Shown here: positions 1-64,000 of the stretch, one piece after another | Layout: every line of letters begins with the position of its first letter | Position numbering within the stretch: position 1 is the stretch's first letter | Assembly (NCBI GenBank): GCA_963748625.1 | Contig: CAVVJT010000006.1 | Location: 1-64,000 of the forward strand | Source of the DNA: an uncultured Chloroflexia bacterium | Lineage (GTDB): Bacteria > Chloroflexota > Limnocylindria > Limnocylindrales > CSP1-4 | DNA: 64,000 bases | Reading direction: 5' to 3' | Notes under the pieces: model-generated | What the model saw: only the letters and a program-made list of their open reading frames with translations | The model's database searches: none | Told to the model about the DNA's origin: nothing | Made by a program: the position numbers and the translations under genes

Positions 1-1073
1 ACATCGGCCCGGCCGAAGAGGAGGCCGTCCTGGAGGTCCTCCGGTCCGGCATGCTCGCCATGGGCCGCAGGACGATCGCCTTCGAGGAGGCCTGGGCCGC
101 GTACTGCGGCGTCAAGCACGCCGTGCTGATGAGCAACGGCACCGTGGCCCAGGAGGCCGTGCTGCACGCGCTGGGCATCGGCCCGGGCGACGAGGTCATC
201 ACGGTCTCGTTCAGCTTCAATGCGACGGTCAGCGTGATCCTGCGCGCCGGTGCCACGCCCGTCCTCGTGGACGTCCGCGCGGACGACTTCTGCATGGACC
301 CGGCGCAGGTCGAGGCGGCGATCACGCCCCGGACCAAGGCGATCATGCCGGTCCACCTGTACGGCCTCATGGCCGACATGGATCCGCTCGTCGAGATCGC
401 GGCGCGCCACGGCCTCGTGATCATCGAGGACGCCGCGCAGGCCCACGGCGCCGCCTACCGCGGGAAGCGCGCGGGGCAGTTCGGCCCGGCGATGTTCAGC
501 CTCTACGCCACCAAGAACCTGATGACCGGCGAGGGCGGCTTCGCGACGACCGACGACGACGGCGTGGCGGACCGGCTGAGGCTGTTTCGCAACCACGGGA
601 TGCGCGTCCGGTACCACCACGAGGAACTGGGCACCAACTTCAAGCCCACGGACCTCGCGGCGGCGATCGGCCTCGCGCAGCTGGGACGCCTCGACGAGCG
701 CACGGACCGCCGCCGCCACAACGCCACCTACCTCGCCGCGCAGCTCGGTGGCGACTACCTCGTCCCATCCGTGCCCGAGGGTCGCGACCACGTCTGGCAC
801 CAGTTCGTGATGCGCTTCCCCGGCGAGCGGCAGGCCGTCATCGACGGGCTGACCGAGCGCGGCATCGGGACGCTGATCTACTACCCGATCCCGATCCACA
901 AGCAGGCCTACCTGCAGACCTTCATGCCGGGTGCGGCGGACCTCGACCTCCCGGTCACGAACCGGCTGTCCGACGAGGTGCTCGCGATCCCGGTCCACCC
1001 GATGCTCTCGGACGGGGACCTGGCGACGATCGTGGAGGCCGTGCGCGCCGTCGCGACGCCGGTGGCCCGGTGA
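1..1073 (+). CDS. DegT/DnrJ/EryC1/StrS family PLP-dependent sugar aminotransferase (WbpE-like), 5'-truncated by the window edge
   Basis: Frame is open from nt 3 (IGPAEEEAVLEVLRSGML); motifs PVHLYG, IEDAAQAHGA and SLYATKNLMTGEGG (PLP lysine). Confidence 0.93.
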   Translation, partial: IGPAEEEAVLEVLRSGMLAMGRRTIAFEEAWAAYCGVKHAVLMSNGTVAQEAVLHALGIGPGDEVITVSFSFNATVSVILRAGATPVLVDVRADDFCMDPAQVEAAITPRTKAIMPVHLYGLMADMDPLVEIAARHGLVIIEDAAQAHGAAYRGKRAGQFGPAMFSLYATKNLMTGEGGFATTDDDGVADRLRLFRNHGMRVRYHHEELGTNFKPTDLAAAIGLAQLGRLDERTDRRRHNATYLAAQLGGDYLVPSVPEGRDHVWHQFVMRFPGERQAVIDGLTERGIGTLIYYPIPIHKQAYLQTFMPGAADLDLPVTNRLSDEVLAIPVHPMLSDGDLATIVEAVRAVATPVAR

Positions 1074-2101
1074 CCGGACAGGTGGGCGGCGACAAGCTCC
1101 GCATCGGTCTTGTCGGCCTGGGCTCCATGGGCCGCAACCACGTGCGCGTCGTGGCCGGGCACCCGGAGACGCGCCTGGCCGCGGTCGCCGACCCGGACGC
1201 CGACGCCGTGGCGGCCGTCACCTCCCAGACCGGTGCCGTGGGCTTCACGGACCCGATGGCGATGATCGCCGCGAGCGAGCTCGACGGGATCATCATCGCC
1301 GCCCCCACGACATTCCACAGCCCGCTGGCCCACGCGGCGATCGCGCGCGGCGTGCCGGTCCTCGTGGAGAAGCCGCTTGCCGCGACCTACGCCGAGGCGC
1401 TGGCGATCGTTGCCGCGGGCCGCGCGGCCGGCGTGCCGGTCCAGGTGGGCCACGTCGAACGCTACAACCCCGCGGTCCTGCGCCTCGGCCAGCTGCTGCA
1501 CGAGGGCTGGCTCACCAGCATCTTCGCCATCGTCAGCCGGCGTGCGGGCCCGTTCCCGGCGCGCATCCGCGACGTCGGCGTGACCGTCGACCTCGCCACC
1601 CACGACGCCGACATGCTGAGCTGGGTGGCCGGCGAGCGGCCGACGCGCGTCTACGCGGAGCTGGCCCAGCGCAAGCACGCCTCGCACGAGGACCTGCTGT
1701 TCGGGCTGTTGCACTTTCCGTCGGGCGCGTCCGGGATGCTCGACGTGAACTGGCTCACGCCGGCCAAGCGCCGCCAACTCACCGTCATCGGCGAGGAGGG
1801 CATGTTCGAGCTCGACTACCTCACCCAGCGCCTGACCTTCACGAAGTCGGACCTGGCCCAGGGCTCGCTCATTGCCGGCTACGCCCCGACGTTCACGGGC
1901 GACGTGCTCGAGATCGAGGTCGAGACCCACGAGCCCCTCAAGGCGCAGCTCGACGCCTTCGTCCGCACCGTCCGCACCGGCGATCGGCCCTACGTCGACG
2001 GCGAGGACGGTGCCTGGGCGGTCCACATCGCGACAGCACTCCTCGAGGCGGCGTCCACCGTGACGCCCGTGTTCCTCGACCGCGACGGCGCGACTGCGTG
2101 A
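1070..2101 (+). CDS. Gfo/Idh/MocA family NAD-dependent oxidoreductase (WbpB/WlbA-like)
   Basis: GLVGLGSMG Rossmann motif, VLVEKP, GHVERYNPA, DLATHD; GTGA overlap with the upstream gene. Confidence 0.92.
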   Translation: MTGQVGGDKLRIGLVGLGSMGRNHVRVVAGHPETRLAAVADPDADAVAAVTSQTGAVGFTDPMAMIAASELDGIIIAAPTTFHSPLAHAAIARGVPVLVEKPLAATYAEALAIVAAGRAAGVPVQVGHVERYNPAVLRLGQLLHEGWLTSIFAIVSRRAGPFPARIRDVGVTVDLATHDADMLSWVAGERPTRVYAELAQRKHASHEDLLFGLLHFPSGASGMLDVNWLTPAKRRQLTVIGEEGMFELDYLTQRLTFTKSDLAQGSLIAGYAPTFTGDVLEIEVETHEPLKAQLDAFVRTVRTGDRPYVDGEDGAWAVHIATALLEAASTVTPVFLDRDGATA

Positions 2102-3519
2102 GCATCGTCAGCCGTCCCTCCACCGGCGCGTCGATGCTCGGCGGCTCGATCACCGTGCCGCCCAGCCCGTGCGTCCATGCCCCGGCGCGGACGGTCGACG
2201 CCTGGACGGGCGAGGCCGGGACCGCGGGCACCGTGGCCGTCGTCGGCGCCGGCAAGATGGGCCTTCCCCTCGCCGCGCAGTTCGCGAGCCACGGCTGGCG
2301 CGTGGTCGCGGTGGATGTCAACCCGGCCGTCGTGGACGCCATCAACGCCGGCCGCTCGCATGTGGGCGAGGAGCCAGGGCTCGAGGAGCTCGTCGCCCGC
2401 GTCCACGCCGAGGCCCGCCTCCGGGCCACGCTCGATGCCGCCGAGGCCGCCCGCGCCGCGGACGTCGTCGTCCTCATCGTCCCCGTCATGCTCGACGCGG
2501 ACCGGCAGCCCGACTACCGCTACATGGACCCGGCCGTCGCCTCCATCGCCCCCGGCGTCCACGCCGGGAGCACGGTGATCTTCGAGACGACGCTGCCCAT
2601 CGGCGACACGCGCCGCCGGTTCGCACCGGCCCTCGAGCGCGCGTCAGGCCTCGTCGCGGATCACGACTTCTTCGTCGCGTTCTCCCCCGAGCGCCTGTTC
2701 TCGGGTGCCGTGCTCGCGAACCTCGCCGCGTACCCCAAGCTCGTGGGCGGGATCGGCGCGGCGTCCACGGACCGGGCCGCCCAGTTCTACGCCTCGGTGC
2801 TCGACGCCGAGGTCGTCGCCATGTCCTCGTCCGAGGCCGCCGAGTTCAGCAAGCTCGCCGACACCACGTACCGCGACGTCAACATCGCGCTCGCCAACGA
2901 GTTCGCCCGCGCGGCAGACGCCCACGGCATCGACGTCACCGAGGTCATCGCGGCCGCCAACAGCCAGCCCTACAGCCACATCCACCAGCCGGGGATCGGC
3001 GTCGGGGGGCACTGCATCCCCGTCTACCCGCACCTGCTGCTCGCGCGCGCCCCCGGCCTGCGCCTCGTGGAGACGGCGCGCGAGGTGAACGACGGGCAGA
3101 CGGGGCGGGCGATCGCGGCGCTCGGGGCGATCCTGGGCGACCTCGCCGGGGTCCCGGTCCTGGTGCTGGGCATCACATACCGCGAGGGCGTCAAGGAGCT
3201 CGCGTACAGCCGGGCGCTCCCGCTGATCGACGAGCTGCGCGCGGCCGGCGCGGACGTCGCGGCCTACGACCCGCTCATGGATCCCGCGGAGATCGAGGCA
3301 CTCGGCGCCCGGGCGTGGACCTGGGGCGAGCCAGGGCCGTTCCGGGCCGTCGTGACCCAGACCGCCGACCGCGCCTTCGCCGGGCTGGACCCGGCCTGGT
3401 TCCCGGCGCTCGATGCCGTCTACGACGGGCGCAACAGCCTCCGGGGCCTCGCACTGCCCGAGGGCGTGGCGTATGTCGGCGTCGGCGTCCAGGCGGCGAC
3501 CCGCGGCGGGCACGCGTAG
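2098..3519 (+). CDS. Nucleotide-sugar dehydrogenase (UDP-GlcNAc/ManNAc 6-dehydrogenase family)
   Basis: C-terminal part of track ORF 931..3519; GTG at 2098 overlaps the upstream TGA; [21 protein letters not shown] (catalytic Cys). Confidence 0.9.
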   Translation: MSIVSRPSTGASMLGGSITVPPSPCVHAPARTVDAWTGEAGTAGTVAVVGAGKMGLPLAAQFASHGWRVVAVDVNPAVVDAINAGRSHVGEEPGLEELVARVHAEARLRATLDAAEAARAADVVVLIVPVMLDADRQPDYRYMDPAVASIAPGVHAGSTVIFETTLPIGDTRRRFAPALERASGLVADHDFFVAFSPERLFSGAVLANLAAYPKLVGGIGAASTDRAAQFYASVLDAEVVAMSSSEAAEFSKLADTTYRDVNIALANEFARAADAHGIDVTEVIAAANSQPYSHIHQPGIGVGGHCIPVYPHLLLARAPGLRLVETAREVNDGQTGRAIAALGAILGDLAGVPVLVLGITYREGVKELAYSRALPLIDELRAAGADVAAYDPLMDPAEIEALGARAWTWGEPGPFRAVVTQTADRAFAGLDPAWFPALDAVYDGRNSLRGLALPEGVAYVGVGVQAATRGGHA

Positions 3520-3522
3520 CCC

Positions 3523-4635
3523 GTGCGGATCGTCAGCGTCGTCGGCACGCGACCGCAGCTGATCAAGGCCGCGGCGCTCGCACCGGTCCTCCGGCGCGAC
3601 CACGACGAGGTCTTCGTCGACACCGGCCAGCACTGGGACGAGGCGATGGCGGGCGGCTTCTTCCGCGAGCTGGACCTGCCCAGGCCGGACCACACGCTCG
3701 GCATCGGCGGCGGCACCCACGGCGAGCAGACGGCGAGGATGCTCGAGCGCCTCGAGCCCATCCTCGTCGCGGAACGGCCGGACGCGGTCCTCGTCTACGG
3801 CGACACGAATTCCACGCTCGTCGGCGCGCTGGCGGCCGCCAAGCTCGGCATCCCGGTGGCGCACGTCGAGGCGGGGCTGCGCAGCTTCGACCGGCGCATG
3901 CCCGAGGAACTCAACCGGGTCATGGCGGACCACCTCTCGACGTGGCTCTTCGCGCCGACCCCCACGGCCGTCGACAACCTGGCCGCCGAGGGCATCCGCG
4001 ACGGCGTGCGGCTCGTCGGCGACCTGATGCAGGACCTCGCCGCGCGGGTCGCCGCCGAGGTGCGGGATCCGTCGGCGCTTGCGGGGATCGCCGCCGCCCT
4101 GCACCTCCCTCTCACGCCTGGCGGGTATGCGTTCGCGACCGTCCACCGAGCCGAGAACCGCGACCCGGACGCGCTGCGCGCCTGGTCGTCGCTGCTGGCC
4201 TCGGTCGCGGCGGACCGGCCGGTCGTGCTCGCGCTCCACCCGGGGACAGCTGCCGTACTCGAGGGCGCGGGGATCCGCCTTGCGGACGGCGTGCACGTCG
4301 TGGCGCCGCAGGGCTACCGCACGACGCTGGCGCTCCAGCTCCATGCCGCTGCGGTCCTCACCGACTCCGGCGGGGTGCAGCGCGAGGCCGCCTGGCTGCG
4401 GACCCCGTGCCTCATCCTGCGTGGTCGCACCGAGTGGGTGGAGGCCGTGGCCGGATCCGAGGGCCGCATGGTGATCGTGGGCCTCGACGAGGCACTCGCC
4501 GTCCGGGAGCTGGCACGGCTCGCCGACCCGCGCGAGGCACCGGCGCTCGCCGTCGAGCGGGCCCGGACACTGGCCCTGGCGCCGGCCGGCGCGGCCGAGG
4601 CGATCAGCGAGGCCCTGCGCGGAGGTCCGGGATGA
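3523..4635 (+). CDS. wecB: UDP-N-acetylglucosamine 2-epimerase (non-hydrolysing), WecB/WbpI-like
   Basis: VGTRPQLIK, DTGQH, VYGDTNST, HVEAGLRS, PEELNR, TDSGGVQREA. Confidence 0.93.
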   Translation: MRIVSVVGTRPQLIKAAALAPVLRRDHDEVFVDTGQHWDEAMAGGFFRELDLPRPDHTLGIGGGTHGEQTARMLERLEPILVAERPDAVLVYGDTNSTLVGALAAAKLGIPVAHVEAGLRSFDRRMPEELNRVMADHLSTWLFAPTPTAVDNLAAEGIRDGVRLVGDLMQDLAARVAAEVRDPSALAGIAAALHLPLTPGGYAFATVHRAENRDPDALRAWSSLLASVAADRPVVLALHPGTAAVLEGAGIRLADGVHVVAPQGYRTTLALQLHAAAVLTDSGGVQREAAWLRTPCLILRGRTEWVEAVAGSEGRMVIVGLDEALAVRELARLADPREAPALAVERARTLALAPAGAAEAISEALRGGPG

Positions 4636-6065
4636 GCGGGCCAGATCGCCGACGTCTCCGCGTCGCGATGTACGTCGCCAACGACGCCTCGCGCGACACG
4701 CGGGTGCTCCGGGAGGCCGACGCCCTGGCGGCAGCCGGTCATGACGTCGTCCTTGTCGCGCGGCTCTCGGCCGATGTCGAGCTGCCGACCGAGGAGCAGC
4801 GCCCTTCAGGGGTCCGCCTCGTCCGAGTCCCGCGTGACTACGGCCTGGAGGCCCGGTGGCGCAACGTCCAGCAGCGGGCTGGCTATCCATGGCGGGCACG
4901 CAGGGTCGTCGCCCGTGGGTGGCTCAGGAATCTGCGGGCCGGACCCTCCGGTTGGCCCCGTGCAGGCGCCAAGCTGCTGGCGATCCTGGTGGCGCTGCCC
5001 TGGATCGTCTACAGGCTGCTCTCCTACAGGCTCGTCGGAGATCGGGCGCCAGGGATGAGACGGCATGGCCAGCTCGACTACGTCATGTCCTGGCGCCGGT
5101 CGGTGATCCCGTGGGCCCACGCAGCCGCCGGCGTTGCCCCTGACGCCGACGTTCACCATGGCCATGACGTGGATGGGCTCGTTGCCGCGGTCGCCGCTGC
5201 GGACAGGAGCGGCGGGCTGGTTGTCTACGACAGCCACGAGCTTTACCCGGAGTCGGGACGGAACGCGCGCCAGGGCAGGCTTGCTCGCTTCTGGTTGCGT
5301 TCGCTCGAACGCCGCCTGGCGCGGCACGCCGTCGCGCTCGTGACGGTCAACAGGACACTCGAGGAGATCCTCCGGAAGAACCTGGGCTTCTCACGATCGG
5401 TGGTCGTGCACAATGCGCCACCTCGCTGGACGCCGCCCGATCCGGCCCCGGACCTGCTTCGGGAACGGTTGGGTCTGCAGCCCGAGGCCCGGATCGCCCT
5501 GTATCACGGCAGGCTCTCAGAGGTCCGGGGGCTTCGTCAACTCGTCGAGGCGGTGCTTCGACCCGGCATGGACGATGTCCACCTCGTACTCCTCGGCTAC
5601 GGACCCCTTCGCGACGAGTTGGCCGCGAGGGCAGCCGACGCGGAGTCCGGTAGGCGCGTCCACCTGCTCGATGCCGTGCCACCCGACGAGCTGGCCGCCT
5701 GGGTCGCCTCAGCGGATGTCGGCGTCATGCCCAATCAGCCGGCCACCGCGAATGAGCGACTGTCAACGCCGAACAAGCTCTTCGAGTCGATGGCCGTCGG
5801 GCTCCCGGTCGTGTCGTCCGACTTCCCGGAACGTCGCCGGATCATCCTCGGCGACCCTGCGGGTCCGCTCGGTGCCGTCTGTGATCCCACCAGCCCCGAG
5901 GCGATCGCCACCGCGATCCGGTCGATCGTGGATCTCCCGGCGGCCGAGCGCGCGGCATTGCGCAGCCGAATCCTCCGTGCCGCCCACGAACGCTGGAACT
6001 GGGAGACCGAGAGCGCCCGCCTCGTTGCCCTCTACGAGCAACTGGCAGTGGAGCTCTCGTCATGA
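4632..6065 (+). CDS. Glycosyltransferase family 4 (GT-B)
   Basis: ATG at 4632 overlaps the wecB stop; DTRVLREA, VYDSHELY, PNKLFESMAVGLPVVSSD, WNWE. Confidence 0.9.
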   Translation: MSGPDRRRLRVAMYVANDASRDTRVLREADALAAAGHDVVLVARLSADVELPTEEQRPSGVRLVRVPRDYGLEARWRNVQQRAGYPWRARRVVARGWLRNLRAGPSGWPRAGAKLLAILVALPWIVYRLLSYRLVGDRAPGMRRHGQLDYVMSWRRSVIPWAHAAAGVAPDADVHHGHDVDGLVAAVAAADRSGGLVVYDSHELYPESGRNARQGRLARFWLRSLERRLARHAVALVTVNRTLEEILRKNLGFSRSVVVHNAPPRWTPPDPAPDLLRERLGLQPEARIALYHGRLSEVRGLRQLVEAVLRPGMDDVHLVLLGYGPLRDELAARAADAESGRRVHLLDAVPPDELAAWVASADVGVMPNQPATANERLSTPNKLFESMAVGLPVVSSDFPERRRIILGDPAGPLGAVCDPTSPEAIATAIRSIVDLPAAERAALRSRILRAAHERWNWETESARLVALYEQLAVELSS

Positions 6066-6183
6066 TGGGGCCTGGTTTCGGGGTCTCTGCTCGGAGGCTC
6101 ACGATCGGGAGACTCGTCAGCGTGCGTCTCCGGGCGATCCATGGCCCGCTCCCGCTCCTGCGCCCGCGCGCGCGCCGCAAGCC

Positions 6184-7551
6184 GTGAGCAGCCCCGCCCG
6201 CCGCGCGGTCGTCCTCGTGGGCGGTCCTGCTCGGCCCTACTCGCGGGCGCTGCGGATCGCGCGCACGCTTGTGGGGGAGGGCTATGACGTCGAGATCGCC
6301 GCGATCTCGACGAGCGGGATGCCCGAGGTCGAGCGCGACGGGCCGGTGACGGTCCGCCGGTACGTGCCCAGCGGATGGTTCGCCCGGTTCGCGACTCACC
6401 ACATCGCCCTGGATGCGGGCCCGGGTGCCCGCGCCGGTGGCACCCCACCCCTCGCATCGGCGACCCCGCCACGAGCGCTGCCCGCCCGGAAGGTGGGCTG
6501 GCTGCGCTCCCGGGCGCGGCAGATCGTCCGCTACCTGCGCAAGCGCCGCAGATGGGTGTTGTGGCCCGAGACCACGCGCGCGTGGTGGGCGACCCTCGAC
6601 CGGGAGCTGGCCCCGGCCGACCTGTACCACGCGTGTGGCGGGCTGACGGTCGCGGCCGCGCTTGCCGCGGCACGGAAGGACCGCCGGTCCGGGCGCCGGT
6701 CCGTCGTCATCTTCGACGCCGTCGACAACACGTTCGAGGGCAACAGCATGGTCGCGATCCCCCGTGTGCTGCGGCGCATCCACCTCGCCCGCGAACGGCG
6801 ATGGGCTCGGGCGGCCGACGCACGCACGACCGTCAACGAGGCGCTCGCCACGCGGCTGGCCGCGCGCTGGGGCGTGGAGCTGCCCGCCGTCATTCCCAAC
6901 TGGCCCGAGCCGCCGTCGCCCGGCGTCGCGGAGGGGTCTGACCGGATCAGGCAGGCGCTCGGACTTTCGCCCGAGATGCGGATCGTCCTGTTCCAGGGCC
7001 GGCTGAGCCCGAACCTCGGGCTCGACGAGGCGGCGGAGGCCGTGCTCCGCGTCGACCGGGCGTGCCTCGTGCTCCTCGGGTTCGGCGTCTGGCTGGAGCG
7101 CTGCCGGGCCCGGGATCGGGAGCCGCGGTTCACCGGACGGCACTTCACGCTGCCGGCCGTCCACCCCGACGAGCTGCCGTGGTGGACGGCGTCCGCCGAC
7201 GTCTCGCTGCTCACGCTCCCGCCGGTCTCGCTCAACCAGCGCGAGTCGACGCCCAACAAGTTCTGGGAATCGCTCCTTGTCGGTACGCCGGTCGTCGTCG
7301 GCCCCCGGCTCGACGTGATGGCGCGCATCGTCGACGAGGCCGGCGCGGGGGTTGTCGCCGCGTCGCTCGAACCGGAGGCAGTCGCCGAGGCGATCCGGAG
7401 CGTGCTCGATGTCGACCCGCTGGAGCGGGTGGCACGTCGCCGACGGGTGGCCGCCATCGCCGCCGAGCGCTACACGTGGCCCTCCGCCGCGAGCCACTAC
7501 CGGGACCTCGTGCGCAGGACCGCGCGCTCTTCAGCGCCGGGTCACGAATGA
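6184..7551 (+). CDS. Glycosyltransferase family 4 (GT-B)
   Basis: C-terminal part of track ORF 5413..7551, GTG at 6184; LFQGRL, TPNKFWESLLVGTPVV, RYTW. Start is approximate. Confidence 0.85.
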   Translation: MSSPARRAVVLVGGPARPYSRALRIARTLVGEGYDVEIAAISTSGMPEVERDGPVTVRRYVPSGWFARFATHHIALDAGPGARAGGTPPLASATPPRALPARKVGWLRSRARQIVRYLRKRRRWVLWPETTRAWWATLDRELAPADLYHACGGLTVAAALAAARKDRRSGRRSVVIFDAVDNTFEGNSMVAIPRVLRRIHLARERRWARAADARTTVNEALATRLAARWGVELPAVIPNWPEPPSPGVAEGSDRIRQALGLSPEMRIVLFQGRLSPNLGLDEAAEAVLRVDRACLVLLGFGVWLERCRARDREPRFTGRHFTLPAVHPDELPWWTASADVSLLTLPPVSLNQRESTPNKFWESLLVGTPVVVGPRLDVMARIVDEAGAGVVAASLEPEAVAEAIRSVLDVDPLERVARRRRVAAIAAERYTWPSAASHYRDLVRRTARSSAPGHE

Positions 7552-9695
7552 GCGAGAAGTCGGGCTTCCGCCCGGATCTCGAGGGGCTACGGGGGGTCGC
7601 GGTCCTCCTCGTCCTCCTCTACCACGCGCGCGCCCCGCTCGTTCGCGGCGGGTTCATCGGCGTGGACGTGTTCTTCGTCCTGTCCGGCTTCCTCATCACC
7701 GGGATCATCGTCCGCGAGCTGATGGGCACCGGCCGGCTGAGCCTGTCCGGGTTCTATGCGCGCCGGGCGCGGCGGCTCCTCCCCGCGGCCGCGCTGGTGC
7801 TCGTCGTCACGATGATCGCCTCGGCGATTCTCCTGCCGCCGCTCCGGGTGCCCGCCGTGGCCGACGACACGATCAGCGCCGCGCTGTACGTGTCGAACAT
7901 CCGCTTCGCCGTCCAGGCCACGGACTACCTCGGCTCCGAGCTGGCACCATCGCCGGTGCTCCACTTCTGGAGCCTCAGCGTCGAGGAGCAGTTCTACATC
8001 TTCTGGCCCACCCTCCTGGCGGTGGTCGCCGGCACGACGTTCCTGCGGGGCCGGCACGACGCGGGCATCCGCCGCCTCGCGATCGTCCTCGCCGCCGTGC
8101 TGGTGGGGTCGCTCGGCCTGTCGATCTGGCTCACCGGCACGAATCAGCCGTGGGCGTTCTTCTCGCTCCCGACCCGGGCCTGGGAGCTCGCGCTTGGCGG
8201 ACTCCTCGCGCTGCCCGGCGCCGCCCGATGGGTCCCGGCCCGCGCAGCCGCGCCGGCCGGCTGGATCGGACTGGCGCTCATCGTGGCCGCCGGCCTGGTC
8301 CTCGACACGTCGGTCGCCTTTCCGGGCGTCGCTGCACTCGTCCCGACGATCGGAGCGGCCCTCGTCATCGCCGCGGGCCTCGGGGCCACGCCGGCAGGAG
8401 CCACGCGGTACGCCGCCGGTCGGGTGCTTGGTCTCGCGCCGATCCGCTTCCTGGGCCTGATCTCGTACTCGCTGTACCTCTGGCACTGGCCGATCCTCGC
8501 GCTGCCCGAGGCCGCGGCGGGCGAGGCGCTCCGGTGGCCCGTCCGGCTCGCGCTTGTCGGGCTCGCGATCGTGGCCGCCACCGCCACCCAGCGGTGGGTC
8601 GAGGACCCGATCCGCCACGGCCGCTACATCGGCCTGAAGACGCGCCGTTCGCTCGCCATGGCGGGTGTCCTGTCCGTCACGGTCGTCGCGATGACGGCGT
8701 CGATCGGGTTCGCCGCGGGCGCCGTGTCGTCGGGCGGCCCCGCCGTCGGCGGCGATGTCTCCAGCGTCGCGCTCCCGCCCGACCCGACGCCTTCGCCCGC
8801 CGCCTCGGCGTCCGCGCATCCCAGCAGTTCCCAGTTCTCTGGGGCCACGCCCACGCCGGCCGCGACGCTGCCGCCGCTCGCTGCGGCCCCAGTGCCCGCG
8901 GACCTGGCGCCATCGCTCGCGACCGCGAGCAAGGACCTGCCGGTGATCTACGCCGATGACTGCCACCTGGACGTCCCCAGCGTCACCCCGGGTGACTGCG
9001 TCTTTGGCGAGGCCGGGAGCGACGTCACCGTCGTGCTGTTCGGTGACTCCCACGCCGCCCAGTGGTTCCCGGCGCTCGAGCGCCTGGCGACGGAGCGCGG
9101 CTGGCGGCTCGTCTCCCTGACGAAGTCTGCCTGCACCACCGCCGACATCGACATCTGGGCCGAGATCGTCAAGCGCACCTACGAGGAGTGCAGCCGCTGG
9201 CGGGAAGCCGCCCTGGGGCGCATGGCTGCCGAGCGGCCGGACCTGGTCGTCGTGTCGGACTCGCGCGGGTACAAGGCGATGGTCGGCGGCGTGGCGGTCC
9301 CGATCGCGGAGGTCAGGGACCAGTGGGACGCCGCATCGGGCCGTACCCTCGAGCGCCTCGCAGCCCTCGCCCGGCACGTCGTGGTGATCGGCGACACGCC
9401 GCGCGCCCAGGCGGATCCGCCGGTCTGCCTGTCGGCGAACCTCGACGATGCGAGGGCCTGCGCGATGCCGTTCGCCGACGTGGTGAACCCGGGCTGGACC
9501 GCGGGTGAAGCCGCCGTCGCCGCGGGGAGCGGTGCGGCGTTCATTGACCCGACGCCGTGGGTCTGTCGGACGGACCCCTGCCCGGCCGTGATCGGCCGCC
9601 TGCTCGTGTTCCGCGATCAGCACCACCTGACCGCGACGTACTCGCGGGCGCTCGCCGAGCGCCTGTACGCCCGTCTGCCGCAGATCGATCCGTAG
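7548..9695 (+). CDS. Acyltransferase-3 plus SGNH-domain O-acetyltransferase (OafA/OatA type)
   Basis: [49 protein letters not shown]; C-terminal GDSHA...DQHH SGNH motifs after a Pro/Ser/Thr linker. Confidence 0.93.
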
Positions 9696-9712
9696 GCCGG
9701 CCCGAGCGCCGG

Positions 9713-11023
9713 TTACCTCGCCTGGTCCCCGGACCACCCGGCGCCGAGGCGCAGCACCTGCCGCGCGCGGATTGCGCGTCCACGAGAGCTGTTCACCGTG
9801 TCCACGACGAGCGGCGCCTCGGCGTAGAAGTGGTCCCAGTCGATCGCCTTGTGCGCCGTGACGACCACGAACACGTCCGCCCAGTGGAGCAGCGAGTCCA
9901 GCCCGACGCCCTCGTGCACGTACCCCGTGTCGTCACGGAACCGCTGGATCAGCGGGTCGTGGTAGCGGAGCTCGGCGCCGCGGGCGACGATGCCCGGCAG
10001 GACGGCTCCCGCGGGCGAGTTGCGCCCATCCTGCACGTCCGGCTTGAACGCCACCCCCACCACGCCCACGCGCGCTCGCTTGAGCGCCTTGCCGCGGTCG
10101 TTGAGGGCCTCGGCGACCAGGTCCACCACGTGGCGCGGCATGCCGAAGTTGATGTCGCCGGCGAGCTCGATGAAGCGCTCGGTGAAGTCGAACTCGCGGG
10201 CGCGCCAGGCCAGGTAGTACGGGTCCACCGGGATGCAGTGGCCGCCCACGCCCGGACCCGGCGTGAAGCGCATGAACCCGAACGGCTTGGTGGCCGCGGC
10301 GTCGATGATCTCCCACACGTCGAGACCCATCCGCTCGCACAGGAGCGCCAGCTGGTTGACGAACGCGATGTTGACGTTGCGGAACGTGTTCTCGAGCAGC
10401 TTGGCCATCTCGGCGGCGTCGGGCGAGGACATCGGGACCACCTGGTCGTTGACGTTTCGGAACAGGGCCGCGGCGCGCTCCGTGGCGGCCTCGGTCGAGC
10501 CGCCCACCAGGCGTGGGACGCCGCGCCCGGAGCTGGCCGGGTCGCCGGGGCTCACCCGCTCGGGCGCGAAGGCGAGGTCGAAGTCCGTGCCCGCGGTAAG
10601 CCCCGATGCCTCGATGACCTCGCGGAAGGGGCCGGTGGTCGTGCCCGGGAAGGTCGTGGACTGGAGGACGACGAGGTGCCCGGCCCGCAGTCCGTCGCGC
10701 ACGAAGGCCGCCGCCGCAAGGACGGGCCCGAGGTCCGGATCCTTGGTGGAGGTGATCGGCGTGGGGACGCACACGAACAGGGCGTCCGCGTCGCCCGGGC
10801 GCGCCTCGGCCGGGGAGACCACGCGCAGGTCGCCGTCGAGGGCGGCCGCCAGGCGCTTGTCGCTGACGTCGTCGATGGGGGAGTGGCGGGCGTTGAGCTC
10901 CTTGACACGGTCCGGCGACGCGTCCACGCCCTCGACCTCGAGGCCAGCCTCCGCGAAGGCGATCGCGAGGGGAAGCCCGACGTAGCCAAGGCCGATGATG
11001 GAGACGCGCCGATCCTGCGTCAT
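9713..11023 (-). CDS. Nucleotide-sugar dehydrogenase (UDP-GlcNAc 6-dehydrogenase, WbpA/WbpO-like)
   Basis: [54 protein letters not shown]. Confidence 0.93.
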
Positions 11024-11051
11024 GGGTCCTTCCGAGCCAGTGGCGGGGACT

Positions 11052-11127
11052 TGGGGTGGCCTACGGGGCTCGAACCCGCAACCTTCGGAGCCACAATCCG
11101 ATGCTCTGCCATTGAGCTAAGGCCACC
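11052..11127 (-). tRNA. tRNA-His (GTG) with encoded G-1 and CCA
   Basis: Reverse complement G-GTGGCCT-TA-GCTCAATGGCAGAGC-A-TCGGA-TTGTGGC-TCCGA-AGGTT-GCGGG-TTCGAGC-CCCGT-AGGCCAC-C-CCA folds into a cloverleaf with anticodon GTG. Confidence 0.97.
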
Positions 11128-11197
11128 AAGTTGCCCGGAGTGTCGCGCCCGTGGCGCGTCGACCCATGGGGCGAGGGGGAGTGTACCCGACCTCGGG

Positions 11198-11245
11198 CAG
11201 GGGCCGGGTGCCGCAGGGGCCGGGTGCCACAGGGACTGGTACCCC
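11198..11245. repeat. Three tandem 16-bp imperfect direct repeats between tRNA-His and the CAP gene
   Basis: caggggccgggtgccg / caggggccgggtgcca / cagggactggtacccc. Confidence 0.6.
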
Positions 11246-11353
11246 GGGCGGGTCCGGCCGGGACCTTTGCGGCGGAGAACCGGGGGCGGCCGGGGCCTAG
11301 GGTGTGGGCAGGTCCGGAATCCCCCGGGCACCTTGCGAGACGCCTGCACCCGC

Positions 11354-12451
11354 ATGTTCCGGTTCACGCAGCTCCATCATCGTCCCGCCCTGCACCGAGC
11401 GACCCGGCGCGTCGCCGTCGCCGTCGCCTTGGCCGTGGCGCTCAGCTCCTCCGCCGGGCTGTACTTCGCCCCCGTCGTCCACGGGTGGGATGAGAACACG
11501 ATCAGCTCCGGCTCAGAGTCGCAGCTGATCACGCTGCAGAACCAGGCCCGGGCGTCGGGCGGCCTGCGGACCCTCAAGCTCGACACGGCGTTGCGTACGA
11601 TCGCCCGTTGGCGGACCAAGGACATGGTCCAGCGGGACTACTTCTCGCACACCATCCCGGGCTCCGGAACAGACCACAACGTGTTCTGGTACATGCAGCA
11701 CGAGTACAACTACTGCTTCAAGGTCGCCGGGGAGAACATCGGCCAGGCAACCTGGCCGGGCGCGTCCGAGGCGGACGTGACCGCCTACGTCTTCGACATG
11801 TTCATGAACTCGTCCGGCCACCGCGCCAACATCATGGGCAAGGCGTGGGACGTCGTGGCCGTCGGGGCCTACCGCGCCACCGGCGACCACTACGTCTGGA
11901 CGGTGCTGTTCGCCGACAAGTGCGCAACGGCACCGCCGCGACTAGCGACTCCGAAGCCAACCCCGCAGCCCACACCCAAACCGACCGCTGACCCTCCAGC
12001 CAACCCGACCGCCGGCCCGACCGCCGGTCCGACGCCCAAACCGACTCCCAAGCCGACGGCGAAGCCCAAGCCCACGCCCAAACCGACTCCCAAGCCGACG
12101 GCGAAGCCCAAGCCCAAGCCCAAGCCCACCCCGCGGCCGACGCAGCAGCCCGCGCAGCCACCGAAGGTCGCGACGCCGCCGCAGCCCACGGCCTCCCCGG
12201 TCCCATCGCCTACCCCGAGCCCTACCCCGAGCCCCACGCCGAGCCCCACGCCGAGCCCCACGCTTCGGCCCAAGCCCACCCCGTCCGCGAGTCCGGTGGC
12301 CGTCGTGCCGCCCGTGGTCCCGGCACGACCCGCGGTCTGGAACGCGGGGAACCTCCCGGCCGGCGGCCTGCGGGTGACCGACCAGCCCACCGGACAAGGG
12401 CTCGTGGACTCCATCCTCTCCGCGGTGTCGGCCCAGTTCTTCGGGTGGTGA
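11354..12451 (+). CDS. Secreted CAP (SCP/PR-1) domain protein with a long Pro/Thr/Lys-rich tail
   Basis: Signal peptide; [32 protein letters not shown]; PTPK and PSPT repeats. Confidence 0.88.
12035..12262 (+). repeat. Coding tandem repeats: a duplicated ~42-bp [14 protein letters not shown] unit and 12-bp PTPS repeats
   Basis: cccaaaccgactcccaagccgacggcgaagcccaagccc occurs twice; cc(t/c)ac(c/g)ccgagc occurs about four times. Confidence 0.75.
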
Positions 12452-12542
12452 GGCGCCGGCCCAGGCCGGCATCGCGTCTTCGGGTCCCAGCCGCACCCGG
12501 GACCATCGAGCCCCTGACCGCACCGGACCGCACCGCTACGGT

Positions 12543-13388
12543 ATGGATCACACCGCCGCAGCAGGGAGCCCGACCAGGCTCATGACGCAGACCGCACCGG
12601 CCCCCGACGTCGCTCCGACGCAGGACGGAGGCGCCACCCCGCCCATCCTGGAAGCCCGCAGCCTCACCAAGCAGTACCCCATGCCCGGCGAGACGGTGGA
12701 GGCTGTGCGAGGCGTCTCGCTCGCCGTGGCGTCCGGCGAGTTCGTGGCCCTGATGGGCCCGTCGGGCTCGGGCAAGAGCACCCTGCTCCAGCTCCTGGGG
12801 GGCCTGGACCGGCCCACGTCCGGCGAGGTGCTCCTCGAGGGCGAGGACATCAGCCGGCTCTCCGACGACCAGGCGACCCGCCTCCGCCGCGAGCGAACCG
12901 GGTTCGTCTTCCAGTCGTTCAACCTGGTCCCGCTGCTCAACGTCGTCGAGAACGTCGGTCTGCCGTTCACCATCGCCGGCCACGACCCCCGGAGCGGCGA
13001 CGTCGCCGCGCGCATCCGCGACGCCATCACGCTGGTGGACCTCACCGGCAAGGAGCGCCACAAGCCTGAGCAGCTCTCGGCCGGCGAGCAGCAGCGCGTG
13101 GCCGTGGCGCGCGCCATCGTCACCCGCCCGGCACTCCTGTTCGCGGACGAGCCCACCGGGAACCTGGACTTCCGGACCGGGCAGGACATCCTCGACGCCC
13201 TGTGGCGGACCTGCGTGGAGCGCGGCCAGACGATCGTGCTCGTCACCCACGACGCCAAGGCGGCGGCCTACGCGGACCGGGTGCTGGTGATCGGCGACGG
13301 AACGATCCAGGACGAGATCGTCCTGGGACGCCGTGCAGATCACGCCGCGGCGCCGCTCATCGCCCGTCTCGCCCAACTGGGTCTCTAG
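12543..13388 (+). CDS. ABC transporter ATP-binding protein (LolD/MacB family)
   Basis: GPSGSGKST, GFVFQSFNL, LSAGEQQRVAVARA, LFADEPTGNLD, VTHD; alternative start at 12582. Confidence 0.93.
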   Translation: MDHTAAAGSPTRLMTQTAPAPDVAPTQDGGATPPILEARSLTKQYPMPGETVEAVRGVSLAVASGEFVALMGPSGSGKSTLLQLLGGLDRPTSGEVLLEGEDISRLSDDQATRLRRERTGFVFQSFNLVPLLNVVENVGLPFTIAGHDPRSGDVAARIRDAITLVDLTGKERHKPEQLSAGEQQRVAVARAIVTRPALLFADEPTGNLDFRTGQDILDALWRTCVERGQTIVLVTHDAKAAAYADRVLVIGDGTIQDEIVLGRRADHAAAPLIARLAQLGL

Positions 13389-13397
13389 CCGCCCGCC

Positions 13398-15950
13398 ATG
13401 CGCGGCTTCGTCCGGTATGCCTGGCGCGGGCTGGTCGCGCGTCCGGCCCGGAGCGTCCTGACGATCTTCGGGATCGCGATCGGCGTCGCCGTGCTCGTGG
13501 CGGCCCTCGCGACCGGGGCGGGGCTGGATGCGTCGATCGAGCGGACCGTCGCGTCCATGGTCGGCCGTGCGGACCTGCGGGTCGCCGCGTTCGCGGAGAC
13601 GGGGCTGTCGGACACCAGCCTGCAGGCGCTCGACGCCGTGCCGGGCGTGGCCCTCACGGCACCCGCGATCGAACGCCGGTCGTTCATCGGCTCGGCCCCC
13701 GGACGCCCGATCGTCACGCAGCCCGTCACCGTCCTCGGGATCGACCCGGCCCGGGAGCCCCGCGTCCGCGACCTCGTCGTCGTCCGCGGTGCACCGCTGT
13801 CCCCAACGGGAGATGCCGGCGCCCTGGTGACGGAGGGCCTCGCGGCCACGGAGGGCCTCGCCCTTGGCTCGGAGATCTCGATCCTCGGCGCCGGCGCGCC
13901 GGTCAGGGTCTCCGTGACCGGGATCCTCGCGGGCGACGGACCGGCCCTGGGCTCCTCTGGCCGCACGGTCATCCTGCCGATCGCGACGGCCCACCGGCTG
14001 CTCCTGGCAGACGGGGAACAGCCCTCCGATCACGCCCTGCACGGCATCACGCGGGTGGACATCGTCCTCGCGTCGGGCGCCGACGCCGACGCCGTCAAGG
14101 GTGCCATCGAGGACGCGCTCGTGACCGAGCCGTATGTGCTCTCGGTCCCGGGCGACGTCGCGGCGTCGATGCGCGCCGGCACGGCCGACATCCGGGCGAT
14201 GATGGCGCTGCTGGCGTCGATCACGCTGTTCGCTGCCGCCTTCCTCGTGCTCAACGCAACCTCGATGACGGTCGTCGAGCGGATCCGGGAGCTCGGCCTG
14301 CTGCGCGCGGGGGGCGCGACCCGGGGCCAGCTTGTCCGGATCGTGGAGGTCCAGGCGCTGCTGCTCGGCTCGGCCGGCTCGCTCCTCGGGGTTGCCGGCG
14401 GCTGGGCGCTGGCGCTGCTCGTCGCGGCATGGCTGGGTGTGGTCGGGAGCGTCACCCTGGACGCGCCCGAGCTCACGGCGCCGGTCCTGCTCGCGGGCCT
14501 GGCCGTCGGAATCCTGGTGACGCTGGTCGCCGCCCTGGAGCCCGCCCGCCGGGCCGCCTCCGTGAGCCCGGTTACCGCCCTTCGTGCGCGCTCGGACGCT
14601 GCTGCCGGTGCGCGCTCGCGCATTGGCTGGCTGATCGTGGTGGTCATCGCCGTTGGCGCGATGGCGATCCTCCTGCTGCCCGTCACCGCCGCCTCGCCGA
14701 CGGGGTGGGCGCTCGCGGTCGCGATCTACGCCCTCATGCTGCTCGGCGTCCTGGTGACCCCGGCGCTCCTCGGCCCGCTGGGGCACGTGGCCGGCCTGCC
14801 CTTCCGGTTGGGGTTGCGGCTCGAGGAGCGGCTGGCGCGCGCCGCCCTCGCGCGCGATCGTGCCCGGACCACGCTCACGGTCGGCACGCTCGTTGTCGGC
14901 CTCGCGATGGTCGTCGCCCTCGGCGTCGTCGGCGCCAACGCCCGCGTCACTGCCACGGCCTGGCTCGCCGACGTCGTCCCCGGTGACGAGATCCTGACCG
15001 CGATCGCGGCCGCGCCCGTCGGCGACGGCGGCGTGGACGAGCAACTCGCTTCCCTGCCGGGCGTCGCCCTCGCGACGCCGCTCGCCAACTTCGACCTTGC
15101 CTTCGAGGGCTCCCGCCTCGAGGCCACGGCCATCCGTGGCACCGACTTCGCCGCCGACGGCCGTCTCACGTTCACGGCCGGGGATCGTGCCGCCGCCCTG
15201 GATGCCCTGGACGAGGGGGGCGCCGTCATCCTGCCCCGGGCCCGGGCGCAGCGCCTGGGACTCGGCCTCGGTGATGTGCTCGCCGTGGTCGGGGCCGGTG
15301 GTCCCGTTGCGCTGGAGGTCGCGGGCATCGTTGAGCGCTCGTTCCCCGGCCGCACCGGCGAGGCCGTGCTGGTCGGCTGGCCCGATGCCGAGGCCGCGTT
15401 CGGCGTCATCGGAGCGGACGCGTTCGCGATCCGCTACGTGTCGGACGCACGATCGACCGCCGCGCCAGCCGTGGCAGAGCTCGCCACGTCCTACGCGCTG
15501 ACCGTCGCGCCGATCTCGGCGGTGGAGGGTGCGCTCGGGGACGCGCTGGACCGCGTCTTCGGGCTGCTCGACCTGCTCGCCGTCGCCGCCCTCGTGATCG
15601 CGGGCCTGGGGATCGTCAACACGCTTTCGATGGACACCTGGGAGCGCGTCCGGGAGCTGGGCGTGCTCCGTGCCGCCGGCATGAGCCGCCGCCAGGTGTG
15701 GCGCAGCGTCCTCGTGGAGGGCGGGATCCTCGGGCTCATCGGCTCCGTGGTGGGGTCGGTGACCGGGGTTGCCGTGGGGATCGTGCTGGTGGCGGCGTCC
15801 GGCGGGCGAATCGACGTCGGCATCCACCTGCCGTTGCCGACGATCGCCGTCGTCCTCGTGGTCGGCGTCTCGCTGGCGATGCTGGCGGCCGCCCAGCCTG
15901 CGCGGATCGCCGGACGGCGGTCCATCGTGAGCGCGGTCCGCGGCGAGTAG
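13398..15950 (+). CDS. ABC transporter permease (duplicated MacB-periplasmic/FtsX domains)
   Basis: RSVLTIFGIAIGVA; two ERxRELGxLRAxG motifs; many transmembrane segments. Confidence 0.9.
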   Translation: MRGFVRYAWRGLVARPARSVLTIFGIAIGVAVLVAALATGAGLDASIERTVASMVGRADLRVAAFAETGLSDTSLQALDAVPGVALTAPAIERRSFIGSAPGRPIVTQPVTVLGIDPAREPRVRDLVVVRGAPLSPTGDAGALVTEGLAATEGLALGSEISILGAGAPVRVSVTGILAGDGPALGSSGRTVILPIATAHRLLLADGEQPSDHALHGITRVDIVLASGADADAVKGAIEDALVTEPYVLSVPGDVAASMRAGTADIRAMMALLASITLFAAAFLVLNATSMTVVERIRELGLLRAGGATRGQLVRIVEVQALLLGSAGSLLGVAGGWALALLVAAWLGVVGSVTLDAPELTAPVLLAGLAVGILVTLVAALEPARRAASVSPVTALRARSDAAAGARSRIGWLIVVVIAVGAMAILLLPVTAASPTGWALAVAIYALMLLGVLVTPALLGPLGHVAGLPFRLGLRLEERLARAALARDRARTTLTVGTLVVGLAMVVALGVVGANARVTATAWLADVVPGDEILTAIAAAPVGDGGVDEQLASLPGVALATPLANFDLAFEGSRLEATAIRGTDFAADGRLTFTAGDRAAALDALDEGGAVILPRARAQRLGLGLGDVLAVVGAGGPVALEVAGIVERSFPGRTGEAVLVGWPDAEAAFGVIGADAFAIRYVSDARSTAAPAVAELATSYALTVAPISAVEGALGDALDRVFGLLDLLAVAALVIAGLGIVNTLSMDTWERVRELGVLRAAGMSRRQVWRSVLVEGGILGLIGSVVGSVTGVAVGIVLVAASGGRIDVGIHLPLPTIAVVLVVGVSLAMLAAAQPARIAGRRSIVSAVRGE

Positions 15951-16063
15951 CCCGAAGCCGGTCTCTCCCGGGACCGCGACTGCCCGGAACCGCTGCACGC
16001 CGCCAGTGACTTGGTAGACTCCGGGCAGCGCTGGCGCTCTGCCGCCGGCCCACGAGGGAGACC

Positions 16064-16708
16064 ATGTCCTACGCGATCCCGTCGCTCAGCCGGCTGCCCG
16101 TCGCCGAGAAGGGCCTGGTGATCGCCGACTTCCTGGTCCCCGTCCGCGTGGGGGAGCGCACGTCGCCCCGCCTCCGCAACATCGGCCTGGTGATTGCCGG
16201 CGCGCTGCTGATCTTCCTCACCGCGCGCATCTCGGTCGTGATCCCGGGCAACCCCGTGCCGTTCACGATGCAGAACTTTGGCGTGCTGGTCGTGGGTGGG
16301 GCGCTGGGCCTGCGCCGCGGTGGGATGGCCGCAATCCTGTACGTCGCCCTCGGGGTGATCGGCCTCCCGTTCTTCGCCGAGGGCACGGGCGGCATCTCCG
16401 TGATCTGGGGCGCAACAGGCGGGTATCTCATCGGGTTCGTGGCCGCCGCAGTGCTCGTCGGGCGGCTCGCAGAGCTCGGGTGGGACCGCCGGCTGGGCGG
16501 CGCGACAGGCGCGACCCTCCTCGGCACGGCCGTGATCTACGCGATCGGGGTGCCCTGGCTCGCGGTGACCACCGGGATGTCCGCCGCGGAGGCCATCGCG
16601 ACGGGGTTGCTGCCATTCCTGGCCTTCGACATCGTCAAGGCCCTCGCGGCCGCGGTCGTGTTCCCGGCGGCGTGGTGGGTGGTCGGGCGGCGGCCCAGCG
16701 ACCGCTGA
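16064..16708 (+). CDS. bioY: Biotin transporter BioY (ECF S-component)
   Basis: PVPFTMQ, GLPFFA, GATGGYLIGF; hydrophobic; GGAG Shine-Dalgarno and tggTAGACT -10 at 16015. Confidence 0.92.
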   Translation: MSYAIPSLSRLPVAEKGLVIADFLVPVRVGERTSPRLRNIGLVIAGALLIFLTARISVVIPGNPVPFTMQNFGVLVVGGALGLRRGGMAAILYVALGVIGLPFFAEGTGGISVIWGATGGYLIGFVAAAVLVGRLAELGWDRRLGGATGATLLGTAVIYAIGVPWLAVTTGMSAAEAIATGLLPFLAFDIVKALAAAVVFPAAWWVVGRRPSDR

Positions 16709-16739
16709 CGGCCGCGCCTGGCCCGGTCGGTCCGGCACG

Positions 16740-17567
16740 GTGAGGCGCGGGATCGCCGCAGCCTTCGCGATCGCGGTCGCGGTCTCGATCGCGGCATGCG
16801 CACCGGTCGCTCCGGTGCCGAGCGTCGCACCGACCGCCCCCGAGGGCCTCGACCCCGGCCGTCCGCTGATCATCGTGGACGAGCTCGGCGGGCCGACATC
16901 GATCCCCGATACCTGGGACCCGCGGTCGGCGACCCTGTACGCGGACGGGACGCTGGTCGCCTCGAACCCACGGAGCGGCACGATGCTGTCGACGATGTCG
17001 ACGGGGCTTGCCGGTGCTGGCCTGGACGAGGCCTGGGCGACCGTGGCGGGCACGGGGCTCGCGGTCGACCGTTCGCTCGAGCTGCCGGGACTGGCCGACG
17101 CCGGCACGACGCGGATCCGGACCGACGACGGCACCAGGCGGACGGAGCTGCTGGTCTACGCACTCGGCTTGGACCCGGTGGACGGCGCGGCCTTCCCGCT
17201 GGACGAGCTCGGCCTGCGCGCGAACGCGTCGTGGGCGATCGGGCGGCTCCGCGAACTGGCCGGCGTCGTGCCCTGGGCGCCACCCGCGCTGCTGCTGTGG
17301 TGGGGGCCGTACGAGGACTTCCCGGGCGGTGCCGTCGCGCCGCGCGTGTCCTGGACGCCGGCCGTCGACCTGGCCACGGCCGGCGCGCCCGCGGCGACGC
17401 CGGTCTGGTCGCGATGCGCCGCCGTCGATGGCGCGGCGGCGGCCGACGTCGCGGGGTTCGCGCGCGGCGTCCCGCCGGGCGTCGTCGTCGAGCAGGCCGG
17501 GATCAGCTACGCCATCGCAGTCCGTCCGATCTACCCGGACGAGCTGGGCTCGGTCGCCTGCCCGTAG
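16740..17567 (+). CDS. Hypothetical lipoprotein
   Basis: Signal peptide ending IAAC (lipobox); ATLYADG and LADAGTT motifs; high GC3. Confidence 0.7.
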   Translation: MRRGIAAAFAIAVAVSIAACAPVAPVPSVAPTAPEGLDPGRPLIIVDELGGPTSIPDTWDPRSATLYADGTLVASNPRSGTMLSTMSTGLAGAGLDEAWATVAGTGLAVDRSLELPGLADAGTTRIRTDDGTRRTELLVYALGLDPVDGAAFPLDELGLRANASWAIGRLRELAGVVPWAPPALLLWWGPYEDFPGGAVAPRVSWTPAVDLATAGAPAATPVWSRCAAVDGAAAADVAGFARGVPPGVVVEQAGISYAIAVRPIYPDELGSVACP

Positions 17568-17580
17568 TTCCCGGTCGGCC

Positions 17581-18189
17581 TCAGTCGTCGTCCGCGAGCG
17601 CGCCCGCCAGCGCAGCCTCGAGCGCGGCCGTCCCGGCGAGCTGCGGTAGCGGGATCAGCGGCGCGGGTTCGTCCTCCCGCGGCCCAAGCTCGAGCGCGAA
17701 CCAGTCCACGCCGTGCCAGCCTCCACGCTTCCAGCCGATCGCCTCGAACCCCCCGATCCGCTCGAACCCCAGCCCCAGGTGCAACGCCACTGAGCCCTCG
17801 TTGGGCAGCGTGATCCCGGCGACGACGAGGTGGGCGCCCTGCACCCGGAGGATCGCCAGCACGGCGTGCATCGCGACCCGCCCGAGACCCCGGCGCGTGA
17901 ATGCGCGGTCCACGTAGACCGCGGTCTCCACGGTCCAGTCGTAGGCGGGGCGCTCGCGATGACGGGTCGCGTACGCGTACGCCCGCACGGCGCCGGCCAC
18001 CTCCACGACCACCCACGGCGTCCCCTCGATCGTCCGCGCGATCCGGGCGCCCATCTCGACGCCGTCGGGCGGCGCGAGCTCGAAGGAGATCGAGGTGTCC
18101 GTCACGTACGGCGCGTAGATCGCGGCACATGCGGGCCCGTCGGCGGGTGTGGCGAGGCGAAGGCGCAGCCAGGCATCGGGCGACGGCAC
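17581..18189 (-). CDS. GNAT N-acetyltransferase (phosphinothricin/YncA-MddA-like)
   Basis: AIYAPYV, ISFE, RPAYDWTVETAVYV, RRGLG, PNEGSVALH, GWKRGGWH; start GTG at 18189. Confidence 0.88.
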   Translation of the reverse strand: MPSPDAWLRLRLATPADGPACAAIYAPYVTDTSISFELAPPDGVEMGARIARTIEGTPWVVVEVAGAVRAYAYATRHRERPAYDWTVETAVYVDRAFTRRGLGRVAMHAVLAILRVQGAHLVVAGITLPNEGSVALHLGLGFERIGGFEAIGWKRGGWHGVDWFALELGPREDEPAPLIPLPQLAGTAALEAALAGALADDD

Positions 18190-18197
18190 GGGTGACC

Positions 18198-19622
18198 TCA
18201 ACACAGGGTTGGGAACCGGGCTCGCCAGCCACGAGCGAGGTCCAACGGGGTCGCGGCGTCGAGGGCATCCAGCAGCGTCCGGGTGTGCACGAGCTGCCAG
18301 CGATGGTCGGCGAGGTAGCCGCGGAGGGCCCCGAAGAACGCGGCGCTGCCTATCTTCCGCCGGGCATCGTCGAGGAGGTTGCCGCCCTGGATGTAGATGC
18401 GCTCGTAGTAGCAGCCGGCCGAGTAGGCGTAGATCGCCTTGTCGAGGGTCCCATGCGTGCACCGGGATCCGCGCCGGGTGCCGGTGAGGTAGCGGGCCAC
18501 CATGTCCGTGATCGCCTCGTCCGCGAACGGCTCGCGCGCCTGGTCGTTGCCCACGAGGCCGTAGAACCACTGGTGGGCGATCTCGTGCATCAGGAGGTAG
18601 CGGAGGTTCGAGTGCGCCACGCCGGCCGGGATCCAGACGACCCCGGGGCCCTCCATGCCCAGGCCACCCGAGGACTGCACGATCCGCAGGATCGGCCAGG
18701 GGTAGGGGCCCAGCTTCGCCTCGAGCTTCGTGACGGCGTTGACGGCGGCGTCCATGATCGCGGCCGAGGGCTCGCCGGGGCGGGTGTGCACGCGGATGGA
18801 CGTGTCACCGACATCGCGGATCCGGGTCCGGTAGTCGCGCGCGGCGTTGACGACGATGTCCCGCACGTTGGCCAGCGCCCAGGTCGTGGTGCGGCCGTCG
18901 GCGGAGATCGAGGTGCGCCTCCCGTTGACGACCACCTTGAGCGGAACGTCGGTGCGGAGCCGGAGCGTGGCCCGGGGGCTCACCGGCGTGACGAAGGGAT
19001 CGCCGAAGTTGGGCCGGGCGAAGGTGGTCGTGCGGCTGATCCAGGGCACCCAGCGGTACATGCTGGTGATGCCGTTGGCACGCGTGAACAGCCACGTGCT
19101 CCCACCGGTGGTGGAGCGCAGGGTGGCGCCGAACGGGACGACGACCGTGGCGCTCCCACCGGCCGGCAGGACGCCGCCCAGCGGGACGGTGATGGTCTGG
19201 CCGTTGCGGGTGGCCTTCACGGCCCGTCCGTCCACGGTGACCCTGCCCAGGGCGAGTCGGCCGAGCGGACCCATGACGGTGTTGAGGCGGAGACGGTCGA
19301 TGCCCGCGCCGGAGTCGTTGCGGGCCGTGATCGTCACCGAGCCACGCAGGCTCCGGGCGGCGACCGCCAGGCGGGCGTCGACGGCATAGGTGGCCGCGAT
19401 CTGCATCGAGCTCCGGTTGACGCTGCCAGGCACGATGGCCGTGAGGGCGTCTGCCTCGCCCCGCGTGCCAGTCCCGCCCCTGGCGACCTCGCGGCCGGCC
19501 TGGAACGCGACGTGCGGGCTGATCGCCGCTACCGGTCCGGGCGCGAACGTGGCCAGGATGGCGACGGCCAGGGTAACCGGCACGAGACCCGCGACGCTGC
19601 GCCGGACGATAGAAGCGTGCAT
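18198..19622 (-). CDS. Secreted M1-family (gluzincin) metallopeptidase
   Basis: Signal peptide; GMEGPG; HEIAHQWF followed by a downstream Glu (HExxH-x18-E); ERIY. Confidence 0.87.
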   Translation of the reverse strand: MHASIVRRSVAGLVPVTLAVAILATFAPGPVAAISPHVAFQAGREVARGGTGTRGEADALTAIVPGSVNRSSMQIAATYAVDARLAVAARSLRGSVTITARNDSGAGIDRLRLNTVMGPLGRLALGRVTVDGRAVKATRNGQTITVPLGGVLPAGGSATVVVPFGATLRSTTGGSTWLFTRANGITSMYRWVPWISRTTTFARPNFGDPFVTPVSPRATLRLRTDVPLKVVVNGRRTSISADGRTTTWALANVRDIVVNAARDYRTRIRDVGDTSIRVHTRPGEPSAAIMDAAVNAVTKLEAKLGPYPWPILRIVQSSGGLGMEGPGVVWIPAGVAHSNLRYLLMHEIAHQWFYGLVGNDQAREPFADEAITDMVARYLTGTRRGSRCTHGTLDKAIYAYSAGCYYERIYIQGGNLLDDARRKIGSAAFFGALRGYLADHRWQLVHTRTLLDALDAATPLDLARGWRARFPTLC

Positions 19623-19705
19623 CACCGGGATCGTACCTCCGGGGCGTGGATGTCACGCGCGGCCGAACGCCCGCCGATCGCGGATGTGCCGGTCCCGGGA
19701 TTCGG

Positions 19706-19792
19706 GGGCCACCGGGCCCGATCCAATCGGCCCGGGCCGAGGCGCCCTGATCACGGCGGGCGTGGCCCCCCGGATTCGGGGCCCAAGGGCCC
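19706..19792. promoter_or_regulatory. Three GGGCC-N4-(G/C)GCCC palindromes resembling DosR/NarL-family boxes
   Basis: GGGCC-ACCG-GGCCC (19706), GGGCC-GAGG-CGCCC (19734), GGGCC-CAAG-GGCCC (19779); boxes 1 and 3 lie in a direct repeat ggattcgggggcc. Confidence 0.45.
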
Positions 19793-19845
19793 TCCCGGCC
19801 GTCAGCCGGTCGATCGACGATCGCTGCAAGCAGCAGGGAGTGGCC

Positions 19846-20397
19846 ATGGGCGACCAGCGAGTGCTCGTCGCGTTCGCGAACCGGGCGGGATCAACCGCCG
19901 GGATCGCCGGCGCGGTCGCCACCGTCCTTCGCCGCGCCGGGTTCATCGTGGACTGCCAGGTCGCGTCCGAGGTCACGGACGTCACCCCGTACTCGGCCGT
20001 CATCCTGGGCAGCGGCGTGTTCGTGCCCAGCCGCCGGTCCGATGGAGGCGGGTTCCTGAGCCGCCACGAGGCCTCACTTGCGTCGCGACCCGTCTGGCTG
20101 TTCTGCGCCGGGCCTATCGGCCGGGGGCGGTGCCCCGCGGGTGTCGCTGCGGGCGATGCCGATGACTGCAGCGTCGTCCTGGTCGCCCGTGCAGTCGGTG
20201 CCCGTGGAGCGGCCGTCTTCGGGCCGATCGGCCTGCCGGCCGATTCAGATCCGCTCGAGAGCCTGGGCCCGCTCAACACCGAGCGCGTCCGCGCGTGGGC
20301 CGGGGAGATCGCCGATGAGCTGCGGGCGCCGGTCGCACCGCATCCCGCCGGGCGGCGGGCGCACCGTTCCTGCCGGCACGTTGGCGCGGCGTCCTAG
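19846..20397 (+). CDS. Flavodoxin-domain protein (Flavodoxin_5/HemG-like)
   Basis: VLVAFANRAGSTAGIA, YSAVILGSGVF, PVWLFCAGP, VRAWAGEI; GGGAG Shine-Dalgarno. Confidence 0.78.
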   Translation: MGDQRVLVAFANRAGSTAGIAGAVATVLRRAGFIVDCQVASEVTDVTPYSAVILGSGVFVPSRRSDGGGFLSRHEASLASRPVWLFCAGPIGRGRCPAGVAAGDADDCSVVLVARAVGARGAAVFGPIGLPADSDPLESLGPLNTERVRAWAGEIADELRAPVAPHPAGRRAHRSCRHVGAAS

Positions 20398-20477
20398 GCC
20401 GGAGCCACGAGATCGCCCGGGATAGCCTGCCGGGCGTGACAGCCTAGGTGGCACGGGGCAGGTCCAGGATCCGTGCC

Positions 20478-21773
20478 ATGGAAGCCAGAGTCCTCCCGCT
20501 GCCCAACCCCTCCGCCGCTCCCCTGCGGTCCATCGCCGGCCCGGCCTCCGTGCGCGTCGACGGCGAGCGCATCGTGGTCGAGCGGCTGGTCCTGGTGGAC
20601 GGTGCGCTCGCCGCCGCCCTCGCGGAGCGCGACGAGGCGGAGCGCCCCGCCCTCGTGGAGCGCGCGCTGCGCATCGGCCTGCTTGCCCTCCATGACGCGG
20701 CCACGTCGATGGACACGGACGTTGTCCGCCGCGAGTTCGAGAAGCTCGTCGCCCAGACGACGGCCGCCAATGAACAGGCGGCGCGAGCCGTGGAGGACGT
20801 CCTGCGCGCGAACTTCGCGGACGGTGACGGCCGGCTGCCCCGCACGCTCGAGCGGTTCCTGGGGGACCGTGGCGCACTGCAGAAGTTCGTCACCGAGCTG
20901 TTCGACGAGACCAAGCGGGACTCCGCCATCGGGCGCATCCGCGTCCTCCTGGGCACCTACTTCGACGGTGACGCCTCGCGGCTGGCGGTACTCCTGGATC
21001 CGACGCGGCTCGGCTCCCCGCTCCACCAGTTCCGCCAGGAGATCAACGAGGGGTTCAAGGGCGTCCACGAGCGGCTCACGGCCATCGAGGCGGCGAGCCG
21101 GGCCCGTGCCGACGAGCGGTCGCGGTCCGCGGCCAAGGGCGGGGACTTCGAGGACCTCCTTGAGGGGATGCTCGGCGAGCTGGCCCGCGGCGCAGGAGAC
21201 CTCCTGGACCGGACAGGGACGGAGTCCGGGGCGCTCGTCGGCTCCAAGAAGGGCGACTTCGTCCTCACCCTGGACCCGCGGCTGACCCATGGCGCGGACG
21301 TCCGCATCGTGATCGAGGCGAAGGACCGGGTGATGTCACCGCGTGCCATGCGCGAGGAGCTGCGGGAGGCCCGCGAGAACCGTGGCGCGTCCGTCGCAGT
21401 CGCGGCCTGGAGCGCGAAGCACGCGCCCACCGGTGTGGCGCCGTTCACCGTCAGCGGCGAGGACGTCCACGTCGTGGTGGACCCGGACGCCCCGGACCTG
21501 GCGTACCTCGAGGCCGCGGTGCGACTCGCTCGTCTCCTGGCCCTCGTCAAGCTCGGGGAGCGCGATGTCGAGGTGGATGCCCGGGCCATCGGGCGGGCGC
21601 TGGCCGGCGTCAAGGAGCAGCTCGAGGCCATCCGTTCACTCAAGACCCAGCTGACGTCGGTTGCCAACGTGACCAGGTCCGTTGCCGACGGTCTGGACGC
21701 GATGCGCGCGGGGATCCTGGCCCGGGTGAGTGAGGCCGAGGCGGAGCTCAGGGTGGTCAAGGACGCCGCCTGA
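20478..21773 (+). CDS. Coiled-coil protein with a C-terminal PD-(D/E)XK nuclease-like domain (RmuC/DUF2130-like)
   Basis: Helical N-terminal half; KGGDFE...KGDFVL...IVIEAKD motifs; helical C-terminal tail. Confidence 0.65.
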   Translation: MEARVLPLPNPSAAPLRSIAGPASVRVDGERIVVERLVLVDGALAAALAERDEAERPALVERALRIGLLALHDAATSMDTDVVRREFEKLVAQTTAANEQAARAVEDVLRANFADGDGRLPRTLERFLGDRGALQKFVTELFDETKRDSAIGRIRVLLGTYFDGDASRLAVLLDPTRLGSPLHQFRQEINEGFKGVHERLTAIEAASRARADERSRSAAKGGDFEDLLEGMLGELARGAGDLLDRTGTESGALVGSKKGDFVLTLDPRLTHGADVRIVIEAKDRVMSPRAMREELREARENRGASVAVAAWSAKHAPTGVAPFTVSGEDVHVVVDPDAPDLAYLEAAVRLARLLALVKLGERDVEVDARAIGRALAGVKEQLEAIRSLKTQLTSVANVTRSVADGLDAMRAGILARVSEAEAELRVVKDAA

Positions 21774-21977
21774 CAGAGGGCGACCTCCGCTCGGAAGCCC
21801 GCTTCCCGGGCACGAAACGGCTGCACGGCATTCGTACTGCGCTCGACGTCCACCCGGGACTGGTGCCCGACAGGACCAGTGGGCCATACTCACCGGGTCC
21901 ACGGGGAGCGACCCTGTGTGGCAGCCCGGGAGATGCATCGCGCTCCCGGGGTCGGCCACAGCGCACTCGGAGGCCTC

Positions 21978-24311
21978 ATGCGAAGCGCCACCCGCCTGGT
22001 CGCCGTCACCCTCCTGTTCGTGACGGCCGTGGGCAGCATCGCACCCCAGCCCGCGGCCGCCGTCTCGCAGCACCCGGCACCCGTGATCGCTGGCGAGGCC
22101 GATGCCCAGGCGCCGCTCTCCGCGGCGGGCCGGTACATCGTCATCCTCAAGGACGGCAAGAGTGTGGACGCGGCCACCAGCCGTGCCGGCAAGAGCGTGG
22201 ACGCGGCCAGCAGCAATGCCGGCAAGCACGGGGTCAAGGCCGACAAGACCTTCCGCCACGTGGTCCGCGGCTATGCGGCGCGCCTCGCGGCCGACCAGCT
22301 CGCGGCGCTGCGGAGCGATCCTGATGTCCAGGCCGTCATTCCCGACGAGGTGATCTCGATGGCCGGCCAGTCCATCCCCGCAGGAGTCCGCCGCGTCAAC
22401 GGCCGCGAGAGCCTGATCGCAGACATCAACGGTGACGGATCCCAGGTGGACGCCGATGTTGCGATCGTGGACACGGGGATCGGCGGCAAGGACTCACGGC
22501 GGCACGAAGACCTCAACATCGCGGGTGGTATCAGCTGCGCCACCACCAATCCCGCGAGCTGGGGCGATGCCAACGGCCACGGCACGCACGTGGCCGGCAC
22601 GGTGGGTGCCCTCGACAACGGCATCGGCGTCGTCGGGGTCGCTCCGGGCGTGCGTCTGTGGTCGGTCAGGATCCTCGACTCGGCGGGCAACGGGCTGATC
22701 AGCTGGTACGTCTGTGGTCTGGACTGGATCACCGCGCAACGTGACCCACTCGACCCGAGCCGCCCCCTGTTCGAGGCCGTGAACATGTCGGTCGCGAAGA
22801 AGGGCACCGATGACCAGGCCTGCGGTCTGGTCAACAACGACCTGATCCACCAGGCCGTCTGCCGGCTGGTGGCCTCGGGTGTCACGGTGGTTGCCGCAGC
22901 GGGCAACAACGGCTTCAACGCCGCGAACCTCAAGCCGGCCAGCTACAACGAGGTCATCACGGTCTCGGCCCTGGCTGACTCGGACGGGAAGGCCGGGGGC
23001 ATCGGAGGGGCGCTCTGCTACTCGTGGGGCACCTACGACAGGGACGACACCTTCGCGGACTTCTCCAACTACGGAGCGGACGTGGACCTCATCGCGCCCG
23101 GCAAGTGCATCTGGTCCACCCTGCCGGGTAACCGCTATGGCTACGTGTCCGGGACGTCCATGGCTGCCCCACACGTCACCGGCGCGGCCGCGCTGTACAA
23201 GTCGTCGCGCCCGCTCGCGACGCCCGTGGAAGTCCGCGCGGCACTCCGTGCAGCCGGGACCCTCGACTGGAATACCGCGACGGACCCGGACTCGATCCAT
23301 GAGCCGCTACTGGACGTCTCGCACCTGGTCGCCCTCGGCGACTTCACCCTGGACGCGACGCCCGGGACCTCGCGCTCCGCGCTCGTCGGCGCGGCCGGTG
23401 CGTCACTGGAGCTCCCGGTCTCGCTCGTCCGCGCCGAGGACTTCTCGTCCGCGGTGCATCTCACCGTCACCGCGAAGGCACCGCTCAAGGCGACCCTCGG
23501 TTCCGAGACGCTGGCCGGGCAGGACCAGGTGGCCGCCACGCTGCGGGTCGCGGTTCCGGCCGGCACCCCCGGCGGGACATACGCGGTCAGCGTCACAGCC
23601 GATGATGGGACTCGCCAGCGGGGATCCACGTTCCCCGTGGTCGTGGACAGCGCCCCTCCGAGTGCGACGGCCCCGGTCCTCGCCCTGCGCCCGGGGTCCA
23701 GCCTGGGCGCCGGCCTGAACTCGGTCGGCACGTGGGCCGCGGCGTCGGACGCGGCGGGCACCGTCGCCCGCTACGAGGTCCGCTGGCGCGTGGACGGCAC
23801 CCTCGGCGGCCCCGCGACGCTGTCCGCTACGGCGCGCCAGACGAGCCGCAGGATGAAGCCCGGTCACACCTACGCCGCTCGCCTGCGCGCGCGGGACGCC
23901 GCGGGCAACTGGAGCCCATGGGTGGAGAGCGCGGCGTTCGCACCCGTCCTGTCCCAGGACACCAGCCCGACCCTCGCACGGTCGGGCGCCTGGACGCGCT
24001 ACTACCGGTCGTGGATGTCCGGCGGCACGTCACTCTCCTCGCGCACCCGGAGCGCCTGGGTCACACGCTCGTTCACGGGCCGTGCGATCGCGCTCGTCGG
24101 GTCGAAGAGCCCCAGGCGCGGCAAGGCGAGGGTCTACCTCGATGGCGCGCTGGCGGCGACGGTCGACTTCCGCCGATCCTCCGCCGCCCATCGCCAGGTC
24201 GTGTTCACGCGCTCCTGGGCGACGGCCCGACCGCACACCCTCAAGATCGTGGTCCTCGGCACGTCCGGCCGGCCGCGGGTGGACTTGGACGCCTTCGTCA
24301 TCGTCCCGTAG
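21978..24311 (+). CDS. Secreted S8 subtilisin-like serine protease with an I9 propeptide and C-terminal beta-sandwich domains
   Basis: VAIVDTG, HGTHVAG, AAAGN, SGTSMAAPHVTG; FN3-like ARDAAGNWS and a C-terminal DLDAF module. Confidence 0.93.
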   Translation: MRSATRLVAVTLLFVTAVGSIAPQPAAAVSQHPAPVIAGEADAQAPLSAAGRYIVILKDGKSVDAATSRAGKSVDAASSNAGKHGVKADKTFRHVVRGYAARLAADQLAALRSDPDVQAVIPDEVISMAGQSIPAGVRRVNGRESLIADINGDGSQVDADVAIVDTGIGGKDSRRHEDLNIAGGISCATTNPASWGDANGHGTHVAGTVGALDNGIGVVGVAPGVRLWSVRILDSAGNGLISWYVCGLDWITAQRDPLDPSRPLFEAVNMSVAKKGTDDQACGLVNNDLIHQAVCRLVASGVTVVAAAGNNGFNAANLKPASYNEVITVSALADSDGKAGGIGGALCYSWGTYDRDDTFADFSNYGADVDLIAPGKCIWSTLPGNRYGYVSGTSMAAPHVTGAAALYKSSRPLATPVEVRAALRAAGTLDWNTATDPDSIHEPLLDVSHLVALGDFTLDATPGTSRSALVGAAGASLELPVSLVRAEDFSSAVHLTVTAKAPLKATLGSETLAGQDQVAATLRVAVPAGTPGGTYAVSVTADDGTRQRGSTFPVVVDSAPPSATAPVLALRPGSSLGAGLNSVGTWAAASDAAGTVARYEVRWRVDGTLGGPATLSATARQTSRRMKPGHTYAARLRARDAAGNWSPWVESAAFAPVLSQDTSPTLARSGAWTRYYRSWMSGGTSLSSRTRSAWVTRSFTGRAIALVGSKSPRRGKARVYLDGALAATVDFRRSSAAHRQVVFTRSWATARPHTLKIVVLGTSGRPRVDLDAFVIVP
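22155..22226 (+). repeat. In-frame 33-bp tandem duplication in the S8 propeptide
   Basis: ggcaagagtgtggacgcggccaccagccgtgcc / ggcaagagcgtggacgcggccagcagcaatgcc (GKSVDAATSRA / GKSVDAASSNA). Confidence 0.8.
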
Positions 24312-24456
24312 GAGCCACGCGCGAGTGGTCCGCAGCGCACGATCGCCCCCGCCACGGGACCTCTTGCCGTCGAGTGGTAGAGTCACCGTCCCGGTCCGGC
24401 CGGGCGGGTTCGGGACCCGTCCGAAACCCGGTGCCGCGTCCTGACGGAGCATCCTC

Positions 24457-25404
24457 GTGGCACGCTCGATGTGGAAAGGGGCCATCCAGTTCGGCCTCGT
24501 CACCATCCCCGTGAAGCTCTACACCGCGACCGAGTCCGACTACGCGATCCGCTTCAACATGCTCCACGAGAGCGACCTCTCGCGGATCCAGATGAAGGTC
24601 TGGTGTCCCGAGGACGAGAAGGTCATCTCGCGCGGTGAGACCGTGAAGGGTTACGAGTACGCGCCCGACCAGTACGTGGTGATCACGGACGAGGACCTGG
24701 ACAAGGTCCCGCTCAAGACCGTCCGGTCCATCGAGATCGAGCAGTTCGCGCCGCGTGACGACACCACTCGCCAGCACGCGCAGTTCACCAGGCAGGCGTA
24801 CTACATCGAGCCCGACAAGATTGGCCGCAAGGCGTTCTACCTCCTGCGCCAGGTGCTCGAGGACAAGGGGCTCACGGCGATCTGCAAGGTCGTGATCCGC
24901 GATCGCGAAGCGCTGGCGGCGCTGGACCCGTTCGAGGACACGATGCTCCTGACCACGCTCCACTGGCCGGACGAGATCCGGTCCACGAAGGAGCTTGACC
25001 TGCCGGCCGAGGAGTTCGCGTTCAAGCCGGCGGAGCTGCGGATGGCCGAGCAGCTGGTCGAGGCGATGACCGAGGAGTTCGACCCGGCCAAGTACCGCGA
25101 CGAGTACCGCGAGGCGCTCCTCTCGGTCATCCAGGCCAAGGTGGACGGCGTGGAGGTCGCGCAGCCCGAGCCGGTCGCGGAGGGCGCCAACCTCGTGGAC
25201 CTCATGAAGCTGCTCCAGGCGAGCGTCAAGGCGGCCACGGACGAGCGGGCGAAGGGCAACCCGGCCCCGGTGTCGGTCGCGGACGCGAAGAAGCAGCGTG
25301 CGGCGCGCCCCGCGGGGGCCACGGCGAGTGTGCCCGCCGTCGACGAAGCCGCGGACGTGGCCGACGGCGAGGCGCGACCGGCGCGGCGCCGCAAGAGCGC
25401 CTGA
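24457..25404 (+). CDS. ku: Non-homologous end joining protein Ku
   Basis: RSMWKGAIQFGLVTIPVKLY, VKGYEY, LHWPDEIR, YRDEYRE, DLMKLLQASV and a basic tail. Confidence 0.96.
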   Translation: MARSMWKGAIQFGLVTIPVKLYTATESDYAIRFNMLHESDLSRIQMKVWCPEDEKVISRGETVKGYEYAPDQYVVITDEDLDKVPLKTVRSIEIEQFAPRDDTTRQHAQFTRQAYYIEPDKIGRKAFYLLRQVLEDKGLTAICKVVIRDREALAALDPFEDTMLLTTLHWPDEIRSTKELDLPAEEFAFKPAELRMAEQLVEAMTEEFDPAKYRDEYREALLSVIQAKVDGVEVAQPEPVAEGANLVDLMKLLQASVKAATDERAKGNPAPVSVADAKKQRAARPAGATASVPAVDEAADVADGEARPARRRKSA

Positions 25405-25496
25405 GCCCGACGGCGCACGCAGACGGGTCATCCGTCCCCCGGCGGCATACTGGGAGGCCCGCTCACAGCCCGAATCCGGAGGTCGTCGCCCAGGCC

Positions 25497-26435
25497 ATGC
25501 GCAACCCGCCGCTGCCCTGGCCCTCGCTGGGCCTGAACCTGCCCTACGTCGAGGGGTCGATGGATGGAGCGACGCCCCGCTGGACGGATATCGCGGCGAT
25601 GGCGCGGGCCGCAGAGGACGTCGGGTTCGACGCCGTCTGGGTCTCGGACCACGTGGGGTTCGGCGATCCCGGGACGGGCTGGAGCGGCGCCTGGGAGTCC
25701 TGGACGCTACTCTCCGCGCTCGCCGTGGCGACCGGGCGCGTACGCCTGGGCAGCTACGTGACCGCCATTCCGTACCGCAACCCGGCGCTGCTCGCGAAGA
25801 TGGCCGAGACGCTGGACGAGGTCTCGGGTGGGCGCGTGATCCTCGCCCTCGGGGCCGGCTGGAACGAGCCCGAGTTCGCGGCGTTCGGCTTCCCCTGGGA
25901 GCGGCGCTTCGACCGGTTCGAGGATGGGCTGCGGATCATCACGTCCATGCTCCGGACGGGGCGTGCGGACCACGAGGGACGGGTCGACTCGGCGCGCGGG
26001 GCCCTGGTCCGACCGCGCGGTCCGCGCCCGGACGGCCTGCCCGTGATGGTGGGCGCCGCGGCGCCCCGGATGCTCCGCCTGGCCGCCGAGCTCGCGGACG
26101 AGTGGAACGCAGGGATGCGCACGCCGGCGGGGCTGGCGCCGATGCTGGCCGCGCTCGGGGCCGCCTGCGAGGACGTGGGCCGCGACCCCGCGACGATCCG
26201 CCGCTCGGCCGAGGCCATGGTGGAGATCGGGTCGACGGCCGGCCCGGACGACGAGCTCGACGCGCGCGGCTCCTGGGACGACCCGCTCCGGGGCTCACCG
26301 TCGGAGATCGCCGCGGGGCTGCGCAGGTATCGCGACCTGGGCATCGACCACGTCCAGGTCCAGCTGCGCCCGAACCGGATCGTGAGCGTCCGGGCGTTCG
26401 CCCCGGTGATCGAGGCGCTGCGGGCACTGACCTGA
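25497..26435 (+). CDS. LLM-class (luciferase-like) flavin-dependent oxidoreductase
   Basis: GFDAVWVSDH, RNPALLAKMAETLDEVSGGR, LGAGW, ADEWN. Confidence 0.9.
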   Translation: MRNPPLPWPSLGLNLPYVEGSMDGATPRWTDIAAMARAAEDVGFDAVWVSDHVGFGDPGTGWSGAWESWTLLSALAVATGRVRLGSYVTAIPYRNPALLAKMAETLDEVSGGRVILALGAGWNEPEFAAFGFPWERRFDRFEDGLRIITSMLRTGRADHEGRVDSARGALVRPRGPRPDGLPVMVGAAAPRMLRLAAELADEWNAGMRTPAGLAPMLAALGAACEDVGRDPATIRRSAEAMVEIGSTAGPDDELDARGSWDDPLRGSPSEIAAGLRRYRDLGIDHVQVQLRPNRIVSVRAFAPVIEALRALT

Positions 26436-26480
26436 CCTCCGGTCCGCGATGCTCGGCCGGCGGCGCGGCATACTCGCGCC

Positions 26481-29216
26481 ATGCCGCTCGACGAGTACCG
26501 CCGCAAGCGCGACTTCGCGAAGACCCCGGAGCCCGCTCCGGGCGGGGTCGCCACGGGTGAGTCTTCCGGGCCCGCCGCCACGTCCCGCCGGTTCGTCGTC
26601 CAGCGGCACCGGGCCACGCGCCTCCACTACGACGTCCGCCTCGAGATCGACGGCGTCCTCGTCTCGTGGGCCGTGCCCAAGGGCCCCACACTGGACCCCG
26701 ATGCCCGCCGGATGGCCGTCCACGTCGAGGACCACCCGATCGAGTACTTCGACTTCGAGGGCGTGATCCCGGCCCGGCAGTACGGAGCCGGGGACGTCAT
26801 CGTCTGGGACTGGGGTACCTGGGAGCCGGAGAAGGAGACGCCGAACCCGGCGACGGCCATCGAGCAGGGCGAGCTCAAGTTCCGTGCCCGCGGTCACAAG
26901 ATGAACGGCCGCTTCACGATCGTCCGCACGAGCCGCCGACCCGGCACCGCGCCCCGCACCGCCTTCGAGGATGACGAGGGCGAGCAGTGGCTCCTGATCA
27001 AGAAGCGCGACGAGCACGCCGCGGCTGGCTGGGACGCCGAGGACCATCCGCAGAGCGTCAGATCCGGCCGCACCAACGACGAGGTCAAGGCGAACGCCCC
27101 GGCGATGTGGATGAGCGAGGCCCCGGCGGCCACGGCAGAGATCGACCTCTCCGGCGCCCGGGAGGCGCCGATCCCACGCTACCTCGAGCCGATGAAGGCA
27201 ACCCTGGCTACGAAGCCGTTCCGTGACGAGGACTGGCTGTTCGAGGTCAAGTGGGACGGCTACCGCGTGGAGGCCGTGGTCCGCGACGGGAAGGTCTCGC
27301 TGTTCACGCGCAACGGCCACGATGCCGAGGCCTACTTCCCGCGTCTGCTGACCCCGCCGACGTGGATCGAGGCGCGCGAGGCCATCGTGGACGGCGAGGT
27401 GGTCGCGCTCGACACATCCGGCCGGCCGGACTTCGGGCTGCTCCAGGAGCGACTCGGGGCGGGGCGTGGCGTAGCACCGGTGCCGCTGGTGTTCCAGGCG
27501 TTCGACCTGCTCTACCTCGACGGGCGCTCGTTGCTGGACGTGCCCCTCGAGCAGCGCAAGAAGCTCCTCGAGCTGGTGATCCGGCCGTCGGCTCGCGTCC
27601 AGGTGGCGCCGGCGATCGAGACCGAGGGGATCGCGTTCTTCGAGGCGGTGAAGTCCCAGGCACTCGAGGGCATCGTAGCCAAGCACCGCCGGTCCCGCTA
27701 TGAGCCCGGCCGGCGCGCCTCGACCTGGCTCAAGATCAAGGCCCGGCCGGAACAGGAGCTGGTCGTCGGCGGCTGGACGCCGGGCGAGGGGACGGCGAAG
27801 GAGCTCGGCGCCCTCGTGGTGGGGGTGTATGACGGCGAGCGGCTGCGGTTCGCCGGCAAGGTGGGCTCGGGGTTCGACGGGCGGACGCGCAAGGACCTGC
27901 TGGCGCGGCTGGAGGCGCTGGAGGCCGAGGCCCCGGCATTTGACCCCGCGCCGCCGTCTGGCTACAAGGGCCGCTGGGGCGGCGATCTGGCCGGCGTGCG
28001 CTGGATCCGTCCGGAGCTGGTCATCCGGGCGGAGATCGGCGGCTGGTCCCGTGACGCGCACGTCCGTCATGCCGCCTACAGGGGGCTGGAGCCCGGCCGC
28101 GATCCGCGGGAGGTCGTGCGCGAGCTCGCCGTCGACCCGACGAAGGCCGAGCACGATGTCGGGGCGATCGTCGTGCCGGCGACAGCGGTCGCGCCCGTGA
28201 CGTCCGCGCCTCCGCTAACGGCGCCCGTGGCGCGTGACGTTGATCCGGCGTGGCTCGTCTCCGAGGCGGAGATGGACGCACTGAGCCGCCTCAAGGCGGA
28301 CGGCACCTGGCACGCCGCAGGCCAGGACTTGCGGCTCACGAATCTCGACAAGGTCCTCTTCCCGCCGCGTGACGGCGTGGACGAGGCGGCGGTGACCAAG
28401 CGCGAGCTCATCGCCTACTTCGCGCGCATCGCACCCGTGATGCTCCCGCACCTGGCGGATCGCCCGCTCAACCTGCAGCGCTTCCCCAACGGGTCGGGTG
28501 CACCGGGCTTCTGGCAGAAGGACATCCCATCCTCGGCCCCGCGCTGGCTCACCATCTGGCGCGAGACCGGCTTCCGCGAACGCGAGGACCGGGCCCCGAA
28601 CGACCACCTCGTCGCGGACAGGGCGGCCACCCTGTGCTGGCTGGGCAACCAGGCGGCCTTCGAGATCCACGCCTGGACGTCGGTGCTGCACGACCCATGG
28701 ACGCCCACCTTCGCGCTCATCGACATCGACCCCGGGACGAACACCACGTGGGCGGAGACCCTCGCCCTGGCGCGCCTGTTCCGCACCGCCCTCGAGCACC
28801 TGGGCGTCCGTGCCTATCCCAAGCTCACCGGCAGTCGCGGTCTCCAGGCCTGGATCCCCGTCGAACGCGGCCGCTACACCTTTGCCGAGACCAGTGCCTG
28901 GATCGAGACGCTCTCCCGGGCGATCGGGGCGACGGTGCCCGACCTCGTCTCGTGGGAGTGGGCGAAGGCAGATCGCGGTGGCAGGGCGCGCCTGGACTAC
29001 ACCCAGAACGCGCCGATCAAGACGCTGGTCGCCCCGTATGCCGTCCGCCCACGCCCGGGCGCGCCCGTATCCGCGCCGATCCGGTGGGAGGAGCTGGACG
29101 AGCCGGACCTGGCACCGGATCGCTGGACCGTGCGCACCGTCGGAGAACGGGTGGCGGCCATCGGCGACCCGTGGGCGGAGCTCCAGGCCGACCACCAGGC
29201 GCTGCCGCCCCTGTAG
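26481..29216 (+). CDS. ligD: DNA ligase D (phosphoesterase - ATP-dependent ligase - primase/polymerase)
   Basis: PE domain HYDVRLE..SWAVPKGP; ligase EVKWDGYR, EGIVAK, WLKIK; polymerase LTNLDKV, RFPNG, IDIDPG, DYTQN. Confidence 0.96.
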   Translation: MPLDEYRRKRDFAKTPEPAPGGVATGESSGPAATSRRFVVQRHRATRLHYDVRLEIDGVLVSWAVPKGPTLDPDARRMAVHVEDHPIEYFDFEGVIPARQYGAGDVIVWDWGTWEPEKETPNPATAIEQGELKFRARGHKMNGRFTIVRTSRRPGTAPRTAFEDDEGEQWLLIKKRDEHAAAGWDAEDHPQSVRSGRTNDEVKANAPAMWMSEAPAATAEIDLSGAREAPIPRYLEPMKATLATKPFRDEDWLFEVKWDGYRVEAVVRDGKVSLFTRNGHDAEAYFPRLLTPPTWIEAREAIVDGEVVALDTSGRPDFGLLQERLGAGRGVAPVPLVFQAFDLLYLDGRSLLDVPLEQRKKLLELVIRPSARVQVAPAIETEGIAFFEAVKSQALEGIVAKHRRSRYEPGRRASTWLKIKARPEQELVVGGWTPGEGTAKELGALVVGVYDGERLRFAGKVGSGFDGRTRKDLLARLEALEAEAPAFDPAPPSGYKGRWGGDLAGVRWIRPELVIRAEIGGWSRDAHVRHAAYRGLEPGRDPREVVRELAVDPTKAEHDVGAIVVPATAVAPVTSAPPLTAPVARDVDPAWLVSEAEMDALSRLKADGTWHAAGQDLRLTNLDKVLFPPRDGVDEAAVTKRELIAYFARIAPVMLPHLADRPLNLQRFPNGSGAPGFWQKDIPSSAPRWLTIWRETGFREREDRAPNDHLVADRAATLCWLGNQAAFEIHAWTSVLHDPWTPTFALIDIDPGTNTTWAETLALARLFRTALEHLGVRAYPKLTGSRGLQAWIPVERGRYTFAETSAWIETLSRAIGATVPDLVSWEWAKADRGGRARLDYTQNAPIKTLVAPYAVRPRPGAPVSAPIRWEELDEPDLAPDRWTVRTVGERVAAIGDPWAELQADHQALPPL

Positions 29217-29289
29217 GTGGACCTCGTTCCGCCCGGCATGCCCCCATCGGGCCCTTGCCCGCCCGCCCGGCTTGGCGCAGGATCGCGAC

Positions 29290-29661
29290 GTGACACCGAT
29301 CGCCACGCCCGACGAGCTCAACACCGGCCCCGAGGTGGTGATCCCGATCGTGCTCGCGGCGATCCTGATCGTCGTCCTCGCCGCGATCTTCCGGCGCTTC
29401 CTCATGACCGCGGTCGACGAGCTCGCCGACCTGTGGCGCACGTACGGCCTGGTTGCCGTCACCAGGGCAATGGACCGGCGCCCCGGCCTGCCGGAGACGC
29501 CCTGGTTCTGTGCCACTTGCGCCTCGTACAACGGGCTCGCGGCGCGCCGCTGTTACCGGTGCGACGGCCCGCGCGAGGCGTGCGAGGCCCCGGTCCCTGA
29601 CGCGGACACGCCGGCGGGTGCCAGCGCGGGGCTGAGCCAGCGGACCCGCCGCAGCGGTTGA
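29290..29661 (+). CDS. Small single-pass membrane protein with a RanBP2-type zinc finger
   Basis: GTG at 29290; TM segment VVIPIVLAAILIVVLAAIF; WFCATCASYNGLAARRCYRC matches W-x-C-x2-C-x3-N-x6-C-x2-C. Confidence 0.72.
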   Translation: MTPIATPDELNTGPEVVIPIVLAAILIVVLAAIFRRFLMTAVDELADLWRTYGLVAVTRAMDRRPGLPETPWFCATCASYNGLAARRCYRCDGPREACEAPVPDADTPAGASAGLSQRTRRSG

Positions 29662-30381
29662 CTAGCGCCAGGCGCGCACACTCGTCGCGGGCGGGTAGGG
29701 CTGCCGGAAGAACCCCAGCAGCGGCTCGCCGGTGGTCTGGGTCATGGTGATCCGGTCTCGCCACGGCACTCCGGGCGCGTCCGCGAGCGCCACCCGCAGC
29801 TCGACGTCGTCGCGGCCGGGATGGTTCGGATCGTAGACGCGCAGAGCGATGCGTCCCTGGACGGCCTCCCAGCCCCACGCCAGCACCTGGTGGTTCTGCG
29901 TCAGCCTCCAGGGCGAGGTGCCGGTCGCCCGGATGAGGCCAACGACGGACGGGTGGCCCGCGTCGATGTCTGCGCGGATGCGGGGCCACTCGCGCAGGAT
30001 GGCCTCGACGCGGGGCGGCTCGCGACGCAGATACAGGGCGACGCCCGCCGGCGGGTCCGGACGCAAGGCCTGGAGATCCAGGTAGCGCAGCGGGACCCGC
30101 ATCCAGTCGAGCGACTGCACCTGGCGGCGCACGAGGGCGCGGAAGCGCGGCGAGCCGTTCTCGGGCGGCGTCCGCTGGTCGCCGGGGGCGACGAGGCCCG
30201 CCTCGTGGATGTCGCGGGCCGTGAGGGCCATCCCGCCGCACAGCCCGGCGGACGCGTCACCGAATCCGAGCATCCGCGAGTCGAACGGCCCGAGACGGAA
30301 CGTGGGACCCGGGGGGAACGCGTTGGCGAAGGCGAGCCCGTGGACGGAGGGCAGGAAGCCGGGGACGAAGTTGGTGGTCAC
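29662..30381 (-). CDS. Hypothetical protein, putative papain-fold cysteine peptidase
   Basis: GLCGGM (Cys), HQVLAWG (His), VYDPN (Asp) in the Cys-His-Asp order of C39/papain-like enzymes. Confidence 0.62.
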   Translation of the reverse strand: MTTNFVPGFLPSVHGLAFANAFPPGPTFRLGPFDSRMLGFGDASAGLCGGMALTARDIHEAGLVAPGDQRTPPENGSPRFRALVRRQVQSLDWMRVPLRYLDLQALRPDPPAGVALYLRREPPRVEAILREWPRIRADIDAGHPSVVGLIRATGTSPWRLTQNHQVLAWGWEAVQGRIALRVYDPNHPGRDDVELRVALADAPGVPWRDRITMTQTTGEPLLGFFRQPYPPATSVRAWR

Positions 30382-30412
30382 GCGTCCGGGCCTTGCGTCG
30401 TGCCGCCCGGCG

Positions 30413-32374
30413 CTAGCGCTGCGGAGCGGCCGGTGTCGGGTCGAGCGTGGGGGTCGGGGCCGCCATGTTGACGGTGACGCGGACGATCGCCGGGGCGCCG
30501 CCCATCGCCGACAGCGGCCCGCTCTCGGGGGTCAACACGTCGAGCAGCAGCAGGTAGGTGCCCGGCTCGGCAGGTGCCCGGAGCTCCAGGGTCGCGTCGG
30601 AGGTTCCACCGGGAGCGGAGACCGCATCGTCGAGGCGGACGGTGAGCGGAGCGGGGACCGCAAGGCCGTCGGCCGAGACCCACGTGGCCACGAGGAGCGG
30701 CGGCACGGTGGTCGTGCGCAGCTCGACCTCCGGCTCGCCCGCGACCCGGCTCAACGGAGCGGCGAGGACCTGGTCCCAACGGGAGGAGCCGGCGTTGAGC
30801 ACGCGGACCGGCAAGTCAACGGACACGTCGGCTGTTGCCGAGAGCGTCGCGGGCACACCGTAGGCGACGGCCATCGCGCCACCAACCCGGACGAGCACCG
30901 GCACGAGCATGGCCTGCGTGGCCGCGTCGTATGCGACGCCGTCGGGCGTGTGCAGCGTGGCGGTGAGCCGGTACAGGCCGGGCTCTGCGGGGTAGGCGAC
31001 GTCGATCCCGAGACCGCTTGTGCCGCGGCGCGCACGTACCGGCTCCACCACTGAGCCGAACTGCTCGGGAACGACGAGGTCCACCTCGGGCGCCTCCGGA
31101 ACCGGGGTCGGAGTCGGGGCGAGCGACGGCGCGGGCGACGGCGTGGGCGACGGCGTGGGGGCAGGTTCGGGCATGGGCTCGACGGTGGCCTCGGGCGCGA
31201 TGGTCGGGGCATTGGGGCGCTCGAAGCGCGCGATGGCGTTGGGGTCGACTGTCGGCGACGGCGGGGCCAGCAGGGCCGGCTCCGGCAGCGCGGTCGGCGA
31301 CGGGGTGGGCTCCGGCGTGGGCGACGGAGTCGGCGCGACCGACGGCTCCGGCGCGGGTGGTGCATCCAGGAGGATCGGGTCCCAGCGGACCGATACCTGG
31401 GCGCCGGCGGGAATCTGCTTGGACTTGCCGCTTGCGAGCGGGAGCGTGAGACGGGTCTTGGTCCCGGCGATCGGCAGGGCGGCGAAGGACGGCTCGGCGA
31501 ACCGGATCCCGGTCGAGGTCAGCGAGGGCCCGGCTGTCGGGCCGAGGACGACGCCACCGAGCCGGCCGGCGGCCCCGGCACGCAGCTCCGCGGCCGTGAG
31601 GCCCTTCGCCACCAGGGATCGGACGAAGCCGCCGCTCGCGCGCTCGGGGTCCAGGCGGACGGCGTACCCAGGGGTGCGGGCACTGGCGGCTGCGATCCGG
31701 TGATTGCCGTTCGCGGTGGGTGATGCCGCCCAGATCTGCTCGACGCTCCCGCGGCCGCGAAGGAGGGCCTTCACGTAGTAGGCGGGCCCGAGATACGCCT
31801 CGGCCACGACGGCCCGGGCTCCGGCGCGCAGGAAGCCGGCTGCGTAGTTGTCGACACGCTGGACCGCCTGTTCCGGCGTGCCCTCCGACAGGCCGGGCTC
31901 GGTGTTGCCGCTCGCATAGCACAGGTGGCTCAGCAGCACGACGGCGTTGGACGCGAACCGGAGCTGTCCGACCACCTTCTCACCGAAGTACTGGTGCGTG
32001 CTGTCGTCACCGCCGGCGACGGGGTTCAGCCCAAAGCCGTTCTGGGTCGGTGGGTAGAGTGCGTCCCGGTAGCGGCTCGGCCAGCCGTTGCCATGACCCA
32101 GGTAGACGACGATCGAGGCGCCGGTCACGGCACTCTTCACGGCCGGCCATGTGGCGTTCGGCGAATAGACCATCACGACCTCGGCGCCGGCGGCCTGCGC
32201 GGCCTTGGCCGCATCGTTGGCGAGGGCCCGGTAGCGGTCGGTGATGCCCCCCGCGGGTCCGACGATGAGCGCGACCTTCGGGACGGGTGTCGCCGCGGCC
32301 GCGGGCGCAGCCACACCCGTCGCGCCGACCAGCGCGATGAGCGCGACGAACGTCAGGCGAAGCCGGCGATCCAG
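30413..32374 (-). CDS. Secreted protein with an N-terminal caspase/gingipain-like domain, Pro-rich linker and Ig-like C-terminus; probable CTG start
   Basis: VVYLGHGNG and VLLSHLCYASG His/Cys dyad; extending to CTG at 32374 restores the signal peptide DRRLRLTFVALIALVGATGVAAPAAAA, with GGAG 8 nt upstream. Confidence 0.68.
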   Translation of the reverse strand: MDRRLRLTFVALIALVGATGVAAPAAAATPVPKVALIVGPAGGITDRYRALANDAAKAAQAAGAEVVMVYSPNATWPAVKSAVTGASIVVYLGHGNGWPSRYRDALYPPTQNGFGLNPVAGGDDSTHQYFGEKVVGQLRFASNAVVLLSHLCYASGNTEPGLSEGTPEQAVQRVDNYAAGFLRAGARAVVAEAYLGPAYYVKALLRGRGSVEQIWAASPTANGNHRIAAASARTPGYAVRLDPERASGGFVRSLVAKGLTAAELRAGAAGRLGGVVLGPTAGPSLTSTGIRFAEPSFAALPIAGTKTRLTLPLASGKSKQIPAGAQVSVRWDPILLDAPPAPEPSVAPTPSPTPEPTPSPTALPEPALLAPPSPTVDPNAIARFERPNAPTIAPEATVEPMPEPAPTPSPTPSPAPSLAPTPTPVPEAPEVDLVVPEQFGSVVEPVRARRGTSGLGIDVAYPAEPGLYRLTATLHTPDGVAYDAATQAMLVPVLVRVGGAMAVAYGVPATLSATADVSVDLPVRVLNAGSSRWDQVLAAPLSRVAGEPEVELRTTTVPPLLVATWVSADGLAVPAPLTVRLDDAVSAPGGTSDATLELRAPAEPGTYLLLLDVLTPESGPLSAMGGAPAIVRVTVNMAAPTPTLDPTPAAPQR

Positions 32375-32579
32375 CGATCCGTCTCCCAGGCCGCGAGCGG
32401 AGTTGGCGGTGATCCTGCGGCCCCTACTCTAGTCGGGCGTGCCAACCCGTGCATAGTGAACTCCAGCCGGCTTCTGCGTGCCATGTAGCGTTCAGCACAG
32501 GTTCCCGGGGCATCCGTGCACCGTTCGGTACCCCGGCCCGATCATCCGATCCATCCGCGGCACGCGTACCATCCGGGAC

Positions 32580-34675
<2,096 letters not shown>

Positions 34676-34679
<4 letters not shown>

Positions 34680-35176
34680 TCGAGGGCGTCACCGTTCGCC
34701 TCGCCCGGGACGACGAGCTCGATGCCGCGGGGGACCTCGTGGTGGCGGCGTACCGGACGCATCCGGACATGGAGGACAGCGACGGGTACCTCGCCCACGT
34801 GCGCGACGTGCGGGGGCGGGCGACCGACACCGTCGTGCTGGTCGCGGTTGACGGTGACGGCCGGCTGCTCGGGTGCGTGAGCTATGTCCGGGACCACACG
34901 AGCGCGTTCGCGGAGATCGAGCAGCCGGGCGAGGCTGGGTTCCGGATGCTCGGCGTCGCTATGGCGGCTCGGGGCCGGGGCGTCGGGCGGGCACTGGTGG
35001 AGGCCTGCCTCGAGCGCGCACGCGCCGCGGGCCGCACGGGTCTGGTGATCGTGACCGCGCCGTCGTGGACGGACGCGCAGCATCTCTACGAGCGGGTCGG
35101 GTTCCGGCGAGCGCCGCACAGGGACTTCGAGCCCGTGCCCGGGATCAGCCTGTGGGCCTACGCCCTGGCCCTCTGA
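34676..35176 (+). CDS. GNAT family N-acetyltransferase
   Basis: GTGA overlap with the upstream gene; FRMLGVAMAARGRGVGRAL, LYERVGF. Confidence 0.87.
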
Positions 35177-35212
35177 CGCTCCCGGCGGGCAGCGCCGCGT
35201 GCCGCAGCCGGG

Positions 35213-35422
35213 TCAGGACTGGGGGGGCTTGGTCTCGTCCGTCGCGGCCGTCGCGGCCGTCTCGGTCTCGGTCGTCGTGGTGTCGTCCTTGACGCCCTCG
35301 ATCTCCTTGCGCGCCTCCTTGACGCCCTGGCCGAACGCGCGGCCGAGCAGGGGCAGGGTCTTGGGCCCGCGCCAGATGAGGACGATCACCAGCACGACGA
35401 CGAGGATGAGCGCGAGGTCCAT
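35213..35422 (-). CDS. tatA: Twin-arginine translocase subunit TatA/E
   Basis: MDLALILVVVLVIVLIWRGPKTLPLLGRAFGQGVKEARKE: TM helix, hinge and amphipathic helix; TACCAT -10 lies 7 nt before the ATG. Confidence 0.85.
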   Translation of the reverse strand: MDLALILVVVLVIVLIWRGPKTLPLLGRAFGQGVKEARKEIEGVKDDTTTTETETAATAATDETKPPQS

Positions 35423-35481
35423 GCGCGGGATGGTAGCAGCGCCGCTGCCCGGCGACCGTGCCGCGGAGTATCGTCCCGGGG

Positions 35482-37266
35482 ATGTCCAGCACGGCGGGTC
35501 CACTGCTCGTCTTCGGGCCCCGGTCACTCGCTTATGACTTCGGCCCGTCGCATCCGCTGACGCCCCGCCGGTTCGGGCCGGGCATCGACCTCCTGCGTCA
35601 GCTGGGGGCTGCGCCGGGCCTGGAGCCCGAGCCCGCTACCCTCGACGCCCTGCTCCGTCTCCACCTGCCCGAATATGTCGCCGCCGTGCGCAGGCTCTCG
35701 GCGGACCCGTCCGGCAGGGGCGCCATGGGGCTCGGTCTCGCGGACAACCCGGCCTTCGCCGGCATGCACGAGGCGGCCGCCGCCGTCGCGGGCGGTTCGT
35801 TGGCCGCGATGGAGGCGATCATCGGCGGCTGCACGCTCCATGCCCACCACCCCGGCGGCGGCCTCCACCACGCGATGGCGGACCGGGCGTGGGGCTTCTG
35901 CATCTACAACGACGTCGCCCTGGCCGTTGTCCGGGCCCGCACCGAGGGGCTGCGCGTGCTCTACGTGGATCTCGACGTCCACCACGGAGACGGTGTCCAG
36001 GCGCTGACCTGTGGCGATCCGGGGGTCCTCACGCTGTCGCTCCACGAGAGCGGCCGGTACCTGTTCCCCGGGACAGGGTTCCTCGACGAGCTCGGGGGTG
36101 GGCCGGCGGCCGGGTCGGCCGTGAACATGCCGTTCGAGCCGTACAGCGGGGAGGCGGTCTGGCTGGCTGCCGTCCGGGCGCTCGTGCCGACGCTCGCCGC
36201 CGTGTTCGGGCCGGACGTCGTGGTCTCGCAGCACGGGGCCGATACGCACGCCTGGGACCCGCTGGCGAACCTCCGGGTGACCACGACGGCGATGGCGGAG
36301 GCGGCCCGGGTGGTGGATGCGGTCGCGCACCGCTGGGCACGGGGGCGGTGGCTCGCGACGGGTGGGGGCGGGTATGAGGTGTACCGGGTGGTGCCGCGAG
36401 CCTGGGCCCTCACGTGGCTCGCGGGCGCCCACCGCGAGCCGCCGGAGCTGACGCCGGAGGCGTGGCGCGACCGGTGGTCGTCGGACGCGTCGTCGTTCGG
36501 GGCTCCGGGGATGCCGACGTCGTTCCTGGACGAGCCGAACGCCGGGCAGGCGGCCGGGGCACCGCAACGGGCTGCGGAGGAGCGGTCGCTCGCGATGCTG
36601 GCCAGGGTCCGTGCCGTGGCCCTGGCGCGGCTGGTGCGCGAGGCCGAGGACCGGGGCTGGTGGTCGCCGGCACTGCAATGGGCCGGGCACGAGCTGCTGA
36701 GCGGGACCGCACCGCATGAGCGCGCGTTGACGGGTTTCGGGGGCGCGCCAGGGGTTGCCGTCGCGGGCCCAGCTCACGACACGACCCCCACGGTGCGCGC
36801 CGTGACGGTCGCGAACCTCACCGGTCTCGGCCTGGTGCCGCGGGTCGTCGCGCCGTTCGACCCCGCGGATGCGCTGGCTCTGCTGCGTGCGGCGGCGCTC
36901 GACGGAGCGCGAGTCGTGGTGGCGGTGTCCGGACCGATGATCGTGGGAGTCGCCCTGGCCGCCCGCTCCGCCACCGAACCGGCCGAGGAGTCGCTCCTCG
37001 CCCTGGGCGTGGCCCCGCAGTTCCGGGGTGCCGGCCTGGGGACGGCGCTGCTCAGGACGCTCGTCGACGGGCGGCCGCCACGGACTCCGATGGAGGCACG
37101 TGTTGGCGTGGCGGAGCGGGACGTGGTCGAGCCGGCAGACGTCACGACGCGCCTCGAGATCGCCCGCCGCCTCCTCGACGGAGCGGGCTTCGTGATCAGC
37201 GCGACATCGCCGGACCTGGCCCGGGACGACCCGTGGACGCTGGTCGCGAGGTTGCCGGGCGCCTGA
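35482..37266 (+). CDS. acuC: AcuC-type Zn-dependent deacetylase fused to a C-terminal GNAT acetyltransferase domain
   Basis: YDFGPSHPL, GGLHHA, GFCIYND, DLDVHHGDG, GADTHAWDPL, GGGGY; C-terminal LGVAPQFRGAGLGTALL (GNAT motif A). Confidence 0.85.
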   Translation: MSSTAGPLLVFGPRSLAYDFGPSHPLTPRRFGPGIDLLRQLGAAPGLEPEPATLDALLRLHLPEYVAAVRRLSADPSGRGAMGLGLADNPAFAGMHEAAAAVAGGSLAAMEAIIGGCTLHAHHPGGGLHHAMADRAWGFCIYNDVALAVVRARTEGLRVLYVDLDVHHGDGVQALTCGDPGVLTLSLHESGRYLFPGTGFLDELGGGPAAGSAVNMPFEPYSGEAVWLAAVRALVPTLAAVFGPDVVVSQHGADTHAWDPLANLRVTTTAMAEAARVVDAVAHRWARGRWLATGGGGYEVYRVVPRAWALTWLAGAHREPPELTPEAWRDRWSSDASSFGAPGMPTSFLDEPNAGQAAGAPQRAAEERSLAMLARVRAVALARLVREAEDRGWWSPALQWAGHELLSGTAPHERALTGFGGAPGVAVAGPAHDTTPTVRAVTVANLTGLGLVPRVVAPFDPADALALLRAAALDGARVVVAVSGPMIVGVALAARSATEPAEESLLALGVAPQFRGAGLGTALLRTLVDGRPPRTPMEARVGVAERDVVEPADVTTRLEIARRLLDGAGFVISATSPDLARDDPWTLVARLPGA

Positions 37267-37469
37267 TCCGGGCGGGGTCGGTGACGGCGAGGGGCCGCAT
37301 GGGCCGGAGCCGGCGGCGTGGGAGGGGTCCGTCGGCCCCCCGTCGTCCTCGATCCTCGGTCGCTACGGCACGGGCACCGGAGCGCACCCATCGTCGACAA
37401 TCTCGTCAGCGCACTGACGTCGACCGCGTGGAACCCTCCTCCCCCCACCACGCGATCGGCCAGGTACCA

Positions 37470-37501
37470 CAAACGGCGGGCCTGCATGGGCCCGCCGTTT
37501 G
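37470..37501. terminator. Strong hairpin, possible (bidirectional) terminator
   Basis: CAAACGGCGGGCC-tgcatg-GGCCCGCCGTTTG, 13-bp perfect stem. Confidence 0.6.
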
Positions 37502-37527
37502 GCTGTCCGGCGGCTGGGAACGGCGCT

Positions 37528-37564
37528 AGAACATCTGTACGAAAGTGCCGCTCCGACCTATACT
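37528..37564 (+). promoter_or_regulatory. LexA/SOS-type box overlapping the -35 of the lhr promoter
   Basis: aGAAC-ATCT-GTACg (37529-37540), one mismatch to GAAC-N4-GTTC; TATACT -10 at 37559-37564; GTG at 37574. Confidence 0.7.
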
Positions 37565-37573
37565 CGGCGTCCG

Positions 37574-42291
<4,718 letters not shown>

Positions 42292-42295
<4 letters not shown>

Positions 42296-42630
42296 GCGAC
42301 CGCAAAAGCGCCACAATCCGGACCGGTGAGGCCACAACGCCGCTGGACGTCGATGATGCGGGCCCGCTGACGGCGGGTGTCCGTGAGCTGCGCGACCACC
42401 TGTCGCGCTATCTCGACGAGGTCAAGGCAGGACGATCGGTCACCGTGACCGATCACGGAAGGGTGATCGGGACCATTGTCCCGATGCGCTTCTCGGAGCG
42501 GACGATGGAGCTCTACCGGGAGGGGAAGGTCAACCTGCCGACCCTGCCCAAGCGCCCCGCAAGTGAGTTCAAGCGGGTCCATGTCGAGGGCGGGATCCAG
42601 GACATCCTCCGCGAGGTCAAGGGCGGGTGA
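42292..42630 (+). CDS. Type II antitoxin, Phd/YefM family
   Basis: GVRELRDHLSRYLDEVKAGRSVTVTDHGRVIGTIVP. Confidence 0.88.
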
Positions 42631-43058
42631 GCACCTGCTTCGACGCCTCGGCCCTCGTCAAGCTGTTCCTCGACGAGGGAGACGCGGAGACTGTCGAGGC
42701 GCTCTGGACGGACACGGCGGATGCCTTCGTGTCGATCGTCGCGTACGCGGAGCTTCGCGGCTCGATCTCGCGGGCGCTCCGTGGTGGGCGGATCCTCCCC
42801 GATGCGTACCCGACCGTCCGGCTGGAGCTCGAGCAGCTGTGGGGATCCGTCGTGGAGGTCCGGCTCGAGGGCACGCTGCCGCAGCGCGCAGGAGCCCTGG
42901 CCGACAGGCATGGCCTCGGCGCCCTGGATGCCATCCACCTCGCATCGGCGCTGAGCATCGCCACGCCGGCCGATCAACCCACCTTCGTCACCTTCGACCG
43001 GCGGCTGGCCGAGGCCGCCATCGCCGAGGGGCTCGCGGTTCTGCCCGAGGTCGCATAG
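42627..43058 (+). CDS. vapC: Type II toxin, VapC/PIN-domain ribonuclease
   Basis: FDASALVKL, AYAE, LDAIHLASA, FVTFDRRL; GTGA overlap with the antitoxin. Confidence 0.9.
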   Translation: MSTCFDASALVKLFLDEGDAETVEALWTDTADAFVSIVAYAELRGSISRALRGGRILPDAYPTVRLELEQLWGSVVEVRLEGTLPQRAGALADRHGLGALDAIHLASALSIATPADQPTFVTFDRRLAEAAIAEGLAVLPEVA

Positions 43059-43841
43059 GTGCCCGAGGGCGACACGCTCGTCCGCACCGCGGCGGGCCTG
43101 CGGCCGTACTTGGTCGGACGCACGGTGACTGCCGCGTCGGCCCGCGCGCCGGGTCCGCGAGTGGAGCGTCTGGTCGGCGCGACCGTGACCGGCGTCGAAG
43201 CGCAGGGCAAGAACCTCCTCATCCGCTTCGACAACGGCCTGGTGGTGCGGACGCACCTGCGCATGAACGGCTCGTGGCACCGCTACCGGCCGGGCGAACC
43301 GTGGCGCCTCCCGCCCGCACGGGCGCGGCTCGTCATCGAGGTCCCGGGATCGGTCGCCGTCTGCTTCGACGCCCCGACCGTGGAGCTGTTCGAGCAGCGG
43401 GCCGAGGGGCTGCACCCGGCCCTGGGCCGCCTCGGGCCGGACTTGCTGAAGGACCCGTTCGACGACGCCGAGGCGTTGCGACGGCTGCGGGATCCTGCCT
43501 GGGCGGACCGGTCCATCGCTGAAGCGCTCCTCGACCAGCGTGCGCTCGCCGGCATCGGCAACGAGGTGAAGAACGAGGTGCTGTGGCAGGCGCGGGTGTC
43601 GCCGTGGAGGCCGGTCCGCGAGGTCGATGACGAGCTGCTCGGCGTGCTCATCGACCTCGCCCGCGACGTCCTGCGCGAGGGCGCTGCCACCGGGCGCCGG
43701 CCCCGCCACGTGTACCGGCGCGCCGCCCGTCCCTGCCCGCACTGCGACACGTTGATCCGCGTCGAGCACCAGGGCCAGGACCTGCCCCGCCTAACCTTCT
43801 GGTGCCCCACGTGCCAGCCGGACCCGAGGAGCCCCGCATGA
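43059..43841 (+). CDS. nei: Fpg/Nei family DNA glycosylase (Nei2-like)
   Basis: N-terminal PEGD, GKNL, HLRMNGSW, H2TH LLDQRALAGIGN, zinc finger CPHC...CPTCQ. Confidence 0.94.
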   Translation: MPEGDTLVRTAAGLRPYLVGRTVTAASARAPGPRVERLVGATVTGVEAQGKNLLIRFDNGLVVRTHLRMNGSWHRYRPGEPWRLPPARARLVIEVPGSVAVCFDAPTVELFEQRAEGLHPALGRLGPDLLKDPFDDAEALRRLRDPAWADRSIAEALLDQRALAGIGNEVKNEVLWQARVSPWRPVREVDDELLGVLIDLARDVLREGAATGRRPRHVYRRAARPCPHCDTLIRVEHQGQDLPRLTFWCPTCQPDPRSPA

Positions 43842-44128
43842 ATGACAATCCCAACACGCCCGTCGACGTCCGCTGCGAGCCTGCTCCCGGCGGCTGGACC
43901 TGCCGCGTGACGGTGGGCGGTGCCGGAGCTCCCACGACGCATGTCGTGGGCATCTCGAACGCTGATCTTGCCCGCCTCGCCCCCGGCGCCCCGACCCCGG
44001 ACGACCTCGTCCGCCGGTCCTTCGCCTTCCTGCTCGCCCGCGAGCCGAAGGAGTCCATCCTGGGCCGCTTCGACCTGCCCCTGATCGGCCGCTACTTCCC
44101 GGAGTACGAGCGGATGGTCCTCGGCTAG
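43838..44128 (+). CDS. Small hypothetical protein coupled to nei
   Basis: ATGA overlap with the nei stop; high GC3; motif-like LVRRSFAFLLAREPKESIL..FDL..I.RYFPEYE. Confidence 0.75.
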   Translation: MNDNPNTPVDVRCEPAPGGWTCRVTVGGAGAPTTHVVGISNADLARLAPGAPTPDDLVRRSFAFLLAREPKESILGRFDLPLIGRYFPEYERMVLG

Positions 44129-45111
44129 GAGCCGAGCTCGCAGGTCAAGTCCACCGGCACCACGATCTCGTGACTCGGCTCGAGGTCGGACACGCGGGGC
44201 CACCCGAGGACGTCGTAGGACACCTGGATCGTGGTGGGTCTGAAGTCGGTACCGGGCGGGGGCGACGCCGGGTCCGCCAGGATCACGCCGCAGGTGTCCG
44301 GTGCCCCGGTCAGCACGATGAACACACGTTGCCGTGGTCCGAGCGTGAGTGGCTCGAACGGCCGGCTTGGGGCCCTGCCCGGGTCCCCCAAGGGGTGGTC
44401 GAGGAGGTTGATCGGATCGTCGACGATGTCCACCCGCTGCCACGGAGCGTCCCCGCCGCTCAGGATGCCGTTGAGACGGATCGGCAGTGGGCCGGAGTTG
44501 GCGATCGAGAAGCCCGTCCTGTACGGCTGTCCGGCCGCGTACACGAGCTGGCGGCCGGTGTACCCGGAGGGCATCTCCGCGCGCACGATGTCGGTCACGT
44601 AGGCACCATCCGATTCGTCGGCTACCGCCGCGGGCAGGAGGGACAGCGCCGCCGCCGCGATCGGGATCGCGAACATCACCGCGAGCACCATCAGCGACGC
44701 ACGACGCCGGCGGCGCAATGCGAGGATGGCGGCGACGGCAAGGCATCCCAACCCGATGAACGCGGCGACCTGGCCGGCTTGGGCGATGTCGGGGTAGTTG
44801 ACGATCCCCGGCCCGAGCGCTGGTGACACGTCCCCGGGAGCCGGTGATGCGCCCACCACTGTGGCGTCGAGCACCGCGCGATTGCCCAGCGCGACGACGA
44901 CGATCACGGCAGCCGCCGCGACCATCACCGTCCCGATAACGCTGGCGGCGATCCGCGCCCGGTCCGCGCCGCGTGGCGCCGTCTCCGGCACGCGGGCCAC
45001 GCCGTCGCGCAGGGCGTAGGGAGCGGTGCCAGGATCGCGGTCGGCGAGGAGGCCGCGGAACTCGCGCTCGAGTCGCGCGTCGGTGGCGTCGGTGATCGGC
45101 TGGTCGCTCAT
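44125..45111 (-). CDS. Membrane protein, probable anti-sigma factor
   Basis: Overlaps the ECF sigma stop; short N-terminal cytoplasmic helix (LEREFRGLL..APYALR) followed by TM segments and a soluble domain. Confidence 0.6.
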   Translation of the reverse strand: MSDQPITDATDARLEREFRGLLADRDPGTAPYALRDGVARVPETAPRGADRARIAASVIGTVMVAAAAVIVVVALGNRAVLDATVVGASPAPGDVSPALGPGIVNYPDIAQAGQVAAFIGLGCLAVAAILALRRRRRASLMVLAVMFAIPIAAAALSLLPAAVADESDGAYVTDIVRAEMPSGYTGRQLVYAAGQPYRTGFSIANSGPLPIRLNGILSGGDAPWQRVDIVDDPINLLDHPLGDPGRAPSRPFEPLTLGPRQRVFIVLTGAPDTCGVILADPASPPPGTDFRPTTIQVSYDVLGWPRVSDLEPSHEIVVPVDLTCELGS

Positions 45112-45674
45112 CGGTCCGCCTCCAGGAGCACGGTGCGGAGCTTTGTCATCGCGTGATGGAGGCGGGACTTGACGGTCCCCTCAGGCACGCCCGCGAGTGT
45201 CGCAACCTGCGGCACCGTGAGATCCCCGTGGAACCGGAGCGTCACCACCAGGCGCTCGTCCGGCGAGAGGGCGTCGAGGGCCCGCGAGAGCGCGTCGCGG
45301 ACAGCGGTCGTTTCGGACGCGTCGGCGACGCGCGGGTGCTCGATCTCGGTCAGGTCCCGGCCGACGTCCACCACCCGGTGGCGGGCTTTCGCGCGAAGGC
45401 GGTCGCGGCAGCCGTTGACGACGATCCGCGCGAACCAGGCGTCGAACGCACCGGGATCGCGTAGCGAGGCGAAGGCCCGCCAGGCTGCGACCGCAGCGTC
45501 GTGGACCGCGTCCTCGGCCTCGACCCGGTCGTTGAGGATCACGGCGGCAAGGCGGTAGGAGGCGTCCAACTGCCGGTCCACGAGGTGCCGGAAGGCGTCC
45601 GCCCGCGCGTCGATGACGCGCAGCGACGCTCCAGCACGCTCCCGGATCGGTTCCCCCACGAGACTCCCCAGCAT
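45108..45674 (-). CDS. ECF sigma-70 family RNA polymerase sigma factor
   Basis: AEDAVHDA, LRDPGAFDAWFARIVVNGCRDRLR, GVPEGTVKSRLHHA; start is approximate. Confidence 0.9.
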   Translation of the reverse strand: MLGSLVGEPIRERAGASLRVIDARADAFRHLVDRQLDASYRLAAVILNDRVEAEDAVHDAAVAAWRAFASLRDPGAFDAWFARIVVNGCRDRLRAKARHRVVDVGRDLTEIEHPRVADASETTAVRDALSRALDALSPDERLVVTLRFHGDLTVPQVATLAGVPEGTVKSRLHHAMTKLRTVLLEADR

Positions 45675-45765
45675 CGTCGCCTGCCTCCGTTCATCGAACC
45701 TGACGAACGGGCGGCACGAATCGTTCACGACTTGGCGAGCGTGCACCAGTGTCAACCGCCTGGCG

Positions 45766-46164
45766 CTACCCGGTCGTTCGAATCTTCCAGAACGAGTCCT
45801 TCGTCACGACCTTGCCATCGCGGAAGACCCACAGATCGCAGCCTCGGACCTCGATTCGCGCTCCCTCGATCGTCGTCCCGGACAGGGTCCACTCGGACGC
45901 CCCGCGGTCGCCGTCGACGAAGTGCTGATCCTGCCGATACCGGATGTCCGGGATACTGGAAAAGCGGGCGGCGAAGGCCTCGCGGATCGCTTCCCGGCCA
46001 ACGAACCGGGTGCCCCACGAGTCCGATCCCCGCGGCCCTTCGAAGACGGCGTTCTCGGCGAAGTGGGCCATGATCGCATCGAGGTCGTGCTCATCGAAGG
46101 CTGTCGCGATGGCCTTGAGCATCCGCATCGCGCCGTCGTGGTCCATGTGGCGCGGCTCGGTCAC
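45766..46164 (-). CDS. SnoaL/NTF2-like protein
   Basis: AFDEHDLDAIMAHFAENAVF, GDRGASEW, GCDLWVFRDGK..KDSFWK; TACCAT -10 lies 6 nt before GTG 46164. Confidence 0.87.
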   Translation of the reverse strand: MTEPRHMDHDGAMRMLKAIATAFDEHDLDAIMAHFAENAVFEGPRGSDSWGTRFVGREAIREAFAARFSSIPDIRYRQDQHFVDGDRGASEWTLSGTTIEGARIEVRGCDLWVFRDGKVVTKDSFWKIRTTG

Positions 46165-46393
46165 GACATCATGGTACTCACCGGCGCGTATGATCCGCGC
46201 CGGCCCTGTTCCCTGACGCGGCGAAGGGCGCAACAGATCGGTCTCTCGCGCGTCTCCAGAGCACTGTCGCGCTCGATGCGCACGGGCGTCCCGCCAGAGC
46301 CGGCCTCCGTCGGCAGACCCGTTCCTGCGGAGGGATCTGACCGGCCGATCACGAGCCCAGCGGGGCCCCGACCCGGGGGATGGGAGGACGACC

Positions 46394-47752
46394 GTGGACG
46401 ACACCGCGACCGGCGCGATCCCCCTGACCGGCGACGCCACGCCGGAGGTCGACCCGGAGGCGGGGGCCCGTCCCACCGCGCTGTTGCCGATGACGCAGCT
46501 GATGCGGATCTCGGCCTACTGGCTGGGCCTCACCGCCATCGATGCCGCGGTCGGGTTGTTCATCACCAATCGTGTCGAGTTCGACGGCCTGGTGCCCAGG
46601 GACGACGTCGGCAAGTCGCTGTTCATGATCGGCATCGGCGCCGCGATCGTGGGAATCATCATCCAGCCCACCGTCGGCTACATCAGCGACTACACCGTTT
46701 CCAGGTGGGGTCGGCGCAAGCCGTACATCGTCTTCGGGTCCCTGCTGGACGTGGTGTTCCTGATCGGGATCGCCATGGGGAACTCGGTCCTCATGCTCGC
46801 GGCCTTCATGCTGCTGCTCGCCGTCAGCACCAACATCGCGCGCGGTCCATTCCAGGGCTACATCCCGGACCTCGTCGCGGAGCCGCAGGTCGGCATGGCG
46901 AGCGGGATGGTGGGCCTCATGCAGGTGGTCGGGAACGTCACCGGGTTCCTCCTCGTATCGCTGTCCGTCACGCTCGGCGTCATGGAGCTCTCGCTCGTGG
47001 CGGTTGCGATCGTCGAGCTCGTGACCATGGCCAGCGTGGTCCTCAAGGTCGGAAAGGGCATGCCGCCCAAGCCGCGCCACGGCAAGTCCTGGGCACGCAT
47101 CGCACGCGAGGCCTGGGCGACCGACATCCTCCGGGAGCGGTCCTACATCTGGTTGCTGGTGTCCCGGCTCCTGTTCCTGGTCGCCGGCTCGCTCCTCGTC
47201 AACTTCGTGGTCATCTACCTCGGGCGCGCCTTCTTCATGTCCAAGGAGGAGGCGAACTCGATGTACGTCGTCATCCTGATCGTCGTCATCGCCGCCAACG
47301 TGGTGGCGATCCTGCCCGCCTCCCGCCTGTCCGACCGGATCGGGCGCAAGCCGCTGATCTTCGCAGCGTGCGCTGGCGGTGCCGCGGGTGCGGGGATCAT
47401 CGCCCTGACACCGTCCATCCCGATCGCGATGGTCGGCGCCGCGCTGTTCGGCGCCGCGAACGGCAGCTTCCTGGCCGTCGACTGGGCGCTGATGACCGAC
47501 ATCATCCCGCGAGCGTCGGCCGGCCGCTACATGGGCATGAGCAACGTGGCCACCGGTTCGGCCGGGCCTCTCTCCGTCGCCATCGGCGGGGTCGTGCTGG
47601 ACCTCGTGACCTCGGCCGGCAACGAGCCCCTCAGCCCAAGGGTGGTGTTCATTCTCGCCGTCGCGTTCTTCGCGAGCGCAGCGGTCACCCTTCGCCCCGT
47701 CGTCGAGCCGCGCCGCGACCGCCACCCACGGGCGGAGGCCGCAGCCGCCTGA
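46394..47752 (+). CDS. MFS transporter
   Basis: About 12 TM segments; GYISDYTVSRWGRRKPY and SDRIGRK motif A; GGAGG Shine-Dalgarno. Confidence 0.9.
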   Translation: MDDTATGAIPLTGDATPEVDPEAGARPTALLPMTQLMRISAYWLGLTAIDAAVGLFITNRVEFDGLVPRDDVGKSLFMIGIGAAIVGIIIQPTVGYISDYTVSRWGRRKPYIVFGSLLDVVFLIGIAMGNSVLMLAAFMLLLAVSTNIARGPFQGYIPDLVAEPQVGMASGMVGLMQVVGNVTGFLLVSLSVTLGVMELSLVAVAIVELVTMASVVLKVGKGMPPKPRHGKSWARIAREAWATDILRERSYIWLLVSRLLFLVAGSLLVNFVVIYLGRAFFMSKEEANSMYVVILIVVIAANVVAILPASRLSDRIGRKPLIFAACAGGAAGAGIIALTPSIPIAMVGAALFGAANGSFLAVDWALMTDIIPRASAGRYMGMSNVATGSAGPLSVAIGGVVLDLVTSAGNEPLSPRVVFILAVAFFASAAVTLRPVVEPRRDRHPRAEAAAA

Positions 47753-47756
47753 CCGG

Positions 47757-48755
47757 TCAGTCGCCGATCTCAGCCACGGCCGCGGCGCCTCCTCTCGACG
47801 CCGGGTCGTGCCGGCCAGCGTCGAAGCCGAGGTATGCGCGCAGCCACGCTGCCGATCGAGCACGCCCGATGCGGACGGTCGCCCGGGGCTCCGTGCGGAA
47901 CGCGTGACCCCACCGGACCGCCCGGTCGCGCTGGATCCGCAACGCGGCCACCCACGCGGACGCGCTCAGGAAGGCGAAGGGGTGGTGCAGCCGCCACCAC
48001 CATGGCACGGCCGACCAGATGAACACGAGGTAGTCCGCCCGGAAGGGTCGCTCCCCGAAGCCGAACAGGACCTGGAGCTGGACGATCGTCATCGGCAGCA
48101 TCACGAGGGAGAGCAGCCCGGACAGGGCCAGGAACACCAGCCCCCATGAGCGCGCCCGCGGCGGCAGCACGAACCACAGGGGCGCCGGGACCCACTTCAT
48201 CCAGGTCGCCAGGCCCCAGATCAGGCCGCCGACCCTGGGGCCCGTGAACTGGGCGCCGAACAGCGCGAGCGCCAGCAGCAGATTGATGTTCCCCGTGTCG
48301 AGGTTGGCCGCCATCGGGAACCAGATCAGCCCGACGAGGATGGCGGTCGGCAGCGGCCGCCGCGTGTAGGCCCAGCGGATGGACCACAGCAGCAGCAGGA
48401 TCTGGACCCCGCGCCACGTGAACCAGGCCACCTCCCACGGCAGTAGCGCCCACGGGACGAACAGCGGGAGCATCCAGGGCGAGTAGACGTAGGGCAGGAA
48501 CGGTCCAAGTGGGTGGTACGGGTCGCCACCCTCCAGCCAGATCCGCACCGCGGCCCAGTAGGCGCGGGCATCGGCGCCCGCGGTCTCGCCGCGGGCCGTC
48601 ATGCCGGCCAGGGCGAGCGCGAAGACGACAATGAGGATGCCCATCGCGACGATGCGCCGGGGTTCGCGGATCCGGGTCGCCTCCTGGTGGAGGGCACGCC
48701 GGATCACGCCCGCGCGTCGGGCCGGCCGTCGGTGGAGCGTCGCCTGGGGGTCCAT
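47757..48755 (-). CDS. Glycosyltransferase family 87 (DUF2029-like) membrane protein
   Basis: DARAYW..GGDPY, YVYSP, GNIN, WMKWVP; polytopic. Confidence 0.72.
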   Translation of the reverse strand: MDPQATLHRRPARRAGVIRRALHQEATRIREPRRIVAMGILIVVFALALAGMTARGETAGADARAYWAAVRIWLEGGDPYHPLGPFLPYVYSPWMLPLFVPWALLPWEVAWFTWRGVQILLLLWSIRWAYTRRPLPTAILVGLIWFPMAANLDTGNINLLLALALFGAQFTGPRVGGLIWGLATWMKWVPAPLWFVLPPRARSWGLVFLALSGLLSLVMLPMTIVQLQVLFGFGERPFRADYLVFIWSAVPWWWRLHHPFAFLSASAWVAALRIQRDRAVRWGHAFRTEPRATVRIGRARSAAWLRAYLGFDAGRHDPASRGGAAAVAEIGD

Positions 48756-48812
48756 CGACCTGCATTCTCGCGCGTTCAGGCCCGGTTGGGGCGCTGCTAG
48801 ACTCCCGGGACC

Positions 48813-49646
48813 ATGCCGCACGGGACAGTCATCGTCATCGGCGGGGCCGAGGACAAGGTCCGCGATCGGGTCATCCTCGGCCAATTCGTCGCGCTCGCGG
48901 GCGGGCCCGAGGCGAGGATCGCCGTGATCGCAACGGCCAGCTCCTTCGGCATGGAGGCGGGCGACCGGTACCGGTCCGTGTTCACCGAGCTGGGTGCTGC
49001 GAACGTGGCGCCGCTCAACGCCGTGAGCCGCGCGCAGGCGAACGACGAGCACGCGGCGCGAATCATCGGCGACTCCACCGGCATCTTCATGACCGGCGGC
49101 AACCAGCTCCGGCTCTCGTCGATGCTGGGCGGGACGCGCCTCGCCGACGCGATCATGGCCCGCTTCATGGCCGGTGCCGTGGTCGCAGGCACCTCCGCCG
49201 GGGCAAGCGCCATCTCGTCGCACATGATCGCGTTCGGGGCGTCGGGCGCCACGCCCAAGCACCGGATGGCCCAGATCGCCGCGGGTCTCGGGTTGCTCCC
49301 GGGCGTCATCGTGGACCAGCACTTCCAGCAGCGGAACCGGCTGGGGCGGCTGCTGTCGCTGATCGCCCAGAACCCGTCGCTGCTGGGCCTCGGCGTGGAC
49401 GAGGACACGGCCGGCGTCGTGGGCCCGGACCAGGTGATGGAGGTCATCGGGCGCGGGTCCATCACCGTGGTGGACGGCGCGGCGTCCGAGACCGACGCCT
49501 GGGAGATCCGCGGCCACCGGCCCCTCATGATCAGCGGGGTGGTGCTGCACAGCCTGCCGGCGGGCTACCGCTTCGACATTCGTCGGCGGACGCGGGTCTC
49601 GGCGCCGGACCTGCAGGTCATCGAGGGCGAGATCGCCTCGAGCTGA
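48813..49646 (+). CDS. cphB: Cyanophycinase (peptidase S51)
   Basis: IIGGAEDK, FMTGGNQLRL, GTSAGA (catalytic Ser), IVDQHFQQRNRLGRL, GVDEDT. Confidence 0.95.
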   Translation: MPHGTVIVIGGAEDKVRDRVILGQFVALAGGPEARIAVIATASSFGMEAGDRYRSVFTELGAANVAPLNAVSRAQANDEHAARIIGDSTGIFMTGGNQLRLSSMLGGTRLADAIMARFMAGAVVAGTSAGASAISSHMIAFGASGATPKHRMAQIAAGLGLLPGVIVDQHFQQRNRLGRLLSLIAQNPSLLGLGVDEDTAGVVGPDQVMEVIGRGSITVVDGAASETDAWEIRGHRPLMISGVVLHSLPAGYRFDIRRRTRVSAPDLQVIEGEIASS

Positions 49647-49749
49647 CGCGCGTGCTCAGCCTGGCGGCGACGTTGGCTCGGGGGAGGCTCGACCGAGCGC
49701 GACGCCCAGCGATTACACTCCGGTTCCCCACGCACGCGAGGAGGGTCCA

Positions 49750-52719
49750 GTGGCGCAGGCGGATCCCGCTTCCCCGAAGCGGCCGAGGAAGACCGCGGCT
49801 CCGGCCGCCGACACGACCGCGGACGGGGGCGCAGCCGCGGCTCCGGCCGCCGCCACCACGCCGGACGCCGGCGCCACGCCGGAGGCGGACCCGGCCACGC
49901 CGCGGCGGAGGGCCTCGGACGCGATCCCGGGCGGCCTGCGTCCCGAGCCCACCCTGCGCATCCTCGAGACCCGCGTCCTGCGCGGCGCCAACTACTGGGC
50001 CAGGGAGCCCGTGATCCGCCAGGTCGTGGATCTGGGCGTGCTCGAGGAGTTCCCGAGCAACACGATCCCTGGTTTCGTCGACGCCCTCGTCGGGTTGCTG
50101 CCAACCCTGGAGGAGCACGCCTGCTCCCTGGGCCGGCGAGGCGGGTTCATCACGCGCCTCCGTGATGGGACCTGGGCGGGCCACGTGGCCGAGCACATCG
50201 CCCTGGAGTTCCAGAACCTCGCCGGCACGGACGTCCGCCACGGCAAGACCCGCGGCACCGGCGAGCATGGTCGCTACAACGTGATCTTCGAGTACCGCGA
50301 GGAGCAGGTCGGCATCGAGGCCGGCCGCAAGGCCGTCGGGCTCGTCAACCACCTCGTGGCGCCCCACGACCCGGCCTTCGACTTCGATCTCATGGCGGAG
50401 CTCGAGAGCCTGATCCTCATGGCGGAGCGGCTCGCCTTCGGGCCCTCCACCCAGGCGCTCATCGACGAGGCCGCGGGCCGCGACATCCCGTACATGCGCC
50501 TCGACCGCTACTCGCTCGTCCAGTTTGGCCAGGGTGTCCACCAGCAGCGAATCCGCGCCACGATGACCAGCCGCACGAGCGGCATCGCGGTGGACATCGC
50601 GTCGGACAAGAAGCTGACCAACCGCCTCCTCGACTCGGCAGGGCTCCCGGTGCCGCGCTCGGAGATGGTGGAGACCGAGGACGAGGCCGTCGCCGCGGCC
50701 CGCCGCCTGGGTTATCCATGCGTCATCAAGCCGCTCGACGGCAACCACGGCAGGGGCGTCGCGCTGGACCTGCTGAACGAGGCCGCCGTCCGCGCCGCCT
50801 GGCCCGAGACGCTGCGCCAGAGCCGCGGCGGCGACGTGATCGTGGAGTCGTACATCACCGGCCGCGACTATCGCTGCCTCGTGATCGGCGGCAAACTCGC
50901 GGCGGTCGCCGAGCGTGTCCCGGCCAGCGTCACCGGCGACGGCGAGCGGACGATCCGCGAGCTGGTCGAGGTCACCAACGCCGACCCGCGCCGGGGCCTC
51001 GGGCACGAGAAGGTCCTCACCCGTATCAGGCTCGATGCCAACGCCGAGGCGGTCCTCGCGGGCCAGGGCTTCGCCCCCGACGACGTGCCGCCCGCCGGCG
51101 CCTTCGTCAAGCTCGCCCTCACGGGCAACATGTCCACCGGCGGCACGTCCATCGACCGCACCCTCGAGGCCCACCCCGACAACGTGGAGATCGCCGAGAC
51201 GGCGGCCCGCGTCGTCGGCCTCGACATCGCCGGCATCGACTTCATCTGCCCGGACATCGAGGAGCCGGTCCGCGAGACCGGCGGCGGCATCGTCGAGGTC
51301 AACGCGGCCCCCGGCTTCCGGATGCACACGCATCCAACCGAGGGTGAGCCCCAGTACGTCGCAAAGCCGGTCATCGATCTCCTGTTCCCGCCCGGCACTC
51401 CGGCCCGCATCCCCATCCTCGCCGTCACCGGGACCAACGGCAAGACGACGACCGTGCGGATGACCGCCCACGTCCTCAAGCTGATGGGCAAGCGCGTGGG
51501 CATGACGTCCACCGACGGCATCGTCATCGACGGCCGGCTGATGAAGCGCGGCGACATGAGCGGGCCGAAATCGGCACAGATGGTCCTCCAGAACCCGACG
51601 GTGGACACGGCGGTGTTCGAGGTGGCCCGCGGCGGCATCCTTCGCGAGGGCCTGGGCTACGACCGCAACGACGTCGCTGTGGTCACCAACGTCACCGGCG
51701 ATCACCTGGGGATCGGCGGCATCGACACGCTCGGCCAGCTGGCCAACGTCAAGGGCGTGGTCGTCGAGGCCGTGCCGCGGGCGGGGACCGCGGTCCTCAA
51801 CGCCGACGACCATCTCGTCTACCGGATGGGACGCCACTGCAGCGGACGCGTAGTGCTGTTCTCGATGTCGAAGGCGAAGGGGGAGGAGGGCTTCGATCGC
51901 GTCGACGGGCACGCCGCGCGTGGCAACGCCGCCTTCTGTCTCGAGGACACGCCCCAGGGCGAGCTCATCGTGCTGCGCCACGGCCCGCGCAAGATGCCGG
52001 TCCTCTACACCCACCTCATTCCCGCCACGTTCGGCGGGCGGGCGCGGATGAACGTCGCCAATGCGCTCGCCGCCGCTGCCGCCGCGTGGTCGATGGGCGC
52101 CCACATCCACGACATCCGCCAGGGCCTGAGGACCTTCTCGACGTCCTTCTTCCAGGCGCCGGGCCGCCTCAACCTGGTGGAGGTCGCGGGGACGCGCGTG
52201 GTCATCGACTACTGCCACAACGTGGACGGCATGCGCCAGCTGGCGGACTTCGTCAACCGGATGATGGTGGAGCCGCAGACGCGGGCGGGCGTGCTGGGAG
52301 CCTCGGCCGCACCGCCGCGAACCGGGCGAGCCATCGGCGTCATCGGGATCCCGGGCGACCGCCGCGACCAGGACCAGCGCGAATACGGCGCCCTGGCCGC
52401 CACCGCGTTCGACGAGCTCGTCATCCGCGAGGACCGCAACCTGCGCGGGCGGCAACCCGGCGAGTCGGCGTCCAACGTCGCCGCGGGGATCCGTGCCGCC
52501 CGCGGCGAGGGCGGTGGCCGGGCCGTGCGGATCGACAAGATCCTTGACGAGGCGTCCGCCGTGCGCGCGGCCCTGCGTCGCTCGGCCCCGGGTGACCTCG
52601 TGGTGGTCTGCGCCGACGATGCAGTGGACGTGTACCGGCAGGCGATGGCACTCGCCGGGCGCAACCAGGGCGGCACCGCCTTCGCCGACCCGGGCGAGCT
52701 GGAGGCTCCGCTGGGATGA
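49750..52719 (+). CDS. cphA: Cyanophycin synthetase CphA1 (N, ATP-grasp and Mur-ligase domains)
   Basis: LRGANYW, EHACS...GHVAEH, GPST, KPLDGNHGRGV, EVNAAPGFRMH, VTGTNGKTTT, EVARGG, PGRLN, DYCHN, GDRRD. Confidence 0.96.
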   Translation: MAQADPASPKRPRKTAAPAADTTADGGAAAAPAAATTPDAGATPEADPATPRRRASDAIPGGLRPEPTLRILETRVLRGANYWAREPVIRQVVDLGVLEEFPSNTIPGFVDALVGLLPTLEEHACSLGRRGGFITRLRDGTWAGHVAEHIALEFQNLAGTDVRHGKTRGTGEHGRYNVIFEYREEQVGIEAGRKAVGLVNHLVAPHDPAFDFDLMAELESLILMAERLAFGPSTQALIDEAAGRDIPYMRLDRYSLVQFGQGVHQQRIRATMTSRTSGIAVDIASDKKLTNRLLDSAGLPVPRSEMVETEDEAVAAARRLGYPCVIKPLDGNHGRGVALDLLNEAAVRAAWPETLRQSRGGDVIVESYITGRDYRCLVIGGKLAAVAERVPASVTGDGERTIRELVEVTNADPRRGLGHEKVLTRIRLDANAEAVLAGQGFAPDDVPPAGAFVKLALTGNMSTGGTSIDRTLEAHPDNVEIAETAARVVGLDIAGIDFICPDIEEPVRETGGGIVEVNAAPGFRMHTHPTEGEPQYVAKPVIDLLFPPGTPARIPILAVTGTNGKTTTVRMTAHVLKLMGKRVGMTSTDGIVIDGRLMKRGDMSGPKSAQMVLQNPTVDTAVFEVARGGILREGLGYDRNDVAVVTNVTGDHLGIGGIDTLGQLANVKGVVVEAVPRAGTAVLNADDHLVYRMGRHCSGRVVLFSMSKAKGEEGFDRVDGHAARGNAAFCLEDTPQGELIVLRHGPRKMPVLYTHLIPATFGGRARMNVANALAAAAAAWSMGAHIHDIRQGLRTFSTSFFQAPGRLNLVEVAGTRVVIDYCHNVDGMRQLADFVNRMMVEPQTRAGVLGASAAPPRTGRAIGVIGIPGDRRDQDQREYGALAATAFDELVIREDRNLRGRQPGESASNVAAGIRAARGEGGGRAVRIDKILDEASAVRAALRRSAPGDLVVVCADDAVDVYRQAMALAGRNQGGTAFADPGELEAPLG

Positions 52720-53006
52720 GCGACGCGGGCGTGCCGTGACGGGCTCCGGTGGGCCGCGGGGCGCGGAGCTCGAGGTCCGCGCACCTGGCGAACCCATACC
52801 CCCGGCCGCGCTGCTCAGGATGGCTCGCGTTGGGTGTATCGGATCCGGGCCACGACGGTGCGGAGGAGCAGTCGACGAGCGACCACATCGGCCGATCGTA
52901 CTGGGCTGATCTGAGCACGAATCGGGGTTGCCGACCCCCACGGGCCGAACGCCGCCGCCTGCCGGGCGCATCATCGTCTCGACAATGCACGGCAGGGTGG
53001 GGAGCC

Positions 53007-53297
53007 ATGGAACGAGACAGCGCACCACGACGGTTCGCGACCCTGGTGCTCGCTGCAGCGGCAATCGGATCTCCACTCGCGGGTTGTGGCACGCCGACGA
53101 CACCGTCGGCTGTGCCGAGCCCTTCCAGCGACCAGCCGGCACCCGCGACCCGGCAGGGGGAAAGCCGGGCCGCGACCGGAGTGTGCGTCACTCAGCCGGA
53201 CGCGAGCAGGGCAGTCGCTCCGGACATGGCATCAACCTCGACGAACCAGTGGCTCGTCACGTCGGCGGTCGTCCCGTCGGCCCTGCCGGACAGGTAG
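53007..53297 (+). pseudogene. Short lipoprotein-like ORF or remnant
   Basis: GGAG-cc-ATG; MERDSAPRRFATLVLAAAAIGSPLAGC (lipobox LAGC) plus a P/S/T linker, then it runs into the antisense strand of the next fragment. Confidence 0.4.
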
Positions 53298-53404
53298 ACC
53301 TGCCAGACGAGCCGCTGCTCGCCGGCCTGGGTGAAGGTGATCGGCAGCTCGGCCGTGTCCCCCTTGACGCCAGTGGCGTCGGTGATGACGGTGGCGCTGC
53401 GGAC
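53192..53404 (-). pseudogene. Orphan 3' gene fragment (PepSY-like end)
   Basis: Coding-like GC3 for VRSATVITDATGVKGDTAELPITFTQAGEQRLVWQVYL...WFVEVDAMSG*, with no plausible start; a repeat cluster lies upstream. Confidence 0.45.
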
Positions 53405-53469
53405 TCGGCGGCAACGCGTGCGACCGCCGGCGTGGGCGGGTCGGCGTACGGCCGGGACACGTTGACGAT

Positions 53470-53617
53470 GGCCGCCCGGCGGCCCATCTGTCGCCCTCTG
53501 GCGGCGAACCGTCCTCTGGGCGGCCAATTGCCGTCGTAGCGGCTGCGAGGGACTGGTCTGGTCGCGCCCAGGGGACCGAGCGTCCGGGTGCGGCGACGAA
53601 CGGTCCGCCCAGCGGAC
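53470..53617. repeat. Cluster of GTCCG-N5-CGGAC palindromic repeats (REP-like), copy A
   Basis: Units at 53470, 53511, about 53562 and 53603; pairs are 41 bp apart and offset by about 92 bp. Confidence 0.6.
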
Positions 53618-53639
53618 CGGGGAGCCCCCGGAGCCCGCC

Positions 53640-55403
53640 CTACTCCCGAACGCGCCCCTGGTCGGTGAGCCTCGGCGCCAGGGCCAGGAGTTCCGTGGCC
53701 ACGTCAACCCCACGCGCCCCCAGGCGCTCGAGCAGCGCGAAGACCTGGTCCCGATCCTGGTGGCAGAACAGCACGACGACCCGCGGCGCGTCGGGGCGCC
53801 CATCGGCGGCGACGCTGCCCGCACCGACCAGCTCCGCATCGAGGGCCATTGCCTCACTCTCGTAGACCGGGACCGTCGCTGGGTCCAGGCCACCCTCCAT
53901 GAGCCCCTCGCCGATGACCCGCACGATCTCCGCGCGATCACGTCCGCGCAGGTAGGCGAGGGTCTCCTTGAGCACGACCCGCTGCGCCCGCTGCGCGGCG
54001 AGGCGCCCGATCCCCCGCAGCGTGTCGTCCGGCCGGTCGCCGGCGGTCCCGATGATGGCGGTCACGGGCGCGACCCCTTCGGCCTCCCCGCCGGCGATCG
54101 CCGACGCGACGTCGAGGATCGCCTCCGTGCCGGCCTCGTTGTGCGCGAAGTCCACGATGATCGTCCGACGGCCGAGGCGGAACAGGTTGAGTCGCCCCGG
54201 CGAGAGGTCTGCAGACGGCCGGAAGTCCAGGAGCCCGGCCGAGACCTGCTCGCGCGTCGCACCCAGCGCCCGTGCCCCGCCGGCCGCCGCCAGCGCGTTC
54301 GCGACGTTGTGCCTCGCCAGGCCGCCCAGCGCGACGGGCAGGTCGGCGACGTCGAGCAGGGCTTGCGCGGCGGCGCCGTCCCATTCGACCAGCCGGCCCC
54401 GATCGAGGACCCAGGCGAGCCCGCCCGCGCGCCGGTGGCGCGCGAGGAGCGGCGAGGAACCCGGGTCCATCGAGAAGTAGGCCACGCGCGCTCGTACCCG
54501 GCGCGCGATGCTCGCCACGAGCGGGTCGTCGGCGTTGAGCACGACGAGTCCGCCGGGCTTCGTCACGCGGCACACCGTCGCCTTGACCTCGGCGAGCTCC
54601 GGGAGCGTGTGGATGCCCTGCAGATCGAGGTGGTCCGCCGAGATGTTGGTGAACACACTCGCCTCGTTGGACTCATAGCCCATGCCCCGCAGGACGAGGC
54701 CGCCGCGCGCCGTCTCCAGGACCGCCACGTCCACGTCGTCCCGGCGCAGGACCGCCGCCGCGCCACCCGGCCCGGTCCAGTCCCCGGCGTCGACCATGCG
54801 CTCGTCCACGAGGATCCCGTCGCTGGTCGTCGTGCCGACGTGGTGCCCGGCCAGCAGCAGGATGTGGGTGATCAGCCGGGTGACGGTCGACTTGCCGTTG
54901 GTCCCGGTGATGGACACGACGGAGATCCGCCGATCGGCGTCGCGGATCCAGGCCGGCGGGGCAGCGCCGGCCTCCGCGATCCGGGCCTCCCAGCTGTCCA
55001 CGAGGCGTTCCTGGGTCATCGTCAGGTGCACGCGACGGGCCGCCGAGACAGACCGGCCGGCGAGGTCCACCGCGGCCTCCGCGAGCAGGCGGGCCCGCTC
55101 GGCGCCCGACCAGGGCCAGGTGATCACCCATCGGCCGGCATCCGACGCCCGGTGGACGACCGCGGGACCCGCATGCTCGCCATGGTCGGCGCGGAGCCGC
55201 CGGGTCCAGGCCACGATATCCGCCACGGGATCCGGCCACTCGCGCATCGGCACCGGACGGGCGAGATGCACGGTGGACCCATCCGAAGGCGTCCGGGATC
55301 CCTTCCAGGTGCGCGTCCGGCCGACGGTGACTTCGACCTTGACCACCGGCAGCAGCCGGTAGACGTTGGGGCCCTCGAGCAGCCGGATCTCCACGAGTCG
55401 CAC
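53640..55403 (-). CDS. CphA-like protein: degenerate N domain plus intact Mur-ligase (M) domains, no ATP-grasp domain
   Basis: MRLVEIRLLEGPNVY resembles the CphA N-terminus; SITGTNGKST, LETARGG, NISADHL, VLNADDP, HNVANALAA, PGRLN, DFAHN, GDRPD; 587 aa versus 989 aa for CphA. Confidence 0.88.
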   Translation of the reverse strand: MRLVEIRLLEGPNVYRLLPVVKVEVTVGRTRTWKGSRTPSDGSTVHLARPVPMREWPDPVADIVAWTRRLRADHGEHAGPAVVHRASDAGRWVITWPWSGAERARLLAEAAVDLAGRSVSAARRVHLTMTQERLVDSWEARIAEAGAAPPAWIRDADRRISVVSITGTNGKSTVTRLITHILLLAGHHVGTTTSDGILVDERMVDAGDWTGPGGAAAVLRRDDVDVAVLETARGGLVLRGMGYESNEASVFTNISADHLDLQGIHTLPELAEVKATVCRVTKPGGLVVLNADDPLVASIARRVRARVAYFSMDPGSSPLLARHRRAGGLAWVLDRGRLVEWDGAAAQALLDVADLPVALGGLARHNVANALAAAGGARALGATREQVSAGLLDFRPSADLSPGRLNLFRLGRRTIIVDFAHNEAGTEAILDVASAIAGGEAEGVAPVTAIIGTAGDRPDDTLRGIGRLAAQRAQRVVLKETLAYLRGRDRAEIVRVIGEGLMEGGLDPATVPVYESEAMALDAELVGAGSVAADGRPDAPRVVVLFCHQDRDQVFALLERLGARGVDVATELLALAPRLTDQGRVRE

Positions 55404-55492
55404 GGTTCGGAAACTCTACGCGAGCGGGCACCGCGGCGACTGCCCGCTCCGGCGCCACGTGGCGCGGGGTCGTGTGCCGATAGACTGGCCGC

Positions 55493-56743
55493 ATGGTTCG
55501 CTCCGACAACGCCCTCGTCGCACCGGAAGAGCTCGCCGCGCTGCGGGCGAGCATCGAGCGGGCCTACCCGGCCTATCTCGCCGACCTCGAACGGCTCGTG
55601 AACACGGACTGCGGCAGCTACACGAAGGCCGGCGTGGACGCCATCGGCCACTGGACCGCGGAGCGGCTCCGGATCCTGGGCTTTGCGGTGACGGCGCACG
55701 AGAACGACGAGGACCTGGGCGAGACGGTCATCGGCGAGCTGCGAGGGACCGACCCTGACGGGCCGACGCTCCTCTGCATCGGCCACATGGACACGGTCTT
55801 CGACCCCGGGACGGTCGAGGAGCGGCCGTTCGCCATCCAGGGGGGCATCGCCACGGGCCCCGGTGTCACGGACATGAAGAGCGGGCTGCTGGCAGGGCTG
55901 CACGCGATCGCCGCCGTGCGCGAGGTCCTGGGCGGCGTCCCGTTCGCGCGCCTGGTGTTCGTCGCCAATCCGGACGAAGAGATCGGGTCGCCGGTGTCCA
56001 CGCCGCACATCCGGCGGCTCGCCCGCGAGGCCGATGCATGCCTGGTCTTCGAGTGCGCGCGCGGGAACGGCGACATCGTGTCGTCGCGGAAGGGGACGCT
56101 GGACCTGGTCGTCACGGTGACCGGGCGGGCGGCCCATGCCGGCGTTGAGCCCGAGAAGGGGCGCAGCGCGGTCCTCGAGGCCGCCCGGATCACGCTGGAC
56201 CTCCACGCGCTCAACGGGCGCTGGGCGGGGGTCACGGTCAACGTCGGGGTCATCGAGGGCGGCACGCGGCCGAACGTTGTCGCGGAGCGATGCTCGCTCG
56301 AGGTGGATGTGCGGGCGGTGACGCGCGAGGGCCTGGAGGGGGTCGAGGCGGCGATCGCCCGCGTCCTCGCGCCGCAGCTCGTGCCGGACGTCACGGTGGA
56401 GTCCGTCCAGACCGGCCGTCACTGGCCGATGGAGAAGCTGGAGCGGTCCTGCAGGCTCGTCGAGCGTGCCGTGAGCCTCGCCGACGAGCTGGGCTTCGAG
56501 CTCCGTGACGCCATGACCGGCGGAGCGTCGGACGCGAACACGACTGCGGGCATGGGCGTGCCCACGCTCGACGGGCTGGGCCCCATCGGCGGGATGGACC
56601 ACTCGCCGCAGGAGTACCTGGAGGTCGCGTCGATCGTTCCCCGGACCACGCTGCTCGCCGCGTTGATCGTGGCCGTCGGGCGCGACCCCGAAGTCCGGCG
56701 CTGGCGGGCCGAACGCCTGGCGAGGACGGGTGTCGCGCGGTGA
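55493..56743 (+). CDS. M20 family metallopeptidase (carboxypeptidase G2-like)
   Basis: GHMDTVF, GPGVTDMKSG, DEEIGS, GRAAHAG, GGASDAN, DGLGPIGG.DHS..E; TAGACT -10 lies 6 nt before the ATG. Confidence 0.92.
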   Translation: MVRSDNALVAPEELAALRASIERAYPAYLADLERLVNTDCGSYTKAGVDAIGHWTAERLRILGFAVTAHENDEDLGETVIGELRGTDPDGPTLLCIGHMDTVFDPGTVEERPFAIQGGIATGPGVTDMKSGLLAGLHAIAAVREVLGGVPFARLVFVANPDEEIGSPVSTPHIRRLAREADACLVFECARGNGDIVSSRKGTLDLVVTVTGRAAHAGVEPEKGRSAVLEAARITLDLHALNGRWAGVTVNVGVIEGGTRPNVVAERCSLEVDVRAVTREGLEGVEAAIARVLAPQLVPDVTVESVQTGRHWPMEKLERSCRLVERAVSLADELGFELRDAMTGGASDANTTAGMGVPTLDGLGPIGGMDHSPQEYLEVASIVPRTTLLAALIVAVGRDPEVRRWRAERLARTGVAR

Positions 56744-57126
56744 GTCGCCGCCACGTCGGGAGCGGAGGGCCCTGGGAGGCACGCGCCGGCTACTCGCGGG
56801 CCCTGGCCGTGGGCGACGCCTGCTTTGTGGCGGGCACCACGGACGCTGGGCCTGACGGCGAGTCGCGGAACCCGGGCGACGCCGCGGGCCAGGCGCGCGC
56901 GGCATTCGCGATCGTCGAGGGCGCGCTGATCGAGGCGGGCTTTGCCCTTGACGACGTGGTCAGGACCCGGATGTACGTCGTGGACCCGGGCGATGCCGAC
57001 GTCGTCGCGGCGGTTCACGGCGAGCTGTTCCGGCATGTTCGGCCGGCCGCAACCCTGGTCGTGGTCGCGGGTCTGATGCGCCCCAGCCTCCGCGTCGAGG
57101 TGGAGGCGGAGGCCCGGCGCGGCTGA
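56740..57126 (+). CDS. RidA/YjgF family protein
   Basis: GYSRA, VAGTT, DVVRTRMYV, RPAAT, VEVEAEA; GTGA overlap with the M20 gene. Confidence 0.92.
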   Translation: MSRRHVGSGGPWEARAGYSRALAVGDACFVAGTTDAGPDGESRNPGDAAGQARAAFAIVEGALIEAGFALDDVVRTRMYVVDPGDADVVAAVHGELFRHVRPAATLVVVAGLMRPSLRVEVEAEARRG

Positions 57127-57144
57127 GCGGAGGCGGGCCTCCGC
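57127..57144 (+). terminator. GC-rich hairpin immediately after the ridA stop
   Basis: GCGGAGG-cggg-CCTCCGC; no U-tract. Confidence 0.35.
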
Positions 57145-57202
57145 CATGCGGACCTGCGCCCGTCGCGCCCGTCGCGGGCTGTGAGCCTGGTTCCTGTCGG
57201 AT

Positions 57203-57463
57203 GCCCGTGGAGCGGACCGTGTCCGGCCATCTGCCACCGGTGGGTCGGGTCGGGTGGACACCGGGCACCGTGGTGCGTGCCTGGGCTCGCCATCACGCGC
57301 GCGACCCTCCCGCCGCTGGTCCATCACGCGGACCGTAGGCGAGACGCTCCTGCCTACCGTCCGCCACCCGGACGGATGGCGGAAGGACCGCCGTCCGGAG
57401 CCGATACCGTCCGTGGAGCGGACCGCTGGCGGGATGGGGCGAGATAGCGTCCGCTGGGCGGAC
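57203..57463. repeat. Cluster of GTCCG-N5-CGGAC palindromic repeats (REP-like), copy B
   Basis: Units at 57203, 57319, 57359, 57409 and 57449; pairs are 40 bp apart and offset by 90 bp. Confidence 0.65.
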
Positions 57464-57515
57464 AATCGGCGGGAAGCGGGGCGGAAGTGGGGCGGGAACG
57501 GCCCACCACGTCCGG

Positions 57516-57848
57516 TCAGCCCAGGCTCAGCATCCGGGCCAGCGCCACGAATGCGACGCCCGCGATCAGCCCCAGGAGCAGGTTCCTGCGCCAGGCGACC
57601 ACGGCCACGCACACTAGCACCCCCAGGATCTCCGGGCCCAGGACGATCGACCGCGCCCCCGCGTCGTCCGTCCGGACGAGGGTCTGGGTTGCCGCGATGG
57701 ACGCCAGGATGGCAGGCCCGACGAGCCGGAGGTAGACAAGGGCACGGGGCGGCAGGCGCTCGATGCCCGGCGCCAGGAGCGGCACGGCCCGGGAGGGGTA
57801 CGTGACAGCTGCCATCAGCAGCGCGAGGAGAACGAGCTCCGTGCTCAA
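57516..57848 (-). CDS. azlD: AzlD-domain branched-chain amino acid exporter small subunit
   Basis: MAAVTYPSRAVP, LVGPAILAS, RRNLLLGL; TTG start overlaps the azlC stop. Confidence 0.85.
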   Translation of the reverse strand: MSTELVLLALLMAAVTYPSRAVPLLAPGIERLPPRALVYLRLVGPAILASIAATQTLVRTDDAGARSIVLGPEILGVLVCVAVVAWRRNLLLGLIAGVAFVALARMLSLG

Positions 57849-58651
57849 GGCGTCCCCCCGGCCGGCAGCTCGTCGACCTCGGCCATCGCCTCGTCAAGGT
57901 CCACGCGCAGGCCCGTGAGGTCCGACTCCGGCGCCACCTGCGAGCCGCCGTCGGGTATCGCCATGCCGATCAGCGGTCCGAGGAGGCCTCCGGCCACGAT
58001 CCCGACGCTCGGCCCGAGGAGCAGCGAGAACAGCACGCCGATCGCCGCGCCCGCCCCCGCGGCGACGATCTCGCGGCGGCCGGTCGCGAGGCCCACCGCC
58101 AGGCCGGCCATCGCGGCCGGGAACACGACGTCGAGCCCGTACGCGGAAGGGTCGACGATCGCGCCGCCCAGCAGCACCCCGGCGAGCGTGGCGAGGTTCC
58201 ACGGGATGAACACGCCCAGGACCGCCCCAATCCAGTAGCCCGGGACGTCCACGCGCCCGATCCGGTGGAAGTGGGTGGCGGCAAGTGCGAACGCCTCGTC
58301 GGTGAGCACGTGGGCCATCGCGGCGCGCTGGAGGAACGGGAGCTGTCGCAGCCGCGGCGCCAGCGATGCGCTGTAGAGCAGGTGGCGGGCGTTCAGGAAG
58401 AACGTGAGCACGAGGATGGGCAGCCAGGGCAGGCCGGCGCTCACGTAGCCCACGGCCGCGAACTGCGCCGCGCCGGAGAAGGCAAACACGCTCATCGCGG
58501 CCGCCTCGATGGTCGAGTAGCCGGCGTCGCGGGCGGCCAGCCCGAACACGAACCCGAACCCGACGGCAGATACGGCGATGCCCGCGGTGTCCAGGAGGAG
58601 GCGGTGGCGCGCGGCCCGCAGCTCGGCGTCGGCCCCGTTAGTGTCGCTCAA
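57845..58651 (-). CDS. azlC: AzlC family branched-chain amino acid exporter
   Basis: FSGAAQF, NARHLLYSASL, LTDEAFA, YGLDVVFPA; TTG start at 58651. Confidence 0.9.
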   Translation of the reverse strand: MSDTNGADAELRAARHRLLLDTAGIAVSAVGFGFVFGLAARDAGYSTIEAAAMSVFAFSGAAQFAAVGYVSAGLPWLPILVLTFFLNARHLLYSASLAPRLRQLPFLQRAAMAHVLTDEAFALAATHFHRIGRVDVPGYWIGAVLGVFIPWNLATLAGVLLGGAIVDPSAYGLDVVFPAAMAGLAVGLATGRREIVAAGAGAAIGVLFSLLLGPSVGIVAGGLLGPLIGMAIPDGGSQVAPESDLTGLRVDLDEAMAEVDELPAGGTP

Positions 58652-58667
58652 GCGGCCCGCCGGGGGA

Positions 58668-58940
58668 CTAGCGCAGGAAGGACTTCGCGCAGGTCCCGTC
58701 GCAGACCGTGAAGACCGCGCGCTTCTCGATGGCGTAGCCCGCGGCATGCAGGAGGCCGGCGCAGCCCGTGGTGGGGCACTTCCACACCCACCATCGGTCG
58801 TTGTGGTCCAGGGGGATGGCCTCGGCCTTGAGCTTGTCGGCGAGACCCTCGCGCCCCCCGATCAGCTCGGCGACACAGGCCGCGCGAACGGCCTCGGTCT
58901 CGCTGGTGTAGGGGTAGTTCTGGCCGACGTTCGAGGTCAC
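58668..58940 (-). CDS. Small putative metal-binding protein (90 aa)
   Basis: GGAGG Shine-Dalgarno with GTG at 58940; WKCPTTGC..LLH...VCDGTC (C-x4-C...C-x3-C); high GC3. Confidence 0.72.
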   Translation of the reverse strand: MTSNVGQNYPYTSETEAVRAACVAELIGGREGLADKLKAEAIPLDHNDRWWVWKCPTTGCAGLLHAAGYAIEKRAVFTVCDGTCAKSFLR

Positions 58941-59061
58941 GGGCGCCTCCGCTGTCCACACGGGGCCGGCGGCAGATCGGTGTGAACGCGGCTGCCACCG
59001 GCTGGCGGAGGATACCACCCGGCGGCGGCTGCTCCGGGCCGTCCGCCACCCGTCCGAGGGC

Positions 59062-60726
59062 TCATCGAACCGCCGGCAGCCCCGCGCTCCGGGGATCCGT
59101 GGCAGCGGCCAGGGATCCGGCCGCCGCGGGTCCGCCGTCCACCAGCTCGATGGCGTGCTCGTGCCCCAGGCCGCCCTCGTACGAGACGTGCCCGAGTCGG
59201 TGCCCCCGCTCGAGGAGCCCCGCCACCACCCCGTCCCCGAGCTCGCCGTCCGTGAGGACGCGCACGGGCGGCGCGAGCCATCCGTCCGGCTCGACCGTGA
59301 TCCGGGGCGCCGCAACCGCGGTCGCGATGTCCGCCCCGCCGTCCACCAGTGCGGACACGAGCTGGACGTGGATCTGGGGCTGGATGTCGCCGCCCATGGA
59401 CCCGGCAACGACCCACGGGCGCCGTTCTCCTTCGCGGAACAGCATCCCGGGCATGAGGGTATGGGCCGTTCGCTTGCGCGGCTCGAGGACGTTGGGGTGG
59501 GACGGATCCAGCGAGAACGACGCGCCGCGGTTCTGGAAGTGCACGCCTGTCGCCGGGTCCAGGACGCCGGACCCGAAGCCCGCCGCATTCGACTGGATGA
59601 GGCTGACGGCGTTGCCCTCGGCGTCCACGACGCCCAGCCAGATCGTGCCGCCCACGAGGGTGCGAGCCGGGGGCGGTGCCGGGTCGGCGCGTGACGGATC
59701 GACCCGGGCGGCCAGCGCCAAGGCGTGCTCTCGCGAGAGGAGCCGCTCCACCGGGACGTCGCGGAACCCAGGGTCCGTGAGCAGCCGGTCGCGGTCCCCG
59801 AAGGCGAGCTTGGCGGCCTCGAGCTGGAGGTGTGGCCAGGCGGCGTCGGACCAGCCGTGACCGGTGAAGCGGGCGCCCGGCGGGGGCTCGAACTGCTCCA
59901 GGACGTTGAGGATCTCGAGGGCCAGAACGCCGCTGCTGTTGGGCGGGTGCGTCGTGACCCGGACGCCCCGGTACGTGGTGGAGATCGGTGAGCCCCAGGT
60001 GCTGCGGTGCTCCCGCAGGTCGGCCGCGGTGTGCGCGCCGCCGAACGCCCGCAGCCCGGCCGCGATCCGCTCACCCAGGTCACCGTCGTAGCAGGCGTCG
60101 AAGCCGTCGACGGCGAGGGTGCGCAGGGAGGCGGCCAGCGCGGGGAGCCGGATCAGCTCGCCGTGCCGCCACGGGCGCCCCTCGGGCCGCCACACGCTCC
60201 GGAACCCGGCCGTCCACGGCTCCCGGCCCAGGCTCGCCTCCGTCCCCTCCACGGCGTCCACCAGCCCGGCCCACGCCGGGAACCCGGCCGCCGCGTGCTC
60301 GATCGCCGCCGCGAGCACCGCGTCGCGGGACAGGCGGCCCCAGCGGCGATGGGCATCGGCCCAGGAGCGAACCGCGCCCGGGACCGTGATGGCGAGCGGC
60401 CCGCGCAGCGGAATCCGGTCCAGGCCACGGTCGCGCAGCCCGGCGGCGTCCACCCCGGCCGGTGAGCGCCCGGAGCCGTTGAGGGCCACCTGCTCGCCGG
60501 CCGCCTCGTCCCACACCAGCCAGAACGCGTCGCCGCCGATCCCACAACCGTTGGGCATCACCACGCCCAGCACGGCGTTGGTGGCGATGGCGGCGTCCAC
60601 GGCATGCCCGCCGGCCGCAAGCACGGCCAACCCGGCCGCCGTCGCGAGATGATGCGGCGCCACGACGGCACCGCGGGTTCCGCGGACCAGCCGGGCGGGA
60701 ACGAGCGCCACGTCAGGCTCTGGCAT
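59062..60726 (-). CDS. ggt: Gamma-glutamyltransferase family Ntn hydrolase (YwrD/HpxW-like)
   Basis: GGHAVDAAIA, GIGGDAF, TVPGAV, PPNSSG, nucleophile G-T-IWLGVVD, QNRG, HTLMP, GSMGG, DPRS.G. Confidence 0.92.
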   Translation of the reverse strand: MPEPDVALVPARLVRGTRGAVVAPHHLATAAGLAVLAAGGHAVDAAIATNAVLGVVMPNGCGIGGDAFWLVWDEAAGEQVALNGSGRSPAGVDAAGLRDRGLDRIPLRGPLAITVPGAVRSWADAHRRWGRLSRDAVLAAAIEHAAAGFPAWAGLVDAVEGTEASLGREPWTAGFRSVWRPEGRPWRHGELIRLPALAASLRTLAVDGFDACYDGDLGERIAAGLRAFGGAHTAADLREHRSTWGSPISTTYRGVRVTTHPPNSSGVLALEILNVLEQFEPPPGARFTGHGWSDAAWPHLQLEAAKLAFGDRDRLLTDPGFRDVPVERLLSREHALALAARVDPSRADPAPPPARTLVGGTIWLGVVDAEGNAVSLIQSNAAGFGSGVLDPATGVHFQNRGASFSLDPSHPNVLEPRKRTAHTLMPGMLFREGERRPWVVAGSMGGDIQPQIHVQLVSALVDGGADIATAVAAPRITVEPDGWLAPPVRVLTDGELGDGVVAGLLERGHRLGHVSYEGGLGHEHAIELVDGGPAAAGSLAAATDPRSAGLPAVR

Positions 60727-61993
60727 CGGCCGCCACGCCGCCCACCTGGTGCTCGTACCGGCGCAGCCTGCTCAGCGGCAGGAAGGCGATCGCCAGGAGG
60801 ATCAGCGACGCGACGAGGATTCCGTCGAGCCCCGCCGCCTGGGCCGCCACGCCGCCCACGATGCTGCCCACGATCTGACCGAGGCCCAGGAACACCGAGT
60901 AGAGGCCCATGATCGCGCCCCGGTCGTCGGGGTAGGCCTCGGTCATGTCCGCGAGCAGGCCGATGGCGGCGGGCGTGGCTCCGGCGAGGACGAACAGACC
61001 CGCAGCCGCGATCACGACCAGCGCGAGCAGCAGCGGCAGGGGGTCGGCGCCCACGTGGTTGATGGCCGCGGCGGCCGTCAGCATCACCGCGCCGCCGATG
61101 ATCCCGTAGACGATGATCGACGTCCTGCGCATGCTCTTGAACTTGCCGCCCCAGTAGAACAGGCCCGCGAAGAACAGGAGCCCGCCGATCGCCAGGCCCG
61201 CGCTGACCTGGAGCGGGTCGAAGCCGCCCATGAGCTGCTGCTCCGAGAACCGCGGGTCGGGCTCGCGGACCAGCTGGAACAGTGTCTGGCTGGTGTACAG
61301 GCCGAGCGTGGCGTTGATGGCGATCCACGTGGGCGCCAGCAGCCAGACGTGGGAACCGCGCAGGATCCGGAGGTAGCGATGCAGGCCCTCGTCGGGATCG
61401 TGGCCGTGGGCCGCCGGCGCCGGCTCGGCGTGCTCGGGGACACCCAGCTTGTAGATCGCGAAGGAGACGCCGTACAGGACCGCGTTGGCCAGGAACGCCG
61501 TGGGGCCCAAGGCAGCGAACAGCGGGCCCGCGACGACGAAGCCGAGCAGCAGCCCCGCCAGGGTCGCGGCCTCGAACCGGGCGACGGCTTTGCCCCGCAA
61601 CAGCTCGTCGGAGGCGGTGGCGAAGGCGATGAACCCCAGGATCGAGGGTACCGACGCGGCCGTCGACGCTCCCTCGAGCAGGCGGGTGAAACCGATGACC
61701 GGGAGGCTGACCGCGAACGCCGTGATGATGACGGCGACTGCGCCGAATGCCGGGCCAACGAGCATGATCCGGCGGTGGCCGACGCGATCCGACAGGACAC
61801 CGAAGATCGGCGAGAGCACGAGCTCGCTCGCGTAGAACAGCGCCCCCAGGACGCCGATCTCCCATGCCTCCACGGTCTCGCCGCCGTACCGGGGCAGGAC
61901 GGCCAGGTAGTAGATCAGCATGGCGCCGGTCACGCCCGTCGCGAGTCGCAGCGTGAAGGTGCCGAAGATCACCGCGAGGATGGGACGCGCCAT
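60713..61993 (-). CDS. MFS transporter
   Basis: About 12 TM segments; GVLSDRVGHRR motif A; overlaps the ggt start. Confidence 0.9.
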   Translation of the reverse strand: MARPILAVIFGTFTLRLATGVTGAMLIYYLAVLPRYGGETVEAWEIGVLGALFYASELVLSPIFGVLSDRVGHRRIMLVGPAFGAVAVIITAFAVSLPVIGFTRLLEGASTAASVPSILGFIAFATASDELLRGKAVARFEAATLAGLLLGFVVAGPLFAALGPTAFLANAVLYGVSFAIYKLGVPEHAEPAPAAHGHDPDEGLHRYLRILRGSHVWLLAPTWIAINATLGLYTSQTLFQLVREPDPRFSEQQLMGGFDPLQVSAGLAIGGLLFFAGLFYWGGKFKSMRRTSIIVYGIIGGAVMLTAAAAINHVGADPLPLLLALVVIAAAGLFVLAGATPAAIGLLADMTEAYPDDRGAIMGLYSVFLGLGQIVGSIVGGVAAQAAGLDGILVASLILLAIAFLPLSRLRRYEHQVGGVAADARA

Positions 61994-62175
61994 GCATGGA
62001 AGCGTATCGGGTCGGGACCGTGCGGTCGTGCCCGAATTTCCGCCGGGACTGATCGTGGCCGCGCGGGCGTGCGCGCCGGTTGCTGTCGCCGAGCCACGCC
62101 GCTCCGTATGATCCGTGTCCCGAGAGGGAGCCCCGCCCGCGGCGGCAACCGTCAGCGCCCGAGGAGGCCCAGCCC

Positions 62176-63021
62176 GTGTCCCGTGTCGCGATCGTCACCG
62201 ACTCTGCCAGCGACCTGCCGCCCGAGGTCGCGGCCGCGGCCGGCATCACCATCGTCCCGCTGGTCGTGAACTTCGGGTCCGAGACGTTCCGCCCGAACGT
62301 CAACCTGACCACCGACGAGTTCTGGGCCCGGATGACCGCGCCCGACGCGCCGTTCCCGACGACCGCCGCCGCCTCGCCGGGCGACTTCGGGAAGGCCTAC
62401 CAGGCGGCGTTCGGCGCCGGCGCCGGCGCCGTCGTCTGCATCACCGTGTCGGGCGACCTGTCCGGCACGCTCAAGTCCGCGACGCTCGGCGCGCAGGGGC
62501 TGCCGGACCGCGAGATCCACGTCATCGACTCCCGCTCCGCGTCCATGGGCCACGGGATGCTGGCCCAGGTAGGCGCGGAGATGGCAGCCGAGGGGGCGAC
62601 CGGGGCGGTGATCGCGGCGGCCCTCGAGGAGGCCAGGACGCGCATCAACCTGTACGTGGCGCTGGACACGCTCGAGTACCTCAAGCGCGGCGGGCGGATC
62701 AGCGGCGCGCGCGCGGCGATGGGCACGATGCTCTCGATCAAGCCGATCATCACGGTGACCGACGGCCTGGTGGAGAACGCCGAGCGGGTGCGGACCCGGG
62801 CGAAGGCGCGCGAGCGCTGCCTGGAGCTCCTGACCGAGCGTCCGATGGAGCGGGTGACCGTCCTGCACACCACCAACGCCGATGTCGAGGAGTTCCGTGC
62901 CCGGCTCATCGAGCGGGCCGGACTGGATCCGGCCAGGGTCCAGACGATGACCGTCGGGCCGTCCGTTGGCCCGCACCTTGGCCCGGGCTGCGTCGGCGCC
63001 GTGGCGATCTACGAGGCCTGA
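62176..63021 (+). CDS. DegV family fatty-acid-binding protein
   Basis: [51 protein letters not shown]; GGAGG Shine-Dalgarno. Confidence 0.94.
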
Positions 63022-63162
63022 TCGAGTCGCCGGTTGCGATGCATCGGTGCGGGCGAGAACCTCGGCAGCGTCCCGGACCCCTGCCACTCGACAGGGACGG
63101 CGAGGTGACGGATTGGTTGCGGCAGGGTGACGAGCGGCCCGTGGGCGGGGCCGTCTCGTGGC

Positions 63163-63308
63163 TATACTCGGACTTCGAAGGCGGCGTGCGACGAGCGGCC
63201 GGCCATGCCGTGGCCGGCACTCGAAACCGCCCCCGTGGGGTCGTCCGGATGACGACCCATCGCTCAGGGACGGCGTCCACCGCCCCGCCACCGAGGATCT
63301 TCCGTTCC
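63163..63308 (+). promoter_or_regulatory. -10 promoter plus a structured 5' leader of gdhA
   Basis: TATACT at 63163; nested stem GGCGG/CGAG/GCCGGCCA...TGGCCGGC/CTCG/CCGCC (63180-63231) and hairpin GGGTCGTC-cggat-GACGACCC (63238-63258). Confidence 0.45.
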
Positions 63309-64000
63309 ATGACGACGGAGAAGGCAACGGCGCCGATCAACGCCTGGCAGGTCGCGCAGCACCAGTTTGATCTCGCGGCCGAGATGCTCAACCTTGACCC
63401 GGGCCTGCGCAATGTGCTGCGCGAGCCGCGCCGCGAGCTCACGGTCCACTTCCCGGTGCACATGGACGACGGTACCGTCCAGGTCTTCACCGGCTATCGC
63501 GTCCAGCACAATCTCGGCCGAGGCCCCGCCAAGGGCGGCATCCGGTACCATCAGGACGTCACGCTCGACGAGGTCAAGGCCCTCGCGATGTGGATGACCT
63601 GGAAGTGCGCGGTCGTGGGTATCCCGTACGGTGGCGGCAAGGGCGGCGTCAGCGTCGACCCCAAGAAGCTGTCCCAGCGGGAGCTCGAGGGCCTCAGCCG
63701 CAGGTACTTCACCGAGATCTCGATCCTCATCGGACCCGAGCGCGACATCCCGGCGCCGGACGTCAACACGACGCCCCAGATCATGGCCTGGTTCATGGAC
63801 ACGTATTCCATGCACGTCGGCTACACGGTCCCCGGCGTGGTGACCGGGAAGCCGATCAGCCTGGGCGGCTCGGAGGGTCGCAACGAGGCCACCGCGCGCG
63901 GCTGCGTGTTCACGATCGTGGACGCGGCCAAGCACCTCGGCATGGACCTCGCCAGGACGACGACCGTCGTCCAGGGCTTCGGCAACGCCGGCTACATCGC
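63309..64000 (+). CDS. gdhA: Glu/Leu/Phe/Val dehydrogenase (glutamate dehydrogenase), 3'-truncated by the window edge
   Basis: Absent from the ORF track because it has no stop in the window; [60 protein letters not shown]. Confidence 0.94.

Follow-up and report, generated by a model that had tools for sequence, protein, structure and literature searches.

In the studied window, i.e. the whole 64-kb stretch of DNA that was analysed, a cyanophycinase gene (cphB) is followed by a cyanophycin synthetase gene (cphA), on which a gene for a second CphA-like protein converges (Table 1). This protein consists of N- and M-type domains and is termed the N-M ligase from here on. Its gene is divergent from that of an M20 metallopeptidase, a gamma-glutamyltransferase (GGT) gene lies near the ligase/M20 pair, and no gene of the IadA, IaaA or CphZ type was found in the 64 kb. 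The neighbouring CphA is 989 aa long, reaches 1125.6 bits on TIGR02068 (cutoff 850), is matched by eight ATP-grasp models of Pfam and has every M-domain motif intact. The codon-position GC of the N-M ligase reading frame (0.78/0.52/0.91) is as in real genes of this window, whose GC content is 73%. In comparison with five related loci, dN/dS amounts to 0.16-0.27, in the N-terminal and M parts alike; the gene is under purifying selection. Around it, an Rfam search returned no match and a scan for promoters (sigma-70 included) and terminators found none, and the 920-bp gap separating the convergent ligase and cphA genes shows no conservation in related loci.

Table 1. Genes, domains and other features of the N-M ligase locus (positions in the window).
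Feature	Position	Strand	Remarks
N-M ligase gene (P0001)	53640..55403	(-)	587 aa, GTG start, stop codon 53640-53642
N' domain, aa 1-157	54933..55403	(-)	CphA-type N domain, divergent; Cx19HxxEH zinc site missing
Mcore, about aa 158-397	54213..54932	(-)	ATP-binding Mur-ligase middle domain; boundary to Mlid approximate
P-loop TGTNGKS, aa 166-172	54888..54908	(-)	K171 is the counterpart of TeCphA1 Lys499
Mlid, about aa 398-587	53643..54212	(-)	Mur-ligase C-terminal domain and tail; R404, H421, GDR 455-457
cphA (CphA1), complete N+G+M, Cx19HxxEH intact	49750..52719	(+)	convergent with the ligase gene
cyanophycinase (cphB)	48813..49646	(+)	upstream of cphA; Pfam S51; TIGR02069 256.4 bits, cutoff 126.6
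M20 metallopeptidase, carboxypeptidase-G2-like	55493..56743	(+)	divergent from the ligase gene
divergent ligase/M20 spacer, 89 bp	55404..55492		TAnnnT hexamer on each side

In regard to its architecture, the first-pass annotation had read the protein as a CphA-type N domain joined to a full M domain with the ATP-grasp (G) domain missing, a description borne out by Pfam, by TIGR02068 and by the comparison of AlphaFold models with CphA1 in Foldseek. Pfam recognizes Mur_ligase_M (PF08245) at aa 165-375 with 78.2 bits (cutoff 24) and Mur_ligase_C (PF02875) at aa 403-522 with 31.7 bits (cutoff 28.4), none of its ATP-grasp models matches, and aa 158-164 connect the N-terminal domain, designated N', straight to the P-loop region. 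The match to TIGR02068 covers only positions 474-835 of the 862 in the model and, with 370.3 bits, stays under the cutoff of 850. The proposed grouping with CphA M domains, and not with MurE, FolC or PgsB, likewise agrees with the NCBIfam scores, as the best MurE model gives 104.5 bits (cutoff 373), FolC 45.7 and PgsB 25.7, and no cutoff among the MurE, MurF, MurC, MurD, FolC, MurT and PgsB models is reached. In a sequence search of the PDB, CphA1 (7txv, residues 485-840) scored 255.5 bits and the best MurE-type chain 52. The full-length AlphaFold model (pLDDT 91.8, pTM 0.92) retrieved CphA1 chains at Foldseek ranks 1-9, the best five with E about 2e-37 over 610-619 alignment columns and TMq of 0.54-0.63, while the first MurE followed at rank 10 with E 5e-20.

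The CphA-like start of the protein, also claimed in the initial reading, is real, although weak by sequence. BLASTP aligns aa 1-39 with aa 69-107 of CphA at E 0.032, Pfam and NCBIfam yield no match for aa 1-157 taken as a single sequence, and PF18921, the model of the CphA-type N domain, does not match the N-M ligase even at E up to 10. The likeness is backed by profile-profile comparison in hhalign, which relates N' to CphA1 N domains with 96% probability and E 4.8e-9. The supposed lack of the N-domain zinc site also holds, as the hhalign alignment has a gap at the position of Cx19HxxEH and no cysteine can be read in aa 1-157 of the translation. The motif follows the definition in PMC9262961; it is a primer-generating site found only in primer-independent CphA1s. 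The model of N' alone (pLDDT 83.8) retrieved from the PDB exclusively CphA1 and CphA2 at Foldseek ranks 1-12, with TMq between 0.46 and 0.60, and both the N' domain and the N-M interface loop, which contact the polymer in CphA1, are kept.

The M-domain motifs listed in the first-pass annotation are all readable in the translation. Section 10 of PMC9427784 names the ATP-, Mg- and phosphate-binding residues of TeCphA1, including Lys499, and all the catalytic residues given there have conserved counterparts in the N-M ligase, namely K171 and S172 of the P-loop, N169, E230 (LETARGG), R404 (PGRLN) and H421 (DFAHN). The N-M ligase keeps these binding residues and is therefore, most likely, an active ligase that depends on ATP and acts on a carboxylate of the cyanophycin type; lacking the ATP-grasp G domain, it cannot extend the poly-Asp backbone. 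The P-loop TGTNGKS is invariant in 49 out of 49 aligned N-M proteins, and the same applies to G167, T168, N169, K171, E230, D257 and H258, as well as to R404, D418, H421, N422 and G455-D456-R457. Altogether, the N-M and CphA1 sets have the same residue at 50 M-domain positions conserved to 90% or more, and they differ at very few. Among the latter, the Mlid Glu-Asp pair E894 (0.90) and D895 (0.95), in P0002 numbering, is conserved in the CphA1 set but not in N-M proteins, where the Asp occurs in none of 42 sequences and an extra Tyr (Y484) is conserved. On the other hand, the contrast between ETARGG/DFAHN here and EVARGG/DYCHN in the neighbouring CphA, earlier taken as a sign of division of labour, lies within ordinary CphA1 variation, with LETARGG and DYAHN being present in Synechocystis CphA1.

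The protein, called a CphA paralog in the first-pass annotation, is not derived from the adjacent cphA and groups with a separate and widespread clade of 530-600 aa N-M proteins. In a tree of 77 M domains, built quickly and without an outgroup, 52 N-M rows are parted from 25 CphA1-type rows by branches with SH-aLRT support of 99, and no sampled N-M protein falls among the CphA1 M domains. The clade is a grouping defined in the present analysis, and no curated family, by a length of 530-600 aa, an RxLxGPN N-terminal hairpin, about 150-190 aa ahead of the P-loop and a place on the N-M side of the tree, and the window ligase shows all of these features. At least 559 relatives are present in the genome collection, with the reading frame full-length in most loci, and a search without length restriction (E up to 1e-30) gave 1,219 representatives; of the 150 that were listed, many are 530-600 aa long. 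Longer matches represent CphA1s, G-degenerate CphA1s, a tandem M-M protein (P0134), a TPR fusion (P0169) and poor gene models, and this search found no fusion proteins in the window ligase's own family (A). Some N-M relatives are placed in Actinomycetota sequence clusters. In the databases, N-M proteins bear the name 'Mur ligase family protein' or are mislabelled as 'cyanophycin synthetase'. DUF4938 (PF16292, gathering score 32) does not match the window ligase, and P0191 was the only one of 40 relatives scanned to exceed its cutoff, with 102 bits.

The linkage to cphA and cphB is found again in two phyla. Our survey of it covers the Chloroflexota family in genome contigs and, for the other N-M families (groups B, B2 and C), the plasmid records only. 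Of the 80 related Chloroflexota loci, 71 have downstream, on the opposite strand, a match of cphA type with at least 60% identity, one of these being a remnant only. In the nine loci devoid of such a match, the downstream sequence is no longer than 4957 bp, and cphA is present in all 53 loci with 9 kb or more. The distance between ligase and cphA ranges from about 1.3 to 9.5 kb, with other genes inserted, among them, in one subclade, an arginase-family enzyme that fits arginine/cyanophycin metabolism. These 80 loci form one lineage (57-89% identity) in which AzlCD, GGT, DegV and M20 genes show synteny equal to that of cphA, and their synteny could therefore be inherited, not selected. Independent support for the linkage comes only from four proteobacterial plasmids with a full-length N-M match (Shinella, 'Roseateles' and two from Ruegeria), where the gene directly follows cyanophycinase-cphA in every case, an order taken from annotation in three records and judged by coordinates in one. 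In these operons, the N-M gene is co-directional with cphB-cphA and has no M20 neighbour, and the Shinella CphA has all its M-domain motifs intact.

The tightest conserved neighbour of the N-M ligase, tighter than cphA, is the CPG2-like M20 peptidase, whose gene lies upstream on the opposite strand in every one of the 73 related loci where the upstream sequence extends to 1.5 kb or more. Locus L010 has lost cphA and cphB except for a 72-aa remnant but retains seemingly intact ligase and M20 genes, so that the two can survive, for some time at least, when no cphA lies next to them. One TAnnnT hexamer is located 9 nt ahead of the ligase GTG and another 6 nt ahead of the M20 ATG; on both sides of the spacer they are kept in eight of eight aligned loci, and they are putative promoter elements. 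The M20 protein scores 289 bits on PRK06133, under the cutoff of 349, and 155 bits against the CPG2 structure 1cg2. CPG2 cleaves the C-terminal amino acid off an N-acyl amino acid. According to PMC9974463, over a quarter of cyanophycin producers do not have IadA or IaaA, and other hydrolases may cluster with cyanophycin genes. The CPG2-like M20 peptidase is a candidate for the missing beta-Asp-Arg dipeptidase in lineages without IadA, IaaA and CphZ. This closest conserved neighbour was absent from the first-pass annotation.

Compared with known systems, CphA1 (TIGR02068; PDB 7LG5, 7WAC) is the best match of the N-M ligase in both sequence and structure by a wide margin. The two have in common the N-domain fold and the type of M domain (Mcore and Mlid) with its ATP-, Mg- and phosphate-binding residues, and they differ in that the N-M ligase has neither the G domain nor Cx19HxxEH and is placed on a separate side of the tree. 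CphA2 (PDB 8FXI, 7TA5) is likewise a relative of CphA in reduced form; its N domain is non-catalytic and was among the Foldseek matches, but the reduction is the opposite one, with G kept and M lost instead of M kept and G lost. Its G domain is active, and its M domain is shortened and inactive, with P-loop and Mlid both missing (PMC10273328; PMC9427784). Mur ligases (MurC/D/E/F, FolC, MurT, PgsB) share with the N-M ligase the superfamily, the acyl-phosphate, ADP-forming chemistry and a three-domain layout with a substrate-binding N-terminal domain, which binds UDP in their case and is of the CphA type here. Counterparts of the same architecture, alphaproteobacterial 'Mur ligase family proteins' encoded after cphA and DUF4938 proteins, are N-M proteins of 578-601 aa on the same side of the tree, with 29-37% identity to the window ligase. 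Plasmid proteins of Legionella adelaidensis (628 aa, its gene adjoining those of a cyanophycinase and an isoaspartyl peptidase) and Deinococcus deserti (724 aa) also hold N and M without a recognizable ATP-grasp, but have the canonical PF18921 N domain, with Cx19HxxEH intact in sequence in Legionella. Since these G-less forms fall on the CphA1 side of the tree, they represent independent recent deletions outside the N-M clade. In addition, Deinococcus sp. KNUC1210 has a split G-less/G-degenerate CphA1 copy.

On balance, we lean towards the N-M ligase being an active accessory ligase of cyanophycin metabolism that works on a cyanophycin-type acceptor, an explanation we hold to be somewhat better than an even bet. 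In CphA1, the corresponding module holds the C-terminus of cyanophycin between N and Mcore, phosphorylates the last Asp at its free beta-carboxylate and ligates Arg there. By analogy, the gene product would be a stand-alone, ADP-forming amino-acid ligase of the Mur/CphA-M type, in which a divergent CphA-type N domain is predicted to pack against a complete M domain (Mcore and Mlid), and which appears to belong to an old, widespread clade apart from CphA1 M domains. It would act in trans, as an accessory enzyme, and most likely link an amino acid through an isopeptide bond to a beta-aspartyl peptide or to the end of a polymer, and the CPG2-like M20 peptidase encoded next to it may be its hydrolytic counterpart. 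The architecture, the fold and its conservation, the kept catalytic residues and the gene linkage are shown by the above results, from which we infer enzyme activity, a cyanophycin-derived acceptor and the role of M20. As the neighbouring CphA has intact M motifs, a second M activity is not needed for ordinary cyanophycin.

It is also possible, if unlikely, that the enzyme is a primer or dipeptide synthetase that couples Arg or some other amino acid to free Asp or to a very short beta-aspartyl peptide, the beta-Asp-X units priming CphA1 or forming a soluble nitrogen or osmolyte pool and M20 hydrolysing the same bond. The tight association with the CPG2-like M20 (73/73) and the survival of the pair after cphA loss in L010 would agree with this, as would the statement, in PMC9262961, that CphA1 performs the first ligations very slowly and that synthesis is primer-limited. 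However, the neighbouring CphA has its own primer-generating Cx19HxxEH site and therefore should not need outside primers, and the kept polymer-contacting N' domain and interface loop are not obviously needed for a small substrate. Alternatively, and just as unlikely, the ligase could be unrelated to cyanophycin and modify another carboxylate, of a small molecule or peptide, together with M20 and possibly GGT, the synteny with cphA being inherited. Indeed, M20, AzlCD, GGT and DegV match cphA in synteny across the 80 loci, the distance to cphA varies and other genes are inserted there, the two genes are convergent and not co-transcribed, and N-M relatives also occur in Actinomycetota clusters. 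What makes this doubtful is that a different N-M subfamily directly follows cphB-cphA within the same operon on all four proteobacterial plasmids, together with the 50 conserved M-domain positions shared with CphA1 and the arginase-family insert in one subclade.

A non-catalytic partner of CphA1 or of the polymer, such as a scaffold, a chain-length regulator or a granule protein with vestigial ligase chemistry, seems very unlikely. There is a precedent in CphA2, where a CphA domain is retained though inactive (PMC10273328), and the CphA1 N domain binds cyanophycin via charged patches (PMC9262961). Yet all the ATP-, Mg- and phosphate-binding residues checked are kept and invariant in 49 N-M proteins, whereas the vestigial M domain of CphA2 is without P-loop and Mlid (PMC9427784), and CphA1 tetramers form via contacts of the G domain (PMC9427784), which the N-M ligase does not have. 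Finally, the gene could be a truncated cphA duplicate in the course of being lost, as G-less or G-degenerate CphA1 derivatives do arise in Legionella adelaidensis, Deinococcus deserti and Deinococcus sp. KNUC1210, but the probability of this is next to negligible. Decay or recent truncation of the adjacent cphA is refuted by the dN/dS ratios and by the at least 559 relatives with mostly full-length frames, and a recent truncated copy also by the different clade and the M-domain identity of 36% to the adjacent CphA.

A further, quite improbable reading is that N-M ligases constitute a second, trans-acting writer of cyanophycin, adding a residue that CphA1 does not add and that M20 removes before cyanophycinase acts. 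The residue could be a non-Arg amino acid on the Asp side chains, or a further one on the free alpha-carboxylate of the side-chain Arg, and the product, if this is true, would be a natural branched or mixed polymer. The first-pass annotation had likewise proposed a ligase that may add a different amino acid, or associate with CphA as a hetero-oligomer, to give a variant cyanophycin. As a corollary, CphA1 may have arisen from an ancestral N-M enzyme by insertion of the ATP-grasp domain. Alternative cyanophycin residues, namely Lys, Orn, citrulline and Glu, have so far been attributed to CphA1 promiscuity only (PMC8050183).

In the literature that was searched, we found no paper on a G-less CphA-like (N-M) ligase and no functional study of DUF4938 or 'Mur ligase family' N-M proteins. 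Published accounts assign cyanophycin synthesis to one enzyme alone, CphA1, or to CphA2 where dipeptides are recycled. A second ligase, conserved and apparently active, that accompanies cphA in at least two phyla would imply either a step so far unrecognised, such as priming, repair, capping or a diversification of the side chains, or else a new product. This would bear on how cells control the composition and solubility of cyanophycin and on the making of tailored cyanophycins, and the N-M ligase of this locus would offer a testable entry point to a large enzyme family.

The gene under study lies in a window with a GC content of 70-76% throughout, where a filter on codon-position GC singles out 53640-55415 of the minus strand as a real gene (GC1/2/3 of 0.78/0.52/0.91). 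Its first start codon, a GTG, yields the protein P0001, and the relatives of P0001 start at the same residue. The genes found around it are collected in the table; the Ku/LigD and helicase genes are ordinary and have no relation to the ligase, and no IadA, IaaA or CphZ-type genes were found within the 64-kb window. The cphA/ligase gap holds no Rfam match and no terminator-like site, and was conserved in none of 80 related loci by blastn or tblastn. A possible small lipoprotein frame with a lipobox LAGC lies within it, its coding signal being weak (GC3 0.75). Provided that the CphA of the window really starts at the GTG at 49750, it carries an Ala/Pro/Thr-rich extension of about 68 aa (49750-49950) before its conserved N-domain hairpin (LRILETRVLRGANYW).

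Features of the ligase neighbourhood and G-less derivatives of true CphA1 in other bacteria
Feature	Position	Strand	Remarks
Ku and three-domain LigD (non-homologous end joining), 1625-aa Lhr-type helicase	24445-29216 and 37418-42295		
ECF-type sigma factor	45108-45803	-	
MFS transporter	46394-47752	+	
Cyanophycinase	48813-49646	+	TIGR02069, 256 bits
Complete cphA	49750-52719	+	TIGR02068, 1125.6 bits
Convergent cphA/ligase gap	52720-53639		920 bp
Possible lipoprotein frame	53007-53297	+	
Ligase gene (P0001)	53640-55403	-	GTG start, 587 aa
Divergent ligase/M20 spacer	55404-55492		89 bp
Inverted repeat in spacer	55422-55449		
M20 peptidase	55493-56743	+	divergent from ligase gene
AzlC/AzlD	57516-58747		beyond M20 gene
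Gamma-glutamyltransferase	59062-60726		beyond M20 gene; TIGR00066, 338.8 bits, slightly below cutoff 357.85
Second MFS transporter, DegV			beyond M20 gene
Legionella adelaidensis plasmid, G-less CphA1	L083 7317-9203		628 aa; adjoins cyanophycinase and isoaspartyl peptidase
Deinococcus deserti plasmid, G-less CphA1	L081 7026-9200		724 aa
Deinococcus sp. KNUC1210, G-less CphA1			split copy after cphA-iaaA-cphB

In the divergent spacer, a TAnnnT hexamer lies 9 nt before the ligase GTG in all eight aligned loci (TAGAGT in five, TAGCAT in one, TATCCT in two) and another 6 nt before the M20 ATG, again in 8/8 (TAGACT in six, TAGATT in two). Such paired hexamers suggest, and would fit, leaderless transcripts from back-to-back promoters; a sigma-70 promoter scan gave no site. 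The spacer also contains an inverted repeat, GAGCGGGCA-N10-TGCCCGCTC, which even the nearest relatives keep only in part.

In regard to domain composition, Pfam recognizes Mur_ligase_M (aa 165-375) and Mur_ligase_C (aa 403-522) in P0001 and no ATP-grasp model, as the first-pass annotation had read from motifs, while the CphA of the window matches the Cyanophycin_syn N domain, eight ATP-grasp models and both Mur domains. The best NCBIfam model for P0001 is cyanophycin synthetase, matched only over positions 474-835 and scoring 370 bits where 850 are required; the top MurE score is 104.5 bits, and those of FolC and PgsB are 45.7 and 25.7, so the proposed clustering with CphA rather than with FolC or MurE was borne out. 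In a search of PDB sequences, P0001 matched residues ~470-850 of CphA1 chains with 196-255 bits, compared with 52 bits for the top MurE-type chain. Because these matches favour CphA1 over the other ligases, the M domain, which is 36% identical to that of the CphA of the window, can clearly be assigned to the CphA type, and it is complete including the C-terminal lid.

The residues named for TeCphA1, namely the P-loop with Lys499 and Thr500, Asn497, Thr522, Glu558, Arg731 and His748 (PMC9427784), have aligned counterparts in K171, S172, N169, the T191-T193 run, E230, R404 and H421 of P0001. Most of these, together with D257-H258, D418, N422 and G455-D456-R457, are invariant in 49/49 N-M proteins, i.e., proteins with a CphA-type N domain and a Mur-ligase M domain devoid of the ATP-grasp G domain. 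When 42 N-M and 20 CphA1 M domains were compared, 50 positions carried the same residue at a conservation of at least 90% in both sets, and only a handful of systematic differences emerged. Y821 of CphA1 is mostly Phe in the N-M set, and the lid Glu-Asp pair before LRGR (E894/D895 in the CphA of the window), whose residues we would guess touch the incoming arginine, is not kept, with Asp in 0/42; an extra conserved Tyr (Y484) occurs near the replaced pair. The contrasts ETARGG/DFAHN versus EVARGG/DYCHN, initially taken as a sign of divided labour, proved to be ordinary CphA1 variation, as Synechocystis CphA1 itself has LETARGG and DYAHN.

The N-terminal region (N', aa 1-157) matched no family in single-sequence searches, and BLASTP linked it only weakly (E 0.032) to the beginning of the CphA N domain. 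When 14 family N-termini were compared as a profile with that of 17 CphA1 N domains, they matched at 96% probability (E 4.8e-9), columns 1-125 aligning with 1-140 and a 17-residue gap falling exactly at the Cys and following loop of the Cx19HxxEH zinc site (motif as defined in PMC9262961). The AlphaFold model of N' alone (pLDDT 83.8) retrieved only CphA1 and CphA2 chains at Foldseek PDB ranks 1-12 (best E 2.5e-3, TMq 0.46-0.60, probability 1.00 for ranks 1-7) and one further CphA2 chain at rank 15, the other hits listed being unrelated with probabilities of at most 0.15. Profile and model thus point to N' as a divergent N domain of the CphA type that lacks the peptidase site. The full-length model (pLDDT 91.8, pTM 0.92) aligns to CphA1 over 610-619 columns with E ~2e-37. 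N' has 28 invariant columns among 25 family sequences and is under the same constraint as M (dN/dS 0.13-0.26 versus 0.17-0.28). The sole N-domain element kept across all sampled N-M families is the N-terminal hairpin (R7, G11, P12, N13, P19), and CphA1 proteins start with a similar one; in SuCphA1, the Y14/I17 loop is packed against the M domain, and cyanophycin is touched by the backbone of Y14 (PMC9262961).

Relatives of P0001 are numerous. A word-indexed search listed 120 proteins of 556-624 aa with 70-89% identity, named 'cyanophycin synthetase' (JGI), 'Mur ligase family protein' or 'hypothetical protein', and 1,219 matches with E no higher than 1e-30 came from an exhaustive search of representatives at 50% identity. 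Of the top 150, many are 527-591 aa long with 34-47% identity, some aligning from residue 1 and others from ~155, with an N-terminus of their own of 150-190 aa. Sorted by eye into groups A (the P0001 family), B, B2 and C, all have N-termini matching the CphA1 N-domain profile (probabilities 91-97.5%); the DUF4938 cutoff was passed by 1/40 relatives scanned. Chloroflexota and Actinomycetota clusters appear as Atlas neighbours. Two relatives have unusual architectures, P0134 (972 aa) with two tandem Mur-ligase M+C modules and P0169 (745 aa), an N-M protein with C-terminal TPR repeats fused to it.

A gene of this kind beside cphA could be a truncated copy of its neighbour. However, in a quick, midpoint-rooted M-domain tree without outgroup, built from 77 hand-picked rows (14 A, 11 B, 6 B2, 18 C, 18 CphA1, 10 plasmid-encoded), 12 of them of deviant composition, all N-M proteins fall on one side, including those adjoining cphA in Shinella, 'Roseateles' and Ruegeria. 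The other side holds all CphA1 together with G-deleted Legionella and G-reduced or G-degenerate Deinococcus proteins, and the bounding branches have SH-aLRT 99. This split rules out a truncated copy of the neighbour and places the ligase gene in an old, separate lineage. The G-less derivatives of true CphA1 are of separate, independent origin: the Legionella and Deinococcus deserti proteins keep the canonical PF18921 N domain, in Legionella adelaidensis with Cx19HxxEH intact, and no full-length cphA was found in the 8-kb flanks of the latter gene.

As for the co-occurrence with cphA and cphB that the first-pass annotation proposed to survey, the genome scan yielded 559 relatives, the best 80 of which (57-89% identity) are MAG contigs nearly all titled Chloroflexota (L033 and L071 are titled otherwise). 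A cphA-type match, defined as at least 60% identity to the CphA of the window, downstream on the opposite strand, is present in 71/80; in the other nine, the downstream sequence spans no more than 4957 bp. Where 9 kb or more is available downstream (53 loci), cphA is always there, the G-domain match starting within 9 kb in 49 and at 9.07-9.46 kb in three, while in L021 the C-terminal part of cphA is visible at the locus end; the median distance from ligase gene to G-domain match is 1651 bp. In one subclade (L021, L022, L028, L060, L063 at 13143-18740, and L077), an arginase-family gene, a large Amidohydro_3 gene and an ABC transporter intervene between the ligase gene and cphA, and partially so in L032 (arginase only) and L061 (binding protein only), an insertion that would fit arginine or cyanophycin catabolism. 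The exception is L010, where cphB and cphA are deleted and a 72-aa C-terminal cphA remnant (6395-6610, 75% identity) directly follows the ligase gene; both this gene and the M20 gene are retained and look intact. Wherever at least 1.5 kb of upstream sequence is available (73 loci), the M20 gene is found there on the opposite strand, in 66 of them no more than 400 bp away. In the related loci, synteny with the ligase-M20 pair is as strong for gamma-glutamyltransferase and AzlC/AzlD as for cphA. Since all 80 loci represent one lineage, their synteny by itself says little about function. Plasmids lend independent support to the cyanophycin linkage: a tblastn search with a group C protein gave a full-length match in exactly four records, and in 4/4 the N-M gene directly follows cyanophycinase-cphA (by annotation in Shinella, 'Roseateles' and Ruegeria THAF33, by coordinates in Ruegeria AD91A), which extends the linkage to two phyla.

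P0001 thus combines a CphA-type N domain with a full M domain, catalytic residues kept, and its gene shows purifying selection as well as linkage to cphA/cphB in two phyla. By analogy with CphA1 structures (PMC9427784, PMC9262961), a carboxylate acceptor would bind between N' and Mcore and be phosphorylated by ATP at the P-loop site, and the amine of an amino acid held by the lid (Mlid) would attack the acyl-phosphate to form an isopeptide. The M motifs are intact in the CphA of both the window and Shinella, and therefore the ligase does not stand in for an inactive M domain. Its target may be the same polymer, acted on in trans for arginylation, repair or addition of a different residue. Alternatively, the ligase may synthesize or lengthen short beta-aspartyl peptides, or act together with the M20 enzyme on an unrelated substrate. 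The M20 protein most resembles carboxypeptidase G2 (155 bits; it scores 289 bits on PRK06133, less than the cutoff of that model) and is a plausible candidate for hydrolysing N-acyl amino-acid bonds, for instance in beta-Asp-Arg.

In the full-text literature searched, no description of a CphA relative without the G domain was found, nor the name 'CphA3' for one, nor 'Mur ligase family protein' paired with cyanophycin; DUF4938 occurs in one unrelated paper only, and nothing relevant to the terms looked up was found in the bioinformatic survey PMC10206079. Our claim is that the N-M architecture was not found in this literature, not that it was never noted. The ligase represents a solid, experiment-ready lead into a large uncharacterised enzyme family.
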